IMG/VR virus record: IMGVR_UViG_3300028592_000004 | Span: 124,001 to 188,000 of that record | Strand: one strand, 5' to 3' | Length of the DNA: 64,000 nt | Shown: positions 1 to 64,000 of the stretch, one piece after another | Position numbering within the stretch: the first letter of the stretch is position 1 | Layout of the letters: the number at the start of each line of letters is the position of its first letter | Notes under the pieces: model-generated | Told to the model about the DNA's origin: nothing | The model's database searches: none | Seen by the model: the letters and a program-made list of their open reading frames with translations, nothing else | Translations under genes and position numbers: made by a program

Positions 1-96
1 TGACACGCCTTCGATGGGAAGTCCCAGATCCAGGAGGTGCCGGTGAAGGTCCTGAAGGCGTCCACCCAGTTTTTCCAACTCAGCTGAGATGCTCAC
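1..96 (-). CDS. Hypothetical protein, N-terminal fragment running off the window
   Basis: GTG start overlaps the fibre gene stop (GTGA); reads [32 protein letters not shown], open to position 1. Confidence 0.5.
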
Positions 97-1967
97 ACCC
101 ACACCAGTCCTTTGACATCGTAGTAGTAGAAGGTCGAGTTATTCGTTCCGGTCGCAGACTCGCTGACGTAGTAGATTACATAACCCGTGCTGGGTGCGAG
201 TGGCAGCGCAAAGCCGTCTCCAACAGCGGCGGCAGCGCTATGGTCAATGACCAGGGCCGGCGTAGTCGACGTCGAGGTTCCGAGACCCAGACGAGCGCCC
301 TGAGTACCAGCACCGGACGGCAACATCGCGCCGACGAGCGACAACATTGGAGCTCGGGACGGGAAAGTGGATACCCACTCCAAAGTCGCTCCGCTGCCGT
401 TATTCCATCCGCGAATGGTCGTGGAGCTGTATGTGTGACTGTTCACATAGTCCGATCGAGCCAGCAACTTCGGCACAGGATTCAGCGCGTTCGACACGAA
501 CCGCTTTGTCACAGAGTCTTCGGTCGTGGTCGTGCTGGTCGTACGAATCGTACCGAGCAGGATGGCTTGATTCGCACTAACGACGTTTCCGCTGATCACG
601 CCGGTGATCTGGGACGCGTTGGTCTGTATACCGTGGAGCCATTCGATTGAAATGGCCCGGTCGGTATCGTTGGTCCACGCAACGTAGTCCAGGGTGAAGC
701 TACCGCTGTTCACGTAGCCGTAGACGTCGTAGTTCTTGCCGCTCGTCAGGCCGGTCAGCGTTCGGCCGATCTGCGAAAAGACGTATGGCACCCACATGGT
801 GCCGTTCCAGATGGTGACAAGGTTGCCGTTGTAGGGCGTGAAGAAGACGCTCGATGAGCCGGTGACGTCGCTCGTTGTGACGGGCACGCCGGTGGTCAGC
901 GTCAGCCGTCCGGACATCGGAACGTTGGCCGCGTATCCCGCCACGGTCGAGTTGTTGGCGAACAGCCAGCCGGTGAGATTCGTCGTTGTCGATGACGTCA
1001 CCTGGTTCGGACCAACGGCGCCCTGAGCACCCTGGTTTCCCTGGGTGCCTTGCGGACCTTGAGTTCCTTGCGGACCGGCAGCGCCTTGGGCTCCCTGGTT
1101 TCCCTGGGGACCCTGTGCTCCGGCTGCTCCCTGGTTGCCTTGCGGACCTTGTGCTCCAGCCGCACCCTGATTCCCCTGGGGACCCTGCGCCCCAGCGGCA
1201 CCCTGATTGCCCTGATTGCCTTGGGTGCCCTGATTCCCCTGCGGTCCCTGCGGGCCAGCGGGTCCCTGGGGACCGGTCGCACCTACGGCCCCGGGTTCAC
1301 CCTGTGGGCCAATATCGCCCTGGGGTCCGACATCACCCTGCGGGCCGGTGTTGCCGGTCGCACCGGTAGCACCTTGCGGTCCCTGCGGGCCGGCAGGTCC
1401 CTGTGGACCAACCATCGACACAACGACGGCGTCGTTCCAGTTGTAGTCGACCAGCTTGGGGCCGAACATTACGTTGAGGTCGGTCCGGATGTAGAAGTCG
1501 CCGGTCTTGCCGTACAACGCGTCGGGATCGCCTACGCCACTGAGAACCGTGTTGCCGTCAGCGCCGGCTGCCCCGTTGGATCCTGCAGCCCCCTGGGGTC
1601 CGGTCGCACCCTGCGGACCCTGAGCGCCCGTTCCGCCGGCCGCGCCGGCAGCTCCCTGAGGTCCCTGCGGACCCGTGGCCCCTTGCGGACCCGTGTCCCC
1701 ATCATCCCCGTCGTTGCCGGCCGGACCTTCCGGACCTTGTGCACCAGTGGCGCCCTGAGGACCCGCCCCGCCAGTAGCACCGGCGGCACCCTGGGCGCCT
1801 TGGGCTCCCTGCGCTCCCTGTGGCCCGGAGAGGCCTTCTGCGATCTTGGCTTCGATCGTGACCACCAGGTCACGCATCGACTGCGCCTTGATCCACTTTC
1901 GGGTGCCATCCTTGAAGATCCCGTCCGGACCCAGGAAGTCATCCCATTCGCGAATTGTGTCAGGCAT
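93..1967 (-). CDS. Collagen-like tail fibre / virion fibre protein
   Basis: Two long G-X-Y runs, then a Thr/Ser-rich beta-type C-terminal domain; lies distal to the baseplate genes. Confidence 0.8.
1005..1835 (-). repeat. Collagen (Gly-X-Y)n coding repeats
   Basis: [12 protein letters not shown] triplets incl. tandem [12 protein letters not shown] units; interrupted by a ~50-aa module (GNTVLSG...GDFYIRTD...FGPK). Confidence 0.9.
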
Positions 1968-1975
1968 CCTTGCCT
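1962..1975 (-). promoter_or_regulatory. CsrA/RsmA-type hairpin over the fibre start codon
   Basis: AGGC-AAGGAT-GCCT; loop overlaps the ATG. Confidence 0.55.
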
Positions 1976-1976
1976 C

Positions 1977-2924
1977 TCAACAGGAAACGCACCCCCGATC
2001 CCCGAGCGTGCTTGCCAAGATTGTATTCTCGAACTGAGAAACACGCCCACTTAGAGTGTTGACCAGGGTTTGTAGCGAGCGAGCCTGTTCGCCCAGCCTG
2101 TTGACGTCTTCAGTGATCTGTTCCAGGGTTGGACAGCCGCAGCACGGTTCCGCACAGCGATCTGTCAGTTTGAGCCCGTTCGTTGCAGGCTCCAGGTTGA
2201 GGCAGCCGACGCCGACGAGAGTGAACTCTCCTTCTGGTGTCGGCGGCACGTCATTGATGGTTCGAATCGGCGGTGCCTCGGCGTCGCTGTCGTCGCAGAT
2301 GCACTCGTTGTTGAGTCCCTCACCTTCGATTGCGTCCCACCGAATCCGGGTGGGCTGGTTCGTGACGACGATCGGCGTCAGTCGTGTGTTGTTGCCGGCG
2401 GCGAACTCCAAGTCCCCGTAGTACCGCGGCGATGTTTCGCTTCCATTCACCACGCGGAACGAGGAGATGCTCCGGATCATCGGCCGGATGCAGTCCTGGT
2501 CGAGGCAGGCTCCCTCAAAGGTGAACAGGTACTGCCCGGCCGGCAGCGCGTCGATCTCGTTCGTTTTCCCGATCGCGATCTTGCCGATCGTGTCTTCGAA
2601 GTCGCCGGTCCCGATAAGGGAGTAGCTGGCGTTCTCGGTGTGCGTGGAGCGTGGTACGGTGACCGAGGCAACAACCGGATTCGTCGCCCCGTCGTAGTAG
2701 GAGACCGTGATCCCATATCCGGTCCCGAAGAGCACGATCGAGCTGATGAAGAACTGATCTGGCTCGACGGCCAGTCCGGCGTGAACAGGCAGGTACAACG
2801 CCACGAGGAACGTGTTCGGGATCATGAAGTCCCCGGACGTGTCCAGACGCGTTGCGTGGCTGGCAATGGGATAGGGCCGGAGTCCATTGACGTCCGGCCA
2901 GCCAGCTCCCCAGTATCGGGCCAT
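1977..2924 (-). CDS. Putative baseplate/fibre-associated structural protein with Cys-rich C-terminus
   Basis: TAAGGAG RBS; position in tail module; CAEPCCGC motif followed by a predicted coiled coil. Confidence 0.55.
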   Translation of the reverse strand: MARYWGAGWPDVNGLRPYPIASHATRLDTSGDFMIPNTFLVALYLPVHAGLAVEPDQFFISSIVLFGTGYGITVSYYDGATNPVVASVTVPRSTHTENASYSLIGTGDFEDTIGKIAIGKTNEIDALPAGQYLFTFEGACLDQDCIRPMIRSISSFRVVNGSETSPRYYGDLEFAAGNNTRLTPIVVTNQPTRIRWDAIEGEGLNNECICDDSDAEAPPIRTINDVPPTPEGEFTLVGVGCLNLEPATNGLKLTDRCAEPCCGCPTLEQITEDVNRLGEQARSLQTLVNTLSGRVSQFENTILASTLGDRGCVSC

Positions 2925-2933
2925 GATGTCTCC

Positions 2934-4706
2934 TTACGAGCCCGAGATGATCAGGCGTCCGCGGATGATGCCGATCTCGCCCGCAAACGCGTCCAGCGAA
3001 GACCGCTCCACGGTGATGTAGACGGCATCGCCAGCCGCGACGGCGAAAGCCGCACTGTCTACGTCGAAGTAGGAATCGGCCGTGACGGCGATCTCGGTAT
3101 CGATCGTCATGGACGTGTCCGCGGTGGGCAGGGCGGTGGCCGTCGTTTCCCGAGGTAGCCGGCGATAGGCCGCAGCCAGCTCCGGGAACGTCCCTGCCGA
3201 CTTGGAAAGGCACGTCAGTCGCAGGATCGCCGTGGGCGTGTTGGGCAGCCCCGCACTCGGCACCGAGAACTGCATGCGGATGGCGGAGTCTCGCCCTGCG
3301 CGGAAGCCGATGAACGGAATGTCGTCGTCCGACCGTTCGACAGCGTCGCCCAACCGGGTGATCTGCGGATGCAGGTCCCGTGCGAAGGCGTCAAGATCGG
3401 CGTTGATCGTGACCGTCCCCTGATGCCCGCCGTTATTCGCGATCGGGTTCGTGGAGGAAAGGGTGATGTTGGCGCCGGCAACCAGCTTCTCAACGACCAA
3501 TCCGCGGCTGAACGTAACGCCGTCCAGGGACTTGAACACGGTAGCCCCGGACACGAGCGTGTTTGAGACCAGGAACTCCAGGTCCAGGTCGATGACCAGG
3601 GCACCCGTATCGGCCTCTTCACCGTCGCAGTTCAGGATCCGTAGCGGCGAGCCATCTGCCGCCTTCAGGCTCGTCACGACACTCCGACTCGTGGCGAAGG
3701 TCATGGTCGTGTAGACCAGGACCAACTTCATCTTCTCCGTTCGCGGGCATTCGATCGAGCCCAGGCTGCTCTCGGAGAGGCTTTCTCCACTGATGAAATC
3801 GGTCGGCCACGGTACATCCCCGTAGCAGTCGCTCATCCACCAGATTCCGTTCCGGTCCATAACGACCAGACCGTCGAGACCCTGGGGAACGAGCGTGCCG
3901 CCAACGCGGTCCGCGCCCTTGTCCCAGAAAAGGGCGGCACTTTCGACAGGGATCGGAGGCCAGATCCGGCTGAGCGCAGGGTGTGCGGCGAGGTTGTAGC
4001 CGAAGGCGGCTCCCGCCGGGGCGAGCCCGTTGAAGGAGTCGTCGCTGGCCGGCAGCCAGCCGGGGACCGCTTCGTCCGCGTTCGTGATTTCGTGCCGCTG
4101 CCCTTCGGCCGGCGGGGCGTGGTCGCCCGCGGGCTCCGCGACCAGCTCCACACGAAAGTGGATGTGGTCCTCCATGAAGTCCTTCAGCGTTGGAAGGACC
4201 GAGACCTGTCCGTTGCCCAGGTTGTAGGCGACAGGAACGGAAACCGCGGGTCGCTGCGGCGTCAGTTTCCCGGGCGTCTGCGTGGAGAGGTAGAGCCGGC
4301 CGGCAGTGTCCGGGTCATCGACCGTTGCTGAGAGATCGATGGCGCTGAGACCCAGCGCGACGATGTCCGCCAGCTGCGAATTGTGCTTTTTCCGGACGAT
4401 GCCGATCACGTCAGCGCTGGGGCTGATCACGAAGGCTCCGGTCTCTTCGTCCAGAACCGCCTGAGCCAACGCCAACTCGAACTGCTGCGTCTCGCTGTTG
4501 TAGTAGACCGCGGAGCCGATCAGTACGTCGGACTTGACCGTCTTCTCGTACAGAATGACGTTCTCGCCAAGCTCCGCAGCATCTTGCCGGTACCGCAAAT
4601 AGGCAGACCGGGACTCGTTATCCCGGTCCGGTCGACTGACAACGCTGGCATTGACCGCCTCGCCGTCCCGGACGTGGCGGACATTGCCCGGCCATGTGTT
4701 TGCCAT
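2934..4706 (-). CDS. Putative virion structural protein (baseplate periphery)
   Basis: 590-aa acidic, beta-rich ORF in the tail module; start taken at MANTW. Confidence 0.55.
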   Translation of the reverse strand: MANTWPGNVRHVRDGEAVNASVVSRPDRDNESRSAYLRYRQDAAELGENVILYEKTVKSDVLIGSAVYYNSETQQFELALAQAVLDEETGAFVISPSADVIGIVRKKHNSQLADIVALGLSAIDLSATVDDPDTAGRLYLSTQTPGKLTPQRPAVSVPVAYNLGNGQVSVLPTLKDFMEDHIHFRVELVAEPAGDHAPPAEGQRHEITNADEAVPGWLPASDDSFNGLAPAGAAFGYNLAAHPALSRIWPPIPVESAALFWDKGADRVGGTLVPQGLDGLVVMDRNGIWWMSDCYGDVPWPTDFISGESLSESSLGSIECPRTEKMKLVLVYTTMTFATSRSVVTSLKAADGSPLRILNCDGEEADTGALVIDLDLEFLVSNTLVSGATVFKSLDGVTFSRGLVVEKLVAGANITLSSTNPIANNGGHQGTVTINADLDAFARDLHPQITRLGDAVERSDDDIPFIGFRAGRDSAIRMQFSVPSAGLPNTPTAILRLTCLSKSAGTFPELAAAYRRLPRETTATALPTADTSMTIDTEIAVTADSYFDVDSAAFAVAAGDAVYITVERSSLDAFAGEIGIIRGRLIISGS

Positions 4707-4714
4707 CCTTGGCA
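4701..4714 (-). promoter_or_regulatory. CsrA/RsmA-type hairpin over a start codon
   Basis: TGCC-AAGGAT-GGCA; loop overlaps the ATG. Confidence 0.55.
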
Positions 4715-4722
4715 CCTCAGAG

Positions 4723-5316
4723 TTAGAGTTCGCGAGCGAACTTCAGGCGATAGGTGATCGTGTGCTGGGCGTTCGGTTGCTTCAGGGCCTGATCCGCAAC
4801 CTCGAAGTAGCTGCGGGCGAAGATCAGGTCCTGGGTCTGATCGGCCCAGACCGGCGCCGCGACGATGGCAACCCCGCAGATCTTGCTGTTGACGGCGTCG
4901 GAGAACTCCTTGCCGTGAACGCCGGTCGTGCCGGACGTCGTCGCGTACAGCAGGGCACCATTCCCGTGGTCTGCCGGCATCTCGAAGCCGTCCACGACAA
5001 ACAGGGAGGGTTCGACGTCCAGGGCGATCCGCAGGAAGTCGCGGTTCGGGCTGCCGGAGAGGTTGGCGAAGTACTCCAGGCCGCTCGTCTCGTCGAACTC
5101 CGGAACGGTAACTTCGTCCTCCGGAGCGTCGACGTTTTCGAATTCGATGTAGGCGGCATTGATGACGTAGTCGGTGTCACCAAGGCCCAGCACGCGGGCC
5201 GCGATGGCACCCCACGTGTCGAGCCAGATGTTCTTGCCGCTGAACAGGTAATCCCGTCGACCGGTGAGGTCGCATCGCCGGAAGACGTCGTAATCGCCCT
5301 GGCCGATCCGCTTCAT
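4723..5316 (-). CDS. Putative baseplate/tail-collar structural protein
   Basis: GAGGA RBS 5 nt before MKRIGQ; follows the baseplate wedge genes. Confidence 0.5.
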   Translation of the reverse strand: MKRIGQGDYDVFRRCDLTGRRDYLFSGKNIWLDTWGAIAARVLGLGDTDYVINAAYIEFENVDAPEDEVTVPEFDETSGLEYFANLSGSPNRDFLRIALDVEPSLFVVDGFEMPADHGNGALLYATTSGTTGVHGKEFSDAVNSKICGVAIVAAPVWADQTQDLIFARSYFEVADQALKQPNAQHTITYRLKFAREL

Positions 5317-5336
5317 TTCAATCCTCGGGTATTGAC

Positions 5337-6818
5337 CTACTGACACTCGATTCCGACCGTCCGGATGCCCACGATGTCGTCCGCAGCGAGAGCGGGAGCG
5401 GAATCCGCCAACGGCTCTTGTGCCGGCCCGATATCGAGCTCGTCGTTGTCAGCAATCGTAGCAGAGTCGCTGAGTTCGGGCATCTCGATGATCACGAGCA
5501 GGTAGTTGTGCGGTGGAACGATCCGTCGCAACGATTTCGTCCATTGCAGTCCCACCCCGGCGCCGAGGCTGCCACAGCGAACCTTCAGCAGCAGCGCGTT
5601 GTTGGTCAAGACGTTCTGGACCAGGAACTCCAGTGGATTGACCGTTGCCGGCAGCGTCAGGGCACTGGGCGGAGTCGTGGGTTCTTCCCGTGTATCGAGG
5701 AGGCCGGCCAGGGTGTAGCCGTAAGCGTCTTCCTTGGATTCCAGATGTCGCCAGAAGCGGTCCACATCCAGCGGGTGACCTCCCAGGTGGAACCTGACCC
5801 GCACGGTCTCCTCGGAGTCGTCGATGAGCAGCGGCACGTTCCGGTTGAAGAACAGCAGCGAGTCGTTGTAGCCGCCCGGTAGCAGATTCCTGTCCAGGCT
5901 GATGCAGGTGACGTCCGGAACGGCCTTTCGGTTCAGCTCGAACAGCTGGACCGTGTCAACCAGGAAGCTCCCCGCCGGCAGGACATCCCCGACCGAAACG
6001 GCGGGTGTCGCGTTTTTGGGGAGCCTGTAGGCATGTGCGGTTGTCGCGATCACGAGGTGATCCGTCATCACTTTGACGACTTCCACCGTCTCTTCCGGTT
6101 CCCGGGTGACCGGGACGCCCGTGATGGCGCTAACCGTCTCCCGCAGGGTCTGGCTGGAGGAGCCGCCGGTCAGGGAGTCCATCAGACCGTTCACGAGGCC
6201 CTTGTAGGCGTCGCTGGAGGGGGCCTGGACGCCCAAGACGTAGCCGTAGTGGCTGTAGAGCGTCTGGACGTCTTCCTGGGCCGCGTAAGCCCACAGGACG
6301 ATCTGCCAGTCGGTCTGCTCGCCGGCCTCGTTGTAGATCGGCAGCCGCGGGATCCGGTCGTCGTCGAAGGGGTCTGTACGGAAGGTCAGCAGGGACCCGT
6401 CGTAGGTGTAGTCCAGCCCGGAGGTCCAGAGGACGGTCGGATTGACCTGCTGGGTCGTCAGGAACGGAAGCGCGGCCCACCGTCCGACGCTGAACGTCAG
6501 TGGGTTGCCCGTGGTTGCTCCCAGGAGCCCGGGAGCGTTCCCTAGCTCTCCGGCCGCACCAAGGAGGTAGGGCACAGCTCCAGCGTCGCTCTGACGTAGC
6601 CGGATCGGAGTCCAGTTCTGACGCCGCAAGACCGGGCAGGTGAGCCGGCTCTGGGTGTCGAACATCTCCTTCGAAGCCTGGGCCGTCTGCAGGTAGGCTT
6701 CTGCGACAGCGGTGGCGTAGGCCAACACCTCGCCCCGACCTTGGAAGGTATGGGACCAGAAGCTGCCGATCAGGCCCGGGAGGATCTCCGGAGTCTGCAG
6801 TTGATTCTCGGGATACAC
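5337..6818 (-). CDS. Putative baseplate wedge subunit
   Basis: Directly follows the J-like gene; ends in LRRIVPPHNYL, resembling the wedge 'xxP(A/P)H' terminal motif. Confidence 0.6.
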   Translation of the reverse strand: MYPENQLQTPEILPGLIGSFWSHTFQGRGEVLAYATAVAEAYLQTAQASKEMFDTQSRLTCPVLRRQNWTPIRLRQSDAGAVPYLLGAAGELGNAPGLLGATTGNPLTFSVGRWAALPFLTTQQVNPTVLWTSGLDYTYDGSLLTFRTDPFDDDRIPRLPIYNEAGEQTDWQIVLWAYAAQEDVQTLYSHYGYVLGVQAPSSDAYKGLVNGLMDSLTGGSSSQTLRETVSAITGVPVTREPEETVEVVKVMTDHLVIATTAHAYRLPKNATPAVSVGDVLPAGSFLVDTVQLFELNRKAVPDVTCISLDRNLLPGGYNDSLLFFNRNVPLLIDDSEETVRVRFHLGGHPLDVDRFWRHLESKEDAYGYTLAGLLDTREEPTTPPSALTLPATVNPLEFLVQNVLTNNALLLKVRCGSLGAGVGLQWTKSLRRIVPPHNYLLVIIEMPELSDSATIADNDELDIGPAQEPLADSAPALAADDIVGIRTVGIECQ

Positions 6819-6819
6819 G

Positions 6820-8469
6820 TCAGTCTCCGATCAGGGCGACGTTCTTGACCGTGATGGCGATGTCCTGCGGATCGAGGAGGATCGCCGTCGTGCGGCCGGT
6901 GATGTACTCCGCAGGAAGATCCGGAATCCACATCTGGTCCCGGTTGCGGGTGAAGACCGTCCGCCCGATCGGCGAAAGGATCCGACCGAACATGTCCATG
7001 TTCGAAATCGCCATTTCGCCGGACAGGAACGGGGCCGCGGTGCTGACGATCGTTGATGCGTGCAGCACATTGACGAAGCCCAGGTTGTTCACCTTGTCGG
7101 CGATGGCGTTAGCGATCGCCGCGGTGTCCGGGGTCTCCTGAGTCGTCGACTTGCTGATGTCGAACTGGACGGTCAGCAGGCAAGGGATAGCGGCCTTCAC
7201 CAGTACGTCTCCGGCCGGTCCGCGGACTGCGCGGCCGCTGATGTACTCCTGCAGTTCCGCCACCAGCGGCATGTGCCGAACGATGACGATGTACTCGGCT
7301 GTGCTGCTGTTCACCGTCAGACTGTCGGTGTTGGTCACCGTGTCCGTGAACCGGACGACCGCGGTCTGGAAGGGGCTGAACGCCGCCTCGTAGTCCTGCT
7401 CGATGTCCGGCTGCCATCCTGATCCCAGCGCGAAGCCCCGCGTAACGCTGTCAGCGTCGAAGCGGTTGGTCTCGCTCACGTCGCTCTGCTGGGTGATCTG
7501 GACGACCTCATAGAAGCCAGGCGCATCGTCGACGTCGATCTCGAACTGCCAGACACCGCCGACTGCCTTCTTCTCGATGAGGGTGGCCATCTTCGTGATG
7601 GCCGTCAGTCGGGCAATGTTCTGCGAACGCATGTAGATGTCGCAGCGTCCGCCCAGCGAGGACGGCCAGATCGTGTGCCGGTCGCGATTCATCTCCGGGT
7701 CGCCCATGCCGATGATGGAGATCCCCTTGATGTCGGCGAACTCTTCCTGGGCGCGAATCATCGCCGACGTTGTGGTCCGGTTGGACCAGGCTTTGACGGC
7801 TGCTCCCTCGTTCAGGCGGGTCAGCAGGTCTGCGTTCGTTTCGGCATCGACGCCGTTGACGAAGTCCGACTCTGCGTACGCAGTGACGAAGTTCGGGATG
7901 TTGATCGCCGGAACGAGCGTGGCAGCCCGCCGCAGCATTCCCTCTTCTCCGACCGTCTGGGCCGTGATCGGGACACTGAAGGCGTACCGGCCGTTCCCGA
8001 GATCCGTCAGCGCCCGGTCAGTCGGAAGCGTGATCGCCGCCTCGGTCGTTCGGATGGCGTGGACAGCCTGGGTGGCGAACGAAATCCCGTTCGCGTTGAA
8101 GATCGCTCCGTTGGGGATCGTCAACGGCAGGAGCTTGCTGACGACGACGGTGACGTTTCCCGTGGCCTGCGAGCCGGTGTTCCGCGCAACACGGTAGTTG
8201 CTGAGGATCGCGTCGACCGTGTCTTCGTCCGCCAGGGACGGGTCTTCCGAGATCTTCAGCAAGCTGCCGGAGTCGGTGTATCGGCGGATATTCGTGTTGG
8301 CGACACCCTCATTGAGGATGCCGGCCATCAGGAGCACCGCGTCTCCGATGAAACCGCCGCGGGTGTGGATCTGCGGATACAGGTCCCCCAGCATCTGCGC
8401 CAGGAGATCCCGCGTGGCGAGGACGTCGTCGGTTGGAAGGGAGTTCAGATCCGAGACAGCAGTCGGCAT
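6820..8469 (-). CDS. Baseplate J-like (P2 gpJ / T4 gp6-type) wedge protein
   Basis: R..GSQATGNVTV...IPNG..F and F.NG.DAET..DL..R segments typical of Baseplate_J. Confidence 0.8.
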   Translation of the reverse strand: MPTAVSDLNSLPTDDVLATRDLLAQMLGDLYPQIHTRGGFIGDAVLLMAGILNEGVANTNIRRYTDSGSLLKISEDPSLADEDTVDAILSNYRVARNTGSQATGNVTVVVSKLLPLTIPNGAIFNANGISFATQAVHAIRTTEAAITLPTDRALTDLGNGRYAFSVPITAQTVGEEGMLRRAATLVPAINIPNFVTAYAESDFVNGVDAETNADLLTRLNEGAAVKAWSNRTTTSAMIRAQEEFADIKGISIIGMGDPEMNRDRHTIWPSSLGGRCDIYMRSQNIARLTAITKMATLIEKKAVGGVWQFEIDVDDAPGFYEVVQITQQSDVSETNRFDADSVTRGFALGSGWQPDIEQDYEAAFSPFQTAVVRFTDTVTNTDSLTVNSSTAEYIVIVRHMPLVAELQEYISGRAVRGPAGDVLVKAAIPCLLTVQFDISKSTTQETPDTAAIANAIADKVNNLGFVNVLHASTIVSTAAPFLSGEMAISNMDMFGRILSPIGRTVFTRNRDQMWIPDLPAEYITGRTTAILLDPQDIAITVKNVALIGD

Positions 8470-8472
8470 GGA

Positions 8473-8919
8473 TCACACCAGGGTCTGAATCGTCGGCTGC
8501 AGCTGGTAGCTGGACCCGGCGAGGGAAGTGACGTGGAAGAAAAGCTGAACGTATCCAGGCAGGATAGCGACCCGGTCGAGAACGATCTCGTCGAGGCGTT
8601 CGTCCAACTCGTCAGTATCAAGCTCGCGACCCTGCAACGTCTGCGTAGTCCGAGCGGCGGCGAAGCCGAAGGCCTGGAAGACATCCAGATCACTCTGGAC
8701 CTCTCCGCGGGCAAAAGCCCCGATCAGGTTCGTCCCACCCTCGACGTACGGCGAGGAGGCCTGCTCATTCAACAGGTCCGTCAGGACCAGCTGTGCGAGC
8801 TTCTGGATCCCTGTGCAGCCGAGCCCGCCGTCACCGGGCAAAGCAAGCGCCTGCACAGTCGGCTTCATCACGCCGGGTACGAGATCGCGCTGGAAGATGA
8901 GTAGATCGTAGGTTCTCAC
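8473..8919 (-). CDS. gp25/gpW-like sheath-initiator baseplate protein
   Basis: 148 aa, GIQKLAQ...LL...DERL signature, immediately before baseplate J. Confidence 0.65.
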   Translation of the reverse strand: MRTYDLLIFQRDLVPGVMKPTVQALALPGDGGLGCTGIQKLAQLVLTDLLNEQASSPYVEGGTNLIGAFARGEVQSDLDVFQAFGFAAARTTQTLQGRELDTDELDERLDEIVLDRVAILPGYVQLFFHVTSLAGSSYQLQPTIQTLV

Positions 8920-9356
8920 GAGGACCCCGCCTGAATTGTGTCTTCGACGTACTTGAGGACGCCGCCTTCAAAGATCCCCTTCGCATTGGCGTGCCCACGA
9001 CGGGCTGAGGCCGCGTGAGCCAGGGCTCGGACCGGCGTCAGCCGGCTGGCGCGAAAGGCACGCTCGGCGTGGGCCACGTAGCCGTTCTGCTCGGCCAAGG
9101 CGATCTCGTCACCAACCGTTCCCGGAGAGGCATCATCCGCGATGACCTCTTCGTAGTTGGCGCCAATCTCGGAGCGATCGAAGGGAGTCGTGATGCTGCC
9201 CAGGTCCAGCGGGTTGCCTTCCCACTCGCCCGGGTTCTGCCAGACCCGCTGCTCCTGATTGCGCAAGGCTCCCGAGATCTTGCCGGCCTGTTCAACCAGG
9301 TCGGTGATCAGGTTCGAGAAGACCTCGGAAACGCGTGCAACGCTCTTCGCTTTCAT
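8916..9356 (-). CDS. Hypothetical protein
   Basis: 146-aa ORF with 4-nt overlaps to both neighbours. Confidence 0.6.
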   Translation of the reverse strand: MKAKSVARVSEVFSNLITDLVEQAGKISGALRNQEQRVWQNPGEWEGNPLDLGSITTPFDRSEIGANYEEVIADDASPGTVGDEIALAEQNGYVAHAERAFRASRLTPVRALAHAASARRGHANAKGIFEGGVLKYVEDTIQAGSS

Positions 9357-10102
9357 ACGACCCCCAATCCGTCCAGTTCATCGACCTGAGCCTGGATGCG
9401 AGCCATACGCTGGCTGATCGCACCCGGAGAAAGATTCAGCTTTCGCGCCAGCTGCTTGCCGGACATCTTCTGCTGACCGTTCAGTCCGACCGAGTGCTCG
9501 ACCAGAACCTGATCGACCGGATCCAGATCGTCGTAGATGAACTGGATCCGATGCAAGAACGCGTCCGGCCCCATCACGCCAGGCTCGAAGCCGAAGCCTT
9601 CGTCGTCTTGTCCGGATTCGGAGATCTGCCCTTCTGTCACAGCGGGCCGGGTTGAACGGACGTAGGCGATCCGCTTCGGAGAGAAGCCGGTAAAGTCGGC
9701 CAGCTCCGAAATGGACGGCGAGCGGGAAAGCTGATCGAACAGCTCGTTCTCCGCTGCCGCTAGGGCTGCACCCTCCTGGGCGACTCGCTCTGGAACGTGA
9801 ATCAGTTGATTCTGCTGCGCAGCGTAGCGCTGAAGCCCCTGTAGCGAGGCCATGAGGTGCGTCCGGAGCGAGCCCCGGCCTGGATCGTAGGAGTCGACAG
9901 CGTTGGCGGCGATCAGACGCGCCCGCCCTTTGAGCTGAGGGCTGTTTGCACCACCGCCAAAGGTCCGCATGCCTGTCTGGATGATCGGGTCGACGGCCTT
10001 GACCATCGCTGTCCGCCTGGACGGGGACTGGTTCAGCTTGTAGGCCCGATACGGCTCACGGAACTCATCCTCCAGGTTCCCAAAGTCGAAGTTGCTCATC
10101 AC
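9353..10102 (-). CDS. Sigma-70 family RNA polymerase sigma factor (alternative/group 3-like)
   Basis: Region 2 (AVDSYDPGRGSLRTH..IHVP), region 3 (LSRSPSISELA) and region 4 HTH (MSGKQLARKLNLSPGAISQR). Confidence 0.85.
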   Translation of the reverse strand: MMSNFDFGNLEDEFREPYRAYKLNQSPSRRTAMVKAVDPIIQTGMRTFGGGANSPQLKGRARLIAANAVDSYDPGRGSLRTHLMASLQGLQRYAAQQNQLIHVPERVAQEGAALAAAENELFDQLSRSPSISELADFTGFSPKRIAYVRSTRPAVTEGQISESGQDDEGFGFEPGVMGPDAFLHRIQFIYDDLDPVDQVLVEHSVGLNGQQKMSGKQLARKLNLSPGAISQRMARIQAQVDELDGLGVV

Positions 10103-10107
10103 GCCTC

Positions 10108-11727
10108 CTACGTTTCTACGAGCTTGCAGCCTGAGAAGGTCTCATTGTACAGCGGATGCTTCTCGATTGAGGTCTCGTCGGAGGTGTTCTCCTCCTCATT
10201 CCGCATGTAGCCGATATGGTAGGCGGTGCCGGCCATACCGCTCTCGGCATCGAGATAGACGGACACCCGCAGCACCGTCCCGAAGTAGTTTGCACCGAGT
10301 GCGTCATTGGCGATGAACGCTTCCGACGAACCTTCGATCTTCACCGTTGAGCCTGGGGCGATGTCCAGGCGGAAGGGACAGCTGATGCTGGCCTGCCGGT
10401 CGCGGAGTGTCTCGATCGCATAGGCCGTCTTGGCGTACTCGTCCAGGAACCGCTTGACCAGCCTGACGCGGTCGTTTGCCTTGTCCCTCGGAAGATCGGC
10501 AGGAGCGGTGCCGGCGCCAGGACTGTCGGTCGTTCCACGGAGCTTCTGCTTGCCGCCGGACGACTCCCCGGCAAACCGCGAAGCGGACAGAAGGCTGCCC
10601 ATCCAGCGGGGACCCTGCCGGATCTGCACCATGCCCTTCTCCCGCGGCTCGAACCAGCCGCCGACACCCAGCAGGCCCATGTCGACGATCGCGTCCATGC
10701 TCTGGTCGACGACCCCAAGCCGAGAGCTGATCTGCGAGAGGATTCCCATCGCCCGGAACGGTCGCTCGGACAGGAGCTGAGACTGGTTGACGTTGTAGGT
10801 GCCGGCCGGGATGTAGTCGAACTCCTTCCGGTAGCCCGGCACGAACGGCACGATCAGTCCACCCTTCGTGCGGGTGACGACCGAGAACATGTAGTCCTGA
10901 GCGAACCGGCCGACGATCAAATCCCAGAACGTGAAGCTCCCGATGTCGTCCGGGCTGGCCACCGTCAGGCTGATGTCCTGCATGATCTTCGATGCCAGGT
11001 CGTTGTCGAAGTCGATCCCGACGCCCAGCTTCTTGTAGTCGTCTCCGGTCGGCGCCAGCAGTGCAAGGCCCGCCGCGGCTCCGTCGTTCTTGCCGCTGCC
11101 TTTGAGACCCACCTCGTCGACGAAGATGGCATCGACTTCTGTCAGGTTCTGGAAGAAGGGATAGAGGCAGGAGCCCCACAGGTCCTCTTTGAGTTTGCCT
11201 TGGTCCACGTACGGCGCGGCGAGCGTGGATCCCGTCCAGTGGCGGGCACCGGTCCGGGTGTCCGGCATCAGAGCCCCGTAGGAGTAATGGGTGGGGTTCC
11301 GCGGATGGGACGAGTCACTGAAACAGGACGAGTTGTTCAGCTCGGACAGCTTATGCGTCAACTGAAGCGTGAACTCGGCGTGCGAGGCTTCGATCGCCAT
11401 CGTGTCGCCGACGCCGGCCGTCAGACCGTCGAACAGAAGGAACTCTCCCTCCGGGATGCCCAGGTCGACCTTACCGCCCGGGGAGAATGCCAGCCGGTCG
11501 AGCCGAGCATAGACCTTCGCTGGCAGCTGATCCCGGAGAGCAGTCGCGATGAGATGGACTTCGGACGGCTTGAGGCTTTGAGTGTCTCGACCAAGCGGCA
11601 GAGACACCGACGCGACCGGGATCCCGTTAAGGTCCCAGGACGCACGGACTCCTACGATCGGCAGGCTCTTGCCGTCGATCTCCATCCGACATTCGACCTT
11701 GCGGTAGACCCAATCTGTACTAGGCAC
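10108..11727 (-). CDS. Putative baseplate hub protein (gp27/gpD-like)
   Basis: Position after tape measure; C-terminal ..PFRLDIAPGSTVKI..G.V..V barrel pattern; GTG start after GAGGAG. Confidence 0.6.
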   Translation of the reverse strand: MPSTDWVYRKVECRMEIDGKSLPIVGVRASWDLNGIPVASVSLPLGRDTQSLKPSEVHLIATALRDQLPAKVYARLDRLAFSPGGKVDLGIPEGEFLLFDGLTAGVGDTMAIEASHAEFTLQLTHKLSELNNSSCFSDSSHPRNPTHYSYGALMPDTRTGARHWTGSTLAAPYVDQGKLKEDLWGSCLYPFFQNLTEVDAIFVDEVGLKGSGKNDGAAAGLALLAPTGDDYKKLGVGIDFDNDLASKIMQDISLTVASPDDIGSFTFWDLIVGRFAQDYMFSVVTRTKGGLIVPFVPGYRKEFDYIPAGTYNVNQSQLLSERPFRAMGILSQISSRLGVVDQSMDAIVDMGLLGVGGWFEPREKGMVQIRQGPRWMGSLLSASRFAGESSGGKQKLRGTTDSPGAGTAPADLPRDKANDRVRLVKRFLDEYAKTAYAIETLRDRQASISCPFRLDIAPGSTVKIEGSSEAFIANDALGANYFGTVLRVSVYLDAESGMAGTAYHIGYMRNEEENTSDETSIEKHPLYNETFSGCKLVET

Positions 11728-12490
11728 GCGTGCGGCGCTCCTCAAGACGATAGGCGTACGCCAGGATGAATCCGCTCAGCGCCACGACATCCACAGGGGA
11801 CTGAGACGCGTTGCGGAGTGACTCCCAAGGCTCATCATGTCCGACTCCGAACAGCTCCAGCTGCACGGGCTCCGGCACCTGCCGCATGATGCGGGAGATC
11901 TCGGAAAGGTCCACTTCGGGCCGAACGAGCTGCGACAGGACCCAGCTATCCCCCGTTGAGGCATTCTCGCTGATCCGAATGAACGTGGGCGACAGTGGTA
12001 GCTGAACCGGAGTTGACCAGCCATCTGGCTGAATGACTGTCAGGGTGGAGTCTCCGTCGATCTCGATCTCGAACAGGCCGGGCGTATCGTCCAGCAGACG
12101 GACGATCCACTGAAAGTCCATCTTGCCGCCGGTCTGCGTGTACGTCGGCGGCTCTCCATAGACCGTCAGCTTGGTGGCGTCTCCAACGTCGACCGCGGGA
12201 AGCGGCGAATCCCAGGTAGTCGAGATCTGCGTCGGGTCGTACGACACCCGGCTGTCCAGCTCTGCGACCAGGTCTCGCAGCGGACTGTAGTGGAGCAGCG
12301 ACATGAACTGCTGCAGCCGATAGTTCCGTGCGGCGCGATCGGCCTGACGTCCGAACAGGATCGAATCGACCGTTCGGAGAGCCGAGGAGCGAGTCACCGG
12401 CCGGAAGTCGACCGGAACGTACTCCTCTCCGTAACGACTCTGAGTCGTTCCCGGCAGGTTCAGCAGCAGCGTGCGAATGTGGTTGATCAT
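11720..12490 (-). CDS. Hypothetical tail/baseplate protein
   Basis: Start taken at MINHIRTLLLN (ATGA overlap with upstream gene); 256 aa. Confidence 0.6.
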   Translation of the reverse strand: MINHIRTLLLNLPGTTQSRYGEEYVPVDFRPVTRSSALRTVDSILFGRQADRAARNYRLQQFMSLLHYSPLRDLVAELDSRVSYDPTQISTTWDSPLPAVDVGDATKLTVYGEPPTYTQTGGKMDFQWIVRLLDDTPGLFEIEIDGDSTLTVIQPDGWSTPVQLPLSPTFIRISENASTGDSWVLSQLVRPEVDLSEISRIMRQVPEPVQLELFGVGHDEPWESLRNASQSPVDVVALSGFILAYAYRLEERRTRA

Positions 12491-12987
12491 GTTCCGGTCC
12501 CGCCTCCCGACGAGCGACGCTGCGGCATCGCGCTGAATTCCAACCCGAACTGCGCGATCCGGCTCTCGGGCTGGATGATGTTCACGCTGAGTCGGGTCAG
12601 GAAGCTCACGAAGTTGCCAGACGGCGTGGTGCCAATCTGGATGTTGATCGGGGTCGGGCGGCGGGCAATCGAGTTCCGGTCGTAGTATTCTGCCACCCGC
12701 TCGATGCCGGTCTTCGTGCCGTTTCCGGGACAGATGTCCGAGAAGGAGAGGCCCGCCACCCGGATCCGGCCGATCTTCTCTCCGAAGACGTAGAGATGGA
12801 TCAGGTCCTTGAGGGTATGAACGAACTTGAAGTTCCCCTCGCGCTCGATGGCCATCTGGGTGATGATGCTCTTCTGGACGAAGAACTGCCGACCACTCCA
12901 GCCGTCGAACGAGACAGGAACGGGGATGTCGCCCTCCGTGCGGAAAGCGACAGCTACCCCGGGCTGCGTTTGAAAGATCATCGCCAT
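12487..12987 (-). CDS. Putative tail-tube initiator / tube-like baseplate protein
   Basis: 166-aa beta-rich ORF directly after the tape measure gene. Confidence 0.55.
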   Translation of the reverse strand: MAMIFQTQPGVAVAFRTEGDIPVPVSFDGWSGRQFFVQKSIITQMAIEREGNFKFVHTLKDLIHLYVFGEKIGRIRVAGLSFSDICPGNGTKTGIERVAEYYDRNSIARRPTPINIQIGTTPSGNFVSFLTRLSVNIIQPESRIAQFGLEFSAMPQRRSSGGGTGT

Positions 12988-12989
12988 AG

Positions 12990-15900
12990 TTACTTGATCG
13001 GCTCGTAGCCGACGCCTCCTGTGACCCGTCCTGGGTAACGCTGACCGTTGATCTCGACCGTGATCGTCGTACCTTGAGCCAGCCGCACCGTCTGCGGCCG
13101 GGCAGTCTGGGAGTCGACGTTTTCCTCGTCTTTCGGACGAAGCGATTTGACTGTCTCGGAGATGTAGGAGCTGACGACCTGCTCGCCAGTTCCTTCACCG
13201 CCCTTGCCGACTTCGCGGATGCGGAGGAGCCCGGAGGCTTTCCGCCGGAGCTCATCGGCTTCTCGTCCCTGGACTTTGTCGACGCTGACGCCCTGGTCCT
13301 TGGCCATCTTGTCGAGGCGTTCCTTTGCTTCGACCGCCTGGTCCAGTTCGCGACGGGCTGCAGCGGCGTCTTCTCCGGATCCCAGCGAGTCAGCCAGCCG
13401 CTTCGCTTCCTCGTCGCTCATTCGCGATCCGGTGGTCTTCACGACACGCTCGATCGCTTCCGCGTTCAAGTCGTCGTCCGATCGCCGGTTCTTCGACTGG
13501 TAGTCCTTGAAGCGATTCCGCTCCTCTTCGGTCATCTTCGGTCGGGCCGAGGGATCGAGCTTCATCTTTTCCTTGACGGCTCGCATTCCGCTCGTGATTC
13601 GCTCCTGGATCGCGAGTGCCTCCTTGTCGCCAGAGGCCAACAGATCCTGCACCGAGTTGAAGCCCTTCTTGCGGGCCATCAGTTCCAGCTCCGAGTAGCC
13701 CTCGTATGCCTTCTGAACGAGATCGAAGCCACCGGCACCAAGCTGCTCAATGGACGCCTCGTCGTTGAGCATCTGGCTGACGAGCTTCTTGCCGGACACG
13801 AACTGATCCGCGGACCGGGTGAAGATGTCCTTCCCCTCTTCTGTGTCCTTGGACCCGGAGCGGACCCCGTCGAGCGTCCGCTCGCTTGCCGCCATGATCT
13901 CTTCGATGTCCTGCTCTCCGACTTTGACCTTGGTGTTGTAGCCAAGATTGCCGGCGCGATCGTCGTACCCGCCTCCACCGGCGAGCTTGAGAGCCAACAG
14001 GCGGCTCTTGAGTTCGGGCGGCGTGGTGGGGTTGCGGAGCAGGTCGTCGATCGAGTCCGTTCGCTTGGAGCCGTTCGCGTTCGGGTTCGCGGCGAGGTAC
14101 TCCTCCCGGACTCGCTCCGCTTCGGTCTTGGCAGCCTCGCCGCCGGCCCGCAGCGCCGACACCGAGCGGGAGATCGACTCCTGACGCTGGGCTCGCTTGG
14201 CGGGATCCTTCTCGGTGGCCGCAATGTTCTCGTACTCCTTCTGCAGGGCCGTCATCTCGTAGGCCTGCAGAGCCAGAGCCTCCCGGTCGCCAACCTTGCC
14301 TAGCTCCTTCGGGTCGATCTTCGCGATCCGCTTCATGATCTCGACAGGGTCCTGGACGTTCAGGATCTCCGCGATCGCACTGCCGAAGTCCTCAGTTGGA
14401 TTCTGGATGACGTCCGACAGCCGACGAAGCGGACCGGACTGTCCGAGCCCGGCGAGCGCCTTGCGCATTGTTGCGTCGACGCGAGCCTGCTGTGTCTGCA
14501 CCTGCTGCCGCTTCATGACTTCTGGATCCATCAGGTCCAGCATGTTCTGAGCGGAGTCGGCCCACTTGTAGGCCGGATCCTGACGAATCCGCTGCTCGAA
14601 GTCGCCCCATCCAGTGATCGCCGCGTCGAGGGCCTGCTGGTCCGTGATGGTGATGCCACGTTCAGCGAAGGACGTCTTGATCTTGTCGGCAAGGATCTTG
14701 TTGCGGCGCCCGGCCACACGGCGGTCCTCGGCCGACATCTCCTGCAGCGTCTTGGCGACAAGCGGCGAGACAGCACCGGCAGCGTTCCGGGCATCCTCGG
14801 TCGAGGCTCCCGCAGCTGTCGCGGCTCCGACGAGCCCAGCGTTCATCTCCTGAGCAATCAGCCGCTGGATGTCGCGACCTTGGAGCTGCCGGACAATGTC
14901 CGAACCGCCGAACTTGAACGTGTACTCCTGGTTGGAGTACTTGTCCATCAGAACGGAGTTTGCCGTCCGCGGATCGAGGCCAGACTGCTCAGCCAGGGCC
15001 ATCCACTTGGCGTTGTCCATGTCGACGGACATCTTCTCGCCGGTGATCGGATTCACGAACTCCGTCTGACCGTTGCGGATGGCGTCGGCCAGAGCCGCCA
15101 GCGGGGAGCCTTCCTTGAAGCCGCGCTCCTCGGCGAGCCGCATCGTGGCTCCGATCTGGTTGCCGACTGTGGAGTTGGCCCCGCGCAGCCGTAGCTCCTG
15201 ATCACGCATGGTGATCTCTTCGAGTGACTTCCGGCCCCAGGCCGAGATGTCCCCACGGCCGACGTCGCGGAAGGCCGCACCGAAGGCCGCGGCGCCCTGG
15301 GTGGCCGTCACGGCGAAGACACGGTCCAGGCCGATCTGGCTGGCCAGGGCTGCACCCTGAGCGGTCAGGCCGGTCATCGCCTGAATACCCATTCCGGTCT
15401 GCGTCGCCAGCGACTGCGTGGTTCGAACGATTCGCTCCATCTCGCCCGGGGCCATCGTCGCCAGCCCGCCCTGGGTGAGCATGTTCAGCCCTTCAATGAT
15501 CTCCTTCATGGGGGCGTTCGGGCGTCCCATGTCGCCAAAGATGTCCCGCATAGCGGAAACGACGCCGGCCATGCTCTTGAGCCGGTCAGTGTTGCGGCGG
15601 ACGTCGAACATTCGGAGGTTCGCGTCGAACTCAGTGGGTGAATCCCGCCGCAGCTGCTCGATCGTCTCGATCGGCTTCTTTTCCGAATCGGCCATCAACC
15701 GATTCTGCTCTTCGTTCGAGTACGTGCCGATCGACCGGCCCATCAGTCCACGGGTTTGCATCTCGTCGTAGAGCTGACCAACCTGCCCGCCGCTAAGACC
15801 CCGCCAGCTTGTGATGTCGGCGCCCGGTCCAAAGAACCGGGACTGGATCTCGCGGGCCATGAAGCCGGCGGACTCACCCGACATCCCGATCCGTCCGGTG

Positions 15901-16406
15901 ACCGGATCGACCGCGTACCGCCCACCTTGGCTCAGGTAGTGGGCCATGACCATCGCCGAACCGCGGCTACCGTGGAGCTGATCGGCCAAGTCTGGGGCGA
16001 ACTGCACCATGAATGGCATCAGCCCGCCGATGTCGCGGGCGACACCGGACGCGAGCCGTTCCTCCTCCAGACCCATGCGGGTGCCCGTCATCTGGGCTAT
16101 CCCGCGGATCATCTGGATGTAGGTCTGCTCGTCCGCCCCGCGGGCCATCTGGACAGCCTGGTTCCGCTGATTCCAGAAGTCTTTGACCCGCCACTGGTCA
16201 AAGACGTTCTGCATCGGCATGAACTGCGTTGGCATTCCGCCGCCGGTGAACGGCGACGCCAGCATCTGGGCAAGAATGCCCAGCAGCGGGTTACTTTGGA
16301 GGGCCGGAATGTTGAGGTCGAACGGCATCCCGGGCGCGTTGACCCGACCGAACATTGGCCCGACCGCCGACCGCGCCATGATCTCCTGCAGGAGCTGCTC
16401 GTCCAT
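12990..16406 (-). CDS. Tail tape measure protein
   Basis: 1138 aa, Ala/Gly/Gln/Met-rich helical composition, no Cys, between chaperone and baseplate genes. Confidence 0.8.
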   Translation of the reverse strand: MDEQLLQEIMARSAVGPMFGRVNAPGMPFDLNIPALQSNPLLGILAQMLASPFTGGGMPTQFMPMQNVFDQWRVKDFWNQRNQAVQMARGADEQTYIQMIRGIAQMTGTRMGLEEERLASGVARDIGGLMPFMVQFAPDLADQLHGSRGSAMVMAHYLSQGGRYAVDPVTGRIGMSGESAGFMAREIQSRFFGPGADITSWRGLSGGQVGQLYDEMQTRGLMGRSIGTYSNEEQNRLMADSEKKPIETIEQLRRDSPTEFDANLRMFDVRRNTDRLKSMAGVVSAMRDIFGDMGRPNAPMKEIIEGLNMLTQGGLATMAPGEMERIVRTTQSLATQTGMGIQAMTGLTAQGAALASQIGLDRVFAVTATQGAAAFGAAFRDVGRGDISAWGRKSLEEITMRDQELRLRGANSTVGNQIGATMRLAEERGFKEGSPLAALADAIRNGQTEFVNPITGEKMSVDMDNAKWMALAEQSGLDPRTANSVLMDKYSNQEYTFKFGGSDIVRQLQGRDIQRLIAQEMNAGLVGAATAAGASTEDARNAAGAVSPLVAKTLQEMSAEDRRVAGRRNKILADKIKTSFAERGITITDQQALDAAITGWGDFEQRIRQDPAYKWADSAQNMLDLMDPEVMKRQQVQTQQARVDATMRKALAGLGQSGPLRRLSDVIQNPTEDFGSAIAEILNVQDPVEIMKRIAKIDPKELGKVGDREALALQAYEMTALQKEYENIAATEKDPAKRAQRQESISRSVSALRAGGEAAKTEAERVREEYLAANPNANGSKRTDSIDDLLRNPTTPPELKSRLLALKLAGGGGYDDRAGNLGYNTKVKVGEQDIEEIMAASERTLDGVRSGSKDTEEGKDIFTRSADQFVSGKKLVSQMLNDEASIEQLGAGGFDLVQKAYEGYSELELMARKKGFNSVQDLLASGDKEALAIQERITSGMRAVKEKMKLDPSARPKMTEEERNRFKDYQSKNRRSDDDLNAEAIERVVKTTGSRMSDEEAKRLADSLGSGEDAAAARRELDQAVEAKERLDKMAKDQGVSVDKVQGREADELRRKASGLLRIREVGKGGEGTGEQVVSSYISETVKSLRPKDEENVDSQTARPQTVRLAQGTTITVEINGQRYPGRVTGGVGYEPIK

Positions 16407-16863
16407 TCCTCTTCCTTCCTTGGTCGCGGGATGCGTCGTTGTCGACGAGCCACTGCGCCGTCTGCTCGATCTTTCGCTGGACCTCCGGATCTTCCGGGTC
16501 GCCCCAGGCGGCTACCCAGGCATCGTACAGCCGCTTGTTGGCGGATTCTTGAGCCTGATCCGGAGACTCGAATGTATTCCAAGGGAAAAGAAGCTGCAGT
16601 ATCTGCTGCAACAGACGGTAGGACTCCTGATTCAGCTTCTCGACCGATTCCTCGGTCAGATTGTCCCGGCTGAGCAGGTTTCCGTTGCGGCGATGCAACA
16701 GGTCGTACATGAAGAGTCGTTGAGCTCGGGACTTCTCCGAGATCATCAACGACACCCTCGTGTACCAGCGTCGGTCTTGGGGATCGGCTTTTGTGAAGTC
16801 CAGTGTGCCATCGGCGGCACACTGGCACATCAGAGCGGCTACACGATCCCCTGCCAAAAATCC
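16291..16863 (-). CDS. Tail assembly chaperone -1 frame extension (gpT-like)
   Basis: Open -1 frame entered at G GAT TTT near the end of the upstream gene; precedes tape measure. Confidence 0.6.
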   Translation of the reverse strand, partial: GFLAGDRVAALMCQCAADGTLDFTKADPQDRRWYTRVSLMISEKSRAQRLFMYDLLHRRNGNLLSRDNLTEESVEKLNQESYRLLQQILQLLFPWNTFESPDQAQESANKRLYDAWVAAWGDPEDPEVQRKIEQTAQWLVDNDASRDQGRKRNGRAAPAGDHGAVGGRANVRSGQRARDAVRPQHSGPPK

Positions 16864-18092
16864 GGATCCTCCATGCGAGCCTCCAGCTTCTCGCACAGCC
16901 GCTGGAACCGGTGGAAGCACGCCCCGACAGTCCGGCGGATCGACTCGGACGTGAGGTAGTGCTCGTACATCGCCTTCGCCTGCTGAGGAGCCTTCGTCTC
17001 CTTGCTGGGATCGATCTCGTCGAACTCGTTCTCAGCGATCGGTGGCAGCTTCTGCAGGCCGGTCCCGCGGAGCGAGATCGAGTCGAGCGCCATCGCCATC
17101 CGGTAGTCGGTGACCTTCTGCAGCCACTCGGCCTGGGTCGCGATCCGGCCCTGACGGGCGTCGAAGGCGATCTGCTGCAGTGCCATGTCAGATTCGGTCG
17201 ACATGAGCGTGCGGAAGGTGACCTTCACAGCCCCGCCGAGCAGCGTGAAGGTCTTGAAGAACCGGACGCCACCGAGGACCGTCTGCAGAAAGTCCCGCTT
17301 CTCGTCGACCGTGGGCTCCGTTTCGTCCGGACGGGTGCTGTCCCAGCCGCAGTGCGGACAGAGCGGATTCTTGATACCGGTGCGGTTGGCAGCGTCTTCC
17401 GCCTCCTTGAGAACAGCAACGTCCTCTTCGACCGCCACCTGGGCGTGGGCCTTCGCCGCAGCGACCTGCTGCTGTACCGGCTCTCGCACTTCCGCGACTT
17501 CAGGAACGGCTCGCGGCTTGGCCTGTGCCCGACGAACAGGTTGCGGCGGGGGCTCCTCTTCCTCGTCTTCGACGACAACGATCTCCTGGAGCTCCATGTC
17601 CAGTCCAGCCTGAATCGCTTCGTTGACCCCGGTGCCGGCCGCTTCGACGAACTTCGCACCGCGGATTGCGGCGTCCTGCTGTTTTGCGAGGTTGACGAAC
17701 TGACGAAGTTCCTTCTGCTTGTCCGGTGTCAGTCGGCGGATATCGACCGGTGCCAGTTCACTGAGGTCGTCTGCTTCAGCCGATTCCGCAGACAGGATCG
17801 GCGGCGTGTCCGGCGCAACCGGCAGATGCGAGTCGTCGTCAGCGTCGGCGATCGCTTCACTCTGCAGCTGCTGAATCATGCTGGGCAAGTTACCGGGAAC
17901 GATGTCCCCTTCCTTGATGCCCAGCTTGGCCAGCTGCTCCAGTTCAAAAGGTGTGCGGCTCTTAGCCCGCACAACCCGGCCGGGCTGCATAGGCAGGCCC
18001 TTAACCGGGCCGGGAGCCTTCTGCGTCCGGCGGATCTGACCGGCTTGAGGTGTGGTCGATTCGGGAGGTTTGCTCTTCCGGAAATCCATCAT
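16839..18092 (-). CDS. Tail assembly chaperone (gpG-like) with long low-complexity N-terminus
   Basis: C-terminal domain with VTFRTL...E; CPHC motif; slippery site near the 3' end; position before tape measure. Confidence 0.6.
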   Translation of the reverse strand: MMDFRKSKPPESTTPQAGQIRRTQKAPGPVKGLPMQPGRVVRAKSRTPFELEQLAKLGIKEGDIVPGNLPSMIQQLQSEAIADADDDSHLPVAPDTPPILSAESAEADDLSELAPVDIRRLTPDKQKELRQFVNLAKQQDAAIRGAKFVEAAGTGVNEAIQAGLDMELQEIVVVEDEEEEPPPQPVRRAQAKPRAVPEVAEVREPVQQQVAAAKAHAQVAVEEDVAVLKEAEDAANRTGIKNPLCPHCGWDSTRPDETEPTVDEKRDFLQTVLGGVRFFKTFTLLGGAVKVTFRTLMSTESDMALQQIAFDARQGRIATQAEWLQKVTDYRMAMALDSISLRGTGLQKLPPIAENEFDEIDPSKETKAPQQAKAMYEHYLTSESIRRTVGACFHRFQRLCEKLEARMEDPDFWQGIV

Positions 18093-18098
18093 GGTCTC

Positions 18099-20693
18099 CT
18101 AAGTCAAAACGCGGTAATTGGAATTGAGGGGCTGCGCGGTGGGCGCAGGGAACTTCGGTTCTTCGTACTGAGTCTGGTTCGATTCTCGGTCTTTGGACCG
18201 GCCGTTCTGCAGATCAAACAGTGTGATGTCCTGGGTGTAGAACACCGGTTTGCTCGTGAGATTCAGGGTCCCCGGGTACGGATACTCGCCGCCGGACGGC
18301 TTCTCTGTCCAGACTGTTCCGATGCCGTTCCCGAGCCGAGCCATCTGCTGCCAACGGGACTCGAACATGACGAAGTCGCTCGTCATGTACTGTTCGACGG
18401 TTCGGCAGGTGAACTTCGTTGCGGAGATCGCACCGTCGTTTCCGGCCTGATTGTCGCCGTACCACTTCTGGTCGAGGTCCTTCTGCCGAGCTGCGTTTCC
18501 GCTCGTGACCTGCTGCTGCTCGACTTGATCGACCTGCTGCAGGATGTCGCGAACCTGCTGCAGCCCCTGGTTCTTGAGGATCCCGACCGGCGGATCAACC
18601 TCGGCGCCGAAAGCCCCTTCGATCGTCGACATCCCGCCGCGGTTCGCTACCGGGCCGTCGAAGAAGGCTCCTCCGTCCACGTACATCAGACTGCCGATGA
18701 CAGTGGCCGCGGACGAATAGAAGTTGACCTTCTCGACCGAGCCAGACCCGAACCGGTCCTCCGCGCTGATCCCGATGTACCGGGTGAACGTGCCGGAGTG
18801 AGTGACGATCTGCCCGTCGCCCCGAGCGGCGTCCAGAACGATCGAGCCCGACTGAACGTCTCCTCCGCCCGTTCGCAGGTAGATGTCTCCGCCCAGGAAG
18901 ACGATCTGACTTGACTTGGCCTTGAAGTGGATCCCGCCGGCTGAAACGTCTTCACCAACACCCTGGTAGTTCATGCTTCCGGAGGCGTTGTTCTCGACAA
19001 GGAAGCTACCCGAGCCGCTCTGACCGCTGGCGACGTGCACATTCCTCCAGCCGCGGAGCCGGACGTCGTTCTCAGTCGAAGAGACGTCGACCGAGTACTT
19101 CGCTCGCTGGATGATGTCGTGGCCTGCCAGCAGGTTCACGTTCCGCCCGGCTTCGAGCGAGATGTCTCCCGGGCAGGACAGCCGGATGTTGCCGCCAACC
19201 ATGCGGATCTCAGCGCCGTAGCCGTCCGCGTAGACCTGCCCGCCGTCGTCGAAGAGGTTGATCGACGATTCGTTTGGGAAGAACTCAGCCTGCTGCTTAC
19301 GGTGGTCGAGCCGAACCTGGACTGGAGACGGCCGGCTGATGTAGCTCTTACCGAGGAGTTCGCTGAAGTCGATGCTCTCCGTGACCTTGTTGAACTCGCC
19401 GTTATCGCTCTCTTCCGGAATGAAGAAGTCTTTCCGGTGGTAGTAGACGCCGTTGAGGTTCAGCCAGTTGAACAGGTGTGCGTGGACATCGAACAACCCG
19501 GCTGCCTGCTGCAGGTGCGGGTAGTCCCCCTCGTTCGCAACCCGATTGGTAACCTTGTGGTCCGGTCCCTCACCGTTCTGACCTGCAGCCTTGTAGTTGG
19601 AGGCCGTATCGCCGCTCGGATCGTGCGGCAGCCGGAGCCGTTTTGGAGCCGGGATTGGCAGACGCTTCGAGAGGAAGATGCCGCCGGCCGCGCGGACGCT
19701 GTAGTGGCCGTAGAGCCCCTCCTGCACCTCCAGCAGACCAAGCGGTGCGGACCGCTCTTCGTACTTGAACAGATCCCCCTGCTGCGGAGGGGCCTGGACG
19801 AGATGCTTTTGACCCTGGCCGATGTAGCCCTTCAGCTCAACGTGCCGGTGGAACGGCTGTTGCTTCTGATCGACTGGCTCCACGGAGGCAAAGTGGCCGG
19901 GGTCGAGCTGAACCTCTCGATCGGTCTTCTCTGTGGTCGTGGCCGTCTCCGGACGCAGCGCACCCATCTGCTCCCAGGGATAGGGCGTCACCCCGTGGTA
20001 GTAGAGGATCTCACTCTCGTCGTCGAGCATCTCCCGCACGTGGCCGGCGGACCACTCCTGAGAGTTCACGCCGCCCCAGCGCACGAGCTGGTCGTGATAG
20101 AACAGGAAGAAACCGCTCGATTCGTCGATCGCGAGTTGACCCATGAAGGAGTCGACGGTCAGACGCAGGCCGGTCTCCGTCATGACGCCGTATTCGTTGC
20201 CAACGACGTCTACAGGCCGGTTCGAACCCCAGTCGACGATCGCGCCTTCCTGGGTGTCGAGGACTGCGTTGATGCTTCGGTCGACCTGCACGCCGCAGCG
20301 GGAAGCGCGGGTGACCCAGCCCGCGAGCGATCGCGTGGGATCTGTCGCCGCCTCGGGCTCGACGCACACGATGACCCCGTACGTGATCTGCGGGTGCACG
20401 ATGCACCACACCATCGAGTTCGGCGGGATCGTCGTGATTTCTTTCGCGCCGAAGGGGAGCAGCCCTGTCGAGGCTCCCAGCACGCAAGGACGAATGCCAC
20501 GGCCGTTTTCAAGTGCGACCCGGTAGCAGTAGAGGCCACCGACCGAGCCCAGCACACGGCCAAACAGAAGCTCGGCTGTCCCGCTTCGAGCGGACTGGCC
20601 GACATTGAGCGGGTCACGGGCGGACTTGCCAGCAGCGCTCGGCCGCGACAAAAGACCAGCCCACTCCATCTCCACGGAGTGCTTGTCAGACAT
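18099..20693 (-). CDS. Baseplate central spike (gp5/VgrG-like)
   Basis: N-terminal OB-fold-like region and beta-helix repeats (GNIRLSCPGDISLEAGRNVNLLAGHDI). Confidence 0.7.
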   Translation of the reverse strand: MSDKHSVEMEWAGLLSRPSAAGKSARDPLNVGQSARSGTAELLFGRVLGSVGGLYCYRVALENGRGIRPCVLGASTGLLPFGAKEITTIPPNSMVWCIVHPQITYGVIVCVEPEAATDPTRSLAGWVTRASRCGVQVDRSINAVLDTQEGAIVDWGSNRPVDVVGNEYGVMTETGLRLTVDSFMGQLAIDESSGFFLFYHDQLVRWGGVNSQEWSAGHVREMLDDESEILYYHGVTPYPWEQMGALRPETATTTEKTDREVQLDPGHFASVEPVDQKQQPFHRHVELKGYIGQGQKHLVQAPPQQGDLFKYEERSAPLGLLEVQEGLYGHYSVRAAGGIFLSKRLPIPAPKRLRLPHDPSGDTASNYKAAGQNGEGPDHKVTNRVANEGDYPHLQQAAGLFDVHAHLFNWLNLNGVYYHRKDFFIPEESDNGEFNKVTESIDFSELLGKSYISRPSPVQVRLDHRKQQAEFFPNESSINLFDDGGQVYADGYGAEIRMVGGNIRLSCPGDISLEAGRNVNLLAGHDIIQRAKYSVDVSSTENDVRLRGWRNVHVASGQSGSGSFLVENNASGSMNYQGVGEDVSAGGIHFKAKSSQIVFLGGDIYLRTGGGDVQSGSIVLDAARGDGQIVTHSGTFTRYIGISAEDRFGSGSVEKVNFYSSAATVIGSLMYVDGGAFFDGPVANRGGMSTIEGAFGAEVDPPVGILKNQGLQQVRDILQQVDQVEQQQVTSGNAARQKDLDQKWYGDNQAGNDGAISATKFTCRTVEQYMTSDFVMFESRWQQMARLGNGIGTVWTEKPSGGEYPYPGTLNLTSKPVFYTQDITLFDLQNGRSKDRESNQTQYEEPKFPAPTAQPLNSNYRVLT

Positions 20694-20742
20694 TGTCGAT
20701 CCATCCCACCCAGAGGGTGACTTTTAGAGGGCACAAAGGCCC

Positions 20743-20776
20743 CAGCCAGCGGGTCCGATAATGAACCCGCTGGCTG
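20743..20776 (-). terminator. Hairpin / probable terminator after the tube gene
   Basis: 12-bp perfect stem CAGCCAGCGGGT/ACCCGCTGGCTG; weak U-tract. Confidence 0.5.
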
Positions 20777-20806
20777 AAGATATCTCGTCGCTACCGCGAC
20801 GGCAAA

Positions 20807-21319
20807 CTAAGCACCGGCGCCGGCGCCACCAGCGATGTTCCCGGCCGCGGCTGCACCGTTCAGGTCGAGGCTGACGAACATCATGGTCAGCGTCTCGTTG
20901 ATGAGCATGTTCATGGCTTCGACCGTGACGGCGATCGAGGTGATCACCGCGTTCTTGATCGAGAACCGCATGCCCTGGAATTCACCCTGCGAGTTACAGC
21001 CGGCGTCCACCTCGAAGTTGAGGTTGTTCGTGGCAGCGTTACAGACATTGCCGAACTTCGTGTAGAACCCGACCTGGATGGCCCGGGGGCCGAGCACGCG
21101 TCCAAGCTGGATGTTCCCCTGCGTACGGCCGGCGACCAGATAGGTGAACTGGGTGCCGATTTCGTACAGCCGGGTGATGTTCTGCACGTAGTTGACGGAG
21201 ATCTGCTGGGTGAGCAGACCAACGCCGGTCACGTTGTTGTTGCCGCCGAAGACGACACGGGCCGCGTCCGCTGCGAACGAGCCCTTGTAGTCGTTCCCCT
21301 GACGACCGTAGATGTCCAT
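20807..21319 (-). CDS. Tail tube protein
   Basis: 170 aa directly after sheath; Q.I...Y.Q.I.RLYEIG....Y.V.GR..G pattern. Confidence 0.8.
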   Translation of the reverse strand: MDIYGRQGNDYKGSFAADAARVVFGGNNNVTGVGLLTQQISVNYVQNITRLYEIGTQFTYLVAGRTQGNIQLGRVLGPRAIQVGFYTKFGNVCNAATNNLNFEVDAGCNSQGEFQGMRFSIKNAVITSIAVTVEAMNMLINETLTMMFVSLDLNGAAAAGNIAGGAGAGA

Positions 21320-21326
21320 TGAGATC

Positions 21327-21340
21327 TGACCTCCGTGTCA
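21327..21340 (-). promoter_or_regulatory. CsrA/RsmA-type hairpin at the tube RBS
   Basis: TGAC-ACGGAG-GTCA. Confidence 0.6.
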
Positions 21341-21370
21341 AAACGCAAGTTGCCAGACTTGCGAAGGGTT

Positions 21371-21403
21371 AAGAGAGAAACCCGGCGGGATCTTCCCGCC
21401 GGG
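21371..21403 (-). terminator. Rho-independent terminator after the sheath gene
   Basis: CCCGGCGGGA-AGA-TCCCGCCGGG followed by TTTCTCTCTT. Confidence 0.75.
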
Positions 21404-21420
21404 CGGCTACCGGCACCGGA

Positions 21421-24207
21421 TCAGATGACCAGGTACGTTTCGATGTTGTTCAGCGGGTAACCGATCGTGAGGTTGATCACGATCACGACGCGGTCCGGAA
21501 GGATGTCGTGGGCTTCGAGCCGGACGATTTCCCCTTCGATCAACTGACCGCCGAGCCGCTCGACGAACCCGTTCGCCTTGAGGAACTCGATGCAGTTCAG
21601 GACTTCCACCCGCAGGAGGGACAGGGTCCCCGGAGTGACGTTGCTGATCCCGATGTACGGCGAGAGCCGACGCCGGAACAGGTAGGAGATCGAGTCGACG
21701 TTCGAGACGACCTGCTCTTCCCGGGTGTTGACGTCGGTGTTGTCCGTCGTCAGCGCGTGCCGGGTGTAGACCGTGCCGTCCCGGCCGGCGGTGACCACCC
21801 ACGTGCCGGCTTCCGCCATCGTGTTGAGCTGCGTGCTGTTGAAGTAGCTCGTCGACCGCGGAACCGAGTCGAATCCGGTCACGGGCAGGTTCGTCAGGCC
21901 CTGGTGCGGCACGACGCCCGACCGGAGGCCGGCGAGCGCGGCTGCCAGGTAGTACCCGGCGACTTCCAGGCCACCCGAGATGACCGTATCCGGCCAGACC
22001 ACCTTGACCCGGCGGTTGCCGAAGGAACCAGCCTGCTCGCCGACGTTGGCAGCAATCTCGTTCTTGGTCATGGGGTGCCAGATCTCGATCTTCTCCGGCG
22101 AGTTGATGGCCGAGGTGTGTCCGGAGACGAGCTTGATCGTCTCTTCGTTCGGGATCGAGTCGATCACGAACTCCTCGTACGTCTGCTCGCCGAACGACGT
22201 GCCGAACAGCATCCGGACGATGTCGCCCGGGCGGGCTCCCAGTTCGAGCACCGACGCGTTGCCGGAGCTGACCTGGAGGAGCGTGTACTGGGTGCCGTCC
22301 GAATCCGGGTCGTCCACCAGGGTCGCCAGGACCTCTTCTTCGTCGCTGGACGTCGCGGCGCTGACCTTGACGGTTTCCGTCACGGCGGCGACGTTGAAGA
22401 ACGCCGCCCGCCACCGGCCGGCTTCGGCCGACGACTGCGAGTTGACGTGCCCAGCGAACAGGTTCTGGACCGACCGCGACTGCGTCATCGGGGCGAGGTT
22501 GTAGACGTCTTCCCGGCCGACGAGCAGTTCCAGGGCTTCCGCCCAGCTGTCGTCTTCGTCCGGCTCGGCGATCCCGACGCCCTTGACGGCAGTGCCGTTG
22601 GCGTTGGCGAGGGCCTTGTACATCCCGTACTTGAGCGGGTTGTCCGGGTGGATCGGGCCGGAAACCTGATCGTTCAGCTCGTCTTCGTCGACGGCCGAAA
22701 CGACGTCGCTCGCAAGTTCCGAGCGCCAGGCCCGGTACTCGACGAACAGGTCCCCGGAGGTGATCACGACGGGGATCAGTTCCCCACCGTCCGTCCAGGT
22801 GGTGTCGTAAGCGACGATCCCCGAGTTGACGGTCAGCTGGCTCTGGGAGACTTCCCAGTTGACGAGCGGATCGTACCCGGCGCGGTTCTTGTCGATTTCC
22901 AGGTCCTTCAGCAGGTAGATCTGGAGGTCGAGGTCTTCCGCTTCATCCATTTCGCCCGGCAGGTTGTGGCCGAGGACGAGCGTGCTCATCCGGCCTTCCG
23001 CCTGCGCGGTGACGTCGATGAAGTAGATGTCCCCCTTACGGAGGCCGACGACCGGATCCAGGAGCTGGGTGTCTTCGTCGACGCTGGAGCTCTCGGCGCC
23101 GCCACCGTAGAAGGTGATCGTGACGCCCTTCGTTCCCACCGCCACAGCCACGTTGTCACCGGTGACGTTGACCGGACCGTTGCTGGCGTCGACACCGTGG
23201 ACCGTGCGGACCGTGACCTGGGGCCGCTTGTCTTCGTCTTCGTCGTCGAACTCGCCGCCGCGGGTGACTTCCACGATGTAGGTCGTGTCCCGCGCACCGC
23301 TGTAGGTCCCGCCGGAGACCGCGAGGGCCTGCTCGAAGGCGGACTGAACGACGACGCGGTAGACCGTCCCGACAACGAGGTCGGCGGCACCGGTGAAGCT
23401 GATCCGCAGACCGCGCTCACCGACGTCGAACAGCGAACCGTTCGTACCGGGGATCAGCTCGTCGTCTTCGTCCAGCCCACTGGCGGTCGTGACCTTCAGC
23501 TTGGCGGTCGTGTGGTCGTCATCGACCGAGCTGGCGGTGACCGTGATCGTGTAGGTGTCGTTGATGTATCCGTCGACAAGCCCGTTGTAGTTCGCGGCGT
23601 TCGCGGCGAACGTGACACCCGGCGAGCTGCCGGAGACCGTGCTCGTGGTAGCCGAAACGTTCTGGTCTTCGGGGTTGGCTTCCGCCAGCTCGACTTCACC
23701 GACCGTCGCCGCAACGGCTTCGCCGACGATGTCGAGGACGTAGGTGTTGAGTTCGAACTCGTCACCATCGGCCACGCCGCGGAGGTAGACCCGGTCACCA
23801 CGACGAACGTCGCGGTCGTAGAGCTCGGTGATACGGGCGTAGTCGCCGTTCTGGGCGAAACCACCCGACCCCGCCCGGCGGATCCGGTTGCGATAGCCTT
23901 CGACCGGCGCGACGATCTCGTCGGCGGCGATCAGGTCCTCGAACAGGACCAGCTTCGCGTCTTCCATGAAGAGCTTGACGTACGACTCGTCGATCGTGGA
24001 TCCCACCGGCTTTGTGGGCCAGGCGTAGGATTGGTCATCGTCAGCGTCGTACGCACCCAGCGCACCCAGGCCCTTTTCGTCGGCCTCGGCGTACCGAAGG
24101 AGATACGCGTGCGGCCCTGCGATGAGAGCGCGCAGCGGATCAGTGATTTCGGCCGGAACCAGGTTGAATTCCTGGAACACCAGGGCCTGCGGAACGATAT
24201 AGGGCAT
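21421..24207 (-). CDS. Contractile tail sheath protein
   Basis: 928 aa; C-terminal sheath core (YYLAAALAGL...LTN..G...RHALTT...YIG..N...PLNNI). Confidence 0.9.
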   Translation of the reverse strand: MPYIVPQALVFQEFNLVPAEITDPLRALIAGPHAYLLRYAEADEKGLGALGAYDADDDQSYAWPTKPVGSTIDESYVKLFMEDAKLVLFEDLIAADEIVAPVEGYRNRIRRAGSGGFAQNGDYARITELYDRDVRRGDRVYLRGVADGDEFELNTYVLDIVGEAVAATVGEVELAEANPEDQNVSATTSTVSGSSPGVTFAANAANYNGLVDGYINDTYTITVTASSVDDDHTTAKLKVTTASGLDEDDELIPGTNGSLFDVGERGLRISFTGAADLVVGTVYRVVVQSAFEQALAVSGGTYSGARDTTYIVEVTRGGEFDDEDEDKRPQVTVRTVHGVDASNGPVNVTGDNVAVAVGTKGVTITFYGGGAESSSVDEDTQLLDPVVGLRKGDIYFIDVTAQAEGRMSTLVLGHNLPGEMDEAEDLDLQIYLLKDLEIDKNRAGYDPLVNWEVSQSQLTVNSGIVAYDTTWTDGGELIPVVITSGDLFVEYRAWRSELASDVVSAVDEDELNDQVSGPIHPDNPLKYGMYKALANANGTAVKGVGIAEPDEDDSWAEALELLVGREDVYNLAPMTQSRSVQNLFAGHVNSQSSAEAGRWRAAFFNVAAVTETVKVSAATSSDEEEVLATLVDDPDSDGTQYTLLQVSSGNASVLELGARPGDIVRMLFGTSFGEQTYEEFVIDSIPNEETIKLVSGHTSAINSPEKIEIWHPMTKNEIAANVGEQAGSFGNRRVKVVWPDTVISGGLEVAGYYLAAALAGLRSGVVPHQGLTNLPVTGFDSVPRSTSYFNSTQLNTMAEAGTWVVTAGRDGTVYTRHALTTDNTDVNTREEQVVSNVDSISYLFRRRLSPYIGISNVTPGTLSLLRVEVLNCIEFLKANGFVERLGGQLIEGEIVRLEAHDILPDRVVIVINLTIGYPLNNIETYLVI

Positions 24208-24211
24208 CCCA

Positions 24212-24227
24212 AATGCCTCCGTGCATT
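24212..24227 (-). promoter_or_regulatory. CsrA/RsmA-type hairpin at the sheath RBS
   Basis: AATGC-ACGGAG-GCATT. Confidence 0.6.
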
Positions 24228-24261
24228 GAATGTGAGATCCGTCTCAGCGGCAGTCTGTAAT

Positions 24262-24948
24262 CTACGGCCTGAGCAGATTCGTGGAAATAGTTATCCGTCG
24301 CAGCCTCGGAACGTCCTGCGTCAGGACCCAGGCCACTTCATGAGCGTACGCGATCGAAACGGGCACAACGAACCGTTCCGTCGCCTCTTCGGCCATCAGC
24401 ATGACGGAGTCCACTTCCATCACCAGAAACTGGTGTAGGTCGAGGTTCCGCCGGATGACCGGTCCGAAGCTGATGAGGGTCGTGTAGACCTCCTGCGCCA
24501 GCAATTCCGCTTCGCCGGCTTCGTCGGCGACGCAAAAGATCGTGTGGGAGCCGGACATGAACGTGGCGTACCGGTCAAAACCGTCTGCCGCGAGCGTTCC
24601 CTGCATCATGTCGTTGATGCCGCGGCGCTGGACGGCCCACTTGTTTCGCTTGACGATCAGCGCCGGCGACCAGTTCGACTCCTTCGGGCGCCACTTGTTG
24701 ATCGACTCGATCTTGATCCCGGTCCGATCGGTCGGGCGCCAGCGGTAGCTGCTCCAGGGCGTGTCCGGGATGGCCTCGTAGGGGTTCTCCCGGAACGTAT
24801 CCTGCTCGAAGTTCCGCTCGTCAGCGAAATGCTGGCGAAGAATGTGAACCACTATCCCCGTCATCAACAGAGGCCGAAGGCCCAAACTGCAGAGGGAACT
24901 TGGTCGATGAATTCGACTTTCCGGCAGCAGCGGGTTTTTCATTGGCAT
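24262..24948 (-). CDS. Putative tail terminator / tail completion protein
   Basis: 228 aa immediately upstream of sheath; alpha/beta pattern (PALIVKR, EAELLA). Confidence 0.55.
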   Translation of the reverse strand: MPMKNPLLPESRIHRPSSLCSLGLRPLLMTGIVVHILRQHFADERNFEQDTFRENPYEAIPDTPWSSYRWRPTDRTGIKIESINKWRPKESNWSPALIVKRNKWAVQRRGINDMMQGTLAADGFDRYATFMSGSHTIFCVADEAGEAELLAQEVYTTLISFGPVIRRNLDLHQFLVMEVDSVMLMAEEATERFVVPVSIAYAHEVAWVLTQDVPRLRRITISTNLLRP

Positions 24949-25024
24949 CCATGCCTAGCGCTTGAAGCACGTCGCGCTGTGACGGGGCGTAGTCGAAAAG
25001 GCGGATCTTCCGCATCAGGAGCTT

Positions 25025-25053
25025 AGGATACGACATCGGATTCGAGACCTCAA
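25025..25053 (-). promoter_or_regulatory. Sigma70-like promoter
   Basis: TTGAGG-17 nt-TATCCT in the intergenic gap before the tail operon. Confidence 0.5.
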
Positions 25054-25054
25054 A

Positions 25055-25894
25055 TTACGGCATCGGGATCTGGTACACCGGGTCCGCGGTATCGACCTGC
25101 CGCAGCTCGACTTGCAGCAAAATGTCGACACCCCGCATGGCTGCCAGGGTTTTGACCGGACGGACGACGTACCGGCGGTCCGAGCCAGCATGGATGAACA
25201 CGTCTCCGTGCGTCAGGGGCGGAAAGGCGATCATAACGCCTTGCTGGACGTTCACGTCCTGCTGTCCGACCGGTTTGTCGCCCCGCTGCGGGTAGTGCGT
25301 CTGCTCGGTGAGCTGGATGAAGGCCGGGTGTGGGGCGAAGAACCCGCCCTTGAAGTCTGTGCCGGCCGTCTCAGGTCGTTTCGTGCTGATGACTTCACCC
25401 GTCAGGGGATCCCGGGCGCGGCGTCCCGCCGGAACGTTGATGTCGGCCTTGTCGCCAACCCGCTTCCGCTTGAGGATGAACCCCTCCCACCCGGTGAACT
25501 TATTGAGCAGGAGCCGGTTCTGCCGGACGGTTTCCCGGGCCTCCAGCCAGTCGGACCGGTTGAGAACGCCTGTCGCAGGGCATGGCTCGGAGTAATACGT
25601 GCCATCTGGGGTGACGAGCTTGATCCGGTAGTGGACCTCCCACTCCTTCCCGCCGTACCGTCGATTCGTGTCCGCAGCGGCAACAGCGTTGACCTGCGGT
25701 GCTCCGACATCGCGCCAGTCGTCAGCGAGATTGCTGCCGGTGAAGCCGACCTGCAGTTGCGTCGTGTACGGCTCCGGATCGACAAAGTTCGTGTGGTAGG
25801 ACCAGGCGATCTGTGTGTTGCCGGAGATGGCGAAGCTCACGACGACCCGGGAGAAGACCAGGTCGCGAGTCATCGTCTGGGTCGGATTGGTCAT
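25055..25894 (-). CDS. Putative neck / head-closure protein
   Basis: Start at MTNPTQ; GT.F.GG.F and C-terminal P.L..GD......RRY.V barrel pattern. Confidence 0.55.
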   Translation of the reverse strand: MTNPTQTMTRDLVFSRVVVSFAISGNTQIAWSYHTNFVDPEPYTTQLQVGFTGSNLADDWRDVGAPQVNAVAAADTNRRYGGKEWEVHYRIKLVTPDGTYYSEPCPATGVLNRSDWLEARETVRQNRLLLNKFTGWEGFILKRKRVGDKADINVPAGRRARDPLTGEVISTKRPETAGTDFKGGFFAPHPAFIQLTEQTHYPQRGDKPVGQQDVNVQQGVMIAFPPLTHGDVFIHAGSDRRYVVRPVKTLAAMRGVDILLQVELRQVDTADPVYQIPMP

Positions 25895-25971
25895 GAGTTC
25901 GTCCCTGATAGCTAAAGAAAGGGCAGGTCGCCGGCAGACCCTCCTGGCCTGCCGGCGTTCCCACACCAAAC

Positions 25972-26487
25972 TCAAATGATGATCGACTCTTCGCCGGCTT
26001 GCGCACACACGTTCTGGATGAAGGTCGACAGGTCACGCTGCATGAACCTGTGAGCCCTCATCATCATAGTGTGGATGTCCAGGTTCGACATTCTTTGAAC
26101 GTCGTTCGGAGAGTACCCCGCCCGGCCGCAGAAGTCGGCGTACCAGCGAATCGACCATTCATATATGGCCCTCCGCCCGAGGGGTCCTTCCGGACCGGTC
26201 AGGCGGGCAATGATTTCCTTTTGTGTGGGTGTCATCTCTTCCCCTCCGTTATCGAACGTGAGGGTGTATTCCACCTGGAAAACCGTGATCGGCAGCCTCT
26301 TGTGAAAGGAGTCGACCATCGCCTCTTTCAACTGCGCTTCGATTGGCTGACCTTCGGGGATCGGCTTGCCGCTCGGACCCGAGAATGCGGGTTGAAGCAT
26401 GAGAGCCCGATACTGAAGAATCCCGAGGGCCGCGAACATCGTAACCGTGATCAGATACGCCGCGATGAGTGTCCGAACTCGAAACAT
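25972..26487 (-). CDS. Hypothetical protein with N-terminal membrane anchor
   Basis: Hydrophobic LIAAYLITVTMFAALGIL segment. Confidence 0.6.
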   Translation of the reverse strand: MFRVRTLIAAYLITVTMFAALGILQYRALMLQPAFSGPSGKPIPEGQPIEAQLKEAMVDSFHKRLPITVFQVEYTLTFDNGGEEMTPTQKEIIARLTGPEGPLGRRAIYEWSIRWYADFCGRAGYSPNDVQRMSNLDIHTMMMRAHRFMQRDLSTFIQNVCAQAGEESIII

Positions 26488-26538
26488 AATGTCTCTCTCG
26501 TGGGTGGTGTGGGATGTCGCCCGGCGACCTTGCCGGGG

Positions 26539-26862
26539 CTACTTGCAACGCTGTTCCAGTTCCTTGATTTTTTCCGCGGACTGGATCATGAGCTCGGTGT
26601 GCTGAAACCGAAGTTCAACCAGTTGCGCGTGCGTGCTGGTATATCTTGCCAGCAGCTCTTCGTAATCTCGCTGAAACTTTTCCGTGCGAGACGTCATGAT
26701 CGCCTGAATGCTTCTGACCGACACATCGCCTTCCCCGCTGGCTTCTCTGCCGCCCATCACGTGGCCGAAAGCGAAGACAAGCGTGAGCAGAATAAGCAGC
26801 AGGCTGTATCGCACAAAGTTTGACATCGCAAGCAGCACGCGGGCTAACGCGAGACGTGACAT
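26539..26862 (-). CDS. Hypothetical membrane protein with coiled-coil tail
   Basis: GAGGA RBS; start MSRLAL; TM LLLILLTLVFAF; heptad C-terminus. Confidence 0.55.
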   Translation of the reverse strand: MSRLALARVLLAMSNFVRYSLLLILLTLVFAFGHVMGGREASGEGDVSVRSIQAIMTSRTEKFQRDYEELLARYTSTHAQLVELRFQHTELMIQSAEKIKELEQRCK

Positions 26863-26914
26863 GGACGGTTCCTCAAATAGGGGTGTGGAAAGAGATCGCG
26901 GCAGTCTTTGCCGC

Positions 26915-27322
26915 CTACAGAGACGTACTGACGTTGACAGGAAAGCCGAACTGCTCGGTGAACCAGACCGTACGAGCCCCGATGAGCGAGCTGTAGGGAG
27001 CCTCGCCCACGTGGCTGACAAAGACCAGGCGCTCACCGACCGCCAGTTTGCCGAGCCATTCGAAGGTCCGCCGGAGTTTCGCCCGGTTGTGGTTCCACTG
27101 GATCGACTTCAGATCCAGGCGAAGCAGCGCCCAGAGACGGCGCCGCAAGTGGCACTGATCGACCGCGTCCAGCCGCTCCATGTCGTAATAGAGAACGGCC
27201 GAGACCCATTTTCCCTCATTGATTCTGCGTTCGATCTCCTCCTTCGTCGGGCACTTCGCCTGCGGAAAGAGGGCTTCCACTTCAAACAGAAAACCTTCGA
27301 ACATCCGGGTCAGAAACTTCAT
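26915..27322 (-). CDS. Hypothetical protein
   Basis: GGAG RBS before MKFLTR; 135 aa. Confidence 0.55.
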   Translation of the reverse strand: MKFLTRMFEGFLFEVEALFPQAKCPTKEEIERRINEGKWVSAVLYYDMERLDAVDQCHLRRRLWALLRLDLKSIQWNHNRAKLRRTFEWLGKLAVGERLVFVSHVGEAPYSSLIGARTVWFTEQFGFPVNVSTSL

Positions 27323-27419
27323 GTTGTCTCCGTGCACTAAGGTTGCAACAAGCCCAGCCTGAGCTCTGCTGCCACTACTAGGAAGTAGCTACTGTTAGTG
27401 ACGCGAATCGGAGACGGAT

Positions 27420-28268
27420 TTAGTACCCGTAGGGCGATCCGAACGTGCTGTACCCCATCTGGATGTTGATCGACACCTTCTTGTTGGCGACCCACTTCTT
27501 GTACTCTTCCCACCGCCGCTGGCCCTCCAGCAAGTAGGGCTGCTCGCGGCCGAGATCGTTGACGACGATCCCGCCGGCTGCGCGGTTTTGCGTGTTCCGC
27601 CGGTAATGCTCCGCGGCCATGAAGCACAGGTTCGCGACGATCCCTTCCAGCCAGTGATAGCGGTACGGGAAGTTCGTCGTGTCGTAGGTGCCGATCGGCG
27701 GAAGCGATTCATTCCAGTACATGACCGGCCGGCCGATGGCCGCGCCGATTTCGGCCAGGTCGAAGTCCAGCTCGTCGATCAGATAGTTCTCGTCCGGCAT
27801 GCTGTCGCGCATGTGCAGCCGGATCTCCGCTTCAGTCGGCGGACCGGTCATGTCGCCAGAGCCAGGCGTCGGGTCGACGTGCAGGTAGAACTGATAGCCG
27901 GCGACCGTGTCCTCGTCGTTCTGGATGAGGATCTCACCCATGAAGACACCGGCGTCACGGGTGTGGGTGGCGTCCAGATCAAACTGAACGACGCCGTTCG
28001 CCGCATCCGTGACCCAGGCATCTAGGGTCGCGATGGTGCATTTGCCGACGCTCTCAACGATCGCGACCTGCAAGCTGGCGTACTCGGCGACCGAGATGGA
28101 CTCTTCCGACAGTCCGTACTCGGTCAGATCTTGGGGGTTCCCCTCGTCGTCGCGAACGACAACCTCGACGGTCACCTTGTGACGCTGACCGACCTTGATG
28201 GCCGGGATGCGGCCGACGAGAGGAACTCCGTGACGGGTGACGCTCGTCCGTGTGCGTCGAGTGGGCAT
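27420..28268 (-). CDS. Putative head-tail adaptor (neck) protein with N-terminal Ig/BppU-like domain
   Basis: DAANGVVQF.L....T...G.F.GEI then EIRLHMRD....NYL...WN...P; position between head and tail genes. Confidence 0.6.
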   Translation of the reverse strand: MPTRRTRTSVTRHGVPLVGRIPAIKVGQRHKVTVEVVVRDDEGNPQDLTEYGLSEESISVAEYASLQVAIVESVGKCTIATLDAWVTDAANGVVQFDLDATHTRDAGVFMGEILIQNDEDTVAGYQFYLHVDPTPGSGDMTGPPTEAEIRLHMRDSMPDENYLIDELDFDLAEIGAAIGRPVMYWNESLPPIGTYDTTNFPYRYHWLEGIVANLCFMAAEHYRRNTQNRAAGGIVVNDLGREQPYLLEGQRRWEEYKKWVANKKVSINIQMGYSTFGSPYGY

Positions 28269-28277
28269 GCTGGTCTC

Positions 28278-29531
28278 CTACCAGAAAGTCTTTCCGGGCT
28301 GCCGCTGGCCCTTCAGGGCACAGATGTCGGCGTAGGTGTGAATCATCCTGTTGTCGGAGTGCCACTTATCCAGGGCTTCGTCCCAGACCCGTGTGTCCTG
28401 GAAGCGACACACGATGTCCGGGATCTGCGCTGCCATTCCGCGGTTGCAGTAGTACTGGAACGACATCCGGTTCCACCGGCTTCGCACGCTGGGATCGGCA
28501 TCCGCCATCAGGCCGTCGCTGGATTGTAGCCGGGCGAGGAGAAAGCCGCCGGGAGCCAGGATGCGGTAGATCTCGTTCATGATCGTGACGCGGTGCATCT
28601 GATCGACCCGCGGGATCGAGTCAACAGCCCGGACTAGACCCACGGAGTCGTCGTCGACCGGCAGCACGTACCCGTTCGCCTCGAACTCCTTCAGGGTGAT
28701 GATCTCGTGACCCGGGAGTTCCTCCCCGCCGGCCCAGAACTGGATCTTCCGCAGGTTCTCCCGCCGCGCCCACTCGTCCATCAGCTTGTAGAAGTTCCGG
28801 TTCGAGAGCTTGATCGTCTCGGAGCTGATCTTCTCGCGATTCTTGGTGTAGGTATTGGCCGTATCCCCATCCTTGCCGTGCTCGCGGTAGAAGTAGAGCA
28901 CCTCGGGGATATGGACGAAGTGTCCGCCGGCCAGGTACGTCCGGATCAGAAGGTCGTGGTCATCGCAGAGCGACATCAGCGGGTCGTGGCCGCGGATCTT
29001 CTCGTAAAGCGCCCGGCGCCACACGCGAACGTGGTTCGGAGCGTACCAGACGTAGGCCAGCGAATGCGGACCCGGCGGGAAGGCCCGCACCGCGGTGTAG
29101 CCCTGCCCTTTATAGCTGAACGGGTAGTGCTCCCAGCCGTCCGTCTTCCAGTAGTTGCAGGTCTTGTCCGGGTAGAACTGGACGAAGTCGGAGTAGAGGA
29201 AGTCGGCATTCTCCCGATCGGCGGTTTCGCAGATAACGGCCAGGGCGTTTTCGACCAGGAAGTCGTCATGGTCCAGTTCGACCAGCAGCTCTCCCTTCGC
29301 ATGCTTGCAGGCGAAGCGCTTTAGGGCGCCGATTCCGGGGTTCAGCCGGCCCGGGAACGGCTTGACGACCACGCGGGTGTCTTTGAGGATCTCGTCCGGA
29401 ATGACCGCTCCGGCGTTCGGGACGATCACCCACTCGAAGTCGGGCATCGTCTGGTTCTTGAGAGACTCGTAAGCCTCCAGCAGGTAGACGGGGTTGTGAG
29501 TGGGAGTGAAGACACTGACCTTCGGGGACAT
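28278..29531 (-). CDS. GT2-family glycosyltransferase fused to a methyltransferase-like C-terminal domain
   Basis: VSVFTPTHN, ELDHDD (DxD), DDHDL..R; C-terminal MNEIYRILAPGG. Confidence 0.85.
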   Translation of the reverse strand: MSPKVSVFTPTHNPVYLLEAYESLKNQTMPDFEWVIVPNAGAVIPDEILKDTRVVVKPFPGRLNPGIGALKRFACKHAKGELLVELDHDDFLVENALAVICETADRENADFLYSDFVQFYPDKTCNYWKTDGWEHYPFSYKGQGYTAVRAFPPGPHSLAYVWYAPNHVRVWRRALYEKIRGHDPLMSLCDDHDLLIRTYLAGGHFVHIPEVLYFYREHGKDGDTANTYTKNREKISSETIKLSNRNFYKLMDEWARRENLRKIQFWAGGEELPGHEIITLKEFEANGYVLPVDDDSVGLVRAVDSIPRVDQMHRVTIMNEIYRILAPGGFLLARLQSSDGLMADADPSVRSRWNRMSFQYYCNRGMAAQIPDIVCRFQDTRVWDEALDKWHSDNRMIHTYADICALKGQRQPGKTFW

Positions 29532-29543
29532 CCGTAACCCTCC

Positions 29544-29587
29544 AAAAGAAAACGCCGCTACACCGGGCGGACCCAGTATAGCGGCGT
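29544..29587 (-). terminator. Rho-independent terminator
   Basis: 16-bp stem (with G-U pairs), TCCG loop, TTTCTTTT tail. Confidence 0.8.
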
Positions 29588-29611
29588 GGAAGATCAGTGC
29601 GACTCGAACTG

Positions 29612-29929
29612 CTACTCGCTGACGTAGGAGCCCCAGCAGGGATCCTGTGCGGACAGCGAGTTGTTGTTGAGTTCGAGCACCTTGGCAACGTCGAGGGTGT
29701 CGTCGTACAGGTGCACGGACGGCGTGCTCAGGATCGCGAGGCGACCTTCGTCGAGGTCCCGCTCCAGGGAGTGGAACTTCCGCAGGTTGTCGCGGAGCTT
29801 GTCGGGCAGGTGACCGGGTTCGGAGAACTGTTCACCGGCCGCGAGCCGCTTGCCGTGCTTACCGAGATAACCGATGGGGCGAGTGGCCCCCGTGTTGATC
29901 ACGGTCGTGTAGAGGCAAGAAACGGTCAT
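29612..29929 (-). CDS. Hypothetical (probable head-associated) protein
   Basis: TAAGGAG RBS; 105 aa; in capsid operon. Confidence 0.6.
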   Translation of the reverse strand: MTVSCLYTTVINTGATRPIGYLGKHGKRLAAGEQFSEPGHLPDKLRDNLRKFHSLERDLDEGRLAILSTPSVHLYDDTLDVAKVLELNNNSLSAQDPCWGSYVSE

Positions 29930-29945
29930 CGGGTCAGGCTACTCC

Positions 29946-30320
29946 TTACGCCGCGCCGTTCAGCAGGGCCTGCTGGATGGCGGCAGCGCTCTTGATGAGC
30001 TTCGGATCGGCCTTGATCGCCTGGGCGGCGAACTTTTCGGCCTCGTCGACCTGCGACTGCTGTCCGACCGCTTCGAACAGACCAGCGTAGGCTTCGTCCA
30101 GGAGGGATCCGCGAGCAGCCGCTTGCTTGGTCTGCTCGGTGACGTGCTGCTGGAACAGCATGTCGCCAATCTGGAGCAGCTTCCCACGGTCGGCACTGGA
30201 CATCTTCTCGACCGGAACACCGTGGCTGGCCAACTTCTGGAAGAAGGCCGGTTGGGCAACCGTTGCGAAGATATGGTCTCGTGCGGCCTGCTGCTCAGAT
30301 GCGGCGTTCGTATCGGCCAT
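29946..30320 (-). CDS. Small Ala-rich internal head protein with K-x-A motifs
   Basis: KLA, KQA, KFA, KSA in 124 aa; follows MCP. Confidence 0.55.
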   Translation of the reverse strand: MADTNAASEQQAARDHIFATVAQPAFFQKLASHGVPVEKMSSADRGKLLQIGDMLFQQHVTEQTKQAAARGSLLDEAYAGLFEAVGQQSQVDEAEKFAAQAIKADPKLIKSAAAIQQALLNGAA

Positions 30321-30351
30321 TGAAGACGTCTCCGATTGGAGGATTGAAACG

Positions 30352-30382
30352 GAAGAAAACCCGGCAGCCGAAGCTGCCGGGT
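30352..30382 (-). terminator. Rho-independent terminator after MCP
   Basis: ACCCGGCAGC-TTCG-GCTGCCGGGT (cUUCGg tetraloop) followed by TTTCTTC. Confidence 0.85.
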
Positions 30383-30399
30383 GTCTCGGGGAGAATCGC

Positions 30400-31326
30400 T
30401 TACGCGAAGTCGGCCCGGGCGAGACCGCCGGTGTGGCCGATCGTGGCCCCGCCGGTCTGGTAGCAGAAGAACTCGATCATCCAGTACTCACGCTTGACGT
30501 ACATGGCAACCGGTTCGAGTTCGAAGTGCTTCCCGATGAACTTCGGGTTGGCGAACATGTACATCGAGTCGTCGGGAACCAAATCCCGCTTGATCGTCAC
30601 GATGAAGTTCAGACCCATGAAGTTCCGCTCGGTCCAGCCGTTCTTCAGGATGTCCTGGGAGATATCACCCCCCATTTCATCCCGGCCCCACTTCTCCATC
30701 TCCTTCGCGGTGACCATGTTGATCAGAGCGGTCTCGGCTTCGAGCCGGGACGGCGTCCGATTCATGATCTTCTTCGCGTCCTGGACGGAGTCGCGGGTGA
30801 TACCGCCGCTGACGGTTTCCCACTGGGGGACGCCGGAAGCGTAGGTGTTCTGGTCGGCACCGACGAGCGCGGTGTTGACGGCCGCGAGGAACTTGGAGTC
30901 CTCCTCTGCCATCATGTCCTTGAGGGAGTTGTCACTCAGCACCTGCCGAATGTCCATCTCCCACGTGCGCAGTTCGTCGACGTCCTTCGAGAACCGCGGC
31001 GTCACGATACGCTGGAACGTGACCAGGTAGCGGGGACCGCGGATGTAGACGCCGATCGGGTTCGTGGCGAACGGCACGCTGATCGACATCGGCGAGCCGG
31101 GTTCCTTGTCGATGACCTTCGAGGGCTTGTCCGTGTAGACCTGCCGATCGAGCTCATCGTTGGTGATGGTGAGCGGCGGCATGATCTTGCGATAGAAGCC
31201 GTCTTCACGCATCGTCGTCCGGGTGAAGTCGTTGACCGCGTCAGCGGCCTGCTTCTCCATCCCAGGGGTCCGCAGGTGCTCGAAGAACCGTTCGTTGAGC
31301 AGCTGCGTTTCAGAACGAGTGGCCAT
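30400..31326 (-). CDS. Major capsid protein (HK97-fold, putative)
   Basis: 308 aa; protease-scaffold-decoration-MCP order; strong RBS; terminator after; short N-terminal segment ending EKQA. Confidence 0.8.
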   Translation of the reverse strand: MATRSETQLLNERFFEHLRTPGMEKQAADAVNDFTRTTMREDGFYRKIMPPLTITNDELDRQVYTDKPSKVIDKEPGSPMSISVPFATNPIGVYIRGPRYLVTFQRIVTPRFSKDVDELRTWEMDIRQVLSDNSLKDMMAEEDSKFLAAVNTALVGADQNTYASGVPQWETVSGGITRDSVQDAKKIMNRTPSRLEAETALINMVTAKEMEKWGRDEMGGDISQDILKNGWTERNFMGLNFIVTIKRDLVPDDSMYMFANPKFIGKHFELEPVAMYVKREYWMIEFFCYQTGGATIGHTGGLARADFA

Positions 31327-31333
31327 GTGGAAA

Positions 31334-31349
31334 CACACCTCCGTGTGTG
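31334..31349 (-). promoter_or_regulatory. CsrA/RsmA-type hairpin at the MCP RBS
   Basis: CACAC-ACGGAG-GTGTG. Confidence 0.6.
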
Positions 31350-31395
31350 ATTGTTGGGGATCAGGGTTTGCCCGATCGCTTATCCCGGGGCGGGA

Positions 31396-31980
31396 TTAGG
31401 CGATGGTCGGGAGCCAGGTGGGCCAGAAGCTGAGGACGCTGACGCCGTGGGCGTTCGTCGTCACAGCGCGGGAGACAACACCACAGATGTTGTCCGTGCC
31501 CGAGGCGATCGCGGCATTGCTGCCGCCGGTCCAGCTCTTCCGCTTGTACAGAAGACCGGCCTCGTCTTCGTTGCCGCCGCCGACTTCCGACTCGTCCGGC
31601 GAGTGCAGGAGGTCGTTCGGGGCATAGGCGTTGCCGCCCGATTCCGCCTTGAACTCGGTCGTCTGGAGCTCGTACGGCCCGAAGGCGACGAGACCGGACA
31701 TCTTCCCGTTCGGGGCGATCGGGAACCAGTTGTTCCCGCCCGGGTTGCTGACGTCGAAGTCGTCCGCCCGGTTGTGCAGGAAGATCGCGACCTGCTTACC
31801 GGTGGCGCCGGGCATGAACTTGCCGGCGGAGTCGAGGTGAACGACCGAGCCACCGTAGACATTTTCCTTGGTGACGTCGGCAGAGAGGAAAGCATCGAAG
31901 TCGAGCGCGGTCTCACTCGGCCACCCCTTGAGGTAGTCGAGTGCGTGCTCGTACATCTGCTCGTACATTTCGCGGGCCAT
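31396..31980 (-). CDS. Putative head decoration/cement protein
   Basis: Gly-rich beta-type 194-aa ORF directly upstream of MCP with a near-identical leader. Confidence 0.55.
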   Translation of the reverse strand: MAREMYEQMYEHALDYLKGWPSETALDFDAFLSADVTKENVYGGSVVHLDSAGKFMPGATGKQVAIFLHNRADDFDVSNPGGNNWFPIAPNGKMSGLVAFGPYELQTTEFKAESGGNAYAPNDLLHSPDESEVGGGNEDEAGLLYKRKSWTGGSNAAIASGTDNICGVVSRAVTTNAHGVSVLSFWPTWLPTIA

Positions 31981-32039
31981 GAGGAGAAACACCTCCGTGT
32001 GATGTTGTTGAACAGTCCGTGTTCGTTCTCAGCAGGGCC

Positions 32040-32441
32040 TTAGCCCATGATCGCCTGAGCGAACTTGTCCCAGTGAGCGGGAACGCCCGGGGTGCGACTG
32101 GGAGCACTCCCCTGGCTGGTTCCGAGGGCCGGCTTGTTGGGAGCCGAGGCCGTCTTTTCCTGCACGGTGCGATCCGCCATCCGCACCATGACTTCGAAGG
32201 CCCGCGTCGGATCTTCCTGAAAGACCCGCGTCATGGCCTGCTTTTCGTTTTCGGCGATGAACCCGCCGCGGGCCAGGGCGTCAACCGCCCGGGGGATCTC
32301 CGCGGCGACCTTCTTCTGGAAGGTCTCCAGGTTCTGTTCGGCCGCGAGGCCCTTGCCGATCGCCTCGCTGGCGATCTGGGCCATCTTCGTGACCTTCTGT
32401 GCCGGCGACAGGTCCGCCGGCTCGGTCTTCGTTGCGCTCAT
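32040..32441 (-). CDS. Putative scaffold-associated/internal head protein
   Basis: Helical, five K-x-A motifs in 133 aa. Confidence 0.55.
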   Translation of the reverse strand: MSATKTEPADLSPAQKVTKMAQIASEAIGKGLAAEQNLETFQKKVAAEIPRAVDALARGGFIAENEKQAMTRVFQEDPTRAFEVMVRMADRTVQEKTASAPNKPALGTSQGSAPSRTPGVPAHWDKFAQAIMG

Positions 32442-32504
32442 CGTGTCAGTCTCCGAGTACCGTCTGCAGTGCAGCGGGTTGGGTTGAGGTTGAGGACGGG
32501 AGGA

Positions 32505-33866
32505 TTAGGACAGTTCGGCCAGCATCCGCCGGCAGTCCGCCCGCATCTGGGCCTGCTTGTTGTTGGCCGGCGCCCGGAATTCGAACTTGCCCGCCTTCCG
32601 GAAGGCGTTGACCTGATCGGCGAGCGTGCGGAAGTCGATGCTGGCGTACTTCGTGCCAGCCGCCTTCTGCCCCATTGCACCGAGCTGATCAGCTCCCTGT
32701 CCGTTTTCCAGCAGCGCGGCGATGAGCTGCATCAGCAGTTCCTGCTGACCAGCCCCCGGACCGGCCGGAGCCATGTCGGCCAGCCCACCCATCGTGTCCG
32801 GAGCGCCGCCCATCGGGCCTCCGCCCATCCCGCCACCCATCGGAGCACCACCCATCGGGGCGCCTCCGCCAGCGGCCAGGGGATCCCCGCCACCACCGGC
32901 AGCCATCGGATCCATCGCCGGAGCGCCGCCACCAGCCATTGCCGCCAGCGGGTCACCTGCGGGGGCACCCGTTGCGGCCGGCGGGGCTCCGCTCGACGCG
33001 CCACCCTCGGCCGGGGCACCGGTTCCGCCCGAGGATCCCTTGTCCGAGCTGCCCGCTTCGCTGGCGCCCGAATCTTCATCGCCCGGCTTGTCGTGGTCTT
33101 CGCCTTCGCTCGCACCGTCGTCCGCAGCCTGCTTGGCCTTGGCGAACTCAGCGAGGTAGTTGGCGGTGAGATCCGCGGCCAGGTGAGCTTCCTTGATCGT
33201 CTGGGCGACGAACGCCTGTGCCAGGTCGTCTTCGCTCAGGTCGTTCTGCCCGAGCATCGCTGCCGCTTCGTAGCCGGCTTCAGCGGCCGACTTCGTCGAT
33301 GCGGGCGGCGACTTGCCGGGAGCCGCGGCTCCCGTGGACGTCGGGGCGGTCGAAGCCGCCTGCTTGTTGAGCCGACCGTTCGCAACGTCGGCCAGGACGT
33401 CGTTGGCGACTTCCTTGAAGGCCGAGGCGAGCTTGGTCAGCGTCCACGAGCCGTACTTTTCGCCGTCGTCGGTCTTGGCCGGATGCGAGGTGCCCGGGTC
33501 GTCCTTGTCGCCCTTGTAGTCGTCTTCGACGCTGGGGTCTTCGCCGGTGGAGGACTGGGAGGTCCCCTTGTTCGGCTGGACTTCGTCCTGACGGTCGCCG
33601 ACTTCCGGAACGCTGTCCGGCGACATGCTGCCCTGGGGCCGCTTCTTTTCGTCAGCGGAGTTCTCCGAGGAACGGAAGCCTTCCTTCGCGTCCTGGAGCC
33701 CGTCTTCCGCCTTCGCGGTCGGATGCGAGCTCTGTCCGGAGTGCTCGCCGGGTTCGCTGATCGGGTTGGCCGACTTGACCGCGGCCGACTTCGTCGTGCC
33801 GACCCGGATCTCTTCGAGCACGGCTTCGATGCCAGCGCTCAACGTACTCTTCTGGGTTTGAGCCAT
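32505..33866 (-). CDS. Putative capsid scaffolding / prohead core protein
   Basis: Acidic, low-complexity, many K-x-A motifs; between protease and MCP; AAGGAG RBS before MAQTQK. Confidence 0.65.
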   Translation of the reverse strand: MAQTQKSTLSAGIEAVLEEIRVGTTKSAAVKSANPISEPGEHSGQSSHPTAKAEDGLQDAKEGFRSSENSADEKKRPQGSMSPDSVPEVGDRQDEVQPNKGTSQSSTGEDPSVEDDYKGDKDDPGTSHPAKTDDGEKYGSWTLTKLASAFKEVANDVLADVANGRLNKQAASTAPTSTGAAAPGKSPPASTKSAAEAGYEAAAMLGQNDLSEDDLAQAFVAQTIKEAHLAADLTANYLAEFAKAKQAADDGASEGEDHDKPGDEDSGASEAGSSDKGSSGGTGAPAEGGASSGAPPAATGAPAGDPLAAMAGGGAPAMDPMAAGGGGDPLAAGGGAPMGGAPMGGGMGGGPMGGAPDTMGGLADMAPAGPGAGQQELLMQLIAALLENGQGADQLGAMGQKAAGTKYASIDFRTLADQVNAFRKAGKFEFRAPANNKQAQMRADCRRMLAELS

Positions 33867-33924
33867 CGCTCGTGTCACTCCTTGACTTGTGCTTGGTCAG
33901 CATCCTGCGCCAGACCCACAGCGA

Positions 33925-35367
33925 TCAGACTACATAATGCTGACGAATTGACGAAGTTGCAATACCCGCGAAATCGTGGGCTTCAGTTTTGATCACCGCA
34001 AGCGCGGCAATCTTGTAGAGAGCGTACTGCCGAGCCAGCATGTCATCCGTCTCGTTGGCAGCCGCTTCCTTCACCGTTGAGAGCGTATCGGGATTCACGC
34101 CGCGAATGGAAGCGCGGGTGGCGCGATCGCGCACAACGGAGGGCTCAACACCGAAGGCTTGCTTCATGCGCAGTGCCCAGCGATCCAGCTCCACGCCACA
34201 AGCGCGGGACGGGACGAAGGGATTCGAAGCGAGTTTTTCGGTGACGTCGTCCGACAGCAGCATCCGGCGGAAGATTCCGGGCAGACGCGACTGAACGGAC
34301 GAGGCGACCTCTGCAGCGATCTTCTCGTTTCCGGTGGCCAGGGTCAGGAATTCCTGAACCGGCAGCACAATCCGGTGGCGAGCGAGCGCACACAGGGCTT
34401 CTTTCATCAAGCTGCTCGAATTGCCGAGGTTCGGCATTTCGAACGGCAGGCGGACCGCGGCGGAGAATGCCAGGTCGGAACCGTGGCGCTGCCCGTTGTC
34501 GAGGTCCGCGAGGATCGAGGCAATCTTGATCTGGTCGACAGCAGCTTGCGGCGCGTCTTCCAGCAGAAGGGCCAGCGGGAGGGTCAGCCCCATCCGTTCG
34601 GCCAGCTCTGCTCCGCCAACGACGCGGCCTTCGGCAGCCTTTTCCAGGACACCGAAGGCGTAGGCGATGCGATCTGCCGGGCGCCACACGTGGCTGATGT
34701 CGAAGTGCCGGGGATTCGGGTTGTCGGCGTGGAGGATGTGACCGTCCGATGCCATCTTCGCGATGTTGTGCTGCAGCCCGCCGTACTTGCAGTTCGACTC
34801 GTCGCAGTAGTCTTCCCGGGTACGGGCCTTGTTGCCGCAGCCGGAACAGACGTCGTGATCGATCCGGCAGGCCATGCTCCAGGGGATCTCTTTCCCGCTG
34901 GCGATCTTCTCCAGCTCCTTGTCGGCAACAAGCCCGCCGTTGAGTGAAGCGACTTTCTCGTCCCCGTTCAGGCCGACCAACAGCTCGATGCGGTGCACCG
35001 GATCGTGGTAGGCCGACTTGATGACGCGGCCGTAGGACTTTTCCGGATCCTTGTTCTGGTGATCCCGGTACACCCGAGCGTACTTCTCGAAGGTGTTGTG
35101 CGTCGCCCGATTCGTGGCCTCCCGGAAGCCGTCGCCGTTGCGGTTCGGGCCGTAGTACTCCGTCGAGCCGATCGCCGCGAGATACAGCGGGATCTCGTTC
35201 TTGGCGAGCTTGACCGATCCGAGTGCGTCAACGATCTCGTGGCTCCCGAACTTTAGGAAGTCAGCGCGGTCGTTGCCGATCAGCCCGCGGCTCGACATCT
35301 TCACCATGCAGGTGACAGGCTTGCCTTGGAAGTCGAACGAATCGGGTCGAATGATCTTCAGGTGCAT
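33925..35367 (-). CDS. Prohead (maturation) protease with Zn-ribbon
   Basis: NRNGDGF..., YRDH (His), WSMAC (Ser), CSGC..YC..C, FDIS.V..PAD; directly upstream of scaffold and MCP. Confidence 0.75.
   Translation of the reverse strand: MHLKIIRPDSFDFQGKPVTCMVKMSSRGLIGNDRADFLKFGSHEIVDALGSVKLAKNEIPLYLAAIGSTEYYGPNRNGDGFREATNRATHNTFEKYARVYRDHQNKDPEKSYGRVIKSAYHDPVHRIELLVGLNGDEKVASLNGGLVADKELEKIASGKEIPWSMACRIDHDVCSGCGNKARTREDYCDESNCKYGGLQHNIAKMASDGHILHADNPNPRHFDISHVWRPADRIAYAFGVLEKAAEGRVVGGAELAERMGLTLPLALLLEDAPQAAVDQIKIASILADLDNGQRHGSDLAFSAAVRLPFEMPNLGNSSSLMKEALCALARHRIVLPVQEFLTLATGNEKIAAEVASSVQSRLPGIFRRMLLSDDVTEKLASNPFVPSRACGVELDRWALRMKQAFGVEPSVVRDRATRASIRGVNPDTLSTVKEAAANETDDMLARQYALYKIAALAVIKTEAHDFAGIATSSIRQHYVV
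33934..33962 (-). promoter_or_regulatory. Sigma70-like promoter for the scaffold-capsid genes
   Basis: TTGCAA-17 nt-CATTAT in an AT-rich patch at the 3' end of the protease gene. Confidence 0.55.
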
Positions 35368-35370
35368 GGG

Positions 35371-36336
35371 TTACTGTCCTGCGGGCATTACGACGTCGGA
35401 ACCGAACATGTTGGCGGGAAGCTGCTTTTGAGCCCAGTCCCCGGCCAGCATGCCGAGGATCCCCGCGGGGGCGTTTCGCATGAGGGATCCCATCAAGCCC
35501 CGCGCTGGCAGCTGCTTGAGAACACTGCCGGCCGTCGGCGCTCCGGAAAGGATCGCCGGGTTCTGGGCCATCCGGCCGAGCCGCGCGTTGCCGACGAACG
35601 GCATTCCCTTGCCCCGTCCGATATGGTCCGCCATTTCATCGTACAGACCCATCTGGGCTGTCGAGGGACCCGGTGAGCCAGTCGGATGGTACAGGTCGCG
35701 GATGATGTTCTGGACCGCAGTCGGAGCCTGGCCCGGAGCGACGGTCTGTTTTCCGGCGACGTACGTCGACAGGTTCTCTCCGACGCGGCGATTCACCAGC
35801 GGGTTGAAGCGGCCACCGACCGTGTTTGCGGCGTGCTGGGCGACAACGCCCGCGCCGGCGCCGAGCATCGGTCCGCCGTACGCCTTCAGTTGCTTCCCAA
35901 CGCTCGGCTGCGGAAGGTTCGGGTCGAAGGAGGTCGTGACCCCCAGGGCGTTCGTGACCGGGGCAGCGACAGTTTTTGCCGCAGAGACCATGTTGTCGAC
36001 CGGGGAGAAGTTGGCGCTCTCCTCGATCGCCTTGTTGTAGAGCTCGTTCTTGCCGGAGTCCGGAACGTTGTTGCCCATCAAGGACAGACCGCCGCCAATG
36101 GCACCGCCCGCCAGGGCTCCCGTGAGCGCCGAGGCGAGCGGATTCTTGCGACGTTTCCCGAACATCCCGAGACCGAGGCCACCCAACCCGCCGACGCCCG
36201 CGCCGATGAGTGCGTTCTGGAGGAGCTGGTCGCCCTTCTTGACGAAACTCCCGACGAAGCGACTGACGACGGCCGTCTTGACGAGGAACTCGGCGGCTTC
36301 CTGGGGCGTCTTCTCAAGCAGCGAAATCGGAACCAC
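35371..36336 (-). CDS. Glycine-zipper internal virion / ejection protein (putative)
   Basis: GAGVGGLGGLGLG and GALAGGAIGGG segments; no Cys. Confidence 0.55.
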   Translation of the reverse strand: MVPISLLEKTPQEAAEFLVKTAVVSRFVGSFVKKGDQLLQNALIGAGVGGLGGLGLGMFGKRRKNPLASALTGALAGGAIGGGLSLMGNNVPDSGKNELYNKAIEESANFSPVDNMVSAAKTVAAPVTNALGVTTSFDPNLPQPSVGKQLKAYGGPMLGAGAGVVAQHAANTVGGRFNPLVNRRVGENLSTYVAGKQTVAPGQAPTAVQNIIRDLYHPTGSPGPSTAQMGLYDEMADHIGRGKGMPFVGNARLGRMAQNPAILSGAPTAGSVLKQLPARGLMGSLMRNAPAGILGMLAGDWAQKQLPANMFGSDVVMPAGQ

Positions 36337-37603
36337 CGGAACCTCCGTTGAGCTTGCTCAGCTGACCTTCCATCTTGATCGCCTGCTCGACTTCGAAGGG
36401 GTCGAGGGAACCCTGGGAGAGCTGCTTTCGCAGCATCGCCTGGACGGCCAGCGGGTGCTGAGCGGTCCGAGGAGCGATCTGGCTGAGGTTGTTGTAGGCG
36501 TTCGTGACCTCGAACGGGTCGTAACCGCTGACGACTTCGTCATTGGCCAGCAGGTCGTGCAGCATCGACTGCGTCGAGATGTCCTGCATCTTCTGCTCGT
36601 GCTCCGGGGAGCCGATGGCCTGCATCTGCTTTTGGACGAGCTTGTCCTTGTCCGGCGGAGCGATGCCACGAGCGATCGAGCCCACGACGTCGCGGGCCAT
36701 GTTCGCTCCCATGAACGGGATGATGTTGGCGACCTTCTCCAGCGGATCGATCAGGCCGTGAGTCAGCGGAGCCTTCCCGGTCAGCGGGATCATCTCTTCA
36801 TCGGTCAGGATGACGTGCGTCTCCATCGCGAGCTTGACGGCCTCGTCCGCGGCGATGGCACTGTGTGCCGTATCGGCCAGCTTCTGGAGCGTGCGATACG
36901 GCTCACGCTTGGCGTCGAACTGCTGCCACTCCGGCAGTGCCGCAGCCTTTGCAAAGTGCGGGTGCGAGGCTGCCACACGCTTCAGCAGCAGCACCGGGGC
37001 GCCGGGCATCCGAGCCTCAGCCATTTTCACGGCCGTGGCGTAGGCCGCTGGATGAGCGCCAGCGAACCAGACTGCCAGGTCGTCCAGGCCGTGGGCGAGT
37101 GCGGTCTTGTAGCCGGACGCGTGGCGGCGGAGGAGCTCGATGTTCTGCTCCCGATTCCGGATTCGCTGCTGGGCTTGCTTGACGGTCATTCCCGTCGCCG
37201 CCGGCCGGGGCTGCAGCGGGATGTGCAGTTCGGCGGACTTTGTCATCGTCGGCGTGTCGAGCCAGGACGGGCTGCGACTGTACTCGGCGGAGACGAGGGT
37301 CTCGTACTCCCGAGCCGCGGCAGTCTTGATCTCGGGCGTCAGCCGGCGGACGATCTCTTCCGGATCGGCCATTGCGAAGACCGCGGCCTTTTCGAGAACC
37401 GAGTTCCCTTGCTGCCGGACGTAGGTCGATTCCGCGACGTTGTAGGCGTTCGCGAGGACCCGCGCATGACCGATCGGGAGCTGGAGCTCCTGAGCAATCT
37501 TCACGACAGCGTCGGTTGGGTCCGATCCCTCGCTGACGGCCGCAGTGACGCTCTGAACCGCGTCGAGAATGCGGTTCTCAGCTTCCTTGCTCATTCGCTC
37601 CAT
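36314..37603 (-). CDS. Internal head protein with K-x-A-rich propeptide (putative)
   Basis: 12 K-x-A motifs in the N-terminal ~70%; no Cys. Confidence 0.6.
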   Translation of the reverse strand: MERMSKEAENRILDAVQSVTAAVSEGSDPTDAVVKIAQELQLPIGHARVLANAYNVAESTYVRQQGNSVLEKAAVFAMADPEEIVRRLTPEIKTAAAREYETLVSAEYSRSPSWLDTPTMTKSAELHIPLQPRPAATGMTVKQAQQRIRNREQNIELLRRHASGYKTALAHGLDDLAVWFAGAHPAAYATAVKMAEARMPGAPVLLLKRVAASHPHFAKAAALPEWQQFDAKREPYRTLQKLADTAHSAIAADEAVKLAMETHVILTDEEMIPLTGKAPLTHGLIDPLEKVANIIPFMGANMARDVVGSIARGIAPPDKDKLVQKQMQAIGSPEHEQKMQDISTQSMLHDLLANDEVVSGYDPFEVTNAYNNLSQIAPRTAQHPLAVQAMLRKQLSQGSLDPFEVEQAIKMEGQLSKLNGGSGGSDFAA

Positions 37604-38582
37604 CGGTGAGTTCCTCGTCCGTGAGGTCAGGGAGAGTTGCTTTTGGCTCGGGATAGGACCAGTCCTCTTCGCCGAGGGTCAGGACCGGTTTGTTTCCCGC
37701 TTGAAGTTGCATGGCTTCGTTGCCGTGCAGTTCGAATCGTTTTGTATCGTACTGCTGAAGGAGCGTCGGTTCTACGCCCGGCGCCGATGGAAGACGAGGG
37801 CCGGCCAACCACCGGACAGCCTTGAGGCATGCCTCGACGTTATCGCCCAGGCTCGTCGCGGGTCCGCCACCCCCCGCACCAGCCGCCTTTTCGACCGCCA
37901 GCAGCTTGGTGAACTGCTCGATGATCTCGGGGCTGTTGAAGTCGTTGATGCCCATTGTGTGGGCTGCAACGGCTGCTTTCCGGGTGATCGCTTTCGCCGC
38001 CAGATCCTGTACGAACTTCGACAGTTCGGACGGGGAGTTCGGACGCTGCGGGTCGACCTGCTGGTCGATCATCATGTCCAGAACAACGGGACCGCCGAAG
38101 TAGCCGAACACTTTCCACAGGAGCGGCCAGTCCGAGGGTCGCAGGTTGTCGTGGATCTGGGGACCAAGCACGCGGTGGAGGATGTAGCCGCGATTCTCAA
38201 TCCGCTCCGAAACGTTGAAGAAGACGGTCTCGTAGGCGAGGACCGTCTCCAGGGTGGCACAGCAGCGTCGAGCTGTGTTTTCGGTTGTGTCCTGAGCAAG
38301 AATCCGGGCTTCCAGTTCGTGCTTCAGAGCTTCGTAGTACTCGTCTGTCTGGTGGAAGATCTGGTGAGCCCAGAACAACCCCTCGTCATACAGCTCCAGC
38401 GCTGCAATCTGGCTGGGGACGGTGGCCTCCTCCAGACGACGTCGAAATTCAATGGCCCTGCGAACGTGTTTGTCATCCCGTCGCCGCGAGAACGGGACAC
38501 CATCCTCCAACACGTTCCTGGCCCGGTCCCAGCGCCAACTTGGTGAGCGCACGGGGTTCCGCGGCGAGAACTCGATCGACAT
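37578..38582 (-). CDS. Hypothetical protein, possibly HTH-containing
   Basis: 334-aa ORF overlapping the next gene; LEARILA...TA......ETV.AYE..FFNV resembles a helix-turn-helix. Confidence 0.55.
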   Translation of the reverse strand: MSIEFSPRNPVRSPSWRWDRARNVLEDGVPFSRRRDDKHVRRAIEFRRRLEEATVPSQIAALELYDEGLFWAHQIFHQTDEYYEALKHELEARILAQDTTENTARRCCATLETVLAYETVFFNVSERIENRGYILHRVLGPQIHDNLRPSDWPLLWKVFGYFGGPVVLDMMIDQQVDPQRPNSPSELSKFVQDLAAKAITRKAAVAAHTMGINDFNSPEIIEQFTKLLAVEKAAGAGGGGPATSLGDNVEACLKAVRWLAGPRLPSAPGVEPTLLQQYDTKRFELHGNEAMQLQAGNKPVLTLGEEDWSYPEPKATLPDLTDEELTDGANEQGS

Positions 38583-38608
38583 TACGATTCCAATCCGCGG
38601 GTATTGGA

Positions 38609-39022
38609 TTACGGGTGCGTAATCGTCGTGGAGTATCCGAACGTCTTCGCGTCACCGGCTCCGGCGGGCTTGATGTACAGATACAGCTTCCGCTGGTTGT
38701 CGGATTGCTTGTCGCCGGTCAGGCACATGTAGGCGTGGCCATTGGCTTCCAGCAGGATGCCAACGGCATTCGTACTCGTCACCGTGACCTTCGCACCGAT
38801 CTCAAAGAGTTCGGCCTGAGCGAATTCAGTGCCCTGCGATCCATCGGCGTTGTAGATGGTGTCCTTCTTAAACACACGGAACTCGAAGCCGTCGAGGTTG
38901 CCACTGAGCTGCTTGACGGCAACACGGTGGACATACCCGCGGCTCGGGACGCCGAGTTCGATCACTTTCCCGGCAGCCGGCACAGTCACGACTGCGGGAC
39001 GAACGTCATAGGGAACAGACAT
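38609..39022 (-). CDS. Hypothetical beta-rich protein
   Basis: 137 aa, GGAAGG RBS, in the head operon. Confidence 0.6.
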   Translation of the reverse strand: MSVPYDVRPAVVTVPAAGKVIELGVPSRGYVHRVAVKQLSGNLDGFEFRVFKKDTIYNADGSQGTEFAQAELFEIGAKVTVTSTNAVGILLEANGHAYMCLTGDKQSDNQRKLYLYIKPAGAGDAKTFGYSTTITHP

Positions 39023-39024
39023 CG

Positions 39025-41484
39025 TTATCCTTCCGTGGACAGGCTCAGATCGATGCGCTGGTCGGGCACCGCCTGGATGGCCTTCTGCTTGAGGAACAGG
39101 ACCAGCTCACCCGTCTGGTCGAAGGTGCTGGAAAACGCATTCTCCAGCTCGTTCATTTCGTTTTCGCCGTACCGCTCCTGGAACTTTTCCGGGTTCCAGT
39201 AGAACACGAGCAGCAGCCGGCCAATCCGGTCCATCCCCTTCATAATCGGACCGATATGCCGGTCGACCAGCTGGTCGTCGCGGGTCGACTTGAGCAGCGT
39301 CGAGATGACGCTGGTGTCGAAGACTTCCCGCTGACCGCTCTGGGCAGCCTGCTGCACGTACTGCATCATGCCCGGTTCGGGACCCTGAAGCTGGTACGCG
39401 TCCCGCGAAGCCTGATGATTCGGCTCCATTGAGTCAACGGGAAGCATGTCGGCCTGGGAACCATAGGTCGGCATGTTGCCGCCCATGACCCCGTCGAACC
39501 GGGCGTCCATCGGCGGAATGGACGGGGCGGTGACCGTCTGCTCGACCCCGTACGGGTTGGCGTACTTGATGCGGAGGTTCAGACCGCGGTGATGCAGGTT
39601 GAAGGCGACATCGGCGCGCTTCACCAGCTCGCGGGCCGTCGCTTCGCGGAGGCCGTGGTTGACGATCAGGTCGAAGCAAGCCTGCTTGGCCGGCATTCGC
39701 TGGTTGTTGATGACCGCTTCGCAGCCATCGCACCAGATCTTGAGCTGACTGGCTTGCTTCATCATCTCGAACTGGACGTCGAGCAGGTTCCCCGGGCGGA
39801 TCGGCGGCGGATCGCTTTCGCCTGTGTCGGCGCCGGCCATGCACGGGCTACAGTCCTTGCCATACTGCTCTTCCCAGGACTTCCGGTGCCGGACCTTGAT
39901 GATCTTCGTGTCGTTGGGGACGGTGACATCGCCCTTGTTCGACCGGAAGGTGATTCCCTTCTTGTCCGACAGGTGCAGGCGTTCCCCATCGGTGTACTTG
40001 TCGTAGCCCTCATGATCGTCGTAGGGCATGCCGGAGTAGTTGCGGCCGAGATTGAAGGCCGGATCTTCCTTCGAGCAGTACGAGTCGAAGTTGACTTCCC
40101 ACGACTTGCCGGCATCGGACGTTCCGAGGGACCGATCAACGGTGAACGGGAGCGTGGCGCTCCCGGTTGCGTTGATGGCGATGTACTCGCTGCGATCGCT
40201 CGACTCAGGCGACGAATCGCTCTGCTCTTCGACCCACTTCTCGAATTCCGACTTCGGGTAGTACTTCGTCGTGTAGAGATAGGAGGCGTGGATGTTGAGC
40301 CAGTTACGCTCGCTGGCACCACTCCCCGCGCGGATCACGGTCGCGAACCGCTTCCGGCCGTTGCCACTCATCGGGTGGATGATGACGACGCACTTCTCGA
40401 CGGAGCCTGGCTTGACCAGGACGTCATACAGCCCGGTCTCGGTCGGGGTCTCGAACGTTTCCTTTTCGCGAACTTCGTAGACCTTGGAGATCTCGTCGTC
40501 GTCGCGGTCGTCCACGACGAGGGAGCCCTCCGCGGCCAACTTCTCCCGCTGCTCTTCGGTGAGCAGGAGGGACGGCTGGGCGAAGTTGTTGAAGCGGTGG
40601 ATCGAAACCGAGCCCCGCTTGACGAGCCCGTCCAGCAGCGACTTCGGGTTGCCGCTCTGGGATTCTGAGCGAACGACCTTCGGCGAGGGCGGCGCGGAGC
40701 CGGTGACCTTGTATTCGCAGCCGGCGGTCTTCATCGGCGACCGCGACTTCGCCTCTTCGAACATGTCGTAGAGGGAGTCGTGCGTGTACTTGTCCCGGAC
40801 CGGGAAGCGATCGACGGACTGCTTGATGTGCGCGAAGGCGTCAGCGAACTCCTCCGGCGCGTAGAACTTGTCGAGCTGGGACTGCAGATCCGGGAACTTG
40901 TCTGCCGCCATCTTCAGGAGATCAAGCATCTCCAGACCGCCATCCTTGAGCAGCTCGGGCAGATGGACCGTCCCGTCGAGCGGATTGGAGGTGGCGTGCT
41001 TGTAGAGGCAGCCCACGGCGTCGAGCGCCCAGGGCGGCATCGCCGAGCCGTACTTCGAGGGTGACTGGGTGAACTGCGACAGGGAGGGGCGCAGCGTCTG
41101 CCGCGAGGCCTCGCCCTTGTCGATCCCGTTGCCGAGGATGATCGGCTTCTTGTTCAGGATGTAGTTGATCCAGTTCTCTTTCAGCGGCACGAACATGTCC
41201 TGGTTCTTCAGGTACAGGAGTTCGTGCCCCTTCAGGTCCCCGTCGATGAAGAACACCGGAGCGTAGAGCCACTGGGAGCCGACCTTAAACGCGAAAATCC
41301 CGACAGCGCGGGTATCATCTTCGTTCCGGTCGATGAGCTGGAAGCCGACCTCGTAGTCGAGGAGCTTCGGGGCCTTGTCCGTCAAGTAGGAGTGGGCCAG
41401 CGACGAAAATGCCTGCTCGAACGGGACGTCGTTCCCGGCTTCCGAGGCCCGCTTGATGTTCCGAGGCGTCAAAGTTTGAGGCAT
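39025..41484 (-). CDS. Large head-module protein of unknown function
   Basis: 819 aa from MPQTLT; several K-x-A motifs between globular-looking blocks. Confidence 0.65.
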   Translation of the reverse strand: MPQTLTPRNIKRASEAGNDVPFEQAFSSLAHSYLTDKAPKLLDYEVGFQLIDRNEDDTRAVGIFAFKVGSQWLYAPVFFIDGDLKGHELLYLKNQDMFVPLKENWINYILNKKPIILGNGIDKGEASRQTLRPSLSQFTQSPSKYGSAMPPWALDAVGCLYKHATSNPLDGTVHLPELLKDGGLEMLDLLKMAADKFPDLQSQLDKFYAPEEFADAFAHIKQSVDRFPVRDKYTHDSLYDMFEEAKSRSPMKTAGCEYKVTGSAPPSPKVVRSESQSGNPKSLLDGLVKRGSVSIHRFNNFAQPSLLLTEEQREKLAAEGSLVVDDRDDDEISKVYEVREKETFETPTETGLYDVLVKPGSVEKCVVIIHPMSGNGRKRFATVIRAGSGASERNWLNIHASYLYTTKYYPKSEFEKWVEEQSDSSPESSDRSEYIAINATGSATLPFTVDRSLGTSDAGKSWEVNFDSYCSKEDPAFNLGRNYSGMPYDDHEGYDKYTDGERLHLSDKKGITFRSNKGDVTVPNDTKIIKVRHRKSWEEQYGKDCSPCMAGADTGESDPPPIRPGNLLDVQFEMMKQASQLKIWCDGCEAVINNQRMPAKQACFDLIVNHGLREATARELVKRADVAFNLHHRGLNLRIKYANPYGVEQTVTAPSIPPMDARFDGVMGGNMPTYGSQADMLPVDSMEPNHQASRDAYQLQGPEPGMMQYVQQAAQSGQREVFDTSVISTLLKSTRDDQLVDRHIGPIMKGMDRIGRLLLVFYWNPEKFQERYGENEMNELENAFSSTFDQTGELVLFLKQKAIQAVPDQRIDLSLSTEG

Positions 41485-41531
41485 TGCACCCATCCGTGGT
41501 GAATTGCGTGGCGGTCCGTGCCGTGAGGCCC

Positions 41532-41559
41532 ATCGTATCAGTTCGACAACGACGGGCAA
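41532..41559 (-). promoter_or_regulatory. Sigma70-like promoter with extended -10
   Basis: TTGCCC-16 nt-TACGAT with TG at -15/-14. Confidence 0.5.
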
Positions 41560-41566
41560 ACATTCG

Positions 41567-43483
41567 TTAGAGCCCGTCCAAAACGGACGGGAGGGACTTC
41601 TTCGGTTTGAGAGGGTCGGCCTCCCAGCCCTGCGTCAGACCCTCTCGACCGAAGTTGAGGGGGTTCATCGCCATCGCCGAGGGGTAGCTCGTCCCAAAGG
41701 GATCGATCGTGTCGCCGCGGTGGACAGCCTTGAGCGTGCTCTTTTCTAGGTTCGAGCCGAGGTGCCGCGAGACAACGTCCTCGTCCTGTTCCAGGTTCGC
41801 CATTCCGCGGATCATCACCGGCGTGAACGGCGGCGGGTCGTCGTTGACGTCGATGTTCTGGATGCCAAACTCCTGCAGCTCCTTCACAACCGAGGGCCGG
41901 ATCTTCGTTCCAATCGTGTAGTGCAGGACCGGCTTCTCCAGGTACTTTCCCTTGGCACTGCCCGGGTGCATCCGGATCGTACTTGCCCGGGGTTGCCAGT
42001 TCCGTTCCAACTGCTGGTACGAGACGATGTCGTTCGGCACCCGGTCATCCAGTTCGTCGTCGAGCCGGACGTGGTTGATCAGCCCGCGTGCAAGAAGCTC
42101 GACGTTCCGGCGATGGGCGCCCATGCCCGCCTCCCGGTACGCCTGAGCAAAGGCCTTGGTGTAGTACCGCCGGCCCTCCCCGATCCCCTTGTGCTCAATG
42201 ATCTCAGCCGGGTTCGGGATCCCGTCGCTGAGGACGTCGCCAGCTTCGACTTCGTCACCCGGCTTGACCTTCACCTCGTGGCCGTGGCCGACGTAGTGGC
42301 GGTCATTGCCCACGGTGACGAAGAATCCACCCTGGGGCGCCGGGGTGACTTCGTTCACGCGGCCGTCGAGCTTCGAGATCGAAGCCCCGGACTTGAACGT
42401 CTTCGGGACCTGAACGAACTGGTCAATCAGCTTGAAGCCGGAGACAGCCTTGTCGGCACCGGCGACACCGCCGGAGTGCTTTGAGGAGAGCTGCCCCTGT
42501 GTCAGCTTTTCCGACAGGGCCTGGGCAGCGGCGAGTCCAACGAAGTCTCCCCGCCGCGGAAGGAATCCGCGTTCCCGGACGCCGACGTCGCGGCTCCAGA
42601 CGCCATCCCCGGGACCGCCGACAGTCGGCGATCGGACAAGGATTCGCTTGAAGCCCTGGTCCTGGATGTCGCGCAGCACCTTCGGCGTCAGGATCGTGTT
42701 CCGGTCGTAACCCGCGACCGGTGAGGCCAGGAAGGCGCCTTCGTTGTCGGCATCCTCTGTGTCGACCGGCAGCCCGCGGTTCCCGTGGTCGTAGTCGTCC
42801 GGATCGTCTGTCCCGACCGTCACCAGCCGGTGGTTGACCTGGTTGAGCTGCTTGGCAAGGTAGCCGGAGTCTTGCGTGGACCCCTTCGTATCGAGCACCC
42901 CTTTCCGGGCGCCGAACGTACCGGCGAAATACTCCACCGGCGACAGCCCTTCGGAGTACGACCGCAGCACAGGAATCGGAATCGGCCGGCCCTTGTGGTC
43001 GACGTACAGCAGGTCGGAGCCGCGGAGCGACTTCAGGTTCCCGGCGTTACCGCGGGCACCGGAGGCGATCTGCTGCCAGAAGGGATTGTTCTCCTCCCTG
43101 CTCTCGTCGAAGATCTTCTTCTCCATCGGCTCCCGGAAACCCATCGCCGCATCGACGATCTGTTGGGCTCGGTCGTCATCGTTCAGATCGCCCTTGGCAA
43201 GGATCTGATTGAGCTTGCCCTGAAGCTGTTGACGCATCTGCATCGCAGACGGCGAGACGAGCATGTCCTTCAGCCGGAAGGAGAAGCTGCCGGTGCTGGT
43301 CGCGGCGTCCCGTCCGATGTCGGAGAGACGCTTCGTGACCTCGCGGTACTGGTCGGGATACTTCTCCGCGAGTTCCTGGAAGACAGCGTTGAGGCCCTTC
43401 TTGTCGAAGACGGCGTTCCGACCGCGCATCCCTTCCGGCAGGGCTTGATCGATGAGTAGTCGGCCTAGCGTCGTCTTGAGCAT
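41567..43483 (-). CDS. Phage multisubunit RNA polymerase, beta' C-terminal chain
   Basis: TTLGR, SGARG, EGLSPVEYF...GARKG..DT...T.DSGYL (bridge helix), AAAQALSE..TQ..L..KH.GG (trigger loop). Confidence 0.93.
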   Translation of the reverse strand: MLKTTLGRLLIDQALPEGMRGRNAVFDKKGLNAVFQELAEKYPDQYREVTKRLSDIGRDAATSTGSFSFRLKDMLVSPSAMQMRQQLQGKLNQILAKGDLNDDDRAQQIVDAAMGFREPMEKKIFDESREENNPFWQQIASGARGNAGNLKSLRGSDLLYVDHKGRPIPIPVLRSYSEGLSPVEYFAGTFGARKGVLDTKGSTQDSGYLAKQLNQVNHRLVTVGTDDPDDYDHGNRGLPVDTEDADNEGAFLASPVAGYDRNTILTPKVLRDIQDQGFKRILVRSPTVGGPGDGVWSRDVGVRERGFLPRRGDFVGLAAAQALSEKLTQGQLSSKHSGGVAGADKAVSGFKLIDQFVQVPKTFKSGASISKLDGRVNEVTPAPQGGFFVTVGNDRHYVGHGHEVKVKPGDEVEAGDVLSDGIPNPAEIIEHKGIGEGRRYYTKAFAQAYREAGMGAHRRNVELLARGLINHVRLDDELDDRVPNDIVSYQQLERNWQPRASTIRMHPGSAKGKYLEKPVLHYTIGTKIRPSVVKELQEFGIQNIDVNDDPPPFTPVMIRGMANLEQDEDVVSRHLGSNLEKSTLKAVHRGDTIDPFGTSYPSAMAMNPLNFGREGLTQGWEADPLKPKKSLPSVLDGL

Positions 43484-43725
43484 CAGAACCCTACGTCGGA
43501 CAGCGTGGGTGCGTCACGGTGACGGATTTGCACTTCCGATCGGTTGAGGCCCAGGTTACCCAGTACCTGCTCGAACCGAGGATCTTCAAAGGTGTAGGCC
43601 TGGACCAGGCCGTCTGCGAGTTCGATCGCAACCGCCACGATGGTTCCCTGGCGGTTGCGAATCACGACGCGACGAGCTTCTGCGACCTGGGGCTCAGCCA
43701 GCTTTTGGAAAAACTCGATCTGCAT
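43483..43725 (-). CDS. Hypothetical protein
   Basis: 80 aa, AAGGAG RBS, TGATG coupling to the beta'C gene. Confidence 0.6.
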   Translation of the reverse strand: MQIEFFQKLAEPQVAEARRVVIRNRQGTIVAVAIELADGLVQAYTFEDPRFEQVLGNLGLNRSEVQIRHRDAPTLSDVGF

Positions 43726-44494
43726 TACCGAGGCTCCTTGCGAGTGCCGCCAGGTTTGCCATCGACTGGGCCGGCGTCAAGGAGGACGCGGACTTGCTGA
43801 CCGAGGAACCGATTCCCTGGTAGTCGCTCGCCGTCTTGCCGGCAGCCATTCCAGGGGCGGCACCCTGGATCGGGTCGATGGGTGGAATCGCACTGGGCTG
43901 ACCGCCTGCGGCAGCCGCCGGGTCCATCCCCGCAGCGGCCGGATCACCGGCCGGAAGAGCTCCGGCCTGATCCTGATTGGCCATCTGCATCTGCATCGGA
44001 TCGGGCGGCGGGCCGAGGGCCACGTCCGCCGGGATCGGGATCTGCATGTGGTTCATGATCTCGGCGACCATCCGCATGATCTGCCAGAGCTTCGTGTCGA
44101 GGATGGCCGGGTCGACCTTCTTCGTGGCCGGCTTGCCCATGCCGGGCATCCCGCCGGTGCCGCCCGCTCCGCCTGCTCCGCCCATCATCTGCATGGCCTG
44201 AACGACGGCCTGGACCATCGCGGGATCCGCTTGGCCCCCTCCGCCGCCCATCGGAGGCCCGGCGAGGGGATCGGCCGGCATTCCACCGCCCGGAGGCATT
44301 CCAGGGGCTCCACCCGGCGCCGGCGCTCCACCCATCGCGGCCGGATCACCACCCGGCGGCATACCCGGGGCACCGCCCGGAGGGGCTCCACCGCCAGGCG
44401 GCACGACCGACGCCTTGAAGAACGGCTGTGCCTGACCGGGGTTGTTGGCTTCGTGCTGAGCCAGCTTGAGAATCGTCGGGTTGAGCAAGCTCAT
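43694..44494 (-). CDS. Pro/Gly/Ala/Met-rich low-complexity protein with K-x-A motifs
   Basis: 266 aa between the two RNAP genes; KLA, KTA, KSA. Confidence 0.6.
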   Translation of the reverse strand: MSLLNPTILKLAQHEANNPGQAQPFFKASVVPPGGGAPPGGAPGMPPGGDPAAMGGAPAPGGAPGMPPGGGMPADPLAGPPMGGGGGQADPAMVQAVVQAMQMMGGAGGAGGTGGMPGMGKPATKKVDPAILDTKLWQIMRMVAEIMNHMQIPIPADVALGPPPDPMQMQMANQDQAGALPAGDPAAAGMDPAAAAGGQPSAIPPIDPIQGAAPGMAAGKTASDYQGIGSSVSKSASSLTPAQSMANLAALARSLGNADRVFPKAG

Positions 44495-44517
44495 CTCGGC
44501 TTCCTTGCCAGAAGTAA

Positions 44518-47500
44518 TTACCGGGGATTGATAATCTCGACGTTGTCGTCCACGCCGATCTCGCCCCGGCGGTAGGCCTGTACTGCGTCTCTCACTGTAG
44601 CGAACGTCCTAGTCCGATTCGAGGTCGGCGAAGGCTTGGACGCCCGATAGAGGCCCCCAGCATACTCCTTCCCAGGCAGCTGGTGAGCGCGGAAGTTGGA
44701 GACCGCCAGCAAATTCCGGCTGGGCAGCATCTTCTCGTAGGCATCTGCGACAGCCTCGTCGCTCTGCGGAACATGGTACTGCATCGCGTCGCCGTCGAAG
44801 TCAGCGTTGAATCCGGTGACGATCGTCGGCGAGATGTGGATCGTGTCGTCCTGGATCAGTTTCGGCCGGAACGCCATCAGGTTGTACCGGTGAAGCGTCG
44901 GTGCCCGGTTGAGCACGACCGGCCGATCTTCCATCGTCCGGAGCAGCATCGTGCGGGCGCGATCGGACCGCGACGTGACAGCTCGGGCCGCGTCCATCCG
45001 ACTCATCCCGTTGCGAACCAGTCCGCGAACGATGTGCGGCTTGTAGACCTCCCACGCCTTATCTTCCGGGATCCCCACTTCGTCCATGTCGAGATCCGGG
45101 TCTGGAATGATTGTGCCGCGACCGACCGTGTCGACCACCGAGCCGATCAGCTTCTGCTGGACGAAGCCATACTTCGGCGAACCACCGAAGATCGTCTTCA
45201 GCAGTCCCTTTACCTTGCGTTCCTGGTTCTTCGGCTGAGTCGGATCCGCCAGACCCGTGAGGGCCTTGAACGAGTTGTAGACGGCCAGGCGCTCATCACC
45301 CAGGTCGTCGAACTTGCCGGCCGCATCCTTCAGGATTCCGTTCGAATCCATGATCTCCTTGTAGAGCGCGTTGGCGTCGGCCACCATCGGTAGCTTGGAG
45401 CCCTGCATGACAGACACCGGCCGGAACACCGGCGGAATGACCGGCACCTTCGTAAGCATCCAGTCCCGCGGGTGGATCCCGTGCTGCTCCGCGCTCTTGA
45501 GGTACTTCAGCTTCCGGATGGCCTCATCCCGCCGGGTCTTCTTGCCGGACGCGATATCCGCCCGAGCGTTCTCGATCATTCGCGGGAGGTTGATCGAGTC
45601 CAGGGCGTACTTGATGGCGCTCGGCCCGGTGCGGTCGTTCAGCTTCTCGCGGCCGGCGAGGATGTCGAGGAACTTGTTCTCGGTCAGGCCGAGGACGCGA
45701 CGGATCGGTTCCTCCATGACAGGCGACGGCATCGGCTCACTGAGCTTGATGAAGCTCCACCGGTTACCGCCGTGCCCGCCGGTCAACTCTGGATCGAACA
45801 GACCGCCCTTGACCGGGTTGAGCCCGCCCTTCCAGTCGACAGTGTCGGAATTGGTGATCTCGCGGTTGCCAGCGAACTCGTCGATGTCGGCGTCGCGGAG
45901 GGCCAGGGTGTTGAACCGTGTCCCGTTCCGCACCACGTTGATCCCGGAGCCGCGGAGCGTATCCACGAACTTCTTGTAGACCATCGGGACCTTCGGCATC
46001 GGCGGAGCGTGACCGCTCATGTACTGCGTCCAGTACTCCGGATGCTGCTGTCCGCGCACGACGGCAGCGTCACGCAGGAACTCCGTGGCTCCGTGGCTCA
46101 GGAGGGCGTTGGCATCCAGGAGACTCACCCGCTTGCTTCCGGTCTGACCACCCTTCGCCGGCAGCCCCTCGCTGGTGTAGCCGCCCATGCTCCGACCCTG
46201 GCCCTTCGACTCGGCCGTGTGGTGGAGCTTCATGAAGTAGCGGTTGCCGGTGAAGATCCCCGGGATCTTCCGGTTGTTCGAACTCGGGTCGATCAGGTCT
46301 TCGGTGTCGGACAGACCATTCTTCTGCAGCTCCTGCATAGCGTACTGCACAAGGTCCGGGATGTCCTTGAAGTCCTTGACGTTGTAGTGCTTGCCGGTCA
46401 TCGCGGCGATCTTGCCAAGCGTCGCCTCAACCACCTGGGCGGGGTTGGTGCGGGTGATGATCCCCAGCGGGTTGGCGAGCACTTCGTACGGCTTACCGTC
46501 TGCACCGACAGGCATCTGGCTGTCGGGGATGATCTTCGCGATGACGCCCTTGTCCCCGTAGCGGCCGGAGATCTTGTCGCCGGTCTGGGCCTGCATCACG
46601 CTCTTGACGGTGACCACGATCCCCTTGTCCGTCTTGGCGACGTCGACAACCTCTCCGGGAGAGTGGTGGTCCCAGGTCTCCGTCTGGTCAGAGAAGGACC
46701 GATCCCGGGCCTTGTGAAGTGAGTTCTTGGCCCGCTCCTTCTGCTTGGCGCCGAGGATGATCGGGTCATCCGGCTGCAGGATCGTTCCCGGCTTGACCAC
46801 GCCATCGTCATCGATCGAGTCCAGCACCTTCCGCGGGTACTTGCTCGGGAACATGCTGATGAAGTCCCGCTTCTTCGTCCGGATGTTGTCGTCCAGGTCC
46901 AGCCCGTGCTGGTACATGTGCTGACTGCTCAGCCGCTTGGCGAAGGACTCGCTGATGGCGAAGGCATCCTCAAAGTTGATCCCCTTCCAGGCGATGTAGG
47001 CCGTCCGGGCATTCCGGCCGAGGGCCACGACTCCGTTCTTGTCGGTGTAGTTCGAGTGGGCGAGGAGCTGTCCCTGACCAACGCGATCCCCGGGCTTCAC
47101 AACGGCGGTGTTGTGGAGGTAGGTCTTTCGGTTCGAGGGGTCGTGATTCCAGAGCTCGACGACTTCCTTCTTGCCGTCCGGCGTCTGAATCGTGATCTCG
47201 TCGTTGTCGACGTGGGTGACCGTCCCGTCGACCTTGCTGCGGGATGCCCCGAACATCTCGCCGTACCGGTTCTCAAAGCTGTCGTCGACGTCCTCCGGCA
47301 CGCCGGTGCGGACAAACGGAGCTTCCCCGTCGTCGAGCGAGAGGGCCTGCGTCAGCATTCGCTGGGCCATCGCCGCCCGCTGCCCCTTCATGGCCGACTT
47401 CATGGGGACCATCGTCACCATCGGAGAGAGTGTGCTCTCCATGTTCGGCACTTCGAAGTCAACCTTGTCGCGCGGCACGAACTTCATCTTGCCGCCGACG

Positions 47501-48978
47501 AGCGCCGGGACCTGGTCCTTGTAGGTCGCCATCGCGTTCGGGAAGGCGAGGACAGCCTTGGTGATCTCCTGCGGTGACTTGAAGACGGTCTGGCCGGTCC
47601 GCGCGTCCCGGAAGGGAGCGTACATACGGCCGTCCTTCCCCTTCTCCGCAGCGTAGGCGAAGCGGGAGTCGACACCGGCCTTGAGCGATTCAGGCGTGAC
47701 CAGGCTGTCGATGAAGCCGAACTGTCCAGGCTGGACGCTCCGCGCTTCGTCGGGCACCGAGTCGACGCTCGGGATCCCGCCCTCACCCAGCCGGCTGACG
47801 CGGTACATCTGCTCAATGAGCATCCCCGGGTTGATCTCTTCCCCGGGGTTCCCCAGACCGCTGTCGGTGATGGCGCTGAGCAGGCCGCTCGTCAGGATCC
47901 CGGACGGGATATGGTCCAGGTTCTTGCGGATGGTGCCCTTCCACAGCATCCGGCGGAGCATGTTCTTGTCTCGACCGAAACGCTCTGCGAGGAGATCTTC
48001 GGGGCCGAGGAGCGTCTGGAAGGCCGGGTTGTCGCGGTCGTCCGTCTCGTCTTCGCCCTTGTTGATCGCCAGCAGCTTGCGGGTGGCCGCGAGCCACGTC
48101 GGGGCGTCGACCTTGTCGAATGCCTCGCGAAGGGTCTCCTTGTTGACCTCCGGATCGAGCTTCATCTTCCGGAAGGCTTCAGCAACGGCCTGCCCGCGCA
48201 GTCCCTCGTCCGGTTCGTTGCCGCGGACCAGCCGCCGGTAGAGCTTGTCGACCGCGCCGCGATCGTTCTTCGCCATGTTGGCGGCAGCCAGCTCGGGTCC
48301 CCACGCTTCGTTCAGCTGGGACGGCGTGACACCCATTGCCCGCAGGACCGGCCACATGGGGATCTCACCTTGGGCGATCTTGAGTTTGAAGATCCCGGAC
48401 TCCGGATCCATCATCACCCGATGCGCGAGCCCCTGGCCGGGGAGCACGTTGATGTGGGACTCCAGCTCGCCGCTCTCCTTCTGGCGGGAGAACGCTCCGG
48501 ACATGAGGCGAAGCTGGTGGCCAAGCGAGTAGCGGTTCCCGCTGAGGATGAAGGCCCCGCGGTCCCCAAAGTAGGGGACGTTCGCGATTGTAGCCCGCCG
48601 TTCGGAGATCGGCTGCTGCGTGGCCAGGTCGACCAGGCGCCAGGTCCCTTTCAGCTTCCGGGACAGCGTCTTCCCGGTGAGGATGGCGTTCTTCTGGTCC
48701 TTCTTCGAGTACCGTTCCGGCCCCTCGTACGCCGGGTCGACCAGCTCCAGCCGGTGCGTCTTGCTCTCGACCGGCTGGAACTTCATCGCGGAGTTCAGCA
48801 CGTTGTCGAAGATCGACTGCCGGATGGCTGTGACGTCCCCGAAGCCTCGACGTCCGGTCGGCTGAGCGAGCGGCGGAGGAGACCAGGGAGCGGGCGCCGG
48901 AGGGGTGCCCATTTGTGAATCCAGCCCCTGCAGCAGAGGCGAGGGGCTGGGGAGAAGGCCGTCCATGAAGTCAGGCAT
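44518..48978 (-). CDS. Phage multisubunit RNA polymerase, beta + beta' N-terminal fusion (catalytic chain)
   Basis: beta motifs NFEDA, GDKISGRYGDKGVI, NPLG..TR.N..Q, YFMKLHH; beta' motifs GLFD, VPVIPP..RP, LNRAPTLHR, NADFDGD (44788-44808). Confidence 0.97.
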   Translation of the reverse strand: MPDFMDGLLPSPSPLLQGLDSQMGTPPAPAPWSPPPLAQPTGRRGFGDVTAIRQSIFDNVLNSAMKFQPVESKTHRLELVDPAYEGPERYSKKDQKNAILTGKTLSRKLKGTWRLVDLATQQPISERRATIANVPYFGDRGAFILSGNRYSLGHQLRLMSGAFSRQKESGELESHINVLPGQGLAHRVMMDPESGIFKLKIAQGEIPMWPVLRAMGVTPSQLNEAWGPELAAANMAKNDRGAVDKLYRRLVRGNEPDEGLRGQAVAEAFRKMKLDPEVNKETLREAFDKVDAPTWLAATRKLLAINKGEDETDDRDNPAFQTLLGPEDLLAERFGRDKNMLRRMLWKGTIRKNLDHIPSGILTSGLLSAITDSGLGNPGEEINPGMLIEQMYRVSRLGEGGIPSVDSVPDEARSVQPGQFGFIDSLVTPESLKAGVDSRFAYAAEKGKDGRMYAPFRDARTGQTVFKSPQEITKAVLAFPNAMATYKDQVPALVGGKMKFVPRDKVDFEVPNMESTLSPMVTMVPMKSAMKGQRAAMAQRMLTQALSLDDGEAPFVRTGVPEDVDDSFENRYGEMFGASRSKVDGTVTHVDNDEITIQTPDGKKEVVELWNHDPSNRKTYLHNTAVVKPGDRVGQGQLLAHSNYTDKNGVVALGRNARTAYIAWKGINFEDAFAISESFAKRLSSQHMYQHGLDLDDNIRTKKRDFISMFPSKYPRKVLDSIDDDGVVKPGTILQPDDPIILGAKQKERAKNSLHKARDRSFSDQTETWDHHSPGEVVDVAKTDKGIVVTVKSVMQAQTGDKISGRYGDKGVIAKIIPDSQMPVGADGKPYEVLANPLGIITRTNPAQVVEATLGKIAAMTGKHYNVKDFKDIPDLVQYAMQELQKNGLSDTEDLIDPSSNNRKIPGIFTGNRYFMKLHHTAESKGQGRSMGGYTSEGLPAKGGQTGSKRVSLLDANALLSHGATEFLRDAAVVRGQQHPEYWTQYMSGHAPPMPKVPMVYKKFVDTLRGSGINVVRNGTRFNTLALRDADIDEFAGNREITNSDTVDWKGGLNPVKGGLFDPELTGGHGGNRWSFIKLSEPMPSPVMEEPIRRVLGLTENKFLDILAGREKLNDRTGPSAIKYALDSINLPRMIENARADIASGKKTRRDEAIRKLKYLKSAEQHGIHPRDWMLTKVPVIPPVFRPVSVMQGSKLPMVADANALYKEIMDSNGILKDAAGKFDDLGDERLAVYNSFKALTGLADPTQPKNQERKVKGLLKTIFGGSPKYGFVQQKLIGSVVDTVGRGTIIPDPDLDMDEVGIPEDKAWEVYKPHIVRGLVRNGMSRMDAARAVTSRSDRARTMLLRTMEDRPVVLNRAPTLHRYNLMAFRPKLIQDDTIHISPTIVTGFNADFDGDAMQYHVPQSDEAVADAYEKMLPSRNLLAVSNFRAHQLPGKEYAGGLYRASKPSPTSNRTRTFATVRDAVQAYRRGEIGVDDNVEIINPR

Positions 48979-48979
48979 G

Positions 48980-50059
48980 TTACGTTGGCGTCGTCATTCC
49001 GGAGAGATCGGTCTGGGAGAACCCACCCTGGTTCTGCTGCAGCCGCATTTGCATCGACTGCTGCATCTGCATCTTCCGCTGGTTCATCCGCTGGAGAGCG
49101 GACGAAGCGGCTTGGCTCGCGGAGACTCCCTTCGGCCGCACATTCGACTTGGCCGAAGGGAGCGCGGCAATCTTCTCTTCTTCGGGCGGCATGAGCGTCG
49201 CCGTCGTCGGAATCGCGGGCTTCTTCGGGGCCGGCGGCATGTGGTAGGGGACCGGCATCGCGATCACCGGCCGCGGGCTGCTGTCGTACAGCTGACGGTT
49301 CCGGCGACGGACGGCCTCGTTCAGGGCATCCCCTTCGCTACGGCTCCGTGCCCAGTTGTAGGTCGCGAGCCCGGCCCCGCCGGCCAGCATCGCGTTCAGC
49401 AGGCCCAGCATGCCCAGACCCTTGTTGATGATCGCACGCTTCTCGTACACGAAGTCGAGATCATCACTGGCCTGCTTACCAAGGTGCTGGGCGTTGAGAG
49501 CCTGTTCGTACTCGTTCCGGGCCGCTGCCAGCTCGCTGTCGACTTCGTTCTTCCGTGCGGAATCGAACAGGGAGTCGGTCAGCTTGTAGCCGCCATAGAG
49601 CCCGCCGCCAAGGGCTGCGGCGCTTGCTGGCCAGGCCCAGGGAATGTCGGAGAACGTCGCGGCGTTGTCGCCCATAAGCCGGCCCATGAGCGGGCCTCGC
49701 ATCTGCTCGACGCCGTTCACGACGGGAGCGAAGACGCCGGACATGTGGCCGAGGTTCTCAGCGATCCCCGAGAGCAGGCCCGGCTTGGCCGGTGCCGCCG
49801 GGGCAGCGGCGAGCTTCTCTTCCTCGGGCTGCCGGCGGACCGGCATACGAATCGGAAGAACAACCGTGCGGTTCGGAATCTTCGGCGGAGAGGTTGTGTT
49901 CCGGTCGAAGAGGTTGAGAGCTCCGCTGGCTCCGCGGAGAGCCATCCCCGCGCCGGCGCTCAGCAAACCCATCTGGAGGAGCTGCTCAATCGATCGAGCT
50001 TTCAGCTGGTTCGTCGCCCCCGGGACGGAGTAGGGGGTCGGCATCATATTCGTCGGCAT
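48980..50059 (-). CDS. Glycine-zipper internal virion / ejection protein (putative)
   Basis: Three Gly/Ala hydrophobic segments separated by KLA, KQA, KRA, KIA; no Cys. Confidence 0.55.
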   Translation of the reverse strand: MPTNMMPTPYSVPGATNQLKARSIEQLLQMGLLSAGAGMALRGASGALNLFDRNTTSPPKIPNRTVVLPIRMPVRRQPEEEKLAAAPAAPAKPGLLSGIAENLGHMSGVFAPVVNGVEQMRGPLMGRLMGDNAATFSDIPWAWPASAAALGGGLYGGYKLTDSLFDSARKNEVDSELAAARNEYEQALNAQHLGKQASDDLDFVYEKRAIINKGLGMLGLLNAMLAGGAGLATYNWARSRSEGDALNEAVRRRNRQLYDSSPRPVIAMPVPYHMPPAPKKPAIPTTATLMPPEEEKIAALPSAKSNVRPKGVSASQAASSALQRMNQRKMQMQQSMQMRLQQNQGGFSQTDLSGMTTPT

Positions 50060-50068
50060 CCATGCACC

Positions 50069-50422
50069 CTATGTGACGTCGTGGTAGTTCTGGCTCCACT
50101 CCACGTACCATACCATTTCTCCCGTTACCGGGTTGGGCATGGGGTGCCGGCTGTAGCAGGTGAACCACCCCGCCAGGACACGATCCATGATCCAGTGGTA
50201 ACGCTTCGCATCCTCCGGATTGCTCATCCGAAACGTGCCGCTGTTGAAGTCCTGCGACAGCGGCAAGGAATCAACTTCATCGTCCCGAAGCAAAGGCGCC
50301 GGCTCACTGGAGCCGGTCGGCATTCGCATCGGGATTCCGTCCGTGCCCGGTCCCCAAACAAGCCGACCGCCGTGAGCTTCCCCACCGCGGTCCTTGCGGA
50401 ACTTTGCGAGAATCGGATGCAC
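50069..50422 (-). CDS. Hypothetical protein
   Basis: 117-aa ORF filling the operon gap. Confidence 0.55.
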   Translation of the reverse strand: MHPILAKFRKDRGGEAHGGRLVWGPGTDGIPMRMPTGSSEPAPLLRDDEVDSLPLSQDFNSGTFRMSNPEDAKRYHWIMDRVLAGWFTCYSRHPMPNPVTGEMVWYVEWSQNYHDVT

Positions 50423-50432
50423 GAGGTGCCTT

Positions 50433-50816
50433 TCAGAACTGGAAGGACGGCTTGCGGCCCTTCAGCATCTGCTGTCGGAGCTGCCGCAGCGCGTTCCGCT
50501 GCTTGATCTGCGAGGTGTACATGTTGTACGCGGAGATCTCTTCCTGAGCACGGATCTCTTCGGGGTTGACGTCCGGCTCACGAAGTTTCGCGAGCGACAG
50601 ACCGCCCAAAGCTCCCGCACCCGCGGAGAGAGCCGCGGTGCCCGCGACGCCGGCCGTCCCGAGCGTCGTGAGGGCGTTCCACGCGGTCTGTAGCGGGTTG
50701 GCCTGCTTAACGAAGGCGACAGCCTGCTTGATACGAGCCCGAGTCTCTTCGACAGTCAGGCCCTCCTCCGCGCAGCGATAGAGGAATCCGAACTTGTAGG
50801 CTTGGGCGTCGGTCAT
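50433..50816 (-). CDS. Small glycine-zipper virion protein with KQA motifs
   Basis: Start MTDAQA; IKQA and VKQA followed by GTAGVAG...GAGALGG. Confidence 0.55.
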   Translation of the reverse strand: MTDAQAYKFGFLYRCAEEGLTVEETRARIKQAVAFVKQANPLQTAWNALTTLGTAGVAGTAALSAGAGALGGLSLAKLREPDVNPEEIRAQEEISAYNMYTSQIKQRNALRQLRQQMLKGRKPSFQF

Positions 50817-50817
50817 C

Positions 50818-51216
50818 TCAGCTCCCGGGGGTCCAAATCGGGCTCCTCGGTACGAGGCCACCCATGTAACGATTATGGTGTTTCATCTGCCTCATGACAC
50901 CAGGTTTGAACGGATCTCCCTGTGCGTCGGCCTGCTGACAGGTTAGGATCATATCCTCGACGCACTTCTGCATCTCTGCCTTTTCTTTCGGGCAGGTGGA
51001 GCGATCCCGGCTCTGCCGGATGGCGTCCGCTCGCAGCAGGAACTCAGCGCGGGACGCAGTCTTGAACTCCCCGTCCCGTTCGTCGAGTGTTCGCAGCAGG
51101 CCGCGCTCCGCGAAGAACGTGATCCACTTGTACCGGAAGATCTTTCGGTTGGCTCCGCCTCGAATCTGAAACGGAGCTGCAGCCAAAGCACGTGACAGGC
51201 GACCGCGATGGGCCAT
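50818..51216 (-). CDS. Hypothetical protein
   Basis: AAGGA RBS before MAHRG; 132 aa. Confidence 0.55.
   Translation of the reverse strand: MAHRGRLSRALAAAPFQIRGGANRKIFRYKWITFFAERGLLRTLDERDGEFKTASRAEFLLRADAIRQSRDRSTCPKEKAEMQKCVEDMILTCQQADAQGDPFKPGVMRQMKHHNRYMGGLVPRSPIWTPGS
50872..50900 (-). promoter_or_regulatory. Sigma70-like promoter upstream of the RNAP/head operon
   Basis: GTGTCA-17 nt-CATAAT. Confidence 0.4.
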
Positions 51217-51232
51217 GACAGCAATCCTTTGC

Positions 51233-52135
51233 TTACCGAACGTGGAAGCGGCCTTTCCGGGACCGCTGATAAGTCGGAGGAGGGGAGTAACGTGGAGCCG
51301 CCTGGAGCTGGGGAGCCTGCGGCGGCAGTACGAACTGCGTCTGTTCGACCGGACGTGGCGCCGGCATCGGAGCCTTCTCAACCTGGGCGGGTGCAGTCTG
51401 CCCGTCCCGGATGATGACATCGGCAACTGCCCGTTCGGCCTGCCGTGTCCGGTGGCTCTTGTACTTCGCCATCGCCAGGAACTCGTTGAGCTTCGTGACC
51501 CGGGAGTACATGCCGTACTTCGGATTGGCGGGCGGCTCGCGACCGATGCAGATCCCGATCAGCGTGCCGGTCGGACTGAACAACCCGCCGCCGGACTCTC
51601 CGGACGTCGGGATGTGGTCGACGATAATCGCCGTGTCGTCCGTGACGATCTTGCCTTCGTTGTCCAGCCAGAGTGCCTTCCGGGCAAGCCATTCTTTCGG
51701 CTGGACGCCGAGCGGCGATCCAACCGCATGAACGACGTCACCGACACGGGGAACCCACTCCCGGTCGTCGACGTGGTCGACTGCTTTCAGACCGAGGTTG
51801 CCAGGCCCCGTGAGAAGCTGGGTGTCGTACTGGCTACTCTGCCCGATCACCGACATCTGTGCCTGGTTGGCGAAGTCCTTACCCCACTGGATGGTGTAGC
51901 GGGTGTCGTCCGAGGGGAGCTTCGCGGACTCGAAGTGAAAACAGGTCGAAACCAGGGTTCGCTCTGGGCTCGATTCGAGCACAGTTCCGGACCCGTAGTG
52001 CTCGTGATTCTGAGTGAGGTTCTGGTACTTCACTCGAACTGCAGCCTCGATCGGCTTGACGTCCGGAGCGATGTAGACCTGCCCACCGCAGACGGCCCCG
52101 AAGATCGACAGAATGATTGGCGCGATATGAAGCAT
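51233..52135 (-). CDS. Exported trypsin-like serine protease (S1/PA clan)
   Basis: Signal-like N-terminus MLHIAPIILSIFGAVCG; GSGT, TCFH (His), YD (Asp), GESGGGLF (Ser). Confidence 0.85.
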   Translation of the reverse strand: MLHIAPIILSIFGAVCGGQVYIAPDVKPIEAAVRVKYQNLTQNHEHYGSGTVLESSPERTLVSTCFHFESAKLPSDDTRYTIQWGKDFANQAQMSVIGQSSQYDTQLLTGPGNLGLKAVDHVDDREWVPRVGDVVHAVGSPLGVQPKEWLARKALWLDNEGKIVTDDTAIIVDHIPTSGESGGGLFSPTGTLIGICIGREPPANPKYGMYSRVTKLNEFLAMAKYKSHRTRQAERAVADVIIRDGQTAPAQVEKAPMPAPRPVEQTQFVLPPQAPQLQAAPRYSPPPTYQRSRKGRFHVR

Positions 52136-52139
52136 CGCA

Positions 52140-52153
52140 AGTCCTCCGTGACT
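52140..52153 (-). promoter_or_regulatory. CsrA/RsmA-type hairpin at RBS
   Basis: AGTC-ACGGAG-GACT. Confidence 0.6.
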
Positions 52154-52190
52154 GAGAAACATCCCTGTGGTCGCACTGTATCGACCGAGA

Positions 52191-53360
52191 TCAGTTGCCG
52201 ACAAGCGGGAACGTCGGTTCCAGCATCTTCGGCACGTTTGCCAAATGCACGCGGGCTTCGCGGCTGGTGACCGTGAAGCCGTCGATCGAAGTCGTGATGT
52301 TGATGAACTTCTTGACCGTGACCTTTGGCTTCGGGTCGAGGAAGCTCACCGAGAGCGTGTCGCCCTGCCGCCGAACGGAGATCCGGACCTCGGCATTCGA
52401 CGTGGCCGTGATCCCATCAGACAGCTGGATCGTCTGACCGCCCAGCAGGCTGAGCATCGTGCCGACGAAGTCCTTCTTGTTCATCGGGACCGGGTTGCCG
52501 GCCCGCGGCACGGGCTTGTTGTTGGCCTTCGCCAGACTGACGGCCACAGCCTCCCAGACCCGGGCGTCTTCGGGAGGTGGCTCGGCCGTTGGAGGTGGCC
52601 CGGACATCGCTGCCGGCGGCGCCACCTTCCAACGGTTCTTGTTCAGCTCGTCGACCATCGCGACCCGCGACTTCCATTCGGTCTTGAACGCGTCCTTGGC
52701 GATCGCGCCAATGACCGGCTCGCCGATCTGGGCTACCTGACCGTCCCGGAGCCGATACCAGAACGTGAACCGCGGCAGCCGGAAGTCGGGCTCGGAGGAA
52801 CCGTGATCGACTATTCGGATGTGGGCGGTGCCGTCCATTTGCTTTCCGGTCGTGTAGACCGGCGCAAGCGACGGGGCCGTCTGGGTGATCCAGCTCTTGC
52901 AGAAGCCACACCAGTCCGCCGTGTCGATTTCGGCCCAGAACTCAAGTCCACTGGGAGCGTGGAGGCTTTCGATCTTGATTGCTTCTTCGGGGGCGTACTG
53001 GGGGACTCGCCGGTCTTCTTCGAACGTTCCTTGGATCGGAGGGTCTTCAACCGCAGCTTGCGGAGGCGGCGGAGGCTGGACCGCTGGACCTGCTTGCACG
53101 GCGGGACCAGGTCCCACCGAATGATTCGGCACTTGAGGGTAGCCAGCTGCTCCAGCGCGGCCAGTATCTGCTGTCGTTTGTGCGGCGTCATTGACCACCT
53201 CCCGAACGTCGACGAATTCCCCGTCCGTACGGGCCAGAGCGAAACGCGCTCGGGCCAGCGAGAGATCGGCGTAGGAGGGAGCCCAATTCGACTTGTAGGA
53301 CAGGTCCAAGCCTGTGCACCCGCAGAACGCGAGGAGCACGAGCAACAGAAACTGGATCAT
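52191..53360 (-). CDS. Lipoprotein with thioredoxin-like CxxC domain
   Basis: MIQFLLLVLLAFCG-C lipobox; TADWCGFCK; cis-Pro-like LPRF; Pro-rich linkers. Confidence 0.7.
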   Translation of the reverse strand: MIQFLLLVLLAFCGCTGLDLSYKSNWAPSYADLSLARARFALARTDGEFVDVREVVNDAAQTTADTGRAGAAGYPQVPNHSVGPGPAVQAGPAVQPPPPPQAAVEDPPIQGTFEEDRRVPQYAPEEAIKIESLHAPSGLEFWAEIDTADWCGFCKSWITQTAPSLAPVYTTGKQMDGTAHIRIVDHGSSEPDFRLPRFTFWYRLRDGQVAQIGEPVIGAIAKDAFKTEWKSRVAMVDELNKNRWKVAPPAAMSGPPPTAEPPPEDARVWEAVAVSLAKANNKPVPRAGNPVPMNKKDFVGTMLSLLGGQTIQLSDGITATSNAEVRISVRRQGDTLSVSFLDPKPKVTVKKFINITTSIDGFTVTSREARVHLANVPKMLEPTFPLVGN

Positions 53361-54343
53361 GCGGCGAGACTCCATTTGAGGTGCTGCAGGGTGAAGCCCT
53401 TCGCGCCAGCACCGGTGTACGAATCGTTCTGCTTGAGCATGCGATCGACGGTCGCAAAGTCGACCGCGAAGCATCCTTCAGGCAGCTCCACTTCCTCTCC
53501 GCTTTCGCAGAAGATCTTGTTCGGGCCGATCGGCTGATTGCCCCAAGACTGCTGACAGACGAAAGCAGGCCGGTTTCCGCGGGCCAGGAAGTAACCCCGG
53601 AAGTACATGCAGTGATTCCACGTCCCGTTCGCATAGTCGAAGCCGTCGCGGTCCCGGAAGTTCCGGAAGCCGACGTTCGAGCAGACGGGGATACCACGCC
53701 AGTTGCAGATCGAGGCTCGCGCCTCCTCGGCTGAGCGAACCGGCGCGATGTAGGTGATCGGATGCTGCCGGGACTCTGTTTCCAGCTCCGCCGGAACACC
53801 GTTACGGCTCGTGCCCCAGGTCTGAGCGATGTTGTCGTCCGGCGTCCGCAGGTCGTACTGACCGTACTTCAGGCGGAAGACGACGCCCCACTGTCGGACC
53901 CACTCCGCCATCCAGGCCCCGTAGGAGCCCTGGTTCCCGCCGAGCCGGCCTTTCCCGATCTCGATCCGAGAGCCGGCGTAGAGCGGTTCGGTGGCCACAG
54001 GGGCAACCCAGCGCTCCAGGGAGCCGAACATGATCTGGATCAGGAACAGGTCCTGAGCGAAGCGGCCCCAGCCCTGCGAAACGCAGGTCCCCAGGGTCTG
54101 CTTGAAGGCCCGGAGCATTCGCCCCAGGACCTTCAGCTCAGCTCGCCACAGGAAGGTGTCCGGAAACGAAGCCGCCGCCATCATGGCGGGTGCAGCCTCG
54201 CGGAGGGACGGGAACCAGTTTGTGGCAGCGGCAGCAGTACGCCTGACCTCGCTCTGGTTGTTGATCCAGCCGAGGTTATCCGCCGTAAAGCCACGTGGGA
54301 GGGCGCGTGTTTGCTCACGCTTACCTCGACTACGAGCAGACAT
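53357..54343 (-). CDS. Papain-like (C1) cysteine peptidase
   Basis: Q..GTCVS (Cys), NHCM (His), QQSWG (canonical NSWG); no signal peptide. Confidence 0.8.
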   Translation of the reverse strand: MSARSRGKREQTRALPRGFTADNLGWINNQSEVRRTAAAATNWFPSLREAAPAMMAAASFPDTFLWRAELKVLGRMLRAFKQTLGTCVSQGWGRFAQDLFLIQIMFGSLERWVAPVATEPLYAGSRIEIGKGRLGGNQGSYGAWMAEWVRQWGVVFRLKYGQYDLRTPDDNIAQTWGTSRNGVPAELETESRQHPITYIAPVRSAEEARASICNWRGIPVCSNVGFRNFRDRDGFDYANGTWNHCMYFRGYFLARGNRPAFVCQQSWGNQPIGPNKIFCESGEEVELPEGCFAVDFATVDRMLKQNDSYTGAGAKGFTLQHLKWSLAA

Positions 54344-54356
54344 CCATGTCCTCCCG

Positions 54357-54833
54357 TTAGCCGGCAACGGCCTGACAGGCCGCAGCAAGCTGACGCAGTT
54401 TGAGAACGAACGCAGCCCGGCCGGCGTCATCCAAATCGCCAACAGGGAGCGTACGGAGCCAGGCGTCGACGACGACTGGCAATTTGACGATCAGACCCGT
54501 CTTCAGTCCGATCCGTTCGCGGGCAGTGGCCAGCGCGGAGAGCGCGGCGGCACCGGTCTGGATCGACTTATCCAGTTCGACCGCATCGGCCGCTGCCGTG
54601 TACAGCGAGCAATAGTCGCGGGCCTTAATCTGGTAGTCGGTGAATCCGCTGGTCTGGAAGGCATCGGCGACCTGGGCGTTGAGCGTCGGGTCCGCCGGCA
54701 CAGCCGGATTGACGGGGTTCACCGGGTTGACCGGGTTGACGGGGTTCGGAACAGGCTGCGGACCGGGGACCGGCGGGGCACACCCCACCAGCATCCCGAG
54801 GAGCAGCGCACTACCGAGCAGCTTTCGCGACAT
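54357..54833 (-). CDS. Lipoprotein with Pro-rich (NPV)n linker
   Basis: LLLGMLVG-C lipobox; PNPVNPVNPVNPVNP 9-nt tandem repeat near 54705-54750. Confidence 0.75.
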   Translation of the reverse strand: MSRKLLGSALLLGMLVGCAPPVPGPQPVPNPVNPVNPVNPVNPAVPADPTLNAQVADAFQTSGFTDYQIKARDYCSLYTAAADAVELDKSIQTGAAALSALATARERIGLKTGLIVKLPVVVDAWLRTLPVGDLDDAGRAAFVLKLRQLAAACQAVAG

Positions 54834-55179
54834 TCGACCCCTCCTTGGGTTCGTCGGTCGTTTGGCCCAGGGTCGTCACGACCACCTGGGTCACGGCCTG
54901 CGCGAAGGCAGGCGTGGATTCGCCGGACAGCACCAGGTCAACCTTACGGTCGCCGACCTGGAAGCTGAGCTTCGACTGCGGAACGCCACTCGATCCGCGG
55001 AGAAAGAGCTCCCGCGAGCCAAGGGCGCCGGCGCCGAGAAGCCCGGCAACGATCTGGGCAATGCTGTACCCGGACGTGAGGGGCACACCAGCGTTGGCCG
55101 CAGCGGTGAGGCCGTACGTGGCCTGGGCGGTGAGAGCCGTTCCCACGAGCGTGAGAACAGGCGCGAGGAATTTGAGCAT
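54811..55179 (-). CDS. Small membrane protein (holin-like candidate)
   Basis: Two hydrophobic segments and a hydrophilic C-terminus; 122 aa. Confidence 0.5.
   Translation of the reverse strand: MLKFLAPVLTLVGTALTAQATYGLTAAANAGVPLTSGYSIAQIVAGLLGAGALGSRELFLRGSSGVPQSKLSFQVGDRKVDLVLSGESTPAFAQAVTQVVVTTLGQTTDEPKEGSNVAKAAR
54837..54850 (-). promoter_or_regulatory. CsrA/RsmA-type hairpin at RBS
   Basis: ACCC-AAGGAG-GGGT. Confidence 0.6.
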
Positions 55180-55220
55180 GAGAGGCTCCGAGAACAGTCC
55201 GTTGTCGTCGGGTTGCTGGC

Positions 55221-55718
55221 TCAGACCGCCTGAGTCAGCTTGCCGCTACGGAAGAGGTTGATCAGCTCGATCACGAGCTGGACGGCGGTGAGAACCGTCG
55301 TCGGGTTGAAGAGAAGCGAGCGCGGCCGGGCTTCCGAGTCCGGAGCGTTCGGGTCGTTCTGCAGCTCCGCCTTGACGGCGTCGACCAGGCTCTCGACGTC
55401 AGCGGCGGAGACCTGATGGTTGTCCGACCGGCGGCGGAATACGCCGTACACGACGGCCGCGGCGGCACTGACGAGCAGCGTCCGCTCCGCGACGAACTGG
55501 GCAAGCGGGCAAACCCGATCGTCCAGCGTCGTCTTGGTCATCGCCGTGAAGGGGCAGACGAGGTTCAGGGCGAGCTGAACCGCAACCTGCGTCCCTTCAT
55601 AGGAGCTGAGGTCCGCGTTGAGCAGCGGAGCCCCGGCGCTGAGGAACGCCGGGAGCTGCGACAGGTCGAGGAAGTTCTGAAGAGTGCCGACAGACTTGAT
55701 CTGTGCGAAGACGTCCAT
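55221..55718 (-). CDS. Hypothetical protein, amphipathic
   Basis: Start MDVFAQ after AAGGA; first gene of the envelope/protease cassette. Confidence 0.55.
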   Translation of the reverse strand: MDVFAQIKSVGTLQNFLDLSQLPAFLSAGAPLLNADLSSYEGTQVAVQLALNLVCPFTAMTKTTLDDRVCPLAQFVAERTLLVSAAAAVVYGVFRRRSDNHQVSAADVESLVDAVKAELQNDPNAPDSEARPRSLLFNPTTVLTAVQLVIELINLFRSGKLTQAV

Positions 55719-55785
55719 GTTGGGTCTCATTCCTTGAGTGGGAGAATCCAATTCCTTGCGGCGCTAAGCATGCCGCGACTCCCCT

Positions 55786-55814
55786 GTTGTACCCCGAATG
55801 GACCGGCCACGGAA
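55786..55814 (-). promoter_or_regulatory. Sigma70-like promoter for the envelope/protease cassette
   Basis: TTCCGT-17 nt-TACAAC in an intergenic gap. Confidence 0.4.
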
Positions 55815-55825
55815 GCCTCATTCCC

Positions 55826-56824
55826 TCAGCTACTTCTGATCCTCCCGTTGGACCCGATCCGGAGGTTGTCGATGTTGAATTCGCCGTCCGCGAGGACTTC
55901 CACGAAGGCGAAGCCGTGGTTCCACTTATTGATCCGCGCGTACTCCGGGTAGAGCTCGCACAGGCAGCCTGTCGACCAGGTCGCAACCTCTTGGTGCTTC
56001 CAGTTTGGCTCGGAGTGCTGACTCGACCGGTGGCCGTGACCAACCAGGACCGTGTCGTTCATCCGGAGGAACGCTCCGCGGGCCATGTTGACGGGGTTCG
56101 TCAGACCCTTCGGCAGTTCGTGCCCGTGGAAGATCGGCAGGTTGCCGGCCATGATCGGCCGCTGGTCGCCGACGATCTCGATACCGTGCTTGTCCGCGTG
56201 CAGCCAGGTTTCCAGGTCCAGCAGCGGATCATCCGCTACCTCGGCGAAGTAGTTCCAGATGTAGTGGTCCCACCGCTCGTCATGGTTCCCCTTCTTCAGG
56301 ATGATCCGCGCCTTCGGGAACTCGCTGCGGAGCCACGCCAGCCCCTGACGCTGGCAGGCGATCTCTTCCTTCAGGTTCCGATCCTTGGGGTTCTTCTGGA
56401 AGCGGGAGACCGAGTACCAGTCGCCATAGTCTCCGTTGATCAGGAGGATGTCTGGCTTCCGGTCTTTGCAGTACTTCACCGCGGCGCCGAGCGCCATCTC
56501 CGAGTGGAAGGGAAAGTGGATGTCCGACAGGACGGCCAACTGGATCCCAGTCGGGAGCACGACCGGCTCCCAGGCTTCAGCCTTGCTCGGCGGCATGGTC
56601 GGCTTCGTGCCGGCCTTTCCGTTCGGCCGTGGACTCGTTGCCTCGTCACGATGCTCCTTGCCCTTGTTGCCGCGGATGGTGCGAACGTAGTCACGGCCCT
56701 GTTCGATTGAGATGCCGTACTCCTTTGCGAGGCGCCTGGCGAGCGTTCGCGAGGCTGCATCGGGATACTCTCTACACAGCTGCTCTGCAGCCAGTCGGAT
56801 TGGCCCTTTCGGTGGTTTGCTCAT
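55826..56824 (-). CDS. Calcineurin-like metallophosphoesterase with N-terminal HTH-like segment
   Basis: SDIH, GDYGD, GNHD, HGH, GHGH motifs. Confidence 0.9.
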   Translation of the reverse strand: MSKPPKGPIRLAAEQLCREYPDAASRTLARRLAKEYGISIEQGRDYVRTIRGNKGKEHRDEATSPRPNGKAGTKPTMPPSKAEAWEPVVLPTGIQLAVLSDIHFPFHSEMALGAAVKYCKDRKPDILLINGDYGDWYSVSRFQKNPKDRNLKEEIACQRQGLAWLRSEFPKARIILKKGNHDERWDHYIWNYFAEVADDPLLDLETWLHADKHGIEIVGDQRPIMAGNLPIFHGHELPKGLTNPVNMARGAFLRMNDTVLVGHGHRSSQHSEPNWKHQEVATWSTGCLCELYPEYARINKWNHGFAFVEVLADGEFNIDNLRIGSNGRIRSS

Positions 56825-57135
56825 TCGGAATCCCTCCTGTATCCGAGTCGGTACAAAATACGGGCCAGGTCGGTCGCCACAGTGGCGCACCATTCCTCCG
56901 ACCTGTGCCAGTCTGCGGCGTGCAGGACCTCATGGATGATGACGTCCAGCTCTCGCTCGCCCGAGATGGCGGTCGAGATCACGATCTCACGCTTCTTGAG
57001 ATCGGAAGAAGAGAATGGGTGCTGGGTCTTGGCCTCACCCGTCGTGAACCCATCGAGATTACGGAGATACTTGCGGACGAACCGCCAGCGCTTCCCAAAA
57101 ATGATGACCTGCTTCAGCACTCGTCCACAATCCAT
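56821..57135 (-). CDS. Small HExxH (minimal zincin-like) protein
   Basis: IIHEVLHA...SEE; ATGA coupling to the phosphoesterase. Confidence 0.65.
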   Translation of the reverse strand: MDCGRVLKQVIIFGKRWRFVRKYLRNLDGFTTGEAKTQHPFSSSDLKKREIVISTAISGERELDVIIHEVLHAADWHRSEEWCATVATDLARILYRLGYRRDSE

Positions 57136-57157
57136 GTGTTGGAGGCAGTCGGATCGG

Positions 57158-59512
57158 TCAGTCGAAGGCGGCGCTGATGGCACCGGTCAACAACCCGCCC
57201 CAGAGGCCCGCTTGCTGCAGGCCCACCTGGGCCTCGGGATTGAGGCCCGCTAGGGCTCCCATTGTTTTACCCAGAAGCAACCCACCGAGAAATCCCCCAG
57301 CCCCGCTGAAGGCAACGGTCTTGGCGATGTCGAAAGGCGAAACGGAGGGCTTTCCACCGCTCCCCAGCGAGGCGGCGACGAGCGTACCGCTCGCGGCTGC
57401 AGCGACTTGCGCTGGCGTGCCACCGAAGTTCGAGCCGGGCCGTGCGGCGTCATTCCAGATCACACTCCCGAAGGCGTCGACGGGGATATTCGACAGGAAC
57501 ATTGTCCCCGTCATGTCCTCCGCGGCGTTGGTTTTCGTCCGACCGGACCAGCCGAAGTCGTCGGCCGGCATCTCGGAACCCATCCCAGACAGGTTCGAGT
57601 TCCACCCGTGCGGCGTCTTGAGACCCCAGTACAAACCCGGAGCAGCGCCCAGGCCGGCGCCCAGGAGCCCCAGCGTGCGTCGCATCCGCTTGCCGGAGAA
57701 GTACTGCTCCGGAAGCATGTTGTCCATCAGATAGCCGGCACCGTAGCCCAGGCCGGCTCCCAGAGCTCCACCAACCAGCGTGCTGGAGAGCGGGCTCGGC
57801 CCACCGAGCGGCTTGTTGACCTTCGACCACATGTCCGAAATCCCCTCGAACATCGCGCCCTGCTTGAACATCGTCCAGCCCGGCTCGTCGGCCGGGATCG
57901 TACTGACCAGGCCCTTCTCCGGATGGACGAACCAGCAGCCCTCTGCCTCCGCATACTTCACGACCAGCGGCGCCGCCTGCTCGTACAGAGCTCGCACCCG
58001 GGCGGGGACTTCCCGCCAACTGAGGTGTTCCAGCTCGTCGATCGCGCTCGCTTCCTTCTGGTTGCGCTGTCCGATCTCCTTCAACAGATCCCGGAACTTC
58101 ATGTTGATCTCTTCCTTCTGCTCGGCCAGACGCCGCAGGTGATAGTCCGCTCCAGACCGATCATCGGTCAGGCCGAGGAACCGTTCCAGAGAGGATGGCT
58201 CCCGAGGGCGGGACAGGAAGTTCTGGATGAGGACGTTCCGCTGGTCTGTCGGAAGGTAGCCGTGACTATCGTGACGGATCCCGCGGCCTTTGACCTGAGT
58301 ATCGCGAGCCTCGTTCCAGTGCGGATCCAGGATCTGCATCAGCCGAGTGCCACGGAGCGAGATCCCTTCCGAGCCGGCGGGACCGGCGAGCAGCACCGGA
58401 GCCAACCCGTTGTTGTAGCTCTCAATAATCCGCTTCCGCTCCAGGTCGGCGATACCGCCGTGGAAGAGGCCGTAGGGGATCTTGTCTCGCTCCAGGGCCG
58501 CGGCGTAGGGACGGAGGCCGGCGTCAATGAAGTTCGAGTAGACGAGCGCTCGGCTCTTCGGGTTCTTCGCCATCTGCTCCTTGAGGAGCTTATAGGCCAG
58601 CTGCAGCTTGGGCGAGGAATCGAACGCGGCCAACGGGTCCGGGTTCGACATGAACGGGAACATCGACAGCCCGATCTGTCGCGGTCCGGTCAGGAAGGAC
58701 GTCATCCGCTTCCGTTCGAGGGCGGAGAGCGGGAAGTTGTTCTGCAGCTTGTAGCGCAGGACCCAGGGGATCGAGTTCCAGAACGACCGATACGCGGTCG
58801 TCTGCTCGTCCGACATGTCAACTTCGTGCATCTCGTCTGTGCGATCCACGAGCGGCTTATCGGGAGCGTGGTAGTCGACGTGGCCCGCCAGCAGATCTTC
58901 CAGCCGGCCGACGTTCTTCGGCTCCATCACCTGGCCGGGCGTGACACCGAACAACGAGGCGAAGAAACCCGGGCGAACCGTCTTCTGCTTGATGAACTGG
59001 TGTGTGAACGCGTCCGGCGTGATCCGCTCGCCGGTCAGGATCGACATCGGCGCCGCGAGATCGGACGGGTGATTGACGATCGGCGAGCCCGAGAGGAGGT
59101 AAACGTGCTTGGCCTTGTTCGCCAGGTCCGTCACTGCCTGCGTCCGCTGAGACTCAGGGTTCCGGATCCGGTGAGCCTCATCGACGATCAGAGTGTCCGC
59201 GGCCGGGGCCTTGCCCGCCGTCGCGCCCTCGTAGGACACAACGTTGCCCATCAGCGAGCCGTCAGTGAACTTGGCCTGCTCCTTCGCAAAGTTGGGACGC
59301 AGTGCCGCTGGCACGATAGCCGTGTACGGCTTGCCGGCGTTCTCTGCCGCAGCGATCGAGGCCAGAGTCTTCCCGCTCCCCACGTCGTGGAAGAGGAGCA
59401 TGCGGGACTCTTCGTCCTTCCCGGTCTGGGCGATCCGCTTCTGTTGAGGCTGCAGCTCGACGCCCGGCAGGAGGGCCGCGATCTTCAACTGGTCAACGAA
59501 GTCGGCGTCCAT
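57158..59512 (-). CDS. SF2 (SNF2-like) helicase/translocase fused to a C-terminal glycine-zipper region
   Basis: GSGKT, DEAH, SGSP, EGISL, Q..GRGIR; C-terminal GGALGAGLGYGAG and similar segments. Confidence 0.85.
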   Translation of the reverse strand: MDADFVDQLKIAALLPGVELQPQQKRIAQTGKDEESRMLLFHDVGSGKTLASIAAAENAGKPYTAIVPAALRPNFAKEQAKFTDGSLMGNVVSYEGATAGKAPAADTLIVDEAHRIRNPESQRTQAVTDLANKAKHVYLLSGSPIVNHPSDLAAPMSILTGERITPDAFTHQFIKQKTVRPGFFASLFGVTPGQVMEPKNVGRLEDLLAGHVDYHAPDKPLVDRTDEMHEVDMSDEQTTAYRSFWNSIPWVLRYKLQNNFPLSALERKRMTSFLTGPRQIGLSMFPFMSNPDPLAAFDSSPKLQLAYKLLKEQMAKNPKSRALVYSNFIDAGLRPYAAALERDKIPYGLFHGGIADLERKRIIESYNNGLAPVLLAGPAGSEGISLRGTRLMQILDPHWNEARDTQVKGRGIRHDSHGYLPTDQRNVLIQNFLSRPREPSSLERFLGLTDDRSGADYHLRRLAEQKEEINMKFRDLLKEIGQRNQKEASAIDELEHLSWREVPARVRALYEQAAPLVVKYAEAEGCWFVHPEKGLVSTIPADEPGWTMFKQGAMFEGISDMWSKVNKPLGGPSPLSSTLVGGALGAGLGYGAGYLMDNMLPEQYFSGKRMRRTLGLLGAGLGAAPGLYWGLKTPHGWNSNLSGMGSEMPADDFGWSGRTKTNAAEDMTGTMFLSNIPVDAFGSVIWNDAARPGSNFGGTPAQVAAAASGTLVAASLGSGGKPSVSPFDIAKTVAFSGAGGFLGGLLLGKTMGALAGLNPEAQVGLQQAGLWGGLLTGAISAAFD

Positions 59513-60189
59513 GCCAGCACCCTCTCCAGCTCCATCAGAGGCTTGGCCGAGGACGTTTTCTCCGCGGCCCAAATGCAACTCGGACAGTCGTGGTCGACGA
59601 CGTGCCGCTCATTGTGGGAGCAGCGACACCGGGTCTCGTGCCCGCACTTATGTTGAAAGATCCCGTGCGCTGACGCTGCCTTCGCGACGTCGCTGTTCTC
59701 CTGCAGGATCTTCTTCTTCCGGACCGCGCAGGTGATGTGGAAATCGTACTCGTTGTTCTTGGGGCGTGCTGACAGCCCGTATGACTTGCGAAGTTTCTCC
59801 AGATCCGGAGACTTCACTTTCAGGAACCAGACCCGCGACATTTCCTTCCAGCTCGTTGGCGCGACCTCTTGCAGCGCCCCAAGCTGGTAGTGGAACTCCC
59901 TTCCCCGCTCGACGATGACGTCGATGCCGCCAATCTGCTCGATCTCTTCCGGACGCATGACGCTGATATGCGCATTCAGCGGTTCATTGTTGTGTGGCCC
60001 GGGCAATTCTGCGCCAAGGACCCGCATCGCCGAGAAGACACCCCTGACTAGATCATTCGGGACTGTCAGCAACAGCCATCCACTCTGAGACGCAATCAGC
60101 CGGCCCGCCAAAACGGGGGCATCGACCGCGTCACCCGCGGACTTCAAGAGGTAGCCGGACGCTTCGCCTAGTTGAAAGTCTGACGTCAC
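59485..60189 (-). CDS. 2H phosphoesterase family protein with C-terminal Cys/His cluster
   Basis: Two HxS/T motifs (AHISV, FHITC) about 80 aa apart; GTG start after GAGGA. Confidence 0.75.
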   Translation of the reverse strand: MTSDFQLGEASGYLLKSAGDAVDAPVLAGRLIASQSGWLLLTVPNDLVRGVFSAMRVLGAELPGPHNNEPLNAHISVMRPEEIEQIGGIDVIVERGREFHYQLGALQEVAPTSWKEMSRVWFLKVKSPDLEKLRKSYGLSARPKNNEYDFHITCAVRKKKILQENSDVAKAASAHGIFQHKCGHETRCRCSHNERHVVDHDCPSCIWAAEKTSSAKPLMELERVLAWTPTSLTS

Positions 60190-60430
60190 GGACCTTTCCT
60201 CGTAGAAGTCCAGGTCACGTCTCCCCGGATCCCCTCCCGGGGTCCTGACGGAAAATGAATTTCCGCCTCGCAACGGCATCGCAGGCACATCCGTTGCTCC
60301 TCCATAGTCTCCGCAGTTTCCCATGAGACCGTTCCTGGGAGCCCTCGCAATCCTCGCGTGAAGCTCCCTCCTAACCGGGCAGTGCCATGCCCAGACGTGA
60401 CGCGTCTCACCTTAACCGAAATCCGTACTG
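60190..60430 (-). ncRNA. Candidate structured GGA-rich RNA (CsrB/RsmZ-like sponge or structured leader)
   Basis: Largest intergenic gap; eight consecutive hairpins; 17 GGA triplets by manual count. Confidence 0.55.
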
Positions 60431-60434
60431 GTCA

Positions 60435-60809
60435 CTACTCATCTTCATTGAGATTGGGGACTTCCAGGAAAACACGGCTGACGGATTCAAATGTGATCCG
60501 GATCCAGGTTGGGGTCAGATCTTCGAGGACTTGTGTTCGGTGTTCGACCAACCTGTACACGCAGCGCTCAACTGCGTTGTACAGGTTGTCCTCGGACCGA
60601 ATTGCCTGCAGTCGGTTGACAACTGGGCTCAAACGTCGCATCAATCCCAGAAAGATCTTCTGCAGACGCCTGCCTTCGAGGTCCGACTCGATGGCAAGGC
60701 GGGACAGAGGCTCTCCGCGCTCAACGCATTCCATCACCGCCGCGGTGATGGACATTGCCAACGTTTGCCAGATCAGCCATTCCTGGGTGATCGGCAGCTT
60801 CCTAGCCAT
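60435..60809 (-). CDS. Hypothetical protein
   Basis: Start MARKLP overlaps the caspase stop; 124 aa. Confidence 0.5.
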   Translation of the reverse strand: MARKLPITQEWLIWQTLAMSITAAVMECVERGEPLSRLAIESDLEGRRLQKIFLGLMRRLSPVVNRLQAIRSEDNLYNAVERCVYRLVEHRTQVLEDLTPTWIRITFESVSRVFLEVPNLNEDE

Positions 60810-61605
60810 TGGAGAAGACTTCCCACAGCTGTGCGTACTTCGGTCCCGAGAGGACCGGAGTCTGCGGGCACTCATCACTCGGCAGGTGATTTCGGACGAG
60901 ACGGAACAGATCCCGGTAGGTCGCCTGCGGAGGCAGCTTCGGGATCAGCTGCTGCAGGTAGTACGAGAAGGCACCCTTCGGGCGCCCGTCGAACTCCGTG
61001 TCGAAGGCGAACTCCTTGTCGCTGCAAGCGGACATGCAGACGACCCCCTGCGTCATCCACGCCAGGGGCATGTGCTCTTGCTTGAGGGCGGTATCGATCG
61101 ACTTCTGCAGCCCCTTGAACTGCGGCAGATCGTACGGAGGCAGGAAGCGTTTCTTCACCCGCTTGCCGGGCTTCTTCTTCGGAGCGGACCGCATGACCGT
61201 TCCGGAGTGGCAGCTGTCGGCGATCAGAGCTACCCGAGCTTCCGGCTTGCGGTTCTGGTCGAACAGGAGGTACAGCTCATCGTCCAGAATCAGCTCGTTG
61301 TCGAGGTCGTAGGGGCACCAGGCTTCGTCTCGACCGTCGATCTCATCGCCATCCAAGTCGGGCACCCAGGTCCCGTGGCCGGCGAAGGTGATGATGGCCA
61401 ACTCGTTCGGCCCGGTGGCCTGCAGGAGTTCCGTCAGACCCTTCAGGATGTTGGCGCGGGTGGCCTCCTTTTCGAGCAGAACGTTCTGAACCTGGACACC
61501 TCGCTCGACAAGCAGGGTGGCCCAGTCCTGAGCGTCGTTGACAGCCCCGTAGAGCTCCATCTCCGAGTTGGCGTAGTTGATGCCGATGCACAGTGCACGC
61601 TTCAT
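60802..61605 (-). CDS. Metacaspase / caspase-family (C14) peptidase
   Basis: KRALCIGINY, L.G.VND, FAGHG (His), DSCHSG (Cys), GAFS, QTP. Confidence 0.92.
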   Translation of the reverse strand: MKRALCIGINYANSEMELYGAVNDAQDWATLLVERGVQVQNVLLEKEATRANILKGLTELLQATGPNELAIITFAGHGTWVPDLDGDEIDGRDEAWCPYDLDNELILDDELYLLFDQNRKPEARVALIADSCHSGTVMRSAPKKKPGKRVKKRFLPPYDLPQFKGLQKSIDTALKQEHMPLAWMTQGVVCMSACSDKEFAFDTEFDGRPKGAFSYYLQQLIPKLPPQATYRDLFRLVRNHLPSDECPQTPVLSGPKYAQLWEVFSNG

Positions 61606-61606
61606 G

Positions 61607-61624
61607 ACGTTCCTCCTTGAACGT
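61607..61624 (-). promoter_or_regulatory. CsrA/RsmA-type hairpin at the caspase RBS
   Basis: ACGTTC-AAGGAG-GAACGT. Confidence 0.65.
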
Positions 61625-62487
61625 TAGCGGACGGCCGTCAGCTGATCCGGGCTGACATAGAACCGTCCAAGGCCCCGTCGTCGCTGATCTTCGTGAAACA
61701 GGGCGTGTTCGCAGTCACCGCCACGATAGGCCGAGACTGAGAACGCGTCCATCGTGTAGACGGCCATTCCTCCGAACGCCGACAACACCGGGATCAGCGG
61801 GGCGCCACGGTGGATCCGGTAGCCGCGGACAGCCGGGTCTCCCGGCTTGTGCGGTTCTGGATGCTTGAGGCTCCGCCAGGCCCACACGTCGAAGTTGGCG
61901 AATCCTGTCGGGCTCGTCCAGCTGGGTTCTGCCTGCAGTCCAAACGAGGCACAGGCATCCCAGTCCGACTCCGCGAAGGTCCGGCAAACCCCCGGCAGTG
62001 AAAAGGCCAGGGTGTCGAAGTCGAGCACGATGACGTAGTCGAACTCGGAGAAGTGGCTGAGCACGTATTCGCGGTAGACGTTCCGGCAGGAGGCCAGGCC
62101 GCAGGAACGGGCCACGCTTCGCTTCGACGGGAACCGATGCTGACCGAGCTTGTGACACATCGTGTGCCACCGGTCATCCTCAAAGGATTCGGCCTGCAGC
62201 AGGTCCACCGTGTTGTCGTGGGAGTCGTTCTCGTAGACAACGACCGTTCCTTCCCGGAAGCATTCCAGCAGGGCCGTCACCTGCGGGATCAGCGTCGGAA
62301 GAATGTGGCCCACGTCACGAGCCAGGCCGCAGATAGCGACCCGGCTACTCCGCATCTTGTGCAGTCCGATCTGGACCCGTTCCACCAGAGAGTGCTGAAC
62401 CGGGAAGTTTCGATCCAAGATCAGACCGAACCGTTCCGCCGTCAGCGGTGCCTGCTCTGCAGGCGCAGTCTCGCTGTCCATAGCCAC
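61624..62487 (-). CDS. GT-A fold glycosyltransferase (CAP59/GT69-like)
   Basis: ICGLARD, YENDS.DNT, LA.CRN, VLDFD (DxD), SAFGG..VY, CEH. Confidence 0.75.
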   Translation of the reverse strand: MAMDSETAPAEQAPLTAERFGLILDRNFPVQHSLVERVQIGLHKMRSSRVAICGLARDVGHILPTLIPQVTALLECFREGTVVVYENDSHDNTVDLLQAESFEDDRWHTMCHKLGQHRFPSKRSVARSCGLASCRNVYREYVLSHFSEFDYVIVLDFDTLAFSLPGVCRTFAESDWDACASFGLQAEPSWTSPTGFANFDVWAWRSLKHPEPHKPGDPAVRGYRIHRGAPLIPVLSAFGGMAVYTMDAFSVSAYRGGDCEHALFHEDQRRRGLGRFYVSPDQLTAVR

Positions 62488-62517
62488 CTCCGCAGCAGGT
62501 ATTCAATACCCGCGGAT

Positions 62518-63225
62518 TCAATTCCGCTCGCCGACCTTCTGGAAGACATACGTCTCGATGTCTTCGCGGCCGGCCGCAGCCTCCAGGCGATGATGCACGC
62601 GGCACACCAGATCGTACCGCCGGAGCCAGGACCGCAGGCCATCGTCGGTGAAGTAGTAGTAGTGCTCGTTCGGCCGGTAGTGCTTGGACTCGCGAATCCG
62701 ATCGAGGTTCTTGAAGATCGGGATCGAGGTGACGAGATAGTCCCCGGGGCGGATCCGATCGAAGAGGAGGTGCGGCTCGGGGATGTGCTCCAGAACGTCC
62801 CACAGAGTCCAGGCGACGACGCCCTTTGGCGGCAGATGGGTGTAGATGTCGAGCCACATCCGCCGCTCTTCAAGCCATGCCTTGGCCTTGGCGTTCACGT
62901 CGTAGCCATAGAGCACAAGACCGGGGACCTTCGTGGCCTCGAACTGAGCGTGGCGCCGCTGATCCAGCGCTTCGAGGAAGGCCCCGTCGCCAATGCCGAT
63001 GTCGATCACCGTGTAGGGATTGAGACGCTCGACGGTGTTGATCCGGGCTTCCTGCAGCTTGGTGAAGATCTCCAGGTCACGGTAGACGGTGTACTTGTCG
63101 AAGTAGGCGTCGTCGTAAGGGACGCTCTTCCGCATGTCCGTCTGGTAGGCAAGGCCCGGGTAATCGCAGATCGAGAGGTCTGCACCCGACAGCCGTGCCG
63201 GGTAGTGAGCAATCACGCGATCCAT
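62518..63225 (-). CDS. Class I SAM-dependent methyltransferase
   Basis: IDIGIGDG (motif I), GYDVN, WDVLEHI..P; start MDRVIA. Confidence 0.85.
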   Translation of the reverse strand: MDRVIAHYPARLSGADLSICDYPGLAYQTDMRKSVPYDDAYFDKYTVYRDLEIFTKLQEARINTVERLNPYTVIDIGIGDGAFLEALDQRRHAQFEATKVPGLVLYGYDVNAKAKAWLEERRMWLDIYTHLPPKGVVAWTLWDVLEHIPEPHLLFDRIRPGDYLVTSIPIFKNLDRIRESKHYRPNEHYYYFTDDGLRSWLRRYDLVCRVHHRLEAAAGREDIETYVFQKVGERN

Positions 63226-64000
63226 CACGTCATCCTGTTGAGAAGTCTGGCCAGGTGCTCTCCGACGAAGTCGAAGGATTGGTGAGGAGCGTAATACACG
63301 TCCTGCCACTTGTACAGATGCGTGTTCACGGATCGTATGGCCATCTGATCCGGTCGCAGGACTTTCGCCGCGGACACCGACAGCGAACTGTCGATGCCGA
63401 TGTAGTAGGAAGCCTTCCGCAAGAGCTTGATCCCCTGCAGCAAGGTTGTCTGACCGCTCAGGTCGACGAAGTTCGGATAGGGTGGGATCGCCTCGGACTT
63501 GTCATTCAGGACGTAGCCCGTGACCCCTTTGAAGTTGAGCCAGGAGGAAAGGCAGGCCCAGTCGTCCTTCGAAAAGTCACGACGACGATCGCGCTTATCT
63601 GAGGAGTAGGGGCAGATGATGGCATAGCGCTCGTGGTTGACCAGACCCTTCGTCTCAATCGAGCGGAGGCCGATCTGACTGCCAATGTACTGACGGAAGC
63701 CGCGACGAATCGCGTGAAACTGGACGAGGATGCTCCAGTCGTCTGCCGCCATGACCTCCTGCGGCACCTTGTGGCCTTGGAGACGCTGCTCAGCAACGAA
63801 GTCCGGGAGCGAGTGGTAGCACCAACGCTCGTCCCAGTTCTCCCACACGGAGCGGTGTTCGAGGACCCGCGGCAGTGCGAGCTTGAGGATCTCGCGGACT
63901 GGTTCTTCCTTGCGGGTGCAGTAGAAGACGCGACGGATTCGCTCGCGTTCGGGGTCCGTCATGAAGGCGTCGAGCGCCAGGACATCGCCGATTCCGCCGG
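63225..64000 (-). CDS. GT9 (heptosyltransferase-like, GT-B) glycosyltransferase, 5' end outside the window
   Basis: GGIGDVL at the window edge; VDLSGQTTL...ASYYIGIDS. Confidence 0.75.
   Translation of the reverse strand, partial: GGIGDVLALDAFMTDPERERIRRVFYCTRKEEPVREILKLALPRVLEHRSVWENWDERWCYHSLPDFVAEQRLQGHKVPQEVMAADDWSILVQFHAIRRGFRQYIGSQIGLRSIETKGLVNHERYAIICPYSSDKRDRRRDFSKDDWACLSSWLNFKGVTGYVLNDKSEAIPPYPNFVDLSGQTTLLQGIKLLRKASYYIGIDSSLSVSAAKVLRPDQMAIRSVNTHLYKWQDVYYAPHQSFDFVGEHLARLLNRMT

Follow-up and report, generated by a model that had tools for sequence, protein, structure and literature searches.

Why would a phage join a SNF2 ATPase to a glycine-rich helical module in a single polypeptide? 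In the 64,000-nt stretch of viral DNA analyzed here (hereafter, the window), one coding sequence on the minus strand, 57158..59512 (784 aa plus stop), carries both in frame: an N-terminal ATPase and a C-terminal glycine-zipper module, which we refer to as the C-module. The original prediction held that the product is a packaged polyprotein, cut at K-x-A motifs into a leader, a translocase, and a membrane component, and that the translocase, either cut free or, if uncut, membrane-anchored, could pull the genome in or assist the virion RNA polymerase. Is the fusion real, what is each half, and what could the two do together?

The Fusion Is Continuous in Independent Soil Samples

An ESM Atlas entry is identical to the 784-aa protein starting at the ATG at 59512-59510, and a Shine-Dalgarno-like GGAGAGGG, read from the sequence, lies 8 nt 5′ of this codon (59520..59527, minus strand). 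Alignments delimit the fusion linker to aa 483-494, RNQKEASAIDEL (58031..58066, minus strand). The linker holds AAGGAAG 8 nt 5′ of the ATC codon for I491, which is the start Met position of stand-alone module homologues, and we infer that AAGGAAG and ATC are a relic ribosome-binding site and start codon.

Assembly artefact was rejected as the source of the fusion. Two contigs from two other soil samples, independent of the source assembly, run continuously through the junction without indel or stop: X3 (4016 nt), which covers 56800-58243, and X4 (582 nt), which covers 57885-58466. All 14 variants in X3 are third-position synonymous changes scattered across both halves, and X4 carries two synonymous variants and E522Q, giving 16 synonymous changes among the 17 pooled. 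This pattern indicates that purifying selection acts on both halves in the separate samples.

The gene is a lineage-specific in-frame join of two neighboring genes in an uncultured soil jumbo phage. No second SNF2-module fusion was recovered: a region-restricted word search gave only two non-helicase proteins, and the longer proteins scanned among the 150 profile-search matches listed carry other partners. The 229-kb genome contains no paralogue of the module or of the helicase, and no near-identical DNA was found among GenBank phages.

The ATPase Half Is an Ordinary SNF2 Protein

The intact SF2 ATPase of the original prediction was borne out. Pfam, PHROG, and BLASTP assign residues 1-482 (58067..59512, minus strand) to the SNF2/SWI2 family of SF2 ATPases; the C-terminal limit of homology was set by BLASTP, and the core closes with the family's terminal helix. 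Within aa 1-420, Pfam SNF2-rel_dom scores 49.2 bits (cut-off 24.9) and Helicase_C 52.7 bits (cut-off 23.5). Catalytic motifs I (GSGKT, 45-49), II (DEAH, 111-114), III (SGSP, 141-144), and VI (QVKGRGIR, 406-413, of the form QxxGRGxR) are intact, and their columns are invariant in alignment A3.

More than 370 homologues at ~50% identity are mostly stand-alone proteins of 480-500 aa, and the family spans hundreds of phages; the PB1-like Pseudomonas phages among them are not known to carry an RNA polymerase (RNAP). The nearest solved structures by sequence are CSB/Rad26, a Sulfolobus SNF2 protein, Rad54, and vaccinia NPH-I/VETF-s, the matches to CSB, Rad26, NPH-I, and VETF-s being weak (E 1e-5 to 1e-8). 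By family, this half is predicted to work as a translocase or remodeller on dsDNA and not as a helicase that separates strands. As a SNF2 protein it is ordinary, and the interest of the gene sits in the partner module.

Architecture of the Glycine-Zipper C-Module

The C-terminal part had been described as ~200 aa of glycine-zipper helices. Glycine-rich GxxxG helices are indeed present, but the module is about 300 aa long (residues ~495-784) and begins with an alpha/beta subdomain. This subdomain (aa 495-570; 57803..58030, minus strand) has conserved W-x-x-V-P and [ILV]-K-x-[AG] positions in alignments A1 and A2, and two helices with three short strands in the AF2 model. A glycine-zipper helical hairpin follows (aa 571-633; 57614..57802, minus strand), recognized by invariant Gly columns and by model helices 92-117 and 127-150, which are connected by a basic loop, GKRMRR. 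After a low-confidence loop (aa 634-677; 57482..57613, minus strand; pLDDT <60) whose length varies in the alignment, the module ends in a helical subdomain (aa 678-784; 57161..57481, minus strand). This last subdomain is the most conserved, with the consensus IPVDAFN..W.D ... GK.LGALAGL.P.AQ..LQ..G.WGG, and when folded alone it reaches a pLDDT of 89.5 and a pTM of 0.81. The glycine content of the C-terminal part is 19%, and GxxxG occurs 15 times in its 302 aa compared to 4 times in the 482-aa helicase.

The most hydrophobic 19-mers of the module have Kyte-Doolittle values of 1.0-1.45 and a crude Hessa sum of about +4.3 to +6.7 kcal/mol, and the module helices are less hydrophobic than classical transmembrane helices. 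The basic loop of the hairpin also agrees badly with a topology in which the protein simply crosses the membrane twice behind a cytoplasmic ATPase. The GxxxG density is high, however, and the module may have a membrane role.

Comparisons of the whole-module fold gave nothing at E 0.001 or better with Foldseek against PDB and BFVD, and VIA wide gave a Z of at most 6.2, matching the hairpin only. In the ESM Atlas, TM scores were below 0.35 and a feature search returned no usable match. The VIA wide matches amount to a weak structural likeness of the hairpin to membrane helical hairpins, alongside a weak one to Gly-zipper lipoproteins. The C-terminal subdomain (aa 678-784), searched alone, gave no fold match, its Z not exceeding 5.6 and its Foldseek E values all being above 2, and a PDB sequence profile search with the module found nothing meaningful. 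A complex prediction of the helicase core with the C-module scored 0.00, which we counted neither for nor against any reading.

The Module Is the Constant Element Across a Phage Clade

A profile search collected 979 cluster representatives of the module family (about 1000 clusters counted at 50% identity). Of these representatives, 578 have E values of 1e-30 or better, and the members nearly always occur as separate proteins of 300-450 aa. In a word search, 56 matches span the module end to end. No Pfam model matches the module; the Pfam Gly-zipper models match neither the 784-aa protein nor, with one weak exception, the 57 module family members searched, and tblastn found no module homologue among 50,697 deposited phage records. 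These searches indicate that the module is a large undescribed protein family without annotation.

Related loci were collected with a 20-row module alignment. RNAP lies downstream of the module in 38/42 of them, with the module 3-9 kb upstream of RNAP, and 2H-SAK lies upstream of the module in 38 of the 42. We note that gene order conserved inside one clade may mean descent, not function. Immediately before the module, or N-terminal to it in the same protein, comes a variable array of enzymes typical of polyvalent proteins, comprising 2H-SAK, NUDIX, SET, InPase, LigD_N (3′-phosphoesterase), and, in a minority, SNF2. Judged from these loci, the module is the constant element across the phage clade, and it is the upstream or fused proteins that vary.

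The view that the protein consists of two joined units held up, as its parts are separate genes in relatives. Helicase and module adjoin yet remain separate in three of them: L005 (helicase 5266-8004, module 8001-8948), L006, where a 1095-aa helicase is followed directly by the module gene (E 1e-79), and L015, where a 1874-aa LigD_N + intein-SNF2 protein precedes the module gene. Elsewhere, the module is fused to SET+InPase+NUDIX (P0263), to 2H-SAK+SET (P0238), or to 2H-SAK alone (P0285, P0205, P0213), indicating independent fusions with three or more further sets of enzymes. Among five complete or near-complete relatives that keep module and RNAP, the helicase is present in one and absent from four. 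Relatives carry these parts joined, separated, and separated anew; covalent linkage is therefore optional, and proteolytic separation, while possible, is neither required nor indicated.

The Fusion Gene Lies in a Run of Structural and RNA Polymerase Genes

Upstream of the fusion is the gene for a 279-aa 2H-SAK phosphoesterase (59485..60324, minus strand; Pfam PF22547, E 2.2e-11), which overlaps the helicase start by 28 nt. tblastn matched it to L002, L004, L005, L006, and L009, and in relatives 2H-SAK either begins the helicase protein as its N-terminal domain or is fused to the C-module. We considered whether a programmed -1 frameshift links 2H-SAK with the helicase and rejected this, as the overlap holds no slippery heptamer.

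The fusion gene belongs to a co-directional run with RNAP genes and virion structural genes (major capsid, sheath, baseplate, fibre, and Arash structural orthologues). The large RNAP gene, which joins beta and the N-terminal portion of beta′ (44518..48978, minus strand; Pfam Rpb2_6, Rpb1_1, Rpb1_2), lies 8 kb downstream of the fusion on the same strand and has 32% identity to Gp206 of Salmonella phage Arash. The second RNAP gene, encoding the C-terminal part of beta′ (41567..43483, minus strand; Pfam Rpb1_5), is homologous to Arash Gp216.

Arash also encodes the closest homologue of the ATPase in a cultured phage, Gp217, with 33.5% identity across the whole ATPase. Annotated as "DNA helicase", Gp217 was detected in virions with 38 unique peptides and 1148 spectra, compared to 877 spectra for the portal and 1210 for the RNAP protein Gp216 (PMC10585845). 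The particle preparation listed 116 proteins, ribonucleotide reductases included (PMC10585845), and the detection of Gp217 is therefore suggestive rather than proof. The two phages have the same two-gene RNAP, and portal and capsid homologues are common to both. Unlike the protein studied here, Gp217 is a stand-alone protein of 472 aa encoded directly after the beta′ gene, and no C-module was detected when the complete Arash genome was searched with the module profile.

K-x-A Motifs and the Question of Processing

The letters KIA (10-12), KEA (486-488), KYA (519-521), and KQG (550-552) stand where the original prediction placed them. As a cleavage code, they fare poorly: shuffled sequences lead one to expect 4.2 K-x-A and 8.3 K-x-[AG], and the protein has 3 and 4, respectively. 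The supposed 12-aa leader ending in KIA dissolves on alignment, since K10-x-A12 is the first conserved element of the helicase fold, with K in 52/52 and A/S/G in 52/52 family members. Many homologues begin M-x-K or M-x-x-K, placing the motif 2-3 residues from Met, so that it marks the start of the fold and leaves no leader. KEA lies inside the lineage-specific fusion linker and is not conserved; neither is KYA. Conservation of the K in KQG is 90% or higher, and this residue falls on a strand/turn within the module's N-terminal subdomain. The maturation cleavage motifs of T4 and phiKZ are L/I-x-E and S/A/G-x-E, respectively, and no phage maturation protease is known to use K-x-A. With no enriched, conserved boundary motif in the alignments, a K-x-A-processed virion polyprotein is not supported.

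The wider hypothesis of a cut polyprotein whose translocase imports the genome seems to us very unlikely. It would accommodate a protein built of two parts that relatives encode as separate genes, the structural gene and RNAP context, the Arash homologue in virions, and the peptidase genes nearby (caspase-like, 60802-61605; weak trypsin-like, 51233-52204), as well as Peptidase_M10 genes near the module in relatives. However, apart from the behavior of the motifs, the helicase is missing in 4/5 of the complete or near-complete relatives, a distribution that the clade's genome-import motor could not have and that makes the predicted core import role unlikely.

Transcription and Replication as Alternative Contexts

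We considered whether the protein might be an RNAP accessory remodeller, RapA/HepA- or NPH-I-like, that serves recycling, termination, or the clearing of DNA-bound host proteins while the module tethers it to the polymerase or the template. This is possible but doubtful. Such a role agrees with the location of the gene, 8 kb ahead of the RNAP genes on a shared strand, and with the Arash homologue, which adjoins the RNAP beta′ gene and equals it in virion abundance. The weak structure matches include the RNAP-coupled CSB, Rad26, NPH-I, and VETF-s. A review of jumbo phages proposed a RapA-like role for their RNAP-linked SNF2 helicases (PMC7824862). However, only 1/5 of the complete or near-complete relatives with the same RNAP has the helicase, and the helicase family is also found in the hundreds of phages mentioned above. 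A Pfam search found no RapA-specific domain in the protein, which begins 10 residues before the conserved core, and the module's other partners are nucleotide and phosphoester enzymes rather than transcription factors.

The same review also records a proposed recombination role for jumbo phage SNF2 helicases (PMC7824862). This would suit a non-virion replication, recombination, or repair helicase made in the cell, its fusion being a tolerated accident without shared function, and the detection of the SNF2-module fusion in one lineage only is consistent with that. We consider such a helicase unlikely: the ORFs scanned in the 64-kb window include none for replication, the window holding virion structural genes and RNAP, and the Arash homologue is abundant in particles. 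The repeated independent fusion of the module to other enzyme sets and the purifying selection on both halves in separate samples argue against an accident.

A Candidate Packaged and Injected Effector

On balance, and with moderate confidence, we favor a polyvalent-protein-type effector, probably packaged and injected, that arose as a fusion of a SNF2 ATPase and the module. The enzyme array and the module would be made late, packed into the head with the virion RNA polymerase, and enter the host together with the DNA. There, the enzymes would target incoming DNA, nucleotide signals, or transcription. The module would supply a shared packaging, delivery, or anchoring function, and may oligomerize or insert peripherally into the membrane via its glycine zippers.

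Far more tentatively, and with the balance leaning against it, the module could be a new and widespread injected delivery or anchoring family of RNAP-carrying soil jumbo phages. Its glycine zippers would engage the host membrane at the entry site, its cargo would be interchangeable counter-defence enzymes (2H-SAK, NUDIX, SET, InPase, SNF2), and in the present phage it would hold a DNA translocase on the genome as it enters. Such a membrane-engaging module would be comparable in spirit to the injected phiKZ proteins that assemble a lipid-associated early infection compartment (bioRxiv 10.1101/2024.03.24.586471).

The module is a fixed feature upstream of RNAP in an uncultured soil jumbo phage clade, and it is repeatedly joined to polyvalent-type effector enzymes. 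If it is a shared packaging or delivery element, it would offer a handle to find injected effectors in metagenomic phages and a testable candidate for how RNAP-bringing jumbo phages organize the first minutes of infection. The fusion described here is the Rosetta-stone case linking a SNF2 motor to the module system.

Comparison with Known Systems

The repeated G-x-x-x-G in paired helices is shared with the glycine-zipper hairpins of SlyB/Pcp-type lipoproteins and of the Tim17/Romo1 family. Unlike these, the module has neither a lipobox nor a signal peptide and is less hydrophobic, and its hairpin is embedded in a larger 300-aa fold that has no structural relative.

Vaccinia NPH-I and VETF-s are packaged with RNA polymerase. 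The protein resembles these and the other RNAP-associated SNF2 ATPases (RapA/HepA and the phiKZ-group SNF2 proteins) in its SNF2 core and in a coupling, genomic or physical, to a multisubunit RNAP; it differs from them in that most relatives with this RNAP dispense with the helicase.

Polyvalent proteins, known from phages and conjugative elements, have been described as packaged, injected proteins with SNF2, 2H, and InPase domains, the archetype being the P1 DarB methylase-SNF2 protein (Iyer et al. 2017, PMC5512222). The 784-aa protein is unlike them in having two modules only and no methylase, MuF/portal, ART, or MPTase domains, and its constant partner, the glycine-zipper module, matches no Pfam polyvalent-protein-associated domain. 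Of the hallmark domains (MuF/portal-linked, MPTase, LPDs), none gave a Pfam match in the protein or in the module family. The likeness lies in the build and the setting: a SNF2-clade ATPase and an unrelated module share one polypeptide here, and relatives shuffle 2H-SAK, InPase, NUDIX, SET, and LigD_N in proteins of 2-5 domains, so that at least two unrelated domains stand in one phage polypeptide and are exchanged among relatives. As with polyvalent proteins, the gene is encoded beside head genes, and delivery with the DNA is the logic that has been proposed.

A natural fusion of an SNF2 ATPase with a glycine-zipper module

The fusion gene (window 57158-59512, minus strand) is an ORF of 784 aa with a GGAGAGGG site 8 nt 5′ of its ATG at 59512 (minus strand). 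The window (G+C 63%) belongs to one 229,210-bp virus contig, and all long ORFs taken as genes within the window are carried by the minus strand. The ATG-start 784-aa protein is present in exactly that form in the ESM Atlas, and a sequencing-run look-up found the fusion-gene sequence in soil metagenomes of several studies. In two further soil samples, Logan contigs read through the junction (58031-58066) and show neither an indel nor a stop there. One contig, X3, has 14 differences within the ORF, all synonymous and at third positions and affecting both halves; the other, X4, has two synonymous differences and E522Q. An indel error cannot have produced the join, because both halves share one reading frame. 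The fusion of helicase and module is real.

Residues 1-482 form an SNF2-type SF2 ATPase. Both Pfam SNF2-rel_dom and Helicase_C exceed their cut-offs, PHROG 62 ('DNA helicase') matches at 1.3e-44, and motifs I, II, III and VI are intact, with motif columns invariant in a 56-sequence alignment, bearing out the intact ATPase of the original prediction. More than 370 helicase homologues were found at ~50% identity, most from contigs of 100-230 kb; the majority stand alone at 480-500 aa and stop just past the helix ending at ~482 here. Extra N- or C-terminal parts occur in 52 of the best 120, and the Pfam labels on these parts include 2H-SAK, SET, InPase, LigD_N, ligase and inteins. The nearest solved sequences, all weak matches, are CSB/ERCC6, Rad26, Sulfolobus SNF2, Rad54, ISWI, vaccinia NPH-I and VETF-s.

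A conserved family of its own accounts for residues ~495-784. A module-only search returned 56 end-to-end matches (28-49% identity, typically 300-350 aa, no Pfam domain). A profile search against 1.84 billion representatives extended the family to 979 members, with 578 scoring E 1e-30 or better; nearly all of the 979 are 300-450 aa long with the module C-terminal. No Pfam family matched the module of the fusion protein or its family. An AlphaFold2 model built with the family alignment is confident (pLDDT 82, pTM 0.72) and predicts an alpha/beta N-terminal subdomain and a long glycine-zipper hairpin; a variable loop, disordered in the model, leads to a C-terminal subdomain that is compact and helical and reaches pLDDT 89.5 and pTM 0.81 when folded on its own. 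None of the fold libraries searched with the module yielded a convincing relative, the sole recurring theme being the hairpin's weak resemblance to membrane helical hairpins and glycine-zipper lipoproteins.

The invariant columns of the module alignment are glycines. Hydrophobicity is modest (Kyte-Doolittle 1.0-1.45; crude Hessa sum +4.3 kcal/mol or more) and the hairpin loop is basic, so that we infer, rather than assert, a membrane role. Two classical spans following a cytoplasmic domain of 480 aa would suit the module less well than peripheral or oligomeric insertion.

The module is constant and its partners are interchangeable

The suggestion that the two parts might be separate genes in relatives holds for three loci. 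In L005, the orthologous helicase (912 aa, 2H-SAK at its N-terminus) stops at 8004, after the start of the module gene at 8001. In L006, from a 229,147-bp contig, a 1095-aa helicase (2H-SAK, SNF2, SET, InPase) precedes a module gene of 402 aa (E 1e-79), and L015 encodes a 1874-aa protein (4173-9797, plus strand), with LigD_N (LigD 3′-phosphoesterase) and an SNF2 domain split by an intein-like segment, next to its module gene. Fused and split forms thus both occur naturally, making the covalent link optional. Stand-alone modules start 8-20 residues ahead of a conserved W-x-x-V-P; the equivalent point in the fusion is I491, an ATC codon 8 nt 3′ of AAGGAAG (window 58040-58057, minus strand), and the pair may be what remains of a ribosome-binding site and start codon, or else may allow weak internal initiation. 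A region-restricted word search, and the longer matches among the 150 listed from the profile search, gave no second SNF2-module fusion.

Across 42 module-carrying loci, near-duplicates among them, the module has a beta-beta′N RNA polymerase gene 3-9 kb downstream in 38 and a 2H-SAK domain upstream, also in 38. An SNF2 helicase is directly upstream in only 3/42, plus the fusion genome. The upstream protein is variable (2H-SAK+NUDIX+DUF5661 in L014, for example), and longer family members carry N-terminal fusions of SET+InPase+NUDIX (1310 aa), 2H-SAK+SET (724 aa) or 2H-SAK alone, in similar neighbourhoods. Five relatives with both module and RNA polymerase are complete or almost so; only one of them has the helicase, at a distance of 15 kb. 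From this variability we conclude that the module is the constant element and the adjoining or attached enzymes are interchangeable; SNF2 is one accessory option among its partners. The original prediction also offered a motor pulling the genome in, and a core genome-import motor is unlikely.

Directly upstream of the fusion gene is a 2H-SAK phosphoesterase gene (59485-60324, minus strand). It shares homology with the domain that opens the L005 and L006 helicases at their N-terminus, as well as with separate 2H-SAK genes preceding the module in other loci. A calcineurin-like metallophosphoesterase gene (55826-56893, minus strand; PHROG 221, 2.5e-31; Pfam Metallophos), a further phosphoester enzyme of the block, is immediately downstream.

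K-x-A tripeptides as cleavage sites

The original prediction described a polyprotein cut at K-x-A sites. The ORF, its two-part build and all four tripeptides (KIA, KEA, KYA, KQG) stand, and the proposed check for separate genes in relatives comes out positive, but the tripeptides find no support as a signal: the pattern is less frequent than chance, KEA lies in a linker unique to the fusion, KYA is variable in the module family, and K550 of KQG is conserved within the module's first subdomain. K10-x-A12, proposed to end a 12-aa leader, is invariant in the helicase N-terminus and 2-3 residues from the initiator Met in many homologues, which rules out a conserved cleavable leader. A K-x-A polyprotein is therefore unlikely, given a pattern below chance and K10 and K550 in conserved parts.

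Cleavage of the fusion protein is nevertheless possible because peptidase genes lie nearby, though nothing points to it. Two genes upstream of the helicase is a caspase-like protease (60802-61605, minus strand; Pfam Peptidase_C14, E 1.3e-24), for which tblastn against six related loci gave no match. Between fusion gene and RNA polymerase is a candidate trypsin-like peptidase (51233-52204, minus strand) with weak matches to Pfam Trypsin_2 (1.1e-4, below cut-off) and PHROG 9683 'protease' (8.4e-5). Relatives L002 and L049 have a Peptidase_M10 gene in the matching block.

RNA polymerase linkage and comparison with phage proteins argued to be packaged

The co-directional order is methyltransferase, glycosyltransferase-like, caspase-like, 2H-SAK, fusion gene and metallophosphoesterase, then large and small RNA polymerase genes, homologues of structural proteins of the cultured Salmonella phage Arash, major capsid, sheath, baseplate and fibre. 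The tail-fibre protein at 93-1967 (minus strand) has collagen-like repeats and matches many PHROG tail-fibre families. Several candidate minus-strand ORFs at 52191-54442 overlap by ~100 nt or more (for example, 53357-54442 with 52191-53474, and 54357-54833 with 53357-54442) and have no family matches.

The multisubunit-type RNA polymerase comes from only two genes, and the 229-kb genome has one such set. One gene joins beta to the N-terminal portion of beta′ (44518-48978, minus strand, 1486 aa); the other encodes the C-terminal portion of beta′ (41567-43483, minus strand, 638 aa). Identity is ~32% to Arash Gp206 and Vibrio phages D181, D148 and D69, and ~50% to metagenomic relatives.

In Arash, the gene for the helicase homologue Gp217 comes after the beta′ gene. 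Arash particles yielded 1148 spectra and 38 unique peptides of Gp217, beside 1210 spectra for the RNA polymerase protein Gp216 and 877 for portal (PMC10585845); as 116 proteins were listed for that preparation, Gp217 could be a contaminant. On indirect evidence, the fusion product is probably late, packaged and injected. Iyer et al. argue that polyvalent proteins are packaged and injected (PMC5512222), and the same group described RNA polymerase-linked SNF2 helicases in jumbo phages, suggesting a RapA-like role (PMC7824862). The gene is best read as a fusion of the polyvalent-protein type, joining an accessory SNF2 motor to a new, conserved glycine-zipper module, the relatives of helicase and module matching the domain repertoire of polyvalent proteins (PMC5512222).

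What the first reader, a model, noticed from the sequence alone, without database searches (positions are those of the whole stretch)
59485..60189. 2H phosphoesterase flanked by K-x-A sites: possible injected anti-defence enzyme
Seen: an HIS/HIT 2H domain between LKSA and AKAA, followed by a C..C.C...C..C cluster. Established: phage Acb1 is a 2H enzyme that degrades CBASS cyclic nucleotides; other 2H enzymes process RNA 2',3'-cyclic phosphates. Inference: delivered with the genome to counter nucleotide signalling or RNA damage at entry.
Basis: partly seen in the sequence, partly recalled or inferred. Interest (0 to 1): 0.6.

Follow-up and report, generated by a model that had tools for sequence, protein, structure and literature searches.

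The report
Phage 2H phosphoesterase, detached polyvalent-protein module
A soil jumbo phage carries an intact two-histidine phosphoesterase that, in related uncultivated phages, is the first domain of giant multi-enzyme proteins rich in nucleic-acid end-repair activities; it is a new member of a known family, and delivery with the virion is not shown.

Summary
Window 59485-60189 (minus strand) is a 234-aa gene with a GTG start and a good ribosome-binding site. It has HIS and HIT motifs, a Lys-x-Ala on each side, and a C-x5-C-x-C-x11-C-x2-C cluster.

It belongs to Pfam PF22547 (2H-SAK). The modelled core (pLDDT 94-98) matches only 2H enzymes in the PDB. Acb1, LigT/CPDase, Usb1 and viral PDEs tie at Z about 6-7, so the subfamily is not resolved.

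The family has 850 cluster representatives and is almost entirely from uncultivated phages. The 2H unit usually sits at the N-terminus of proteins of 400-2913 aa. Its fusion partners include InPase, HAD, LigD 3'-phosphoesterase, ATP-dependent ligase, SET, NUDIX, C39 peptidase and an SNF2 ATPase about 50% identical to the adjacent window gene.

The most likely function is 2',3'-cyclic-phosphate end healing within a polyvalent-protein-type module.

Both flanking lysines are about 96% conserved. However, stand-alone homologues end about 4 residues after the second lysine, which argues against cleavage sites.

A natural soil variant lacks the Cys cluster in frame.

Injection and Acb1-like activity remain untested.

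The parts
59485..60189 (-). 2H-SAK phosphoesterase gene, 234 aa plus stop (P0002)
   Evidence: Translation. Pfam PF22547 at 44.5 bits, cut-off 27. 6 of 6 natural substitutions fall at third codon positions.
60193..60200 (-). Shine-Dalgarno-like AGGAAAGG, 3 nt before the GTG start
   Evidence: Read from the sequence. Homologue N-termini align with this start.
60145..60180 (-). Family-specific N-terminal helix (residues 4-15)
   Evidence: AF2 models, pLDDT about 77-81. Part of the conserved unit in nearly all homologues. No PDB 2H chain aligns before residue 35.
60136..60144 (-). K16-S-A, the upstream K-x-A
   Evidence: K in 49 of 52 and in 86 of 90 homologues.
59716..60111 (-). 2H catalytic core (residues 27-158)
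   Evidence: pLDDT 94-98. The top 21 of 48,161 PDB representatives are all 2H enzymes, Z 6.8-4.1, then a drop to 3.1 or less.
59962..59970 (-). First catalytic motif, H74-I-S76
   Evidence: H74 is invariant in alignments A1 and A3.
59731..59739 (-). Second catalytic motif, H151-I-T153
   Evidence: H151 is invariant.
59674..59682 (-). K170-A-A, the downstream K-x-A and end of the conserved unit
   Evidence: K in 48 of 52 and in 86 of 90 homologues. Stand-alone homologues end a median of 4 residues later.
59530..59673 (-). Optional Cys/His module (residues 173-220). The five Cys lie at 59575-59646.
   Evidence: The pattern C-x4-6-C-x-C-x8-14-C-x2-C also occurs in P0011, P0086, P0125, P0140, P0151, P0193 and P0217. 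A soil contig replaces 59530-59672 by 17 nt, in frame.
57158..59512 (-). Downstream gene. Its ATG at 59510-59512 overlaps the 2H stop by 28 nt. It combines an SNF2 ATPase (residues 10-485; 58058-59485) with a glycine-zipper-like C-terminal domain (residues 491-783; 57164-58042).
   Evidence: Pfam SNF2-rel_dom and Helicase_C. About 50% identical SNF2 domains are fused to the 2H domain in P0224, P0214, P0226, P0201, P0248 and P0171. The C-terminal domain is fused to 2H in P0123 and P0228. It is also a separate gene next to or near the 2H gene in at least 10 loci.
60190..60434 (-). 245-nt intergenic spacer upstream of the 2H gene, with stem-loops
   Evidence: Weak terminator-like site at 60276-60263. 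RNA fold z = -1.9, unremarkable. No Rfam match.
55826..56893 (-). Calcineurin-like metallophosphoesterase, two genes downstream on the same strand; a candidate phosphatase partner
   Evidence: Pfam Metallophos E = 4e-7. No PDB sequence relative. The link to the 2H gene is positional only.

Best explanation
The gene encodes a catalytically intact 2H (two-histidine) phosphoesterase of the 2H-SAK family (PF22547). It is the free-standing form of a unit of about 170 residues: an N-terminal helix, the 2H core and a short Lys-bearing tail. In most relatives this unit is the N-terminal domain of large phage multi-enzyme (polyvalent-type) proteins.

In this phage the module has been split off. It carries an optional small zinc-binding Cys/His insert and is translationally coupled to the next gene. 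That gene is an SNF2 ATPase fused to a glycine-zipper-like domain. Both of its parts are fused to the 2H unit in other phages.

The most likely chemistry is metal-independent hydrolysis of 2',3'-cyclic phosphate ends on RNA or nucleotides. His74 and His151 would act as general acid and base. This is an end-healing step that prepares broken RNA for dephosphorylation and ligation, countering host ribonuclease defences.

Shown: gene, frame, motifs, fold, family, fusion network and purifying selection.

Inferred: substrate, physiological role, timing and location.
For: **Family and fold.**
- Pfam 2H-SAK scores above its cut-off.
- H74 and H151 are invariant.
- The AF2 core has pLDDT 94-98.
- Only 2H enzymes top both VIA searches.
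- In BFVD the named hits ahead of Acb1 (rank 17) are 'RNA 2',3'-cyclic phosphodiesterase', '2'-5' RNA ligase superfamily', a phosphatase and 'SAK 2H' proteins; the top-ranked hits are uncharacterised.

**Family size and architecture.**
- The exhaustive search gives 850 representatives, 627 at E<=1e-10.
- In the listed hits, the 2H unit starts within about 56 residues of the N-terminus in nearly all, with three clear exceptions.
- Of the 126 newly listed representatives, median length is 570 aa and the maximum is 2913 aa.

**Same-polypeptide partners among 245 family proteins (lower bounds).**
- InPase 15, HAD 14, SET 9, LigD 3'-phosphoesterase 8, C39 peptidase 8.
- ATP-dependent ligase 7, DUF5661 7, NUDIX 6, SNF2 6, P-loop kinase 2.
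- Pfam confirmed these partners in loci L002, L004, L007, L010, L011, L013, L021 and L038.
- PDB sequence search confirmed the LigD 3'-phosphoesterase domain in L010 and L024.

**Neighbours and own genome.**
- A Ro60/TROVE gene lies near the 2H gene (within 1-4 kb) in L004, L025 and L029. One is also present in the own genome.
- An ATP-dependent ligase in the own genome is homologous to the ligase 1 kb from the 2H gene in L039.

**Selection.** All six substitutions in the gene fall at third codon positions; five are synonymous.
Against: - No member of this subfamily has been assayed. There is no sequence-detectable relative in the PDB.
- This phage lacks an Rnl2-type RNA ligase, RtcB, LigD_N, HAD-PNKP, InPase and a clear P-loop polynucleotide kinase. 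A complete healing-and-sealing pathway is therefore not evident. T4 Rnl1-type ligase was not searched.
- The ligases fused in relatives are of the DNA-ligase/LigD type, so the repaired polymer could be DNA with ribo- or phosphate-blocked ends rather than RNA.
- The ThpR extended motifs are not matched exactly.
- Structure cannot separate this reading from Acb1-like or Usb1-like activity.
Confidence: 0.5

Rival explanations
1. Acb1-like counter-signalling enzyme. It would cleave cyclic oligonucleotide second messengers (CBASS cGAMP or cA3, type III CRISPR cA4 or cA6) or 2'-5' oligoadenylate, silencing abortive-infection defences.
For: - Acb1 is the top structural match: Z 7.1 (rmsd 3.5, 109 aa) and Z 6.8 (rmsd 3.3, 105 aa).
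- Like Acb1, stand-alone members end in a short, low-confidence C-terminal tail that could act as a lid (Acb1 lid in PMC9117128).
- Iyer et al. 2017 proposed this role for 2H domains of polyvalent proteins.
Against: - Acb1's Z ties within 1 unit with CPDase, LigT, Usb1, ns2 and the BCSR5 PDE.
- There is no sequence similarity to Acb1 by phmmer or by family profile.
- In BFVD, Acb1 proteins rank only 17th and lower.
- The fusion partners are end-repair enzymes, not sponges or other signal-degrading enzymes.
- Acb1's stacking residues (Y12, W74, F107, W147) could not be mapped.
Confidence: 0.2
2. Virion-packaged, injected effector, with the two K-x-A acting as protease sites. The N-terminal helix would be a targeting or pro-peptide removed at K16. 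K170 would separate the 2H unit from downstream modules. The metacaspase-like peptidase encoded just upstream, or a head protease, would do the cutting.
For: - Both lysines are about 96% conserved and lie outside the compact core.
- The natural deletion of the Cys module begins right after K170-A-A.
- Relatives are polyvalent-type proteins, with C39 peptidase domains in 8 of them.
- In at least 8 relatives the 2H unit is fused to a helical region. In L008, L024 and P0157 this region is directly homologous to window ORF 12990-16406.
- That ORF lies between the tail sheath and the baseplate wedge genes.
- The upstream gene is metacaspase-like. Metacaspases cut after Lys or Arg (textbook knowledge, not tested here).
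Against: - Forty of 90 stand-alone proteins end 3 or fewer residues after K170, so the lysine is conserved where nothing could be released.
- K16 is retained in proteins with 2-7 residues before it.
- Beyond the two flanks there are 8 strict-motif sites against about 6.5 expected.
- No other ORF in the genome has the leader motif near its N-terminus.
- A C14 peptidase lies near the 2H gene in only 1 of 37 other loci.
- The gene sits about 43 kb from the tail module, beside helicase and transferase genes.
- No proteomic data exist, because the phage is uncultivated.
Confidence: 0.15
3. Offensive RNase or exoribonuclease (Usb1-like) that trims or cleaves host RNAs and leaves cyclic phosphate ends.
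For: - Usb1 structures are among the tied top matches, Z about 6.
- Iyer et al. 2017 listed this possibility.
Against: - Fusion with phosphatases and ligases suggests mending rather than making breaks.
- There is no specific Usb1 sequence signal.
Confidence: 0.1

Closest known systems
Pfam PF22547, 2H-SAK ('Swiss Army Knife' 2H phosphoesterase domain)
   Same: Scores above the curated cut-off (44.5 against 27 bits). It has two H-x-S/T motifs. Relatives are multi-domain proteins with HAD, kinase and ligase-type partners.
   Different: Here the domain is a stand-alone gene with an added Cys/His module. The Pfam model covers only residues 67-160 of the 234-aa protein, so the N-terminal helix and the Lys tail lie outside it. 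No member of the family has been tested experimentally.
Phage polyvalent proteins (Iyer et al. 2017, PMC5512222)
   Same: Relatives combine 2H with InPase, NUDIX, GNAT, SWI2/SNF2 and peptidase domains in one polypeptide of up to 2913 aa. These are the same domain families described there.
   Different: - That paper found its polyvalent 2H versions never linked to RNA ligases. Here, LigD-PE plus ATP-dependent ligase modules are fused or adjacent.
- No MuF, portal or zincin domains were seen.
- The window protein is a split-off single enzyme, and packaging is unproven.
ThpR/LigT and Trl1-type RNA 2',3'-cyclic phosphodiesterases
   Same: Same fold and catalytic histidines (Z 5.5-6.5). In Trl1 the 2H CPDase is fused to a kinase and a ligase, as in some relatives here.
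   Different: ThpR's extended motifs are HxTxxF and HxTxxR. Here they are HISVMR and HITCAVR. There is no Pfam LigT_PEase hit and no sequence hit to any solved LigT.
Acb1 (phage anti-CBASS nuclease, PDB 7T26/7T27)
   Same: Compact phage 2H enzyme and the best structural match, by a small margin. Both have a short flexible C-terminal tail.
   Different: There is no sequence relation. The first motif is HxS, not HxT. An N-terminal extension of about 34 residues is absent from Acb1. The genomic associations differ. Activity is untested.

Membership tests
2H phosphoesterase superfamily | Two H-x-S/T motifs | tested here: met
   H74-I-S76 and H151-I-T153. Both His are invariant in 52- and 91-sequence alignments.
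2H phosphoesterase superfamily | 2H fold | tested here: met
   The model core has pLDDT 94-98. The top 21 of 48,161 PDB representatives are all 2H enzymes (Z 6.8-4.1). The next, unrelated hit has Z 3.1. The same result came from pdb_via.
2H phosphoesterase superfamily | Metal-independent phosphodiesterase activity | not testable with these tools
   Needs an enzyme assay.
Pfam PF22547 2H-SAK | Score above the gathering threshold | tested here: met
   44.5 bits against a cut-off of 27, E = 2e-11. It is the only copy in the 229-kb genome.
ThpR/LigT subfamily | Extended motifs HxTxxF and HxTxxR (PMC4201822) | tested here: not met
   The first motif is HISVMR (R, not F, at +5). The second is HITCAVR (R at +6). 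There is no LigT_PEase Pfam hit.
Acb1 | Sequence relation to Acb1 proteins | tested here: not met
   No hit to 7T26 or 7T27 at E<=10 with the protein or with the family profile.
Acb1 | Nucleobase-stacking residues and closing C-terminal lid; cleavage of 3'3'-cGAMP and cA3 | not testable with these tools
Only a low-confidence C-terminal tail is seen. An assay is needed.
Polyvalent proteins (Iyer 2017) | Several unrelated enzymatic domains in one polypeptide of a phage or plasmid | tested here: not met
   The window protein has only the 2H unit plus a small Cys module. Relatives do meet the criterion. The window gene is therefore a solo counterpart, not a polyvalent protein itself.
Polyvalent proteins (Iyer 2017) | Packaged in the virion and delivered with the DNA | not testable with these tools
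   Evidence is indirect only: fusion to a region homologous to tail-module ORF 12990-16406.
RNA healing-and-sealing pathway (Trl1 / Pnkp-Rnl type) | Cyclic phosphodiesterase plus 5'-kinase, phosphatase and ligase in the same genome | tested here: inconclusive
   Own genome:
- An ATP-dependent DNA-ligase-type enzyme is present.
- A Metallophos gene lies nearby.
- Ro60/TROVE is present.
- No Rnl2, RtcB, LigD_N, HAD_PNKP or InPase was found, and no AAA_33 above threshold.
- T4 Rnl1-type ligase was not searched.

The most novel reading that the evidence does not exclude
The two family-wide conserved lysines mark proteolytic maturation sites. The adjacent metacaspase-like peptidase, from a family specific for Lys/Arg at P1, would remove the N-terminal helix. 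It would also free the 2H unit from its downstream module. This would define a phage-encoded metacaspase-driven maturation system for packaged polyvalent effectors.
Probability: 0.06. Interest if true: 0.75.

Novelty: new member of a known kind. Interest (0 to 1): 0.4.

Why it matters
The family is large: 850 cluster representatives at 50% identity. It is almost exclusive to uncultivated large phages, and no member has been characterised. It is absent from 50,697 deposited phage genomes.

Its fusion network links a 2H enzyme to LigD-type phosphoesterase and ligase, HAD, kinase, InPase and SNF2 modules. This suggests a phage-borne nucleic-acid end-repair toolkit. That differs from what was reported for polyvalent-protein 2H domains in 2017.

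The small stand-alone version in this window is a convenient form for biochemistry. It could be used to settle whether such enzymes mend RNA, destroy immune signals, or both.

Tried and rejected
**Searches that found nothing**
- tblastn of the 2H protein and of the 1138-aa ORF against 50,697 GenBank phages gave no match. blastn of the locus also gave none.
- phmmer and the family profile against PDB sequences gave nothing relevant.
- There were no Rfam families and no tRNAs in the window.
- No sigma-70-like promoter was found upstream, and the spacer fold is unremarkable.

**K-x-A and protease tests**
- The strict K-x-A border motif in multi-domain relatives is not enriched beyond the two flanks.
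- The leader motif is absent from the N-termini of the other ORFs called in the genome.
- Caspase co-occurrence is limited to one other locus.

**Neighbouring genes**
- The glycine-zipper domain has no Pfam or PHROG family. The Atlas search gave only weak structural hints.
- Complex prediction of the 2H unit with that domain returned no verdict. It is not evidence either way.
- The genes upstream of the polyvalent gene in L010 gave no annotated phage match. The structural-module context of the fused relatives therefore stays open.

**Tools and literature**
- The 'atlas' fold library was not available.
- Paper searches for the origin of the name 'SAK' and for the BCSR5 phosphodiesterase found nothing. 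From memory, unverified here, the SAK name comes from Burroughs & Aravind 2016 on RNA repair systems.
- No RNA-seq run holds this phage, so expression timing could not be examined.
Full report
**Source and setting.** The window is bases 124001-188000 of a 229,210-bp IMG/VR virus record that CheckV rates as complete. It has 63% G+C. The DNA occurs in several soil metagenomes and in no RNA run. The window carries tail sheath and baseplate wedge genes, plus large multisubunit-RNA-polymerase-like genes. It is therefore a jumbo contractile-tailed phage. Nothing in 50,697 deposited phage genomes resembles the locus or the protein.

**The observation.**
- The minus-strand ORF 59485-60189 encodes 234 aa.
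- The GTG start at 60189 is preceded by AGGAAAGG. It coincides with the N-termini of close homologues.
- The longer ATG and database versions (279 and 267 aa) add unconserved residues. They also run through a terminator-like hairpin.
- The protein contains AHISV and FHITC, plus L-K16-S-A and A-K170-A-A.
- It also contains C182-x5-C188-x-C190-x11-C202-x2-C205.
- Two K-x-A in one sequence are not unusual (shuffle mean 1.24). The two positions are nevertheless conserved across the family.
- Contigs from other soil samples differ from the window at six positions in the gene. All six are third codon positions: five synonymous and one D129E.
- The neighbouring helicase shows 16 of 17 third-position changes.
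- The frame is therefore real and under purifying selection.

**What it is.**
- Pfam assigns PF22547 (2H-SAK) above its cut-off.
- AlphaFold models give a confident core: residues 27-158 at pLDDT 94-98. The N-terminal helix (4-15) scores about 80 and the C-terminal tail scores 58-67.
- An exhaustive structural comparison with 48,161 PDB representatives puts 21 2H phosphoesterases on top (Z 6.8-4.1). It then drops to unrelated folds at Z 3.1 or less. A second look at the Foldseek candidates agrees.
- The fold is therefore certain, but the subfamily is not resolved. These all lie within one Z unit of each other: Acb1 (Z 6.8-7.1), Deinococcus CPDase, LigT-like proteins, the BCSR5 phage PDE, Usb1, a poxvirus cGAMP PDE and coronavirus ns2.
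- No solved structure is detectable by sequence, even with a family profile.
- ThpR's extended motifs HxTxxF and HxTxxR are not reproduced. Here they read HISVMR and HITCAVR.

**The family.**
- A word-indexed search found 228 relatives at 45-64% identity.
- An exhaustive HMMER scan of 1.84 billion cluster representatives found 850 relatives, 627 of them at E<=1e-10.
- The matched unit almost always spans query residues about 5-175.
- In the listed hits it starts within about 56 residues of the N-terminus of the target in nearly all, with three clear exceptions.
- Of the 126 newly listed representatives, 92 are 400 aa or longer, 32 are 800 aa or longer, and the longest has 2913 aa.
- Thirty-four loci were recovered from viral contigs, many of 100-250 kb.
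- Only three loci came from 185,579 species genomes. All three are on large MAG contigs that share phage genes with the viral loci.
- The family is therefore essentially one of uncultivated large phages.

**Fusion and neighbourhood network.** Pfam scans of relatives show the following architectures.

| Locus or protein | Architecture |
|---|---|
| L002 | 2H + GNAT + HAD |
| L004 | 2H + NUDIX + DUF5661 |
| L013 | 2H + LigD 3'-phosphoesterase |
| L010 (over 2240 aa) | 2H ... GerD ... LigD-PE ... ligase OB |
| L008 | 2H + SET + long helical region |
| L038 | 2H + InPase |
| P0018, P0022 | 2H + HAD |
| P0007 | 2H + C39 peptidase |

Where the 2H gene is solo, the next gene carries partner domains:
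- NUDIX + P-loop kinase in L003;
- InPase + GNAT + LigD-PE in L021;
- InPase + HAD-PNKP in L011.

LigD-PE plus ATP-dependent ligase proteins follow the 2H gene directly in L007 and lie about 1.5 kb downstream of it in L004.

LigD-PE domains in L010 and L024 were confirmed against solved LigD-PE structures.

A tally with phmmer over 245 family proteins gives lower bounds for partners in the same polypeptide.

| Partner | Count |
|---|---|
| InPase | 15 |
| HAD | 14 |
| SET | 9 |
| LigD-PE | 8 |
| C39 peptidase | 8 |
| Long helical region | 8 |
| ATP-dependent ligase | 7 |
| DUF5661 | 7 |
| NUDIX | 6 |
| SNF2 | 6 |
| P-loop kinase | 2 |
| GNAT | 2 |

A Ro60/TROVE gene lies near the 2H gene (within 1-4 kb) in L004, L025 and L029.

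The recurrent theme is processing and sealing of broken nucleic-acid ends. The steps would be cyclic phosphodiesterase, phosphatases, kinase, ligase, and pyrophosphatase.

This contrasts with the 2017 survey of polyvalent proteins. There, 2H domains were never seen with RNA ligases and were proposed to be RNases or signal degraders.

**The window's arrangement is a split version of these fusions.**
- The 2H stop overlaps by 28 nt the ATG of the next gene (57158-59512). That ATG has its own GGAG-type ribosome-binding site.
- Residues 10-485 of that protein form an SNF2 ATPase. It is about 50% identical to SNF2 domains that share a polypeptide with the 2H unit in P0224, P0214, P0226, P0201, P0248 and P0171.
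- Its C-terminal 300 residues are a glycine-zipper-like, probably membrane-inserting, domain.
- That domain is fused to 2H in P0123 and P0228.
- It is also encoded by a separate gene directly after the 2H gene in L006, L015, L024 and L038, and within a few genes in at least six more loci.
- Several further downstream genes are syntenic with L006, L013, L015 and L016.

**The Cys/His cluster.**
- The same pattern, C-x4-6-C-x-C-x8-14-C-x2-C, follows the 2H unit or lies deeper in larger proteins. It occurs in P0011, P0086, P0125, P0140, P0151, P0193 and P0217.
- It is probably a small zinc-binding module. It was not confidently modelled.
- One soil contig (depth 10, about 96% identical) replaces window 59530-59672 by 17 nt.
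- This removes residues 173-220 in frame and leaves ...A-K-A-A-(6 residues)-LERVLAW....
- The module is therefore dispensable in nature, and its upstream border is exactly the K170-A-A tail.

**Are the K-x-A sites cleavage sites?**

For:
- the lysines are conserved;
- they lie outside the compact core;
- module borders fall there;
- peptidase domains occur in relatives;
- the gene just upstream (60802-61605) is metacaspase-like, and that family cuts after basic residues (textbook knowledge).

Against:
- among 90 stand-alone homologues, 40 end within 3 residues after K170 and 53 within 6 (median 4). The lysine is thus kept where cleavage would release nothing;
- K16 is kept in proteins with only 2-7 residues before it;
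- extra strict-motif sites in multi-domain relatives number 8, against about 6.5 expected;
- no other ORF of the genome has the leader motif near its N-terminus;
- a C14 peptidase accompanies the 2H gene in only one other locus.

The simpler reading is that the N-terminal helix and the Lys-bearing tail are integral parts of this 2H subfamily. They may form a substrate-binding lid like the C-terminal lid of Acb1. This reading is untested.

**Is it injected?** There is no direct evidence. The indirect support is as follows.
- The relatives fit the polyvalent-protein class, which was predicted, but not shown for these proteins, to be packaged.
- At least eight relatives fuse the 2H unit to a helical region. 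In L008 this region is homologous to window ORF 12990-16406 at 26% identity over 710 residues (E = 1e-55). L024 and P0157 also match that ORF directly.
- That ORF lies between the sheath and baseplate genes.
- In a distant subgroup (L028, L030, L032-L034) the 2H gene lies three genes after the large terminase.

Against this:
- the window gene sits 43 kb from the tail module, among helicase, phosphoesterase, peptidase and transferase genes;
- the own genome shows no evident complete repair pathway. It has a DNA-ligase-type enzyme and Ro60, but no Rnl2, RtcB, LigD-PE, HAD-PNKP, InPase or clear kinase. T4 Rnl1-type ligase was not searched.

**Verdict.** This is a real, intact, selected 2H phosphoesterase gene. 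It is a new member of a known Pfam family and the solo counterpart of a widespread phage polyvalent-protein module. The best-supported function is cyclic-phosphate end healing in a counter-defence repair context (confidence 0.5). Acb1-like signal degradation (0.2), virion delivery with K-x-A processing (0.15) and an offensive RNase role (0.1) remain open. No alternative genetic code was used, and no step needed referral.

Noticed in passing
window 60802-61605 (-): Metacaspase-like C14 peptidase gene in a jumbo phage. Pfam Peptidase_C14 E = 1e-24. The closest solved relatives are GSU0716 and yeast and plant metacaspases. A homologue lies about 4 kb from the 2H gene in L031.
   Followed up: partly
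window 60435-60808 (-): A 124-aa ORF whose ATG overlaps the metacaspase stop (ATGGCTAG), which suggests translational coupling. It fills most of what looked like a 600-nt gap. Function unknown.
   Followed up: no
window 57158-59512 (-), residues 491-783: An SNF2 ATPase fused to a glycine-zipper-like, probably membrane-inserting, domain. That domain is a conserved stand-alone neighbour of 2H or polyvalent genes in at least 10 loci. It has no Pfam or PHROG family.
   Followed up: partly
window 12990-16406 (-): A 1138-aa ORF in the tail module with no Pfam or PHROG hit. Its first 680 residues are homologous to the helical part of 2H-containing polyvalent proteins (L008, L024, P0157). It may be a tape-measure-like or ejected protein.
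   Followed up: partly
window 59530-59672: A natural in-frame variant in another soil sample (run X4) replaces 143 nt by 17 nt. This deletes the whole Cys/His module of the 2H protein.
   Followed up: yes
window 41567-43483 and 44518-48978 (-): Large genes matching phage multisubunit RNA polymerase beta-type PHROGs. One is 1486 aa. A sigma-factor-like ORF lies at 9353-10102.
   Followed up: no
genome 202649-203659 (outside the window; L042-L044): A Ro60/TROVE RNA-binding protein gene (545-aa frame, 134 bits). Homologues lie near the 2H gene in L004, L025 and L029. No Y-RNA-like partner was looked for.
   Followed up: partly
window 61624-63962 (-): A run of glycosyltransferase-like and methyltransferase genes upstream of the metacaspase. 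The 61624-62487 protein has a homologue 3.5 kb upstream of the 2H gene in L039.
   Followed up: no
window 59485-60324: The public gene call for this protein (267 aa, P0003) starts upstream of the likely GTG at 60189. It adds 33 unconserved residues.
   Followed up: yes

Follow-up and report, generated by a model that had tools for sequence, protein, structure and literature searches.

We found that a GGA-rich hairpin cluster in a phage genome is a real non-coding RNA, and that it is one copy of an uncatalogued structured RNA family of about 190-230 nt that many phages carry upstream of a 2H phosphoesterase gene. The cluster lies on the minus strand at 60190-60430 of the window, the 64,000-nt stretch of DNA analyzed here (positions 124,001 to 188,000 of IMG/VR record IMGVR_UViG_3300028592_000004, also Ga0247822_10000001, a 229-kb viral contig with 63% GC). 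The original prediction had proposed that the cluster is a CsrA sponge. We found the family in about 65 distinct phage contigs. Its function can only be inferred; we think that it most likely acts as a cis leader, with a stand-alone RNA working together with the 2H enzyme as a nearly equal rival.

To determine whether the GGA enrichment was real, we counted GGA triplets on the minus strand. The region 60190-60430 holds 17 GGA in 241 nt, the maximum among 241-nt windows across the whole 64 kb (mean 5.8, sd 2.2). Base composition predicts 6.9, so the 4-5 expected in the original prediction was slightly low. Dinucleotide-preserving shuffles of the region gave 11.0 +/- 2.2, and only 0.45% of them reached 17. 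The enrichment is therefore real, but much of it comes from GG and GA richness (G = 37%). The single-stranded linkers read as originally described, although about half of the GGAs lie in stems. We detected no repeats of the element elsewhere in the window.

We next folded the region. Of the eight hairpins originally listed, the six internal ones (60377-60392, 60337-60368, 60306-60330, 60270-60297, 60247-60267 and 60223-60242) are present in both the MFE and the centroid fold, with mean pair probabilities of 0.78-0.99. Five of them correspond to helices that covary across relatives; the sixth (60337-60368) is conserved in position and apex, but its pairs were not resolved in the MAFFT alignment. 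By contrast, the first (60393-60407) and last (60190-60211) hairpins compete with long-range helices: P2, 60393-60401 paired with 60214-60222 (9 bp, P 0.91), which is supported by family covariation, and P1, 60421-60427 paired with 60187-60193 (P 0.65), which includes the GUG at 60189-60187. The whole-region fold z-score is only -1.75, and we found no intrinsic terminator or sigma-70 promoter. The observation in the original prediction thus holds. The features of the locus, all on the minus strand, are as follows.

60214-60401 (-): core of the structured RNA, from the P2 5' strand to its 3' strand; member of the 2H-SAK-associated RNA family
60393-60401 (-): P2 5' strand (GUCACGUCU), which pairs with 60214-60222; the equivalent closing helix covaries across the family (alignment columns 45-65 with 302-322)
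60377-60392 (-): hairpin Ha (GGGCA / UGGCAC / UGCCC), P 0.95; the family helix covaries
60370-60376 (-): conserved single-stranded motif GGUUAGG, nearly invariant columns in the 65-sequence alignment
60337-60368 (-): hairpin Hb, P 0.91, with GGA at the apex (60351-60353)
60306-60330 (-): hairpin Hc, P 0.78, preceded by linker AGGAAC (60331-60336); the family helix at columns 145-149/172-176 covaries
60298-60305 (-): purine linker AUGGAGGA (family consensus uAGGuGGA)
60270-60297 (-): hairpin Hd (7-bp stem, loop AUGUGCC...GAUG), P 0.99; the family helix at columns 187-193/231-237 covaries, and the loop motif AAU(G/A)(C/U)C is conserved
60247-60267 (-): hairpin He (8-bp stem), P 0.99; the family helix at columns 244-247/267-270 covaries
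60223-60246 (-): hairpin Hf with its base (GGACC, stem, loop GAGGGGAU, stem), P 0.79, the most conserved element of the family; columns 279-284/296-301 covary, and the GGGGAU loop is nearly invariant
60214-60222 (-): P2 3' strand (AGACGUGAC)
60421-60434 (-): 5' strand of the outer helix P1 (UACGGAU plus UGAC), which pairs with 60187-60193 and 60181-60184
60193-60201 (-): Shine-Dalgarno-like GAGGAAAGG of the 2H gene, ending 3 nt before the GUG at 60189
59485-60189 (-): 2H-SAK phosphoesterase gene (PF22547), most likely starting at GUG 60189-60187, 24 nt after the P2 3' strand
60435-60812 (-): upstream 124/125-aa ORF with no family match; its stop codon is TAG at 60435-60437
60802-61605 (-): caspase-like Peptidase_C14 gene, syntenic with the RNA and 2H in the viral loci L082, L087 and L137

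All genes around the element lie on the minus strand and are tightly packed, in the order methyltransferase, glycosyltransferase-like, caspase-like Peptidase_C14, the 124-aa ORF, the region in question, 2H-SAK and an SNF2-type helicase.

To determine whether the region is coding, we examined the reading frames upstream of the 2H core. A 279-aa ORF runs from AUG 60324, with the frame upstream of the 2H gene open for 45 codons, and the public gene call starts at GUG 60288. However, homologs are mostly about 180 aa, and their N-termini and almost all tblastn matches begin at residue ~46-50 of that ORF, where GUG 60189 lies. Codon-position GC bias is flat through 60430-60230 and becomes coding-like only near 60225. 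In an AlphaFold model, residues 1-45 have a pLDDT of about 50 and no secondary structure, whereas the 2H core scores 85-97. In one related locus (L174), the in-frame extension has a stop codon. These results place the most likely start at GUG 60189, so about 245 nt are intergenic. We also considered a small upstream ORF (AUG 60290 to UGA 60186) in the +1 frame, which could be translationally coupled to the 2H start through the overlapping GUGA. GGAGGA lies 7-9 nt before its AUGUG motif, and L082 has a similar AUGUG motif and an ORF ending 2 nt before its AUG. We rejected this idea because the "AUG" is AAU(G/A) across the family and lies far from any 2H start in most members, and because reading frames through Hf differ between members.

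Plain sequence searches for relatives of the element gave nothing, whether against a phage GenBank collection or by blastn and nhmmer against the first 80 viral 2H loci; the family is too diverged for such searches and became visible only with a covariance model. Three contigs from other samples (L175-L177) are the same phage (99.1-100% identical), but their RNA is 100% identical and thus gives no local covariation. The closest 2H homolog, P0002 (61% identity), sits in loci L082, L083 and L084 behind a caspase gene (41% identity to that of the window), with a 262-nt gap, and L087 carries a 92%-identical copy of that gap. L082 and L087 differ by 20 substitutions and no indels. Six of these form three compensatory pairs and three more are wobble-preserving, such that all nine substitutions at paired positions keep the pairing; none of the 20 shows third-codon-position bias. 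The outer helix of that structure covers the SD and AUG of the 2H gene and keeps pairing through GC to AU and GC to GU changes. A search anchored on the caspase gene found seven viral caspase loci, none with 2H nearby; the caspase-RNA-2H synteny is confined to the window, L082-L084, L087 and L137.

We then built a covariance model from the L082/L087 element (R1). R1 did not recover the window copy full length, giving only collinear local hairpin hits, but it hit many other 2H-SAK loci full length on the 2H strand, 0.5-1.3 kb upstream of the gene; L137 scored E 7e-6, followed by L125, L026, L081, L044, L046, L105, L060, L102 and L023. A motif scan (Hf motif plus GGTTAG 126-173 nt upstream) found the RNA in 109 of the loci examined, about 65 of them distinct and including the window. 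The alignment of 65 sequences (A11) shows, from 5' to 3', a closing helix; Ha followed by nearly invariant GGUUAGG; Hb with apex consensus GCAGGGAUGC; a short linker; Hc; the purine linker uAGGuGGA, whose GG.GG columns are conserved in A11 and in a further alignment (A12); Hd with an AAU(G/A)(C/U)C ... GAAAGUC-type loop or insert; He; and Hf, GGACC-stem-(A)GGGGAU-stem-GGGGCU. RNAalifold predicted 37 pairs, of which 36 show compensatory changes. As a control, we slid the 3' partners by 1-3 columns: 91.9% of pair cells are canonical in the true register against 34-44% in the slid ones, and the covariation score is 0.67 against 0.11-0.17.

To test objectively whether the window copy belongs to this family, we built a second model (R2) of the 5' domain from 34 relatives, leaving the window out. 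R2 hit 60400-60298(-) over the full model at 29.2 bits (E 8.4e-5), the only significant hit in the 64 kb, where the next hits have E >= 1. RNAalifold on the MAFFT alignment used for R2 kept only the Ha helix, so R2 is mostly a sequence profile. The purine linker aligns in the R2 hit, and the 3' half of the window copy fits the family alignment and the Hf motif. Hairpin by hairpin the copy also fits: Ha has the same loop type and flanks, with 3 of 5 pairs compensatory against L082, GGUUAGG is present, the Hb apex is CGAGGAUUG, and Hf (GGACCCCGG-GAGGGGAU-CCGGGGAG) has compensatory pairs against L082, L087 and L174. The family may also contain pseudoknots; one candidate would pair the Hf loop GGAUC with the GAUCC-type linker before Hc.

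To assess linkage to 2H-SAK independently of the protein, we scanned IMG/VR with a pattern from Hf alone. Of 45 matches, 39 have a 2H-SAK gene 557-1262 nt downstream of the motif on the same strand and four lack enough downstream sequence to judge. The two with room but no 2H (L198 and L217) also lack the 5' domain of the RNA, so they are chance matches; the rule of RNA then co-oriented 2H thus holds in 39 of 39 evaluable matches. The same pattern matched at least 120 stretches in 185,579 species-representative genomes. Of the 80 matches on which we ran R2, only one (L298, a 123-kb MAG contig labelled Aquaspirillum) has the 5' domain, and the other 79 are chance matches in GC-rich genomes. The RNA is therefore essentially phage-restricted.

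Further investigation of the relatives revealed variation around the RNA. A typical locus (L188) reads 329-aa protein, RNA, 121-aa membrane protein, tRNA-Asn(GTT), then 2H-SAK fused to DUF5661, and tRNA-Asn sits directly before 2H in at least seven loci. In the lower-GC subgroup, a -10-like box (GTATAAT, or TGTTAAAAT, an extended -10) lies 3-8 nt before the closing helix, and a U-rich tract follows it; T-richness after the helix falls with GC content (r = -0.50). About half of members have an SD plus start codon within 45 nt after the helix, whereas in nearly half no ORF start was found within that distance.

Rfam 15 (4227 families) gave no hit at gathering thresholds in the window or in 15 relatives, apart from tRNA genes; at E <= 10, the only hit on 59900-60700 was a spurious snoRNA match, and E-value searches of five relatives returned only tRNA genes. 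Word searches of the literature collection consulted found no description of this RNA. For the 2H protein, we found no PDB sequence homolog and no PADLOC hit. Foldseek gave only weak matches (all E > 0.08), although 2H enzymes are prominent among them: phage Acb1, coronavirus ns2, a Burkholderia phage phosphodiesterase and ASCC1. This agrees with the Pfam assignment but does not define a substrate.

Taking these results together, our analysis shows that 60214-60401 is non-coding, is not a reiterated GGA sponge, and is one copy of a conserved, structured RNA family with a closing helix around six hairpins, in which each hairpin or linker carries its own motif (GGUUAGG, an apex (C)AGGGAUG, uAGGuGGA, AAUGCC, and GGACC...GGGGAU...GGGGCU), carried upstream of and in the same orientation as a 2H-SAK gene; in this phage the RNA abuts the 2H gene directly and a further outer helix is predicted to pair with the GUG start codon and the bases just before it. 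How the RNA works, including any ligand or protein binding, is inferred. We hold this explanation as a whole with moderate confidence, and its cis-acting part only tentatively, as somewhat less likely than not. In this view, the folded core is a platform for an unidentified ligand or protein, and the closing and outer helices would set how accessible the 2H ribosome-binding site and start codon are; in relatives that have a U-tract after the closing helix, they would instead set how much transcription reads through. The extra GGA/GGAGG-rich linkers of this copy would be a lineage-specific, purine-rich version of the family's linkers and may simply be Shine-Dalgarno-like standby sites. The P1 pairing, the outer helix of L082/L087, the -10-like box and U-rich tract of relatives, and the SD plus start codon near the 3' end in about half of members fit a cis role. 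However, the gene immediately downstream differs among relatives (a small membrane protein, tRNA-Asn, a response regulator, or 2H itself), and predicted start-codon occlusion is seen only for the window, L082 and L087.

A stand-alone stable RNA remains possible and is nearly as well supported. In this reading, a discrete molecule of about 200 nt with paired ends would work with the co-encoded 2H-SAK enzyme as a scaffold or partner, as a substrate carrying a 2',3'-cyclic phosphate end, or as a decoy. The covarying closing helix joins the two ends, many relatives have the -10-like box and the U-rich tract, linkage to 2H-SAK is near-obligate even when other genes or a tRNA-Asn lie between them while the immediately downstream gene is not conserved, and the conserved nucleotides sit largely in loops and linkers, as in protein-bound RNAs. 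By contrast, the constant order and orientation also fit a leader, the window has no terminator between the RNA and 2H, the RNA overlaps the translation start region in the window and in L082/L087, and there is no evidence of processing sites.

The interpretation in the original prediction was only partly supported. It was right that this is a non-coding, multi-hairpin RNA rather than an ORF, and its caveat that the element might be a structured leader or another RNA class was the correct branch. Its main claim, a CsrB/RsmZ-like sponge acting as the release element of a late-gene Csr switch, is not supported, and we consider very unlikely both a sponge titrating host or phage CsrA and a CsrA-controlled leader, in which CsrA would bind the conserved GGA apex together with the Shine-Dalgarno region to repress the 2H gene. 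The GGA density, with GGA in the Hb apex, the Hf loop and the linkers, speaks for it, and the Hb apex consensus GCAGGGAUGC, with GGA in 49 of 65 members, resembles the CsrA SELEX consensus RUACARGGAUGU, so a single CsrA contact cannot be excluded. However, neither a signature motif search nor tblastn with E. coli and B. subtilis CsrA detected a CsrA homolog in the 64-kb window, no Rfam Csr/Rsm family matched, and the window has no terminator. The hairpins each carry a different conserved motif, not a reiterated A(N)GGA unit, and the defining linkage of the family is to a phosphoesterase gene, not to Csr targets. GGA enrichment upstream of 2H homologs is not a family trait. The window copy is the GGA-densest member at 7.7 per 100 nt, the others average 3.2 +/- 1.1 with a maximum of 6.6, and only three GGA positions (the Hb apex, the GGACC at the Hf base and the Hf loop) are conserved in at least half of 65 members. 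Finally, a protein-coding reading of the stretch is very unlikely given the codon-position, homolog and substitution data above, and chance hairpins are less likely still.

We compared the element with known systems. Like CsrB, RsmY and RsmZ, it is a multi-hairpin non-coding RNA with GGA in some loops and linkers, but it differs from them in the respects listed above. It resembles large riboswitches or structured 5' leaders, for example aptamers of the cobalamin, lysine or T-box size class, in its length of about 200 nt, its closing helix around a multi-helix core, its strong covariation and its constant position 5' of, and co-oriented with, the same gene family, but it matches no Rfam riboswitch, the gene directly downstream varies, and an expression platform is not demonstrated across the family. 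As with Y RNA and Ro (Rsr) and RtcB RNA-repair loci, or HEARO/omega-RNA with IscB, a structured RNA with paired termini is genetically coupled to one protein family, here one with RNA-end chemistry (a 2H enzyme acting on cyclic phosphates), and it is phage-borne and often beside a tRNA gene; however, it has no tRNA-like module and no Ro, RtcB or IscB nearby, and any physical association with the protein would be inferred. GOLLD and ROOL are likewise phage-encoded, supported by covariation, of unknown function and frequently adjacent to a tRNA gene, but they are much larger (more than 500 nt) and have a different architecture, and the element described here is linked specifically to one enzyme gene. 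The family and its linkage thus appear to be new, although in kind the RNA resembles structured leaders or RNA genes fixed beside a partner protein gene.

A more speculative and, on present evidence, unlikely possibility is that the family is a riboswitch-like sensor, whose core would bind a nucleotide-derived signal such as a 2',3'-cyclic nucleotide, a cyclic oligonucleotide or an ADP-ribose-derived immune messenger. Binding would switch on the downstream operon encoding a 2H phosphodiesterase able to destroy that class of molecule; the weak best structural neighbors of the enzyme include the anti-CBASS nuclease Acb1 and viral 2',5'-phosphodiesterases. This would be a phage counter-defence gene under direct RNA sensing of the host's alarm signal.

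The striking GGA richness of this locus is a feature of its lineage, not evidence for a phage Csr circuit. If the family assignment is right, the window contains one copy of a widespread phage RNA, well supported by covariation, that occurs in dozens of distinct viral contigs with GC content from 42 to 70%, including several of about 200 kb. The RNA is almost obligately coupled to the 2H-SAK phosphoesterases, enzymes that act on cyclic phosphates, which is the chemistry of RNA repair and of cyclic-nucleotide immune signalling. A dedicated RNA beside such a gene gives a concrete handle on what these phage enzymes do, whether the RNA is a sensor or leader or a partner or substrate, and it would add a new RNA class to phage biology.

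Several features of the surroundings of the RNA were noted in the window and in relatives (loci designated by L numbers). In many relatives (L023, L026, L037, L051, L071, L081, and L188), a tRNA-Asn(GTT) gene lies directly upstream of the 2H-SAK gene, between it and the RNA (for example, L188:6266-6338). By contrast, the window has no tRNA at this locus. In several relatives, a small multi-pass membrane protein of about 120-138 aa is encoded directly after the RNA (L026:2367-2783; L188:5755-6120); this protein showed no significant family match, with only a weak TgpA_N hit. A caspase-like Peptidase_C14 gene lies immediately upstream of the RNA in the lineage of this phage (window 60802-61605) and in three relatives (L082:3947-4738, L087:546-1337, and L137:684-1472), but not in the bulk of the family. 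Seven other viral caspase loci have no 2H nearby.

In L033, L048, L050, L067, L053, L061, and L071, about 75 nt upstream of the RNA, a TTGACAA lies about 45-50 nt upstream of the -10-like box, with an inverted repeat in between (for example, AACTACCGA...TCGGTAGTT). This is an unusual promoter-region architecture, possibly an operator. In the window, TAAGGT (of the form TAnnnT) at 60409-60414 on the minus strand lies 7 nt before the 5' strand of the closing helix P2, the same place as the -10-like box of lower-GC relatives, although this is only a weak hint that the RNA has its own promoter here.

Among the 80 species-representative genome contigs tested, the only copy of the RNA found was L298:5603-5730, in a 123-kb MAG contig labelled Aquaspirillum sp. 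This contig could be a prophage or a mis-binned phage, and it may hint at a betaproteobacterial host for one subgroup.

Comparison of the window with near-identical phage variants (L175 and L176; 99.1-99.2% identity) revealed that 143 nt in the Cys-rich C-terminal part of the 2H gene (window 59530-59672, minus strand) are replaced by 17 nt in the variants, resulting in 225-aa instead of 234/267-aa products. The SNPs cluster on either side of the RNA, with none between 59818 and 61078. In the SNF2-type protein (window 57158-59578, minus strand), the C-terminal, Gly/Ala-rich part of the helicase ORF (residues ~510-720) is homologous to separate genes found just downstream of 2H-SAK in many other loci (L013, L024, L030, L037, L058, L064, L070, and L082). 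Thus, the 2H neighbourhood seems to include a second conserved partner, which is fused to a helicase here.
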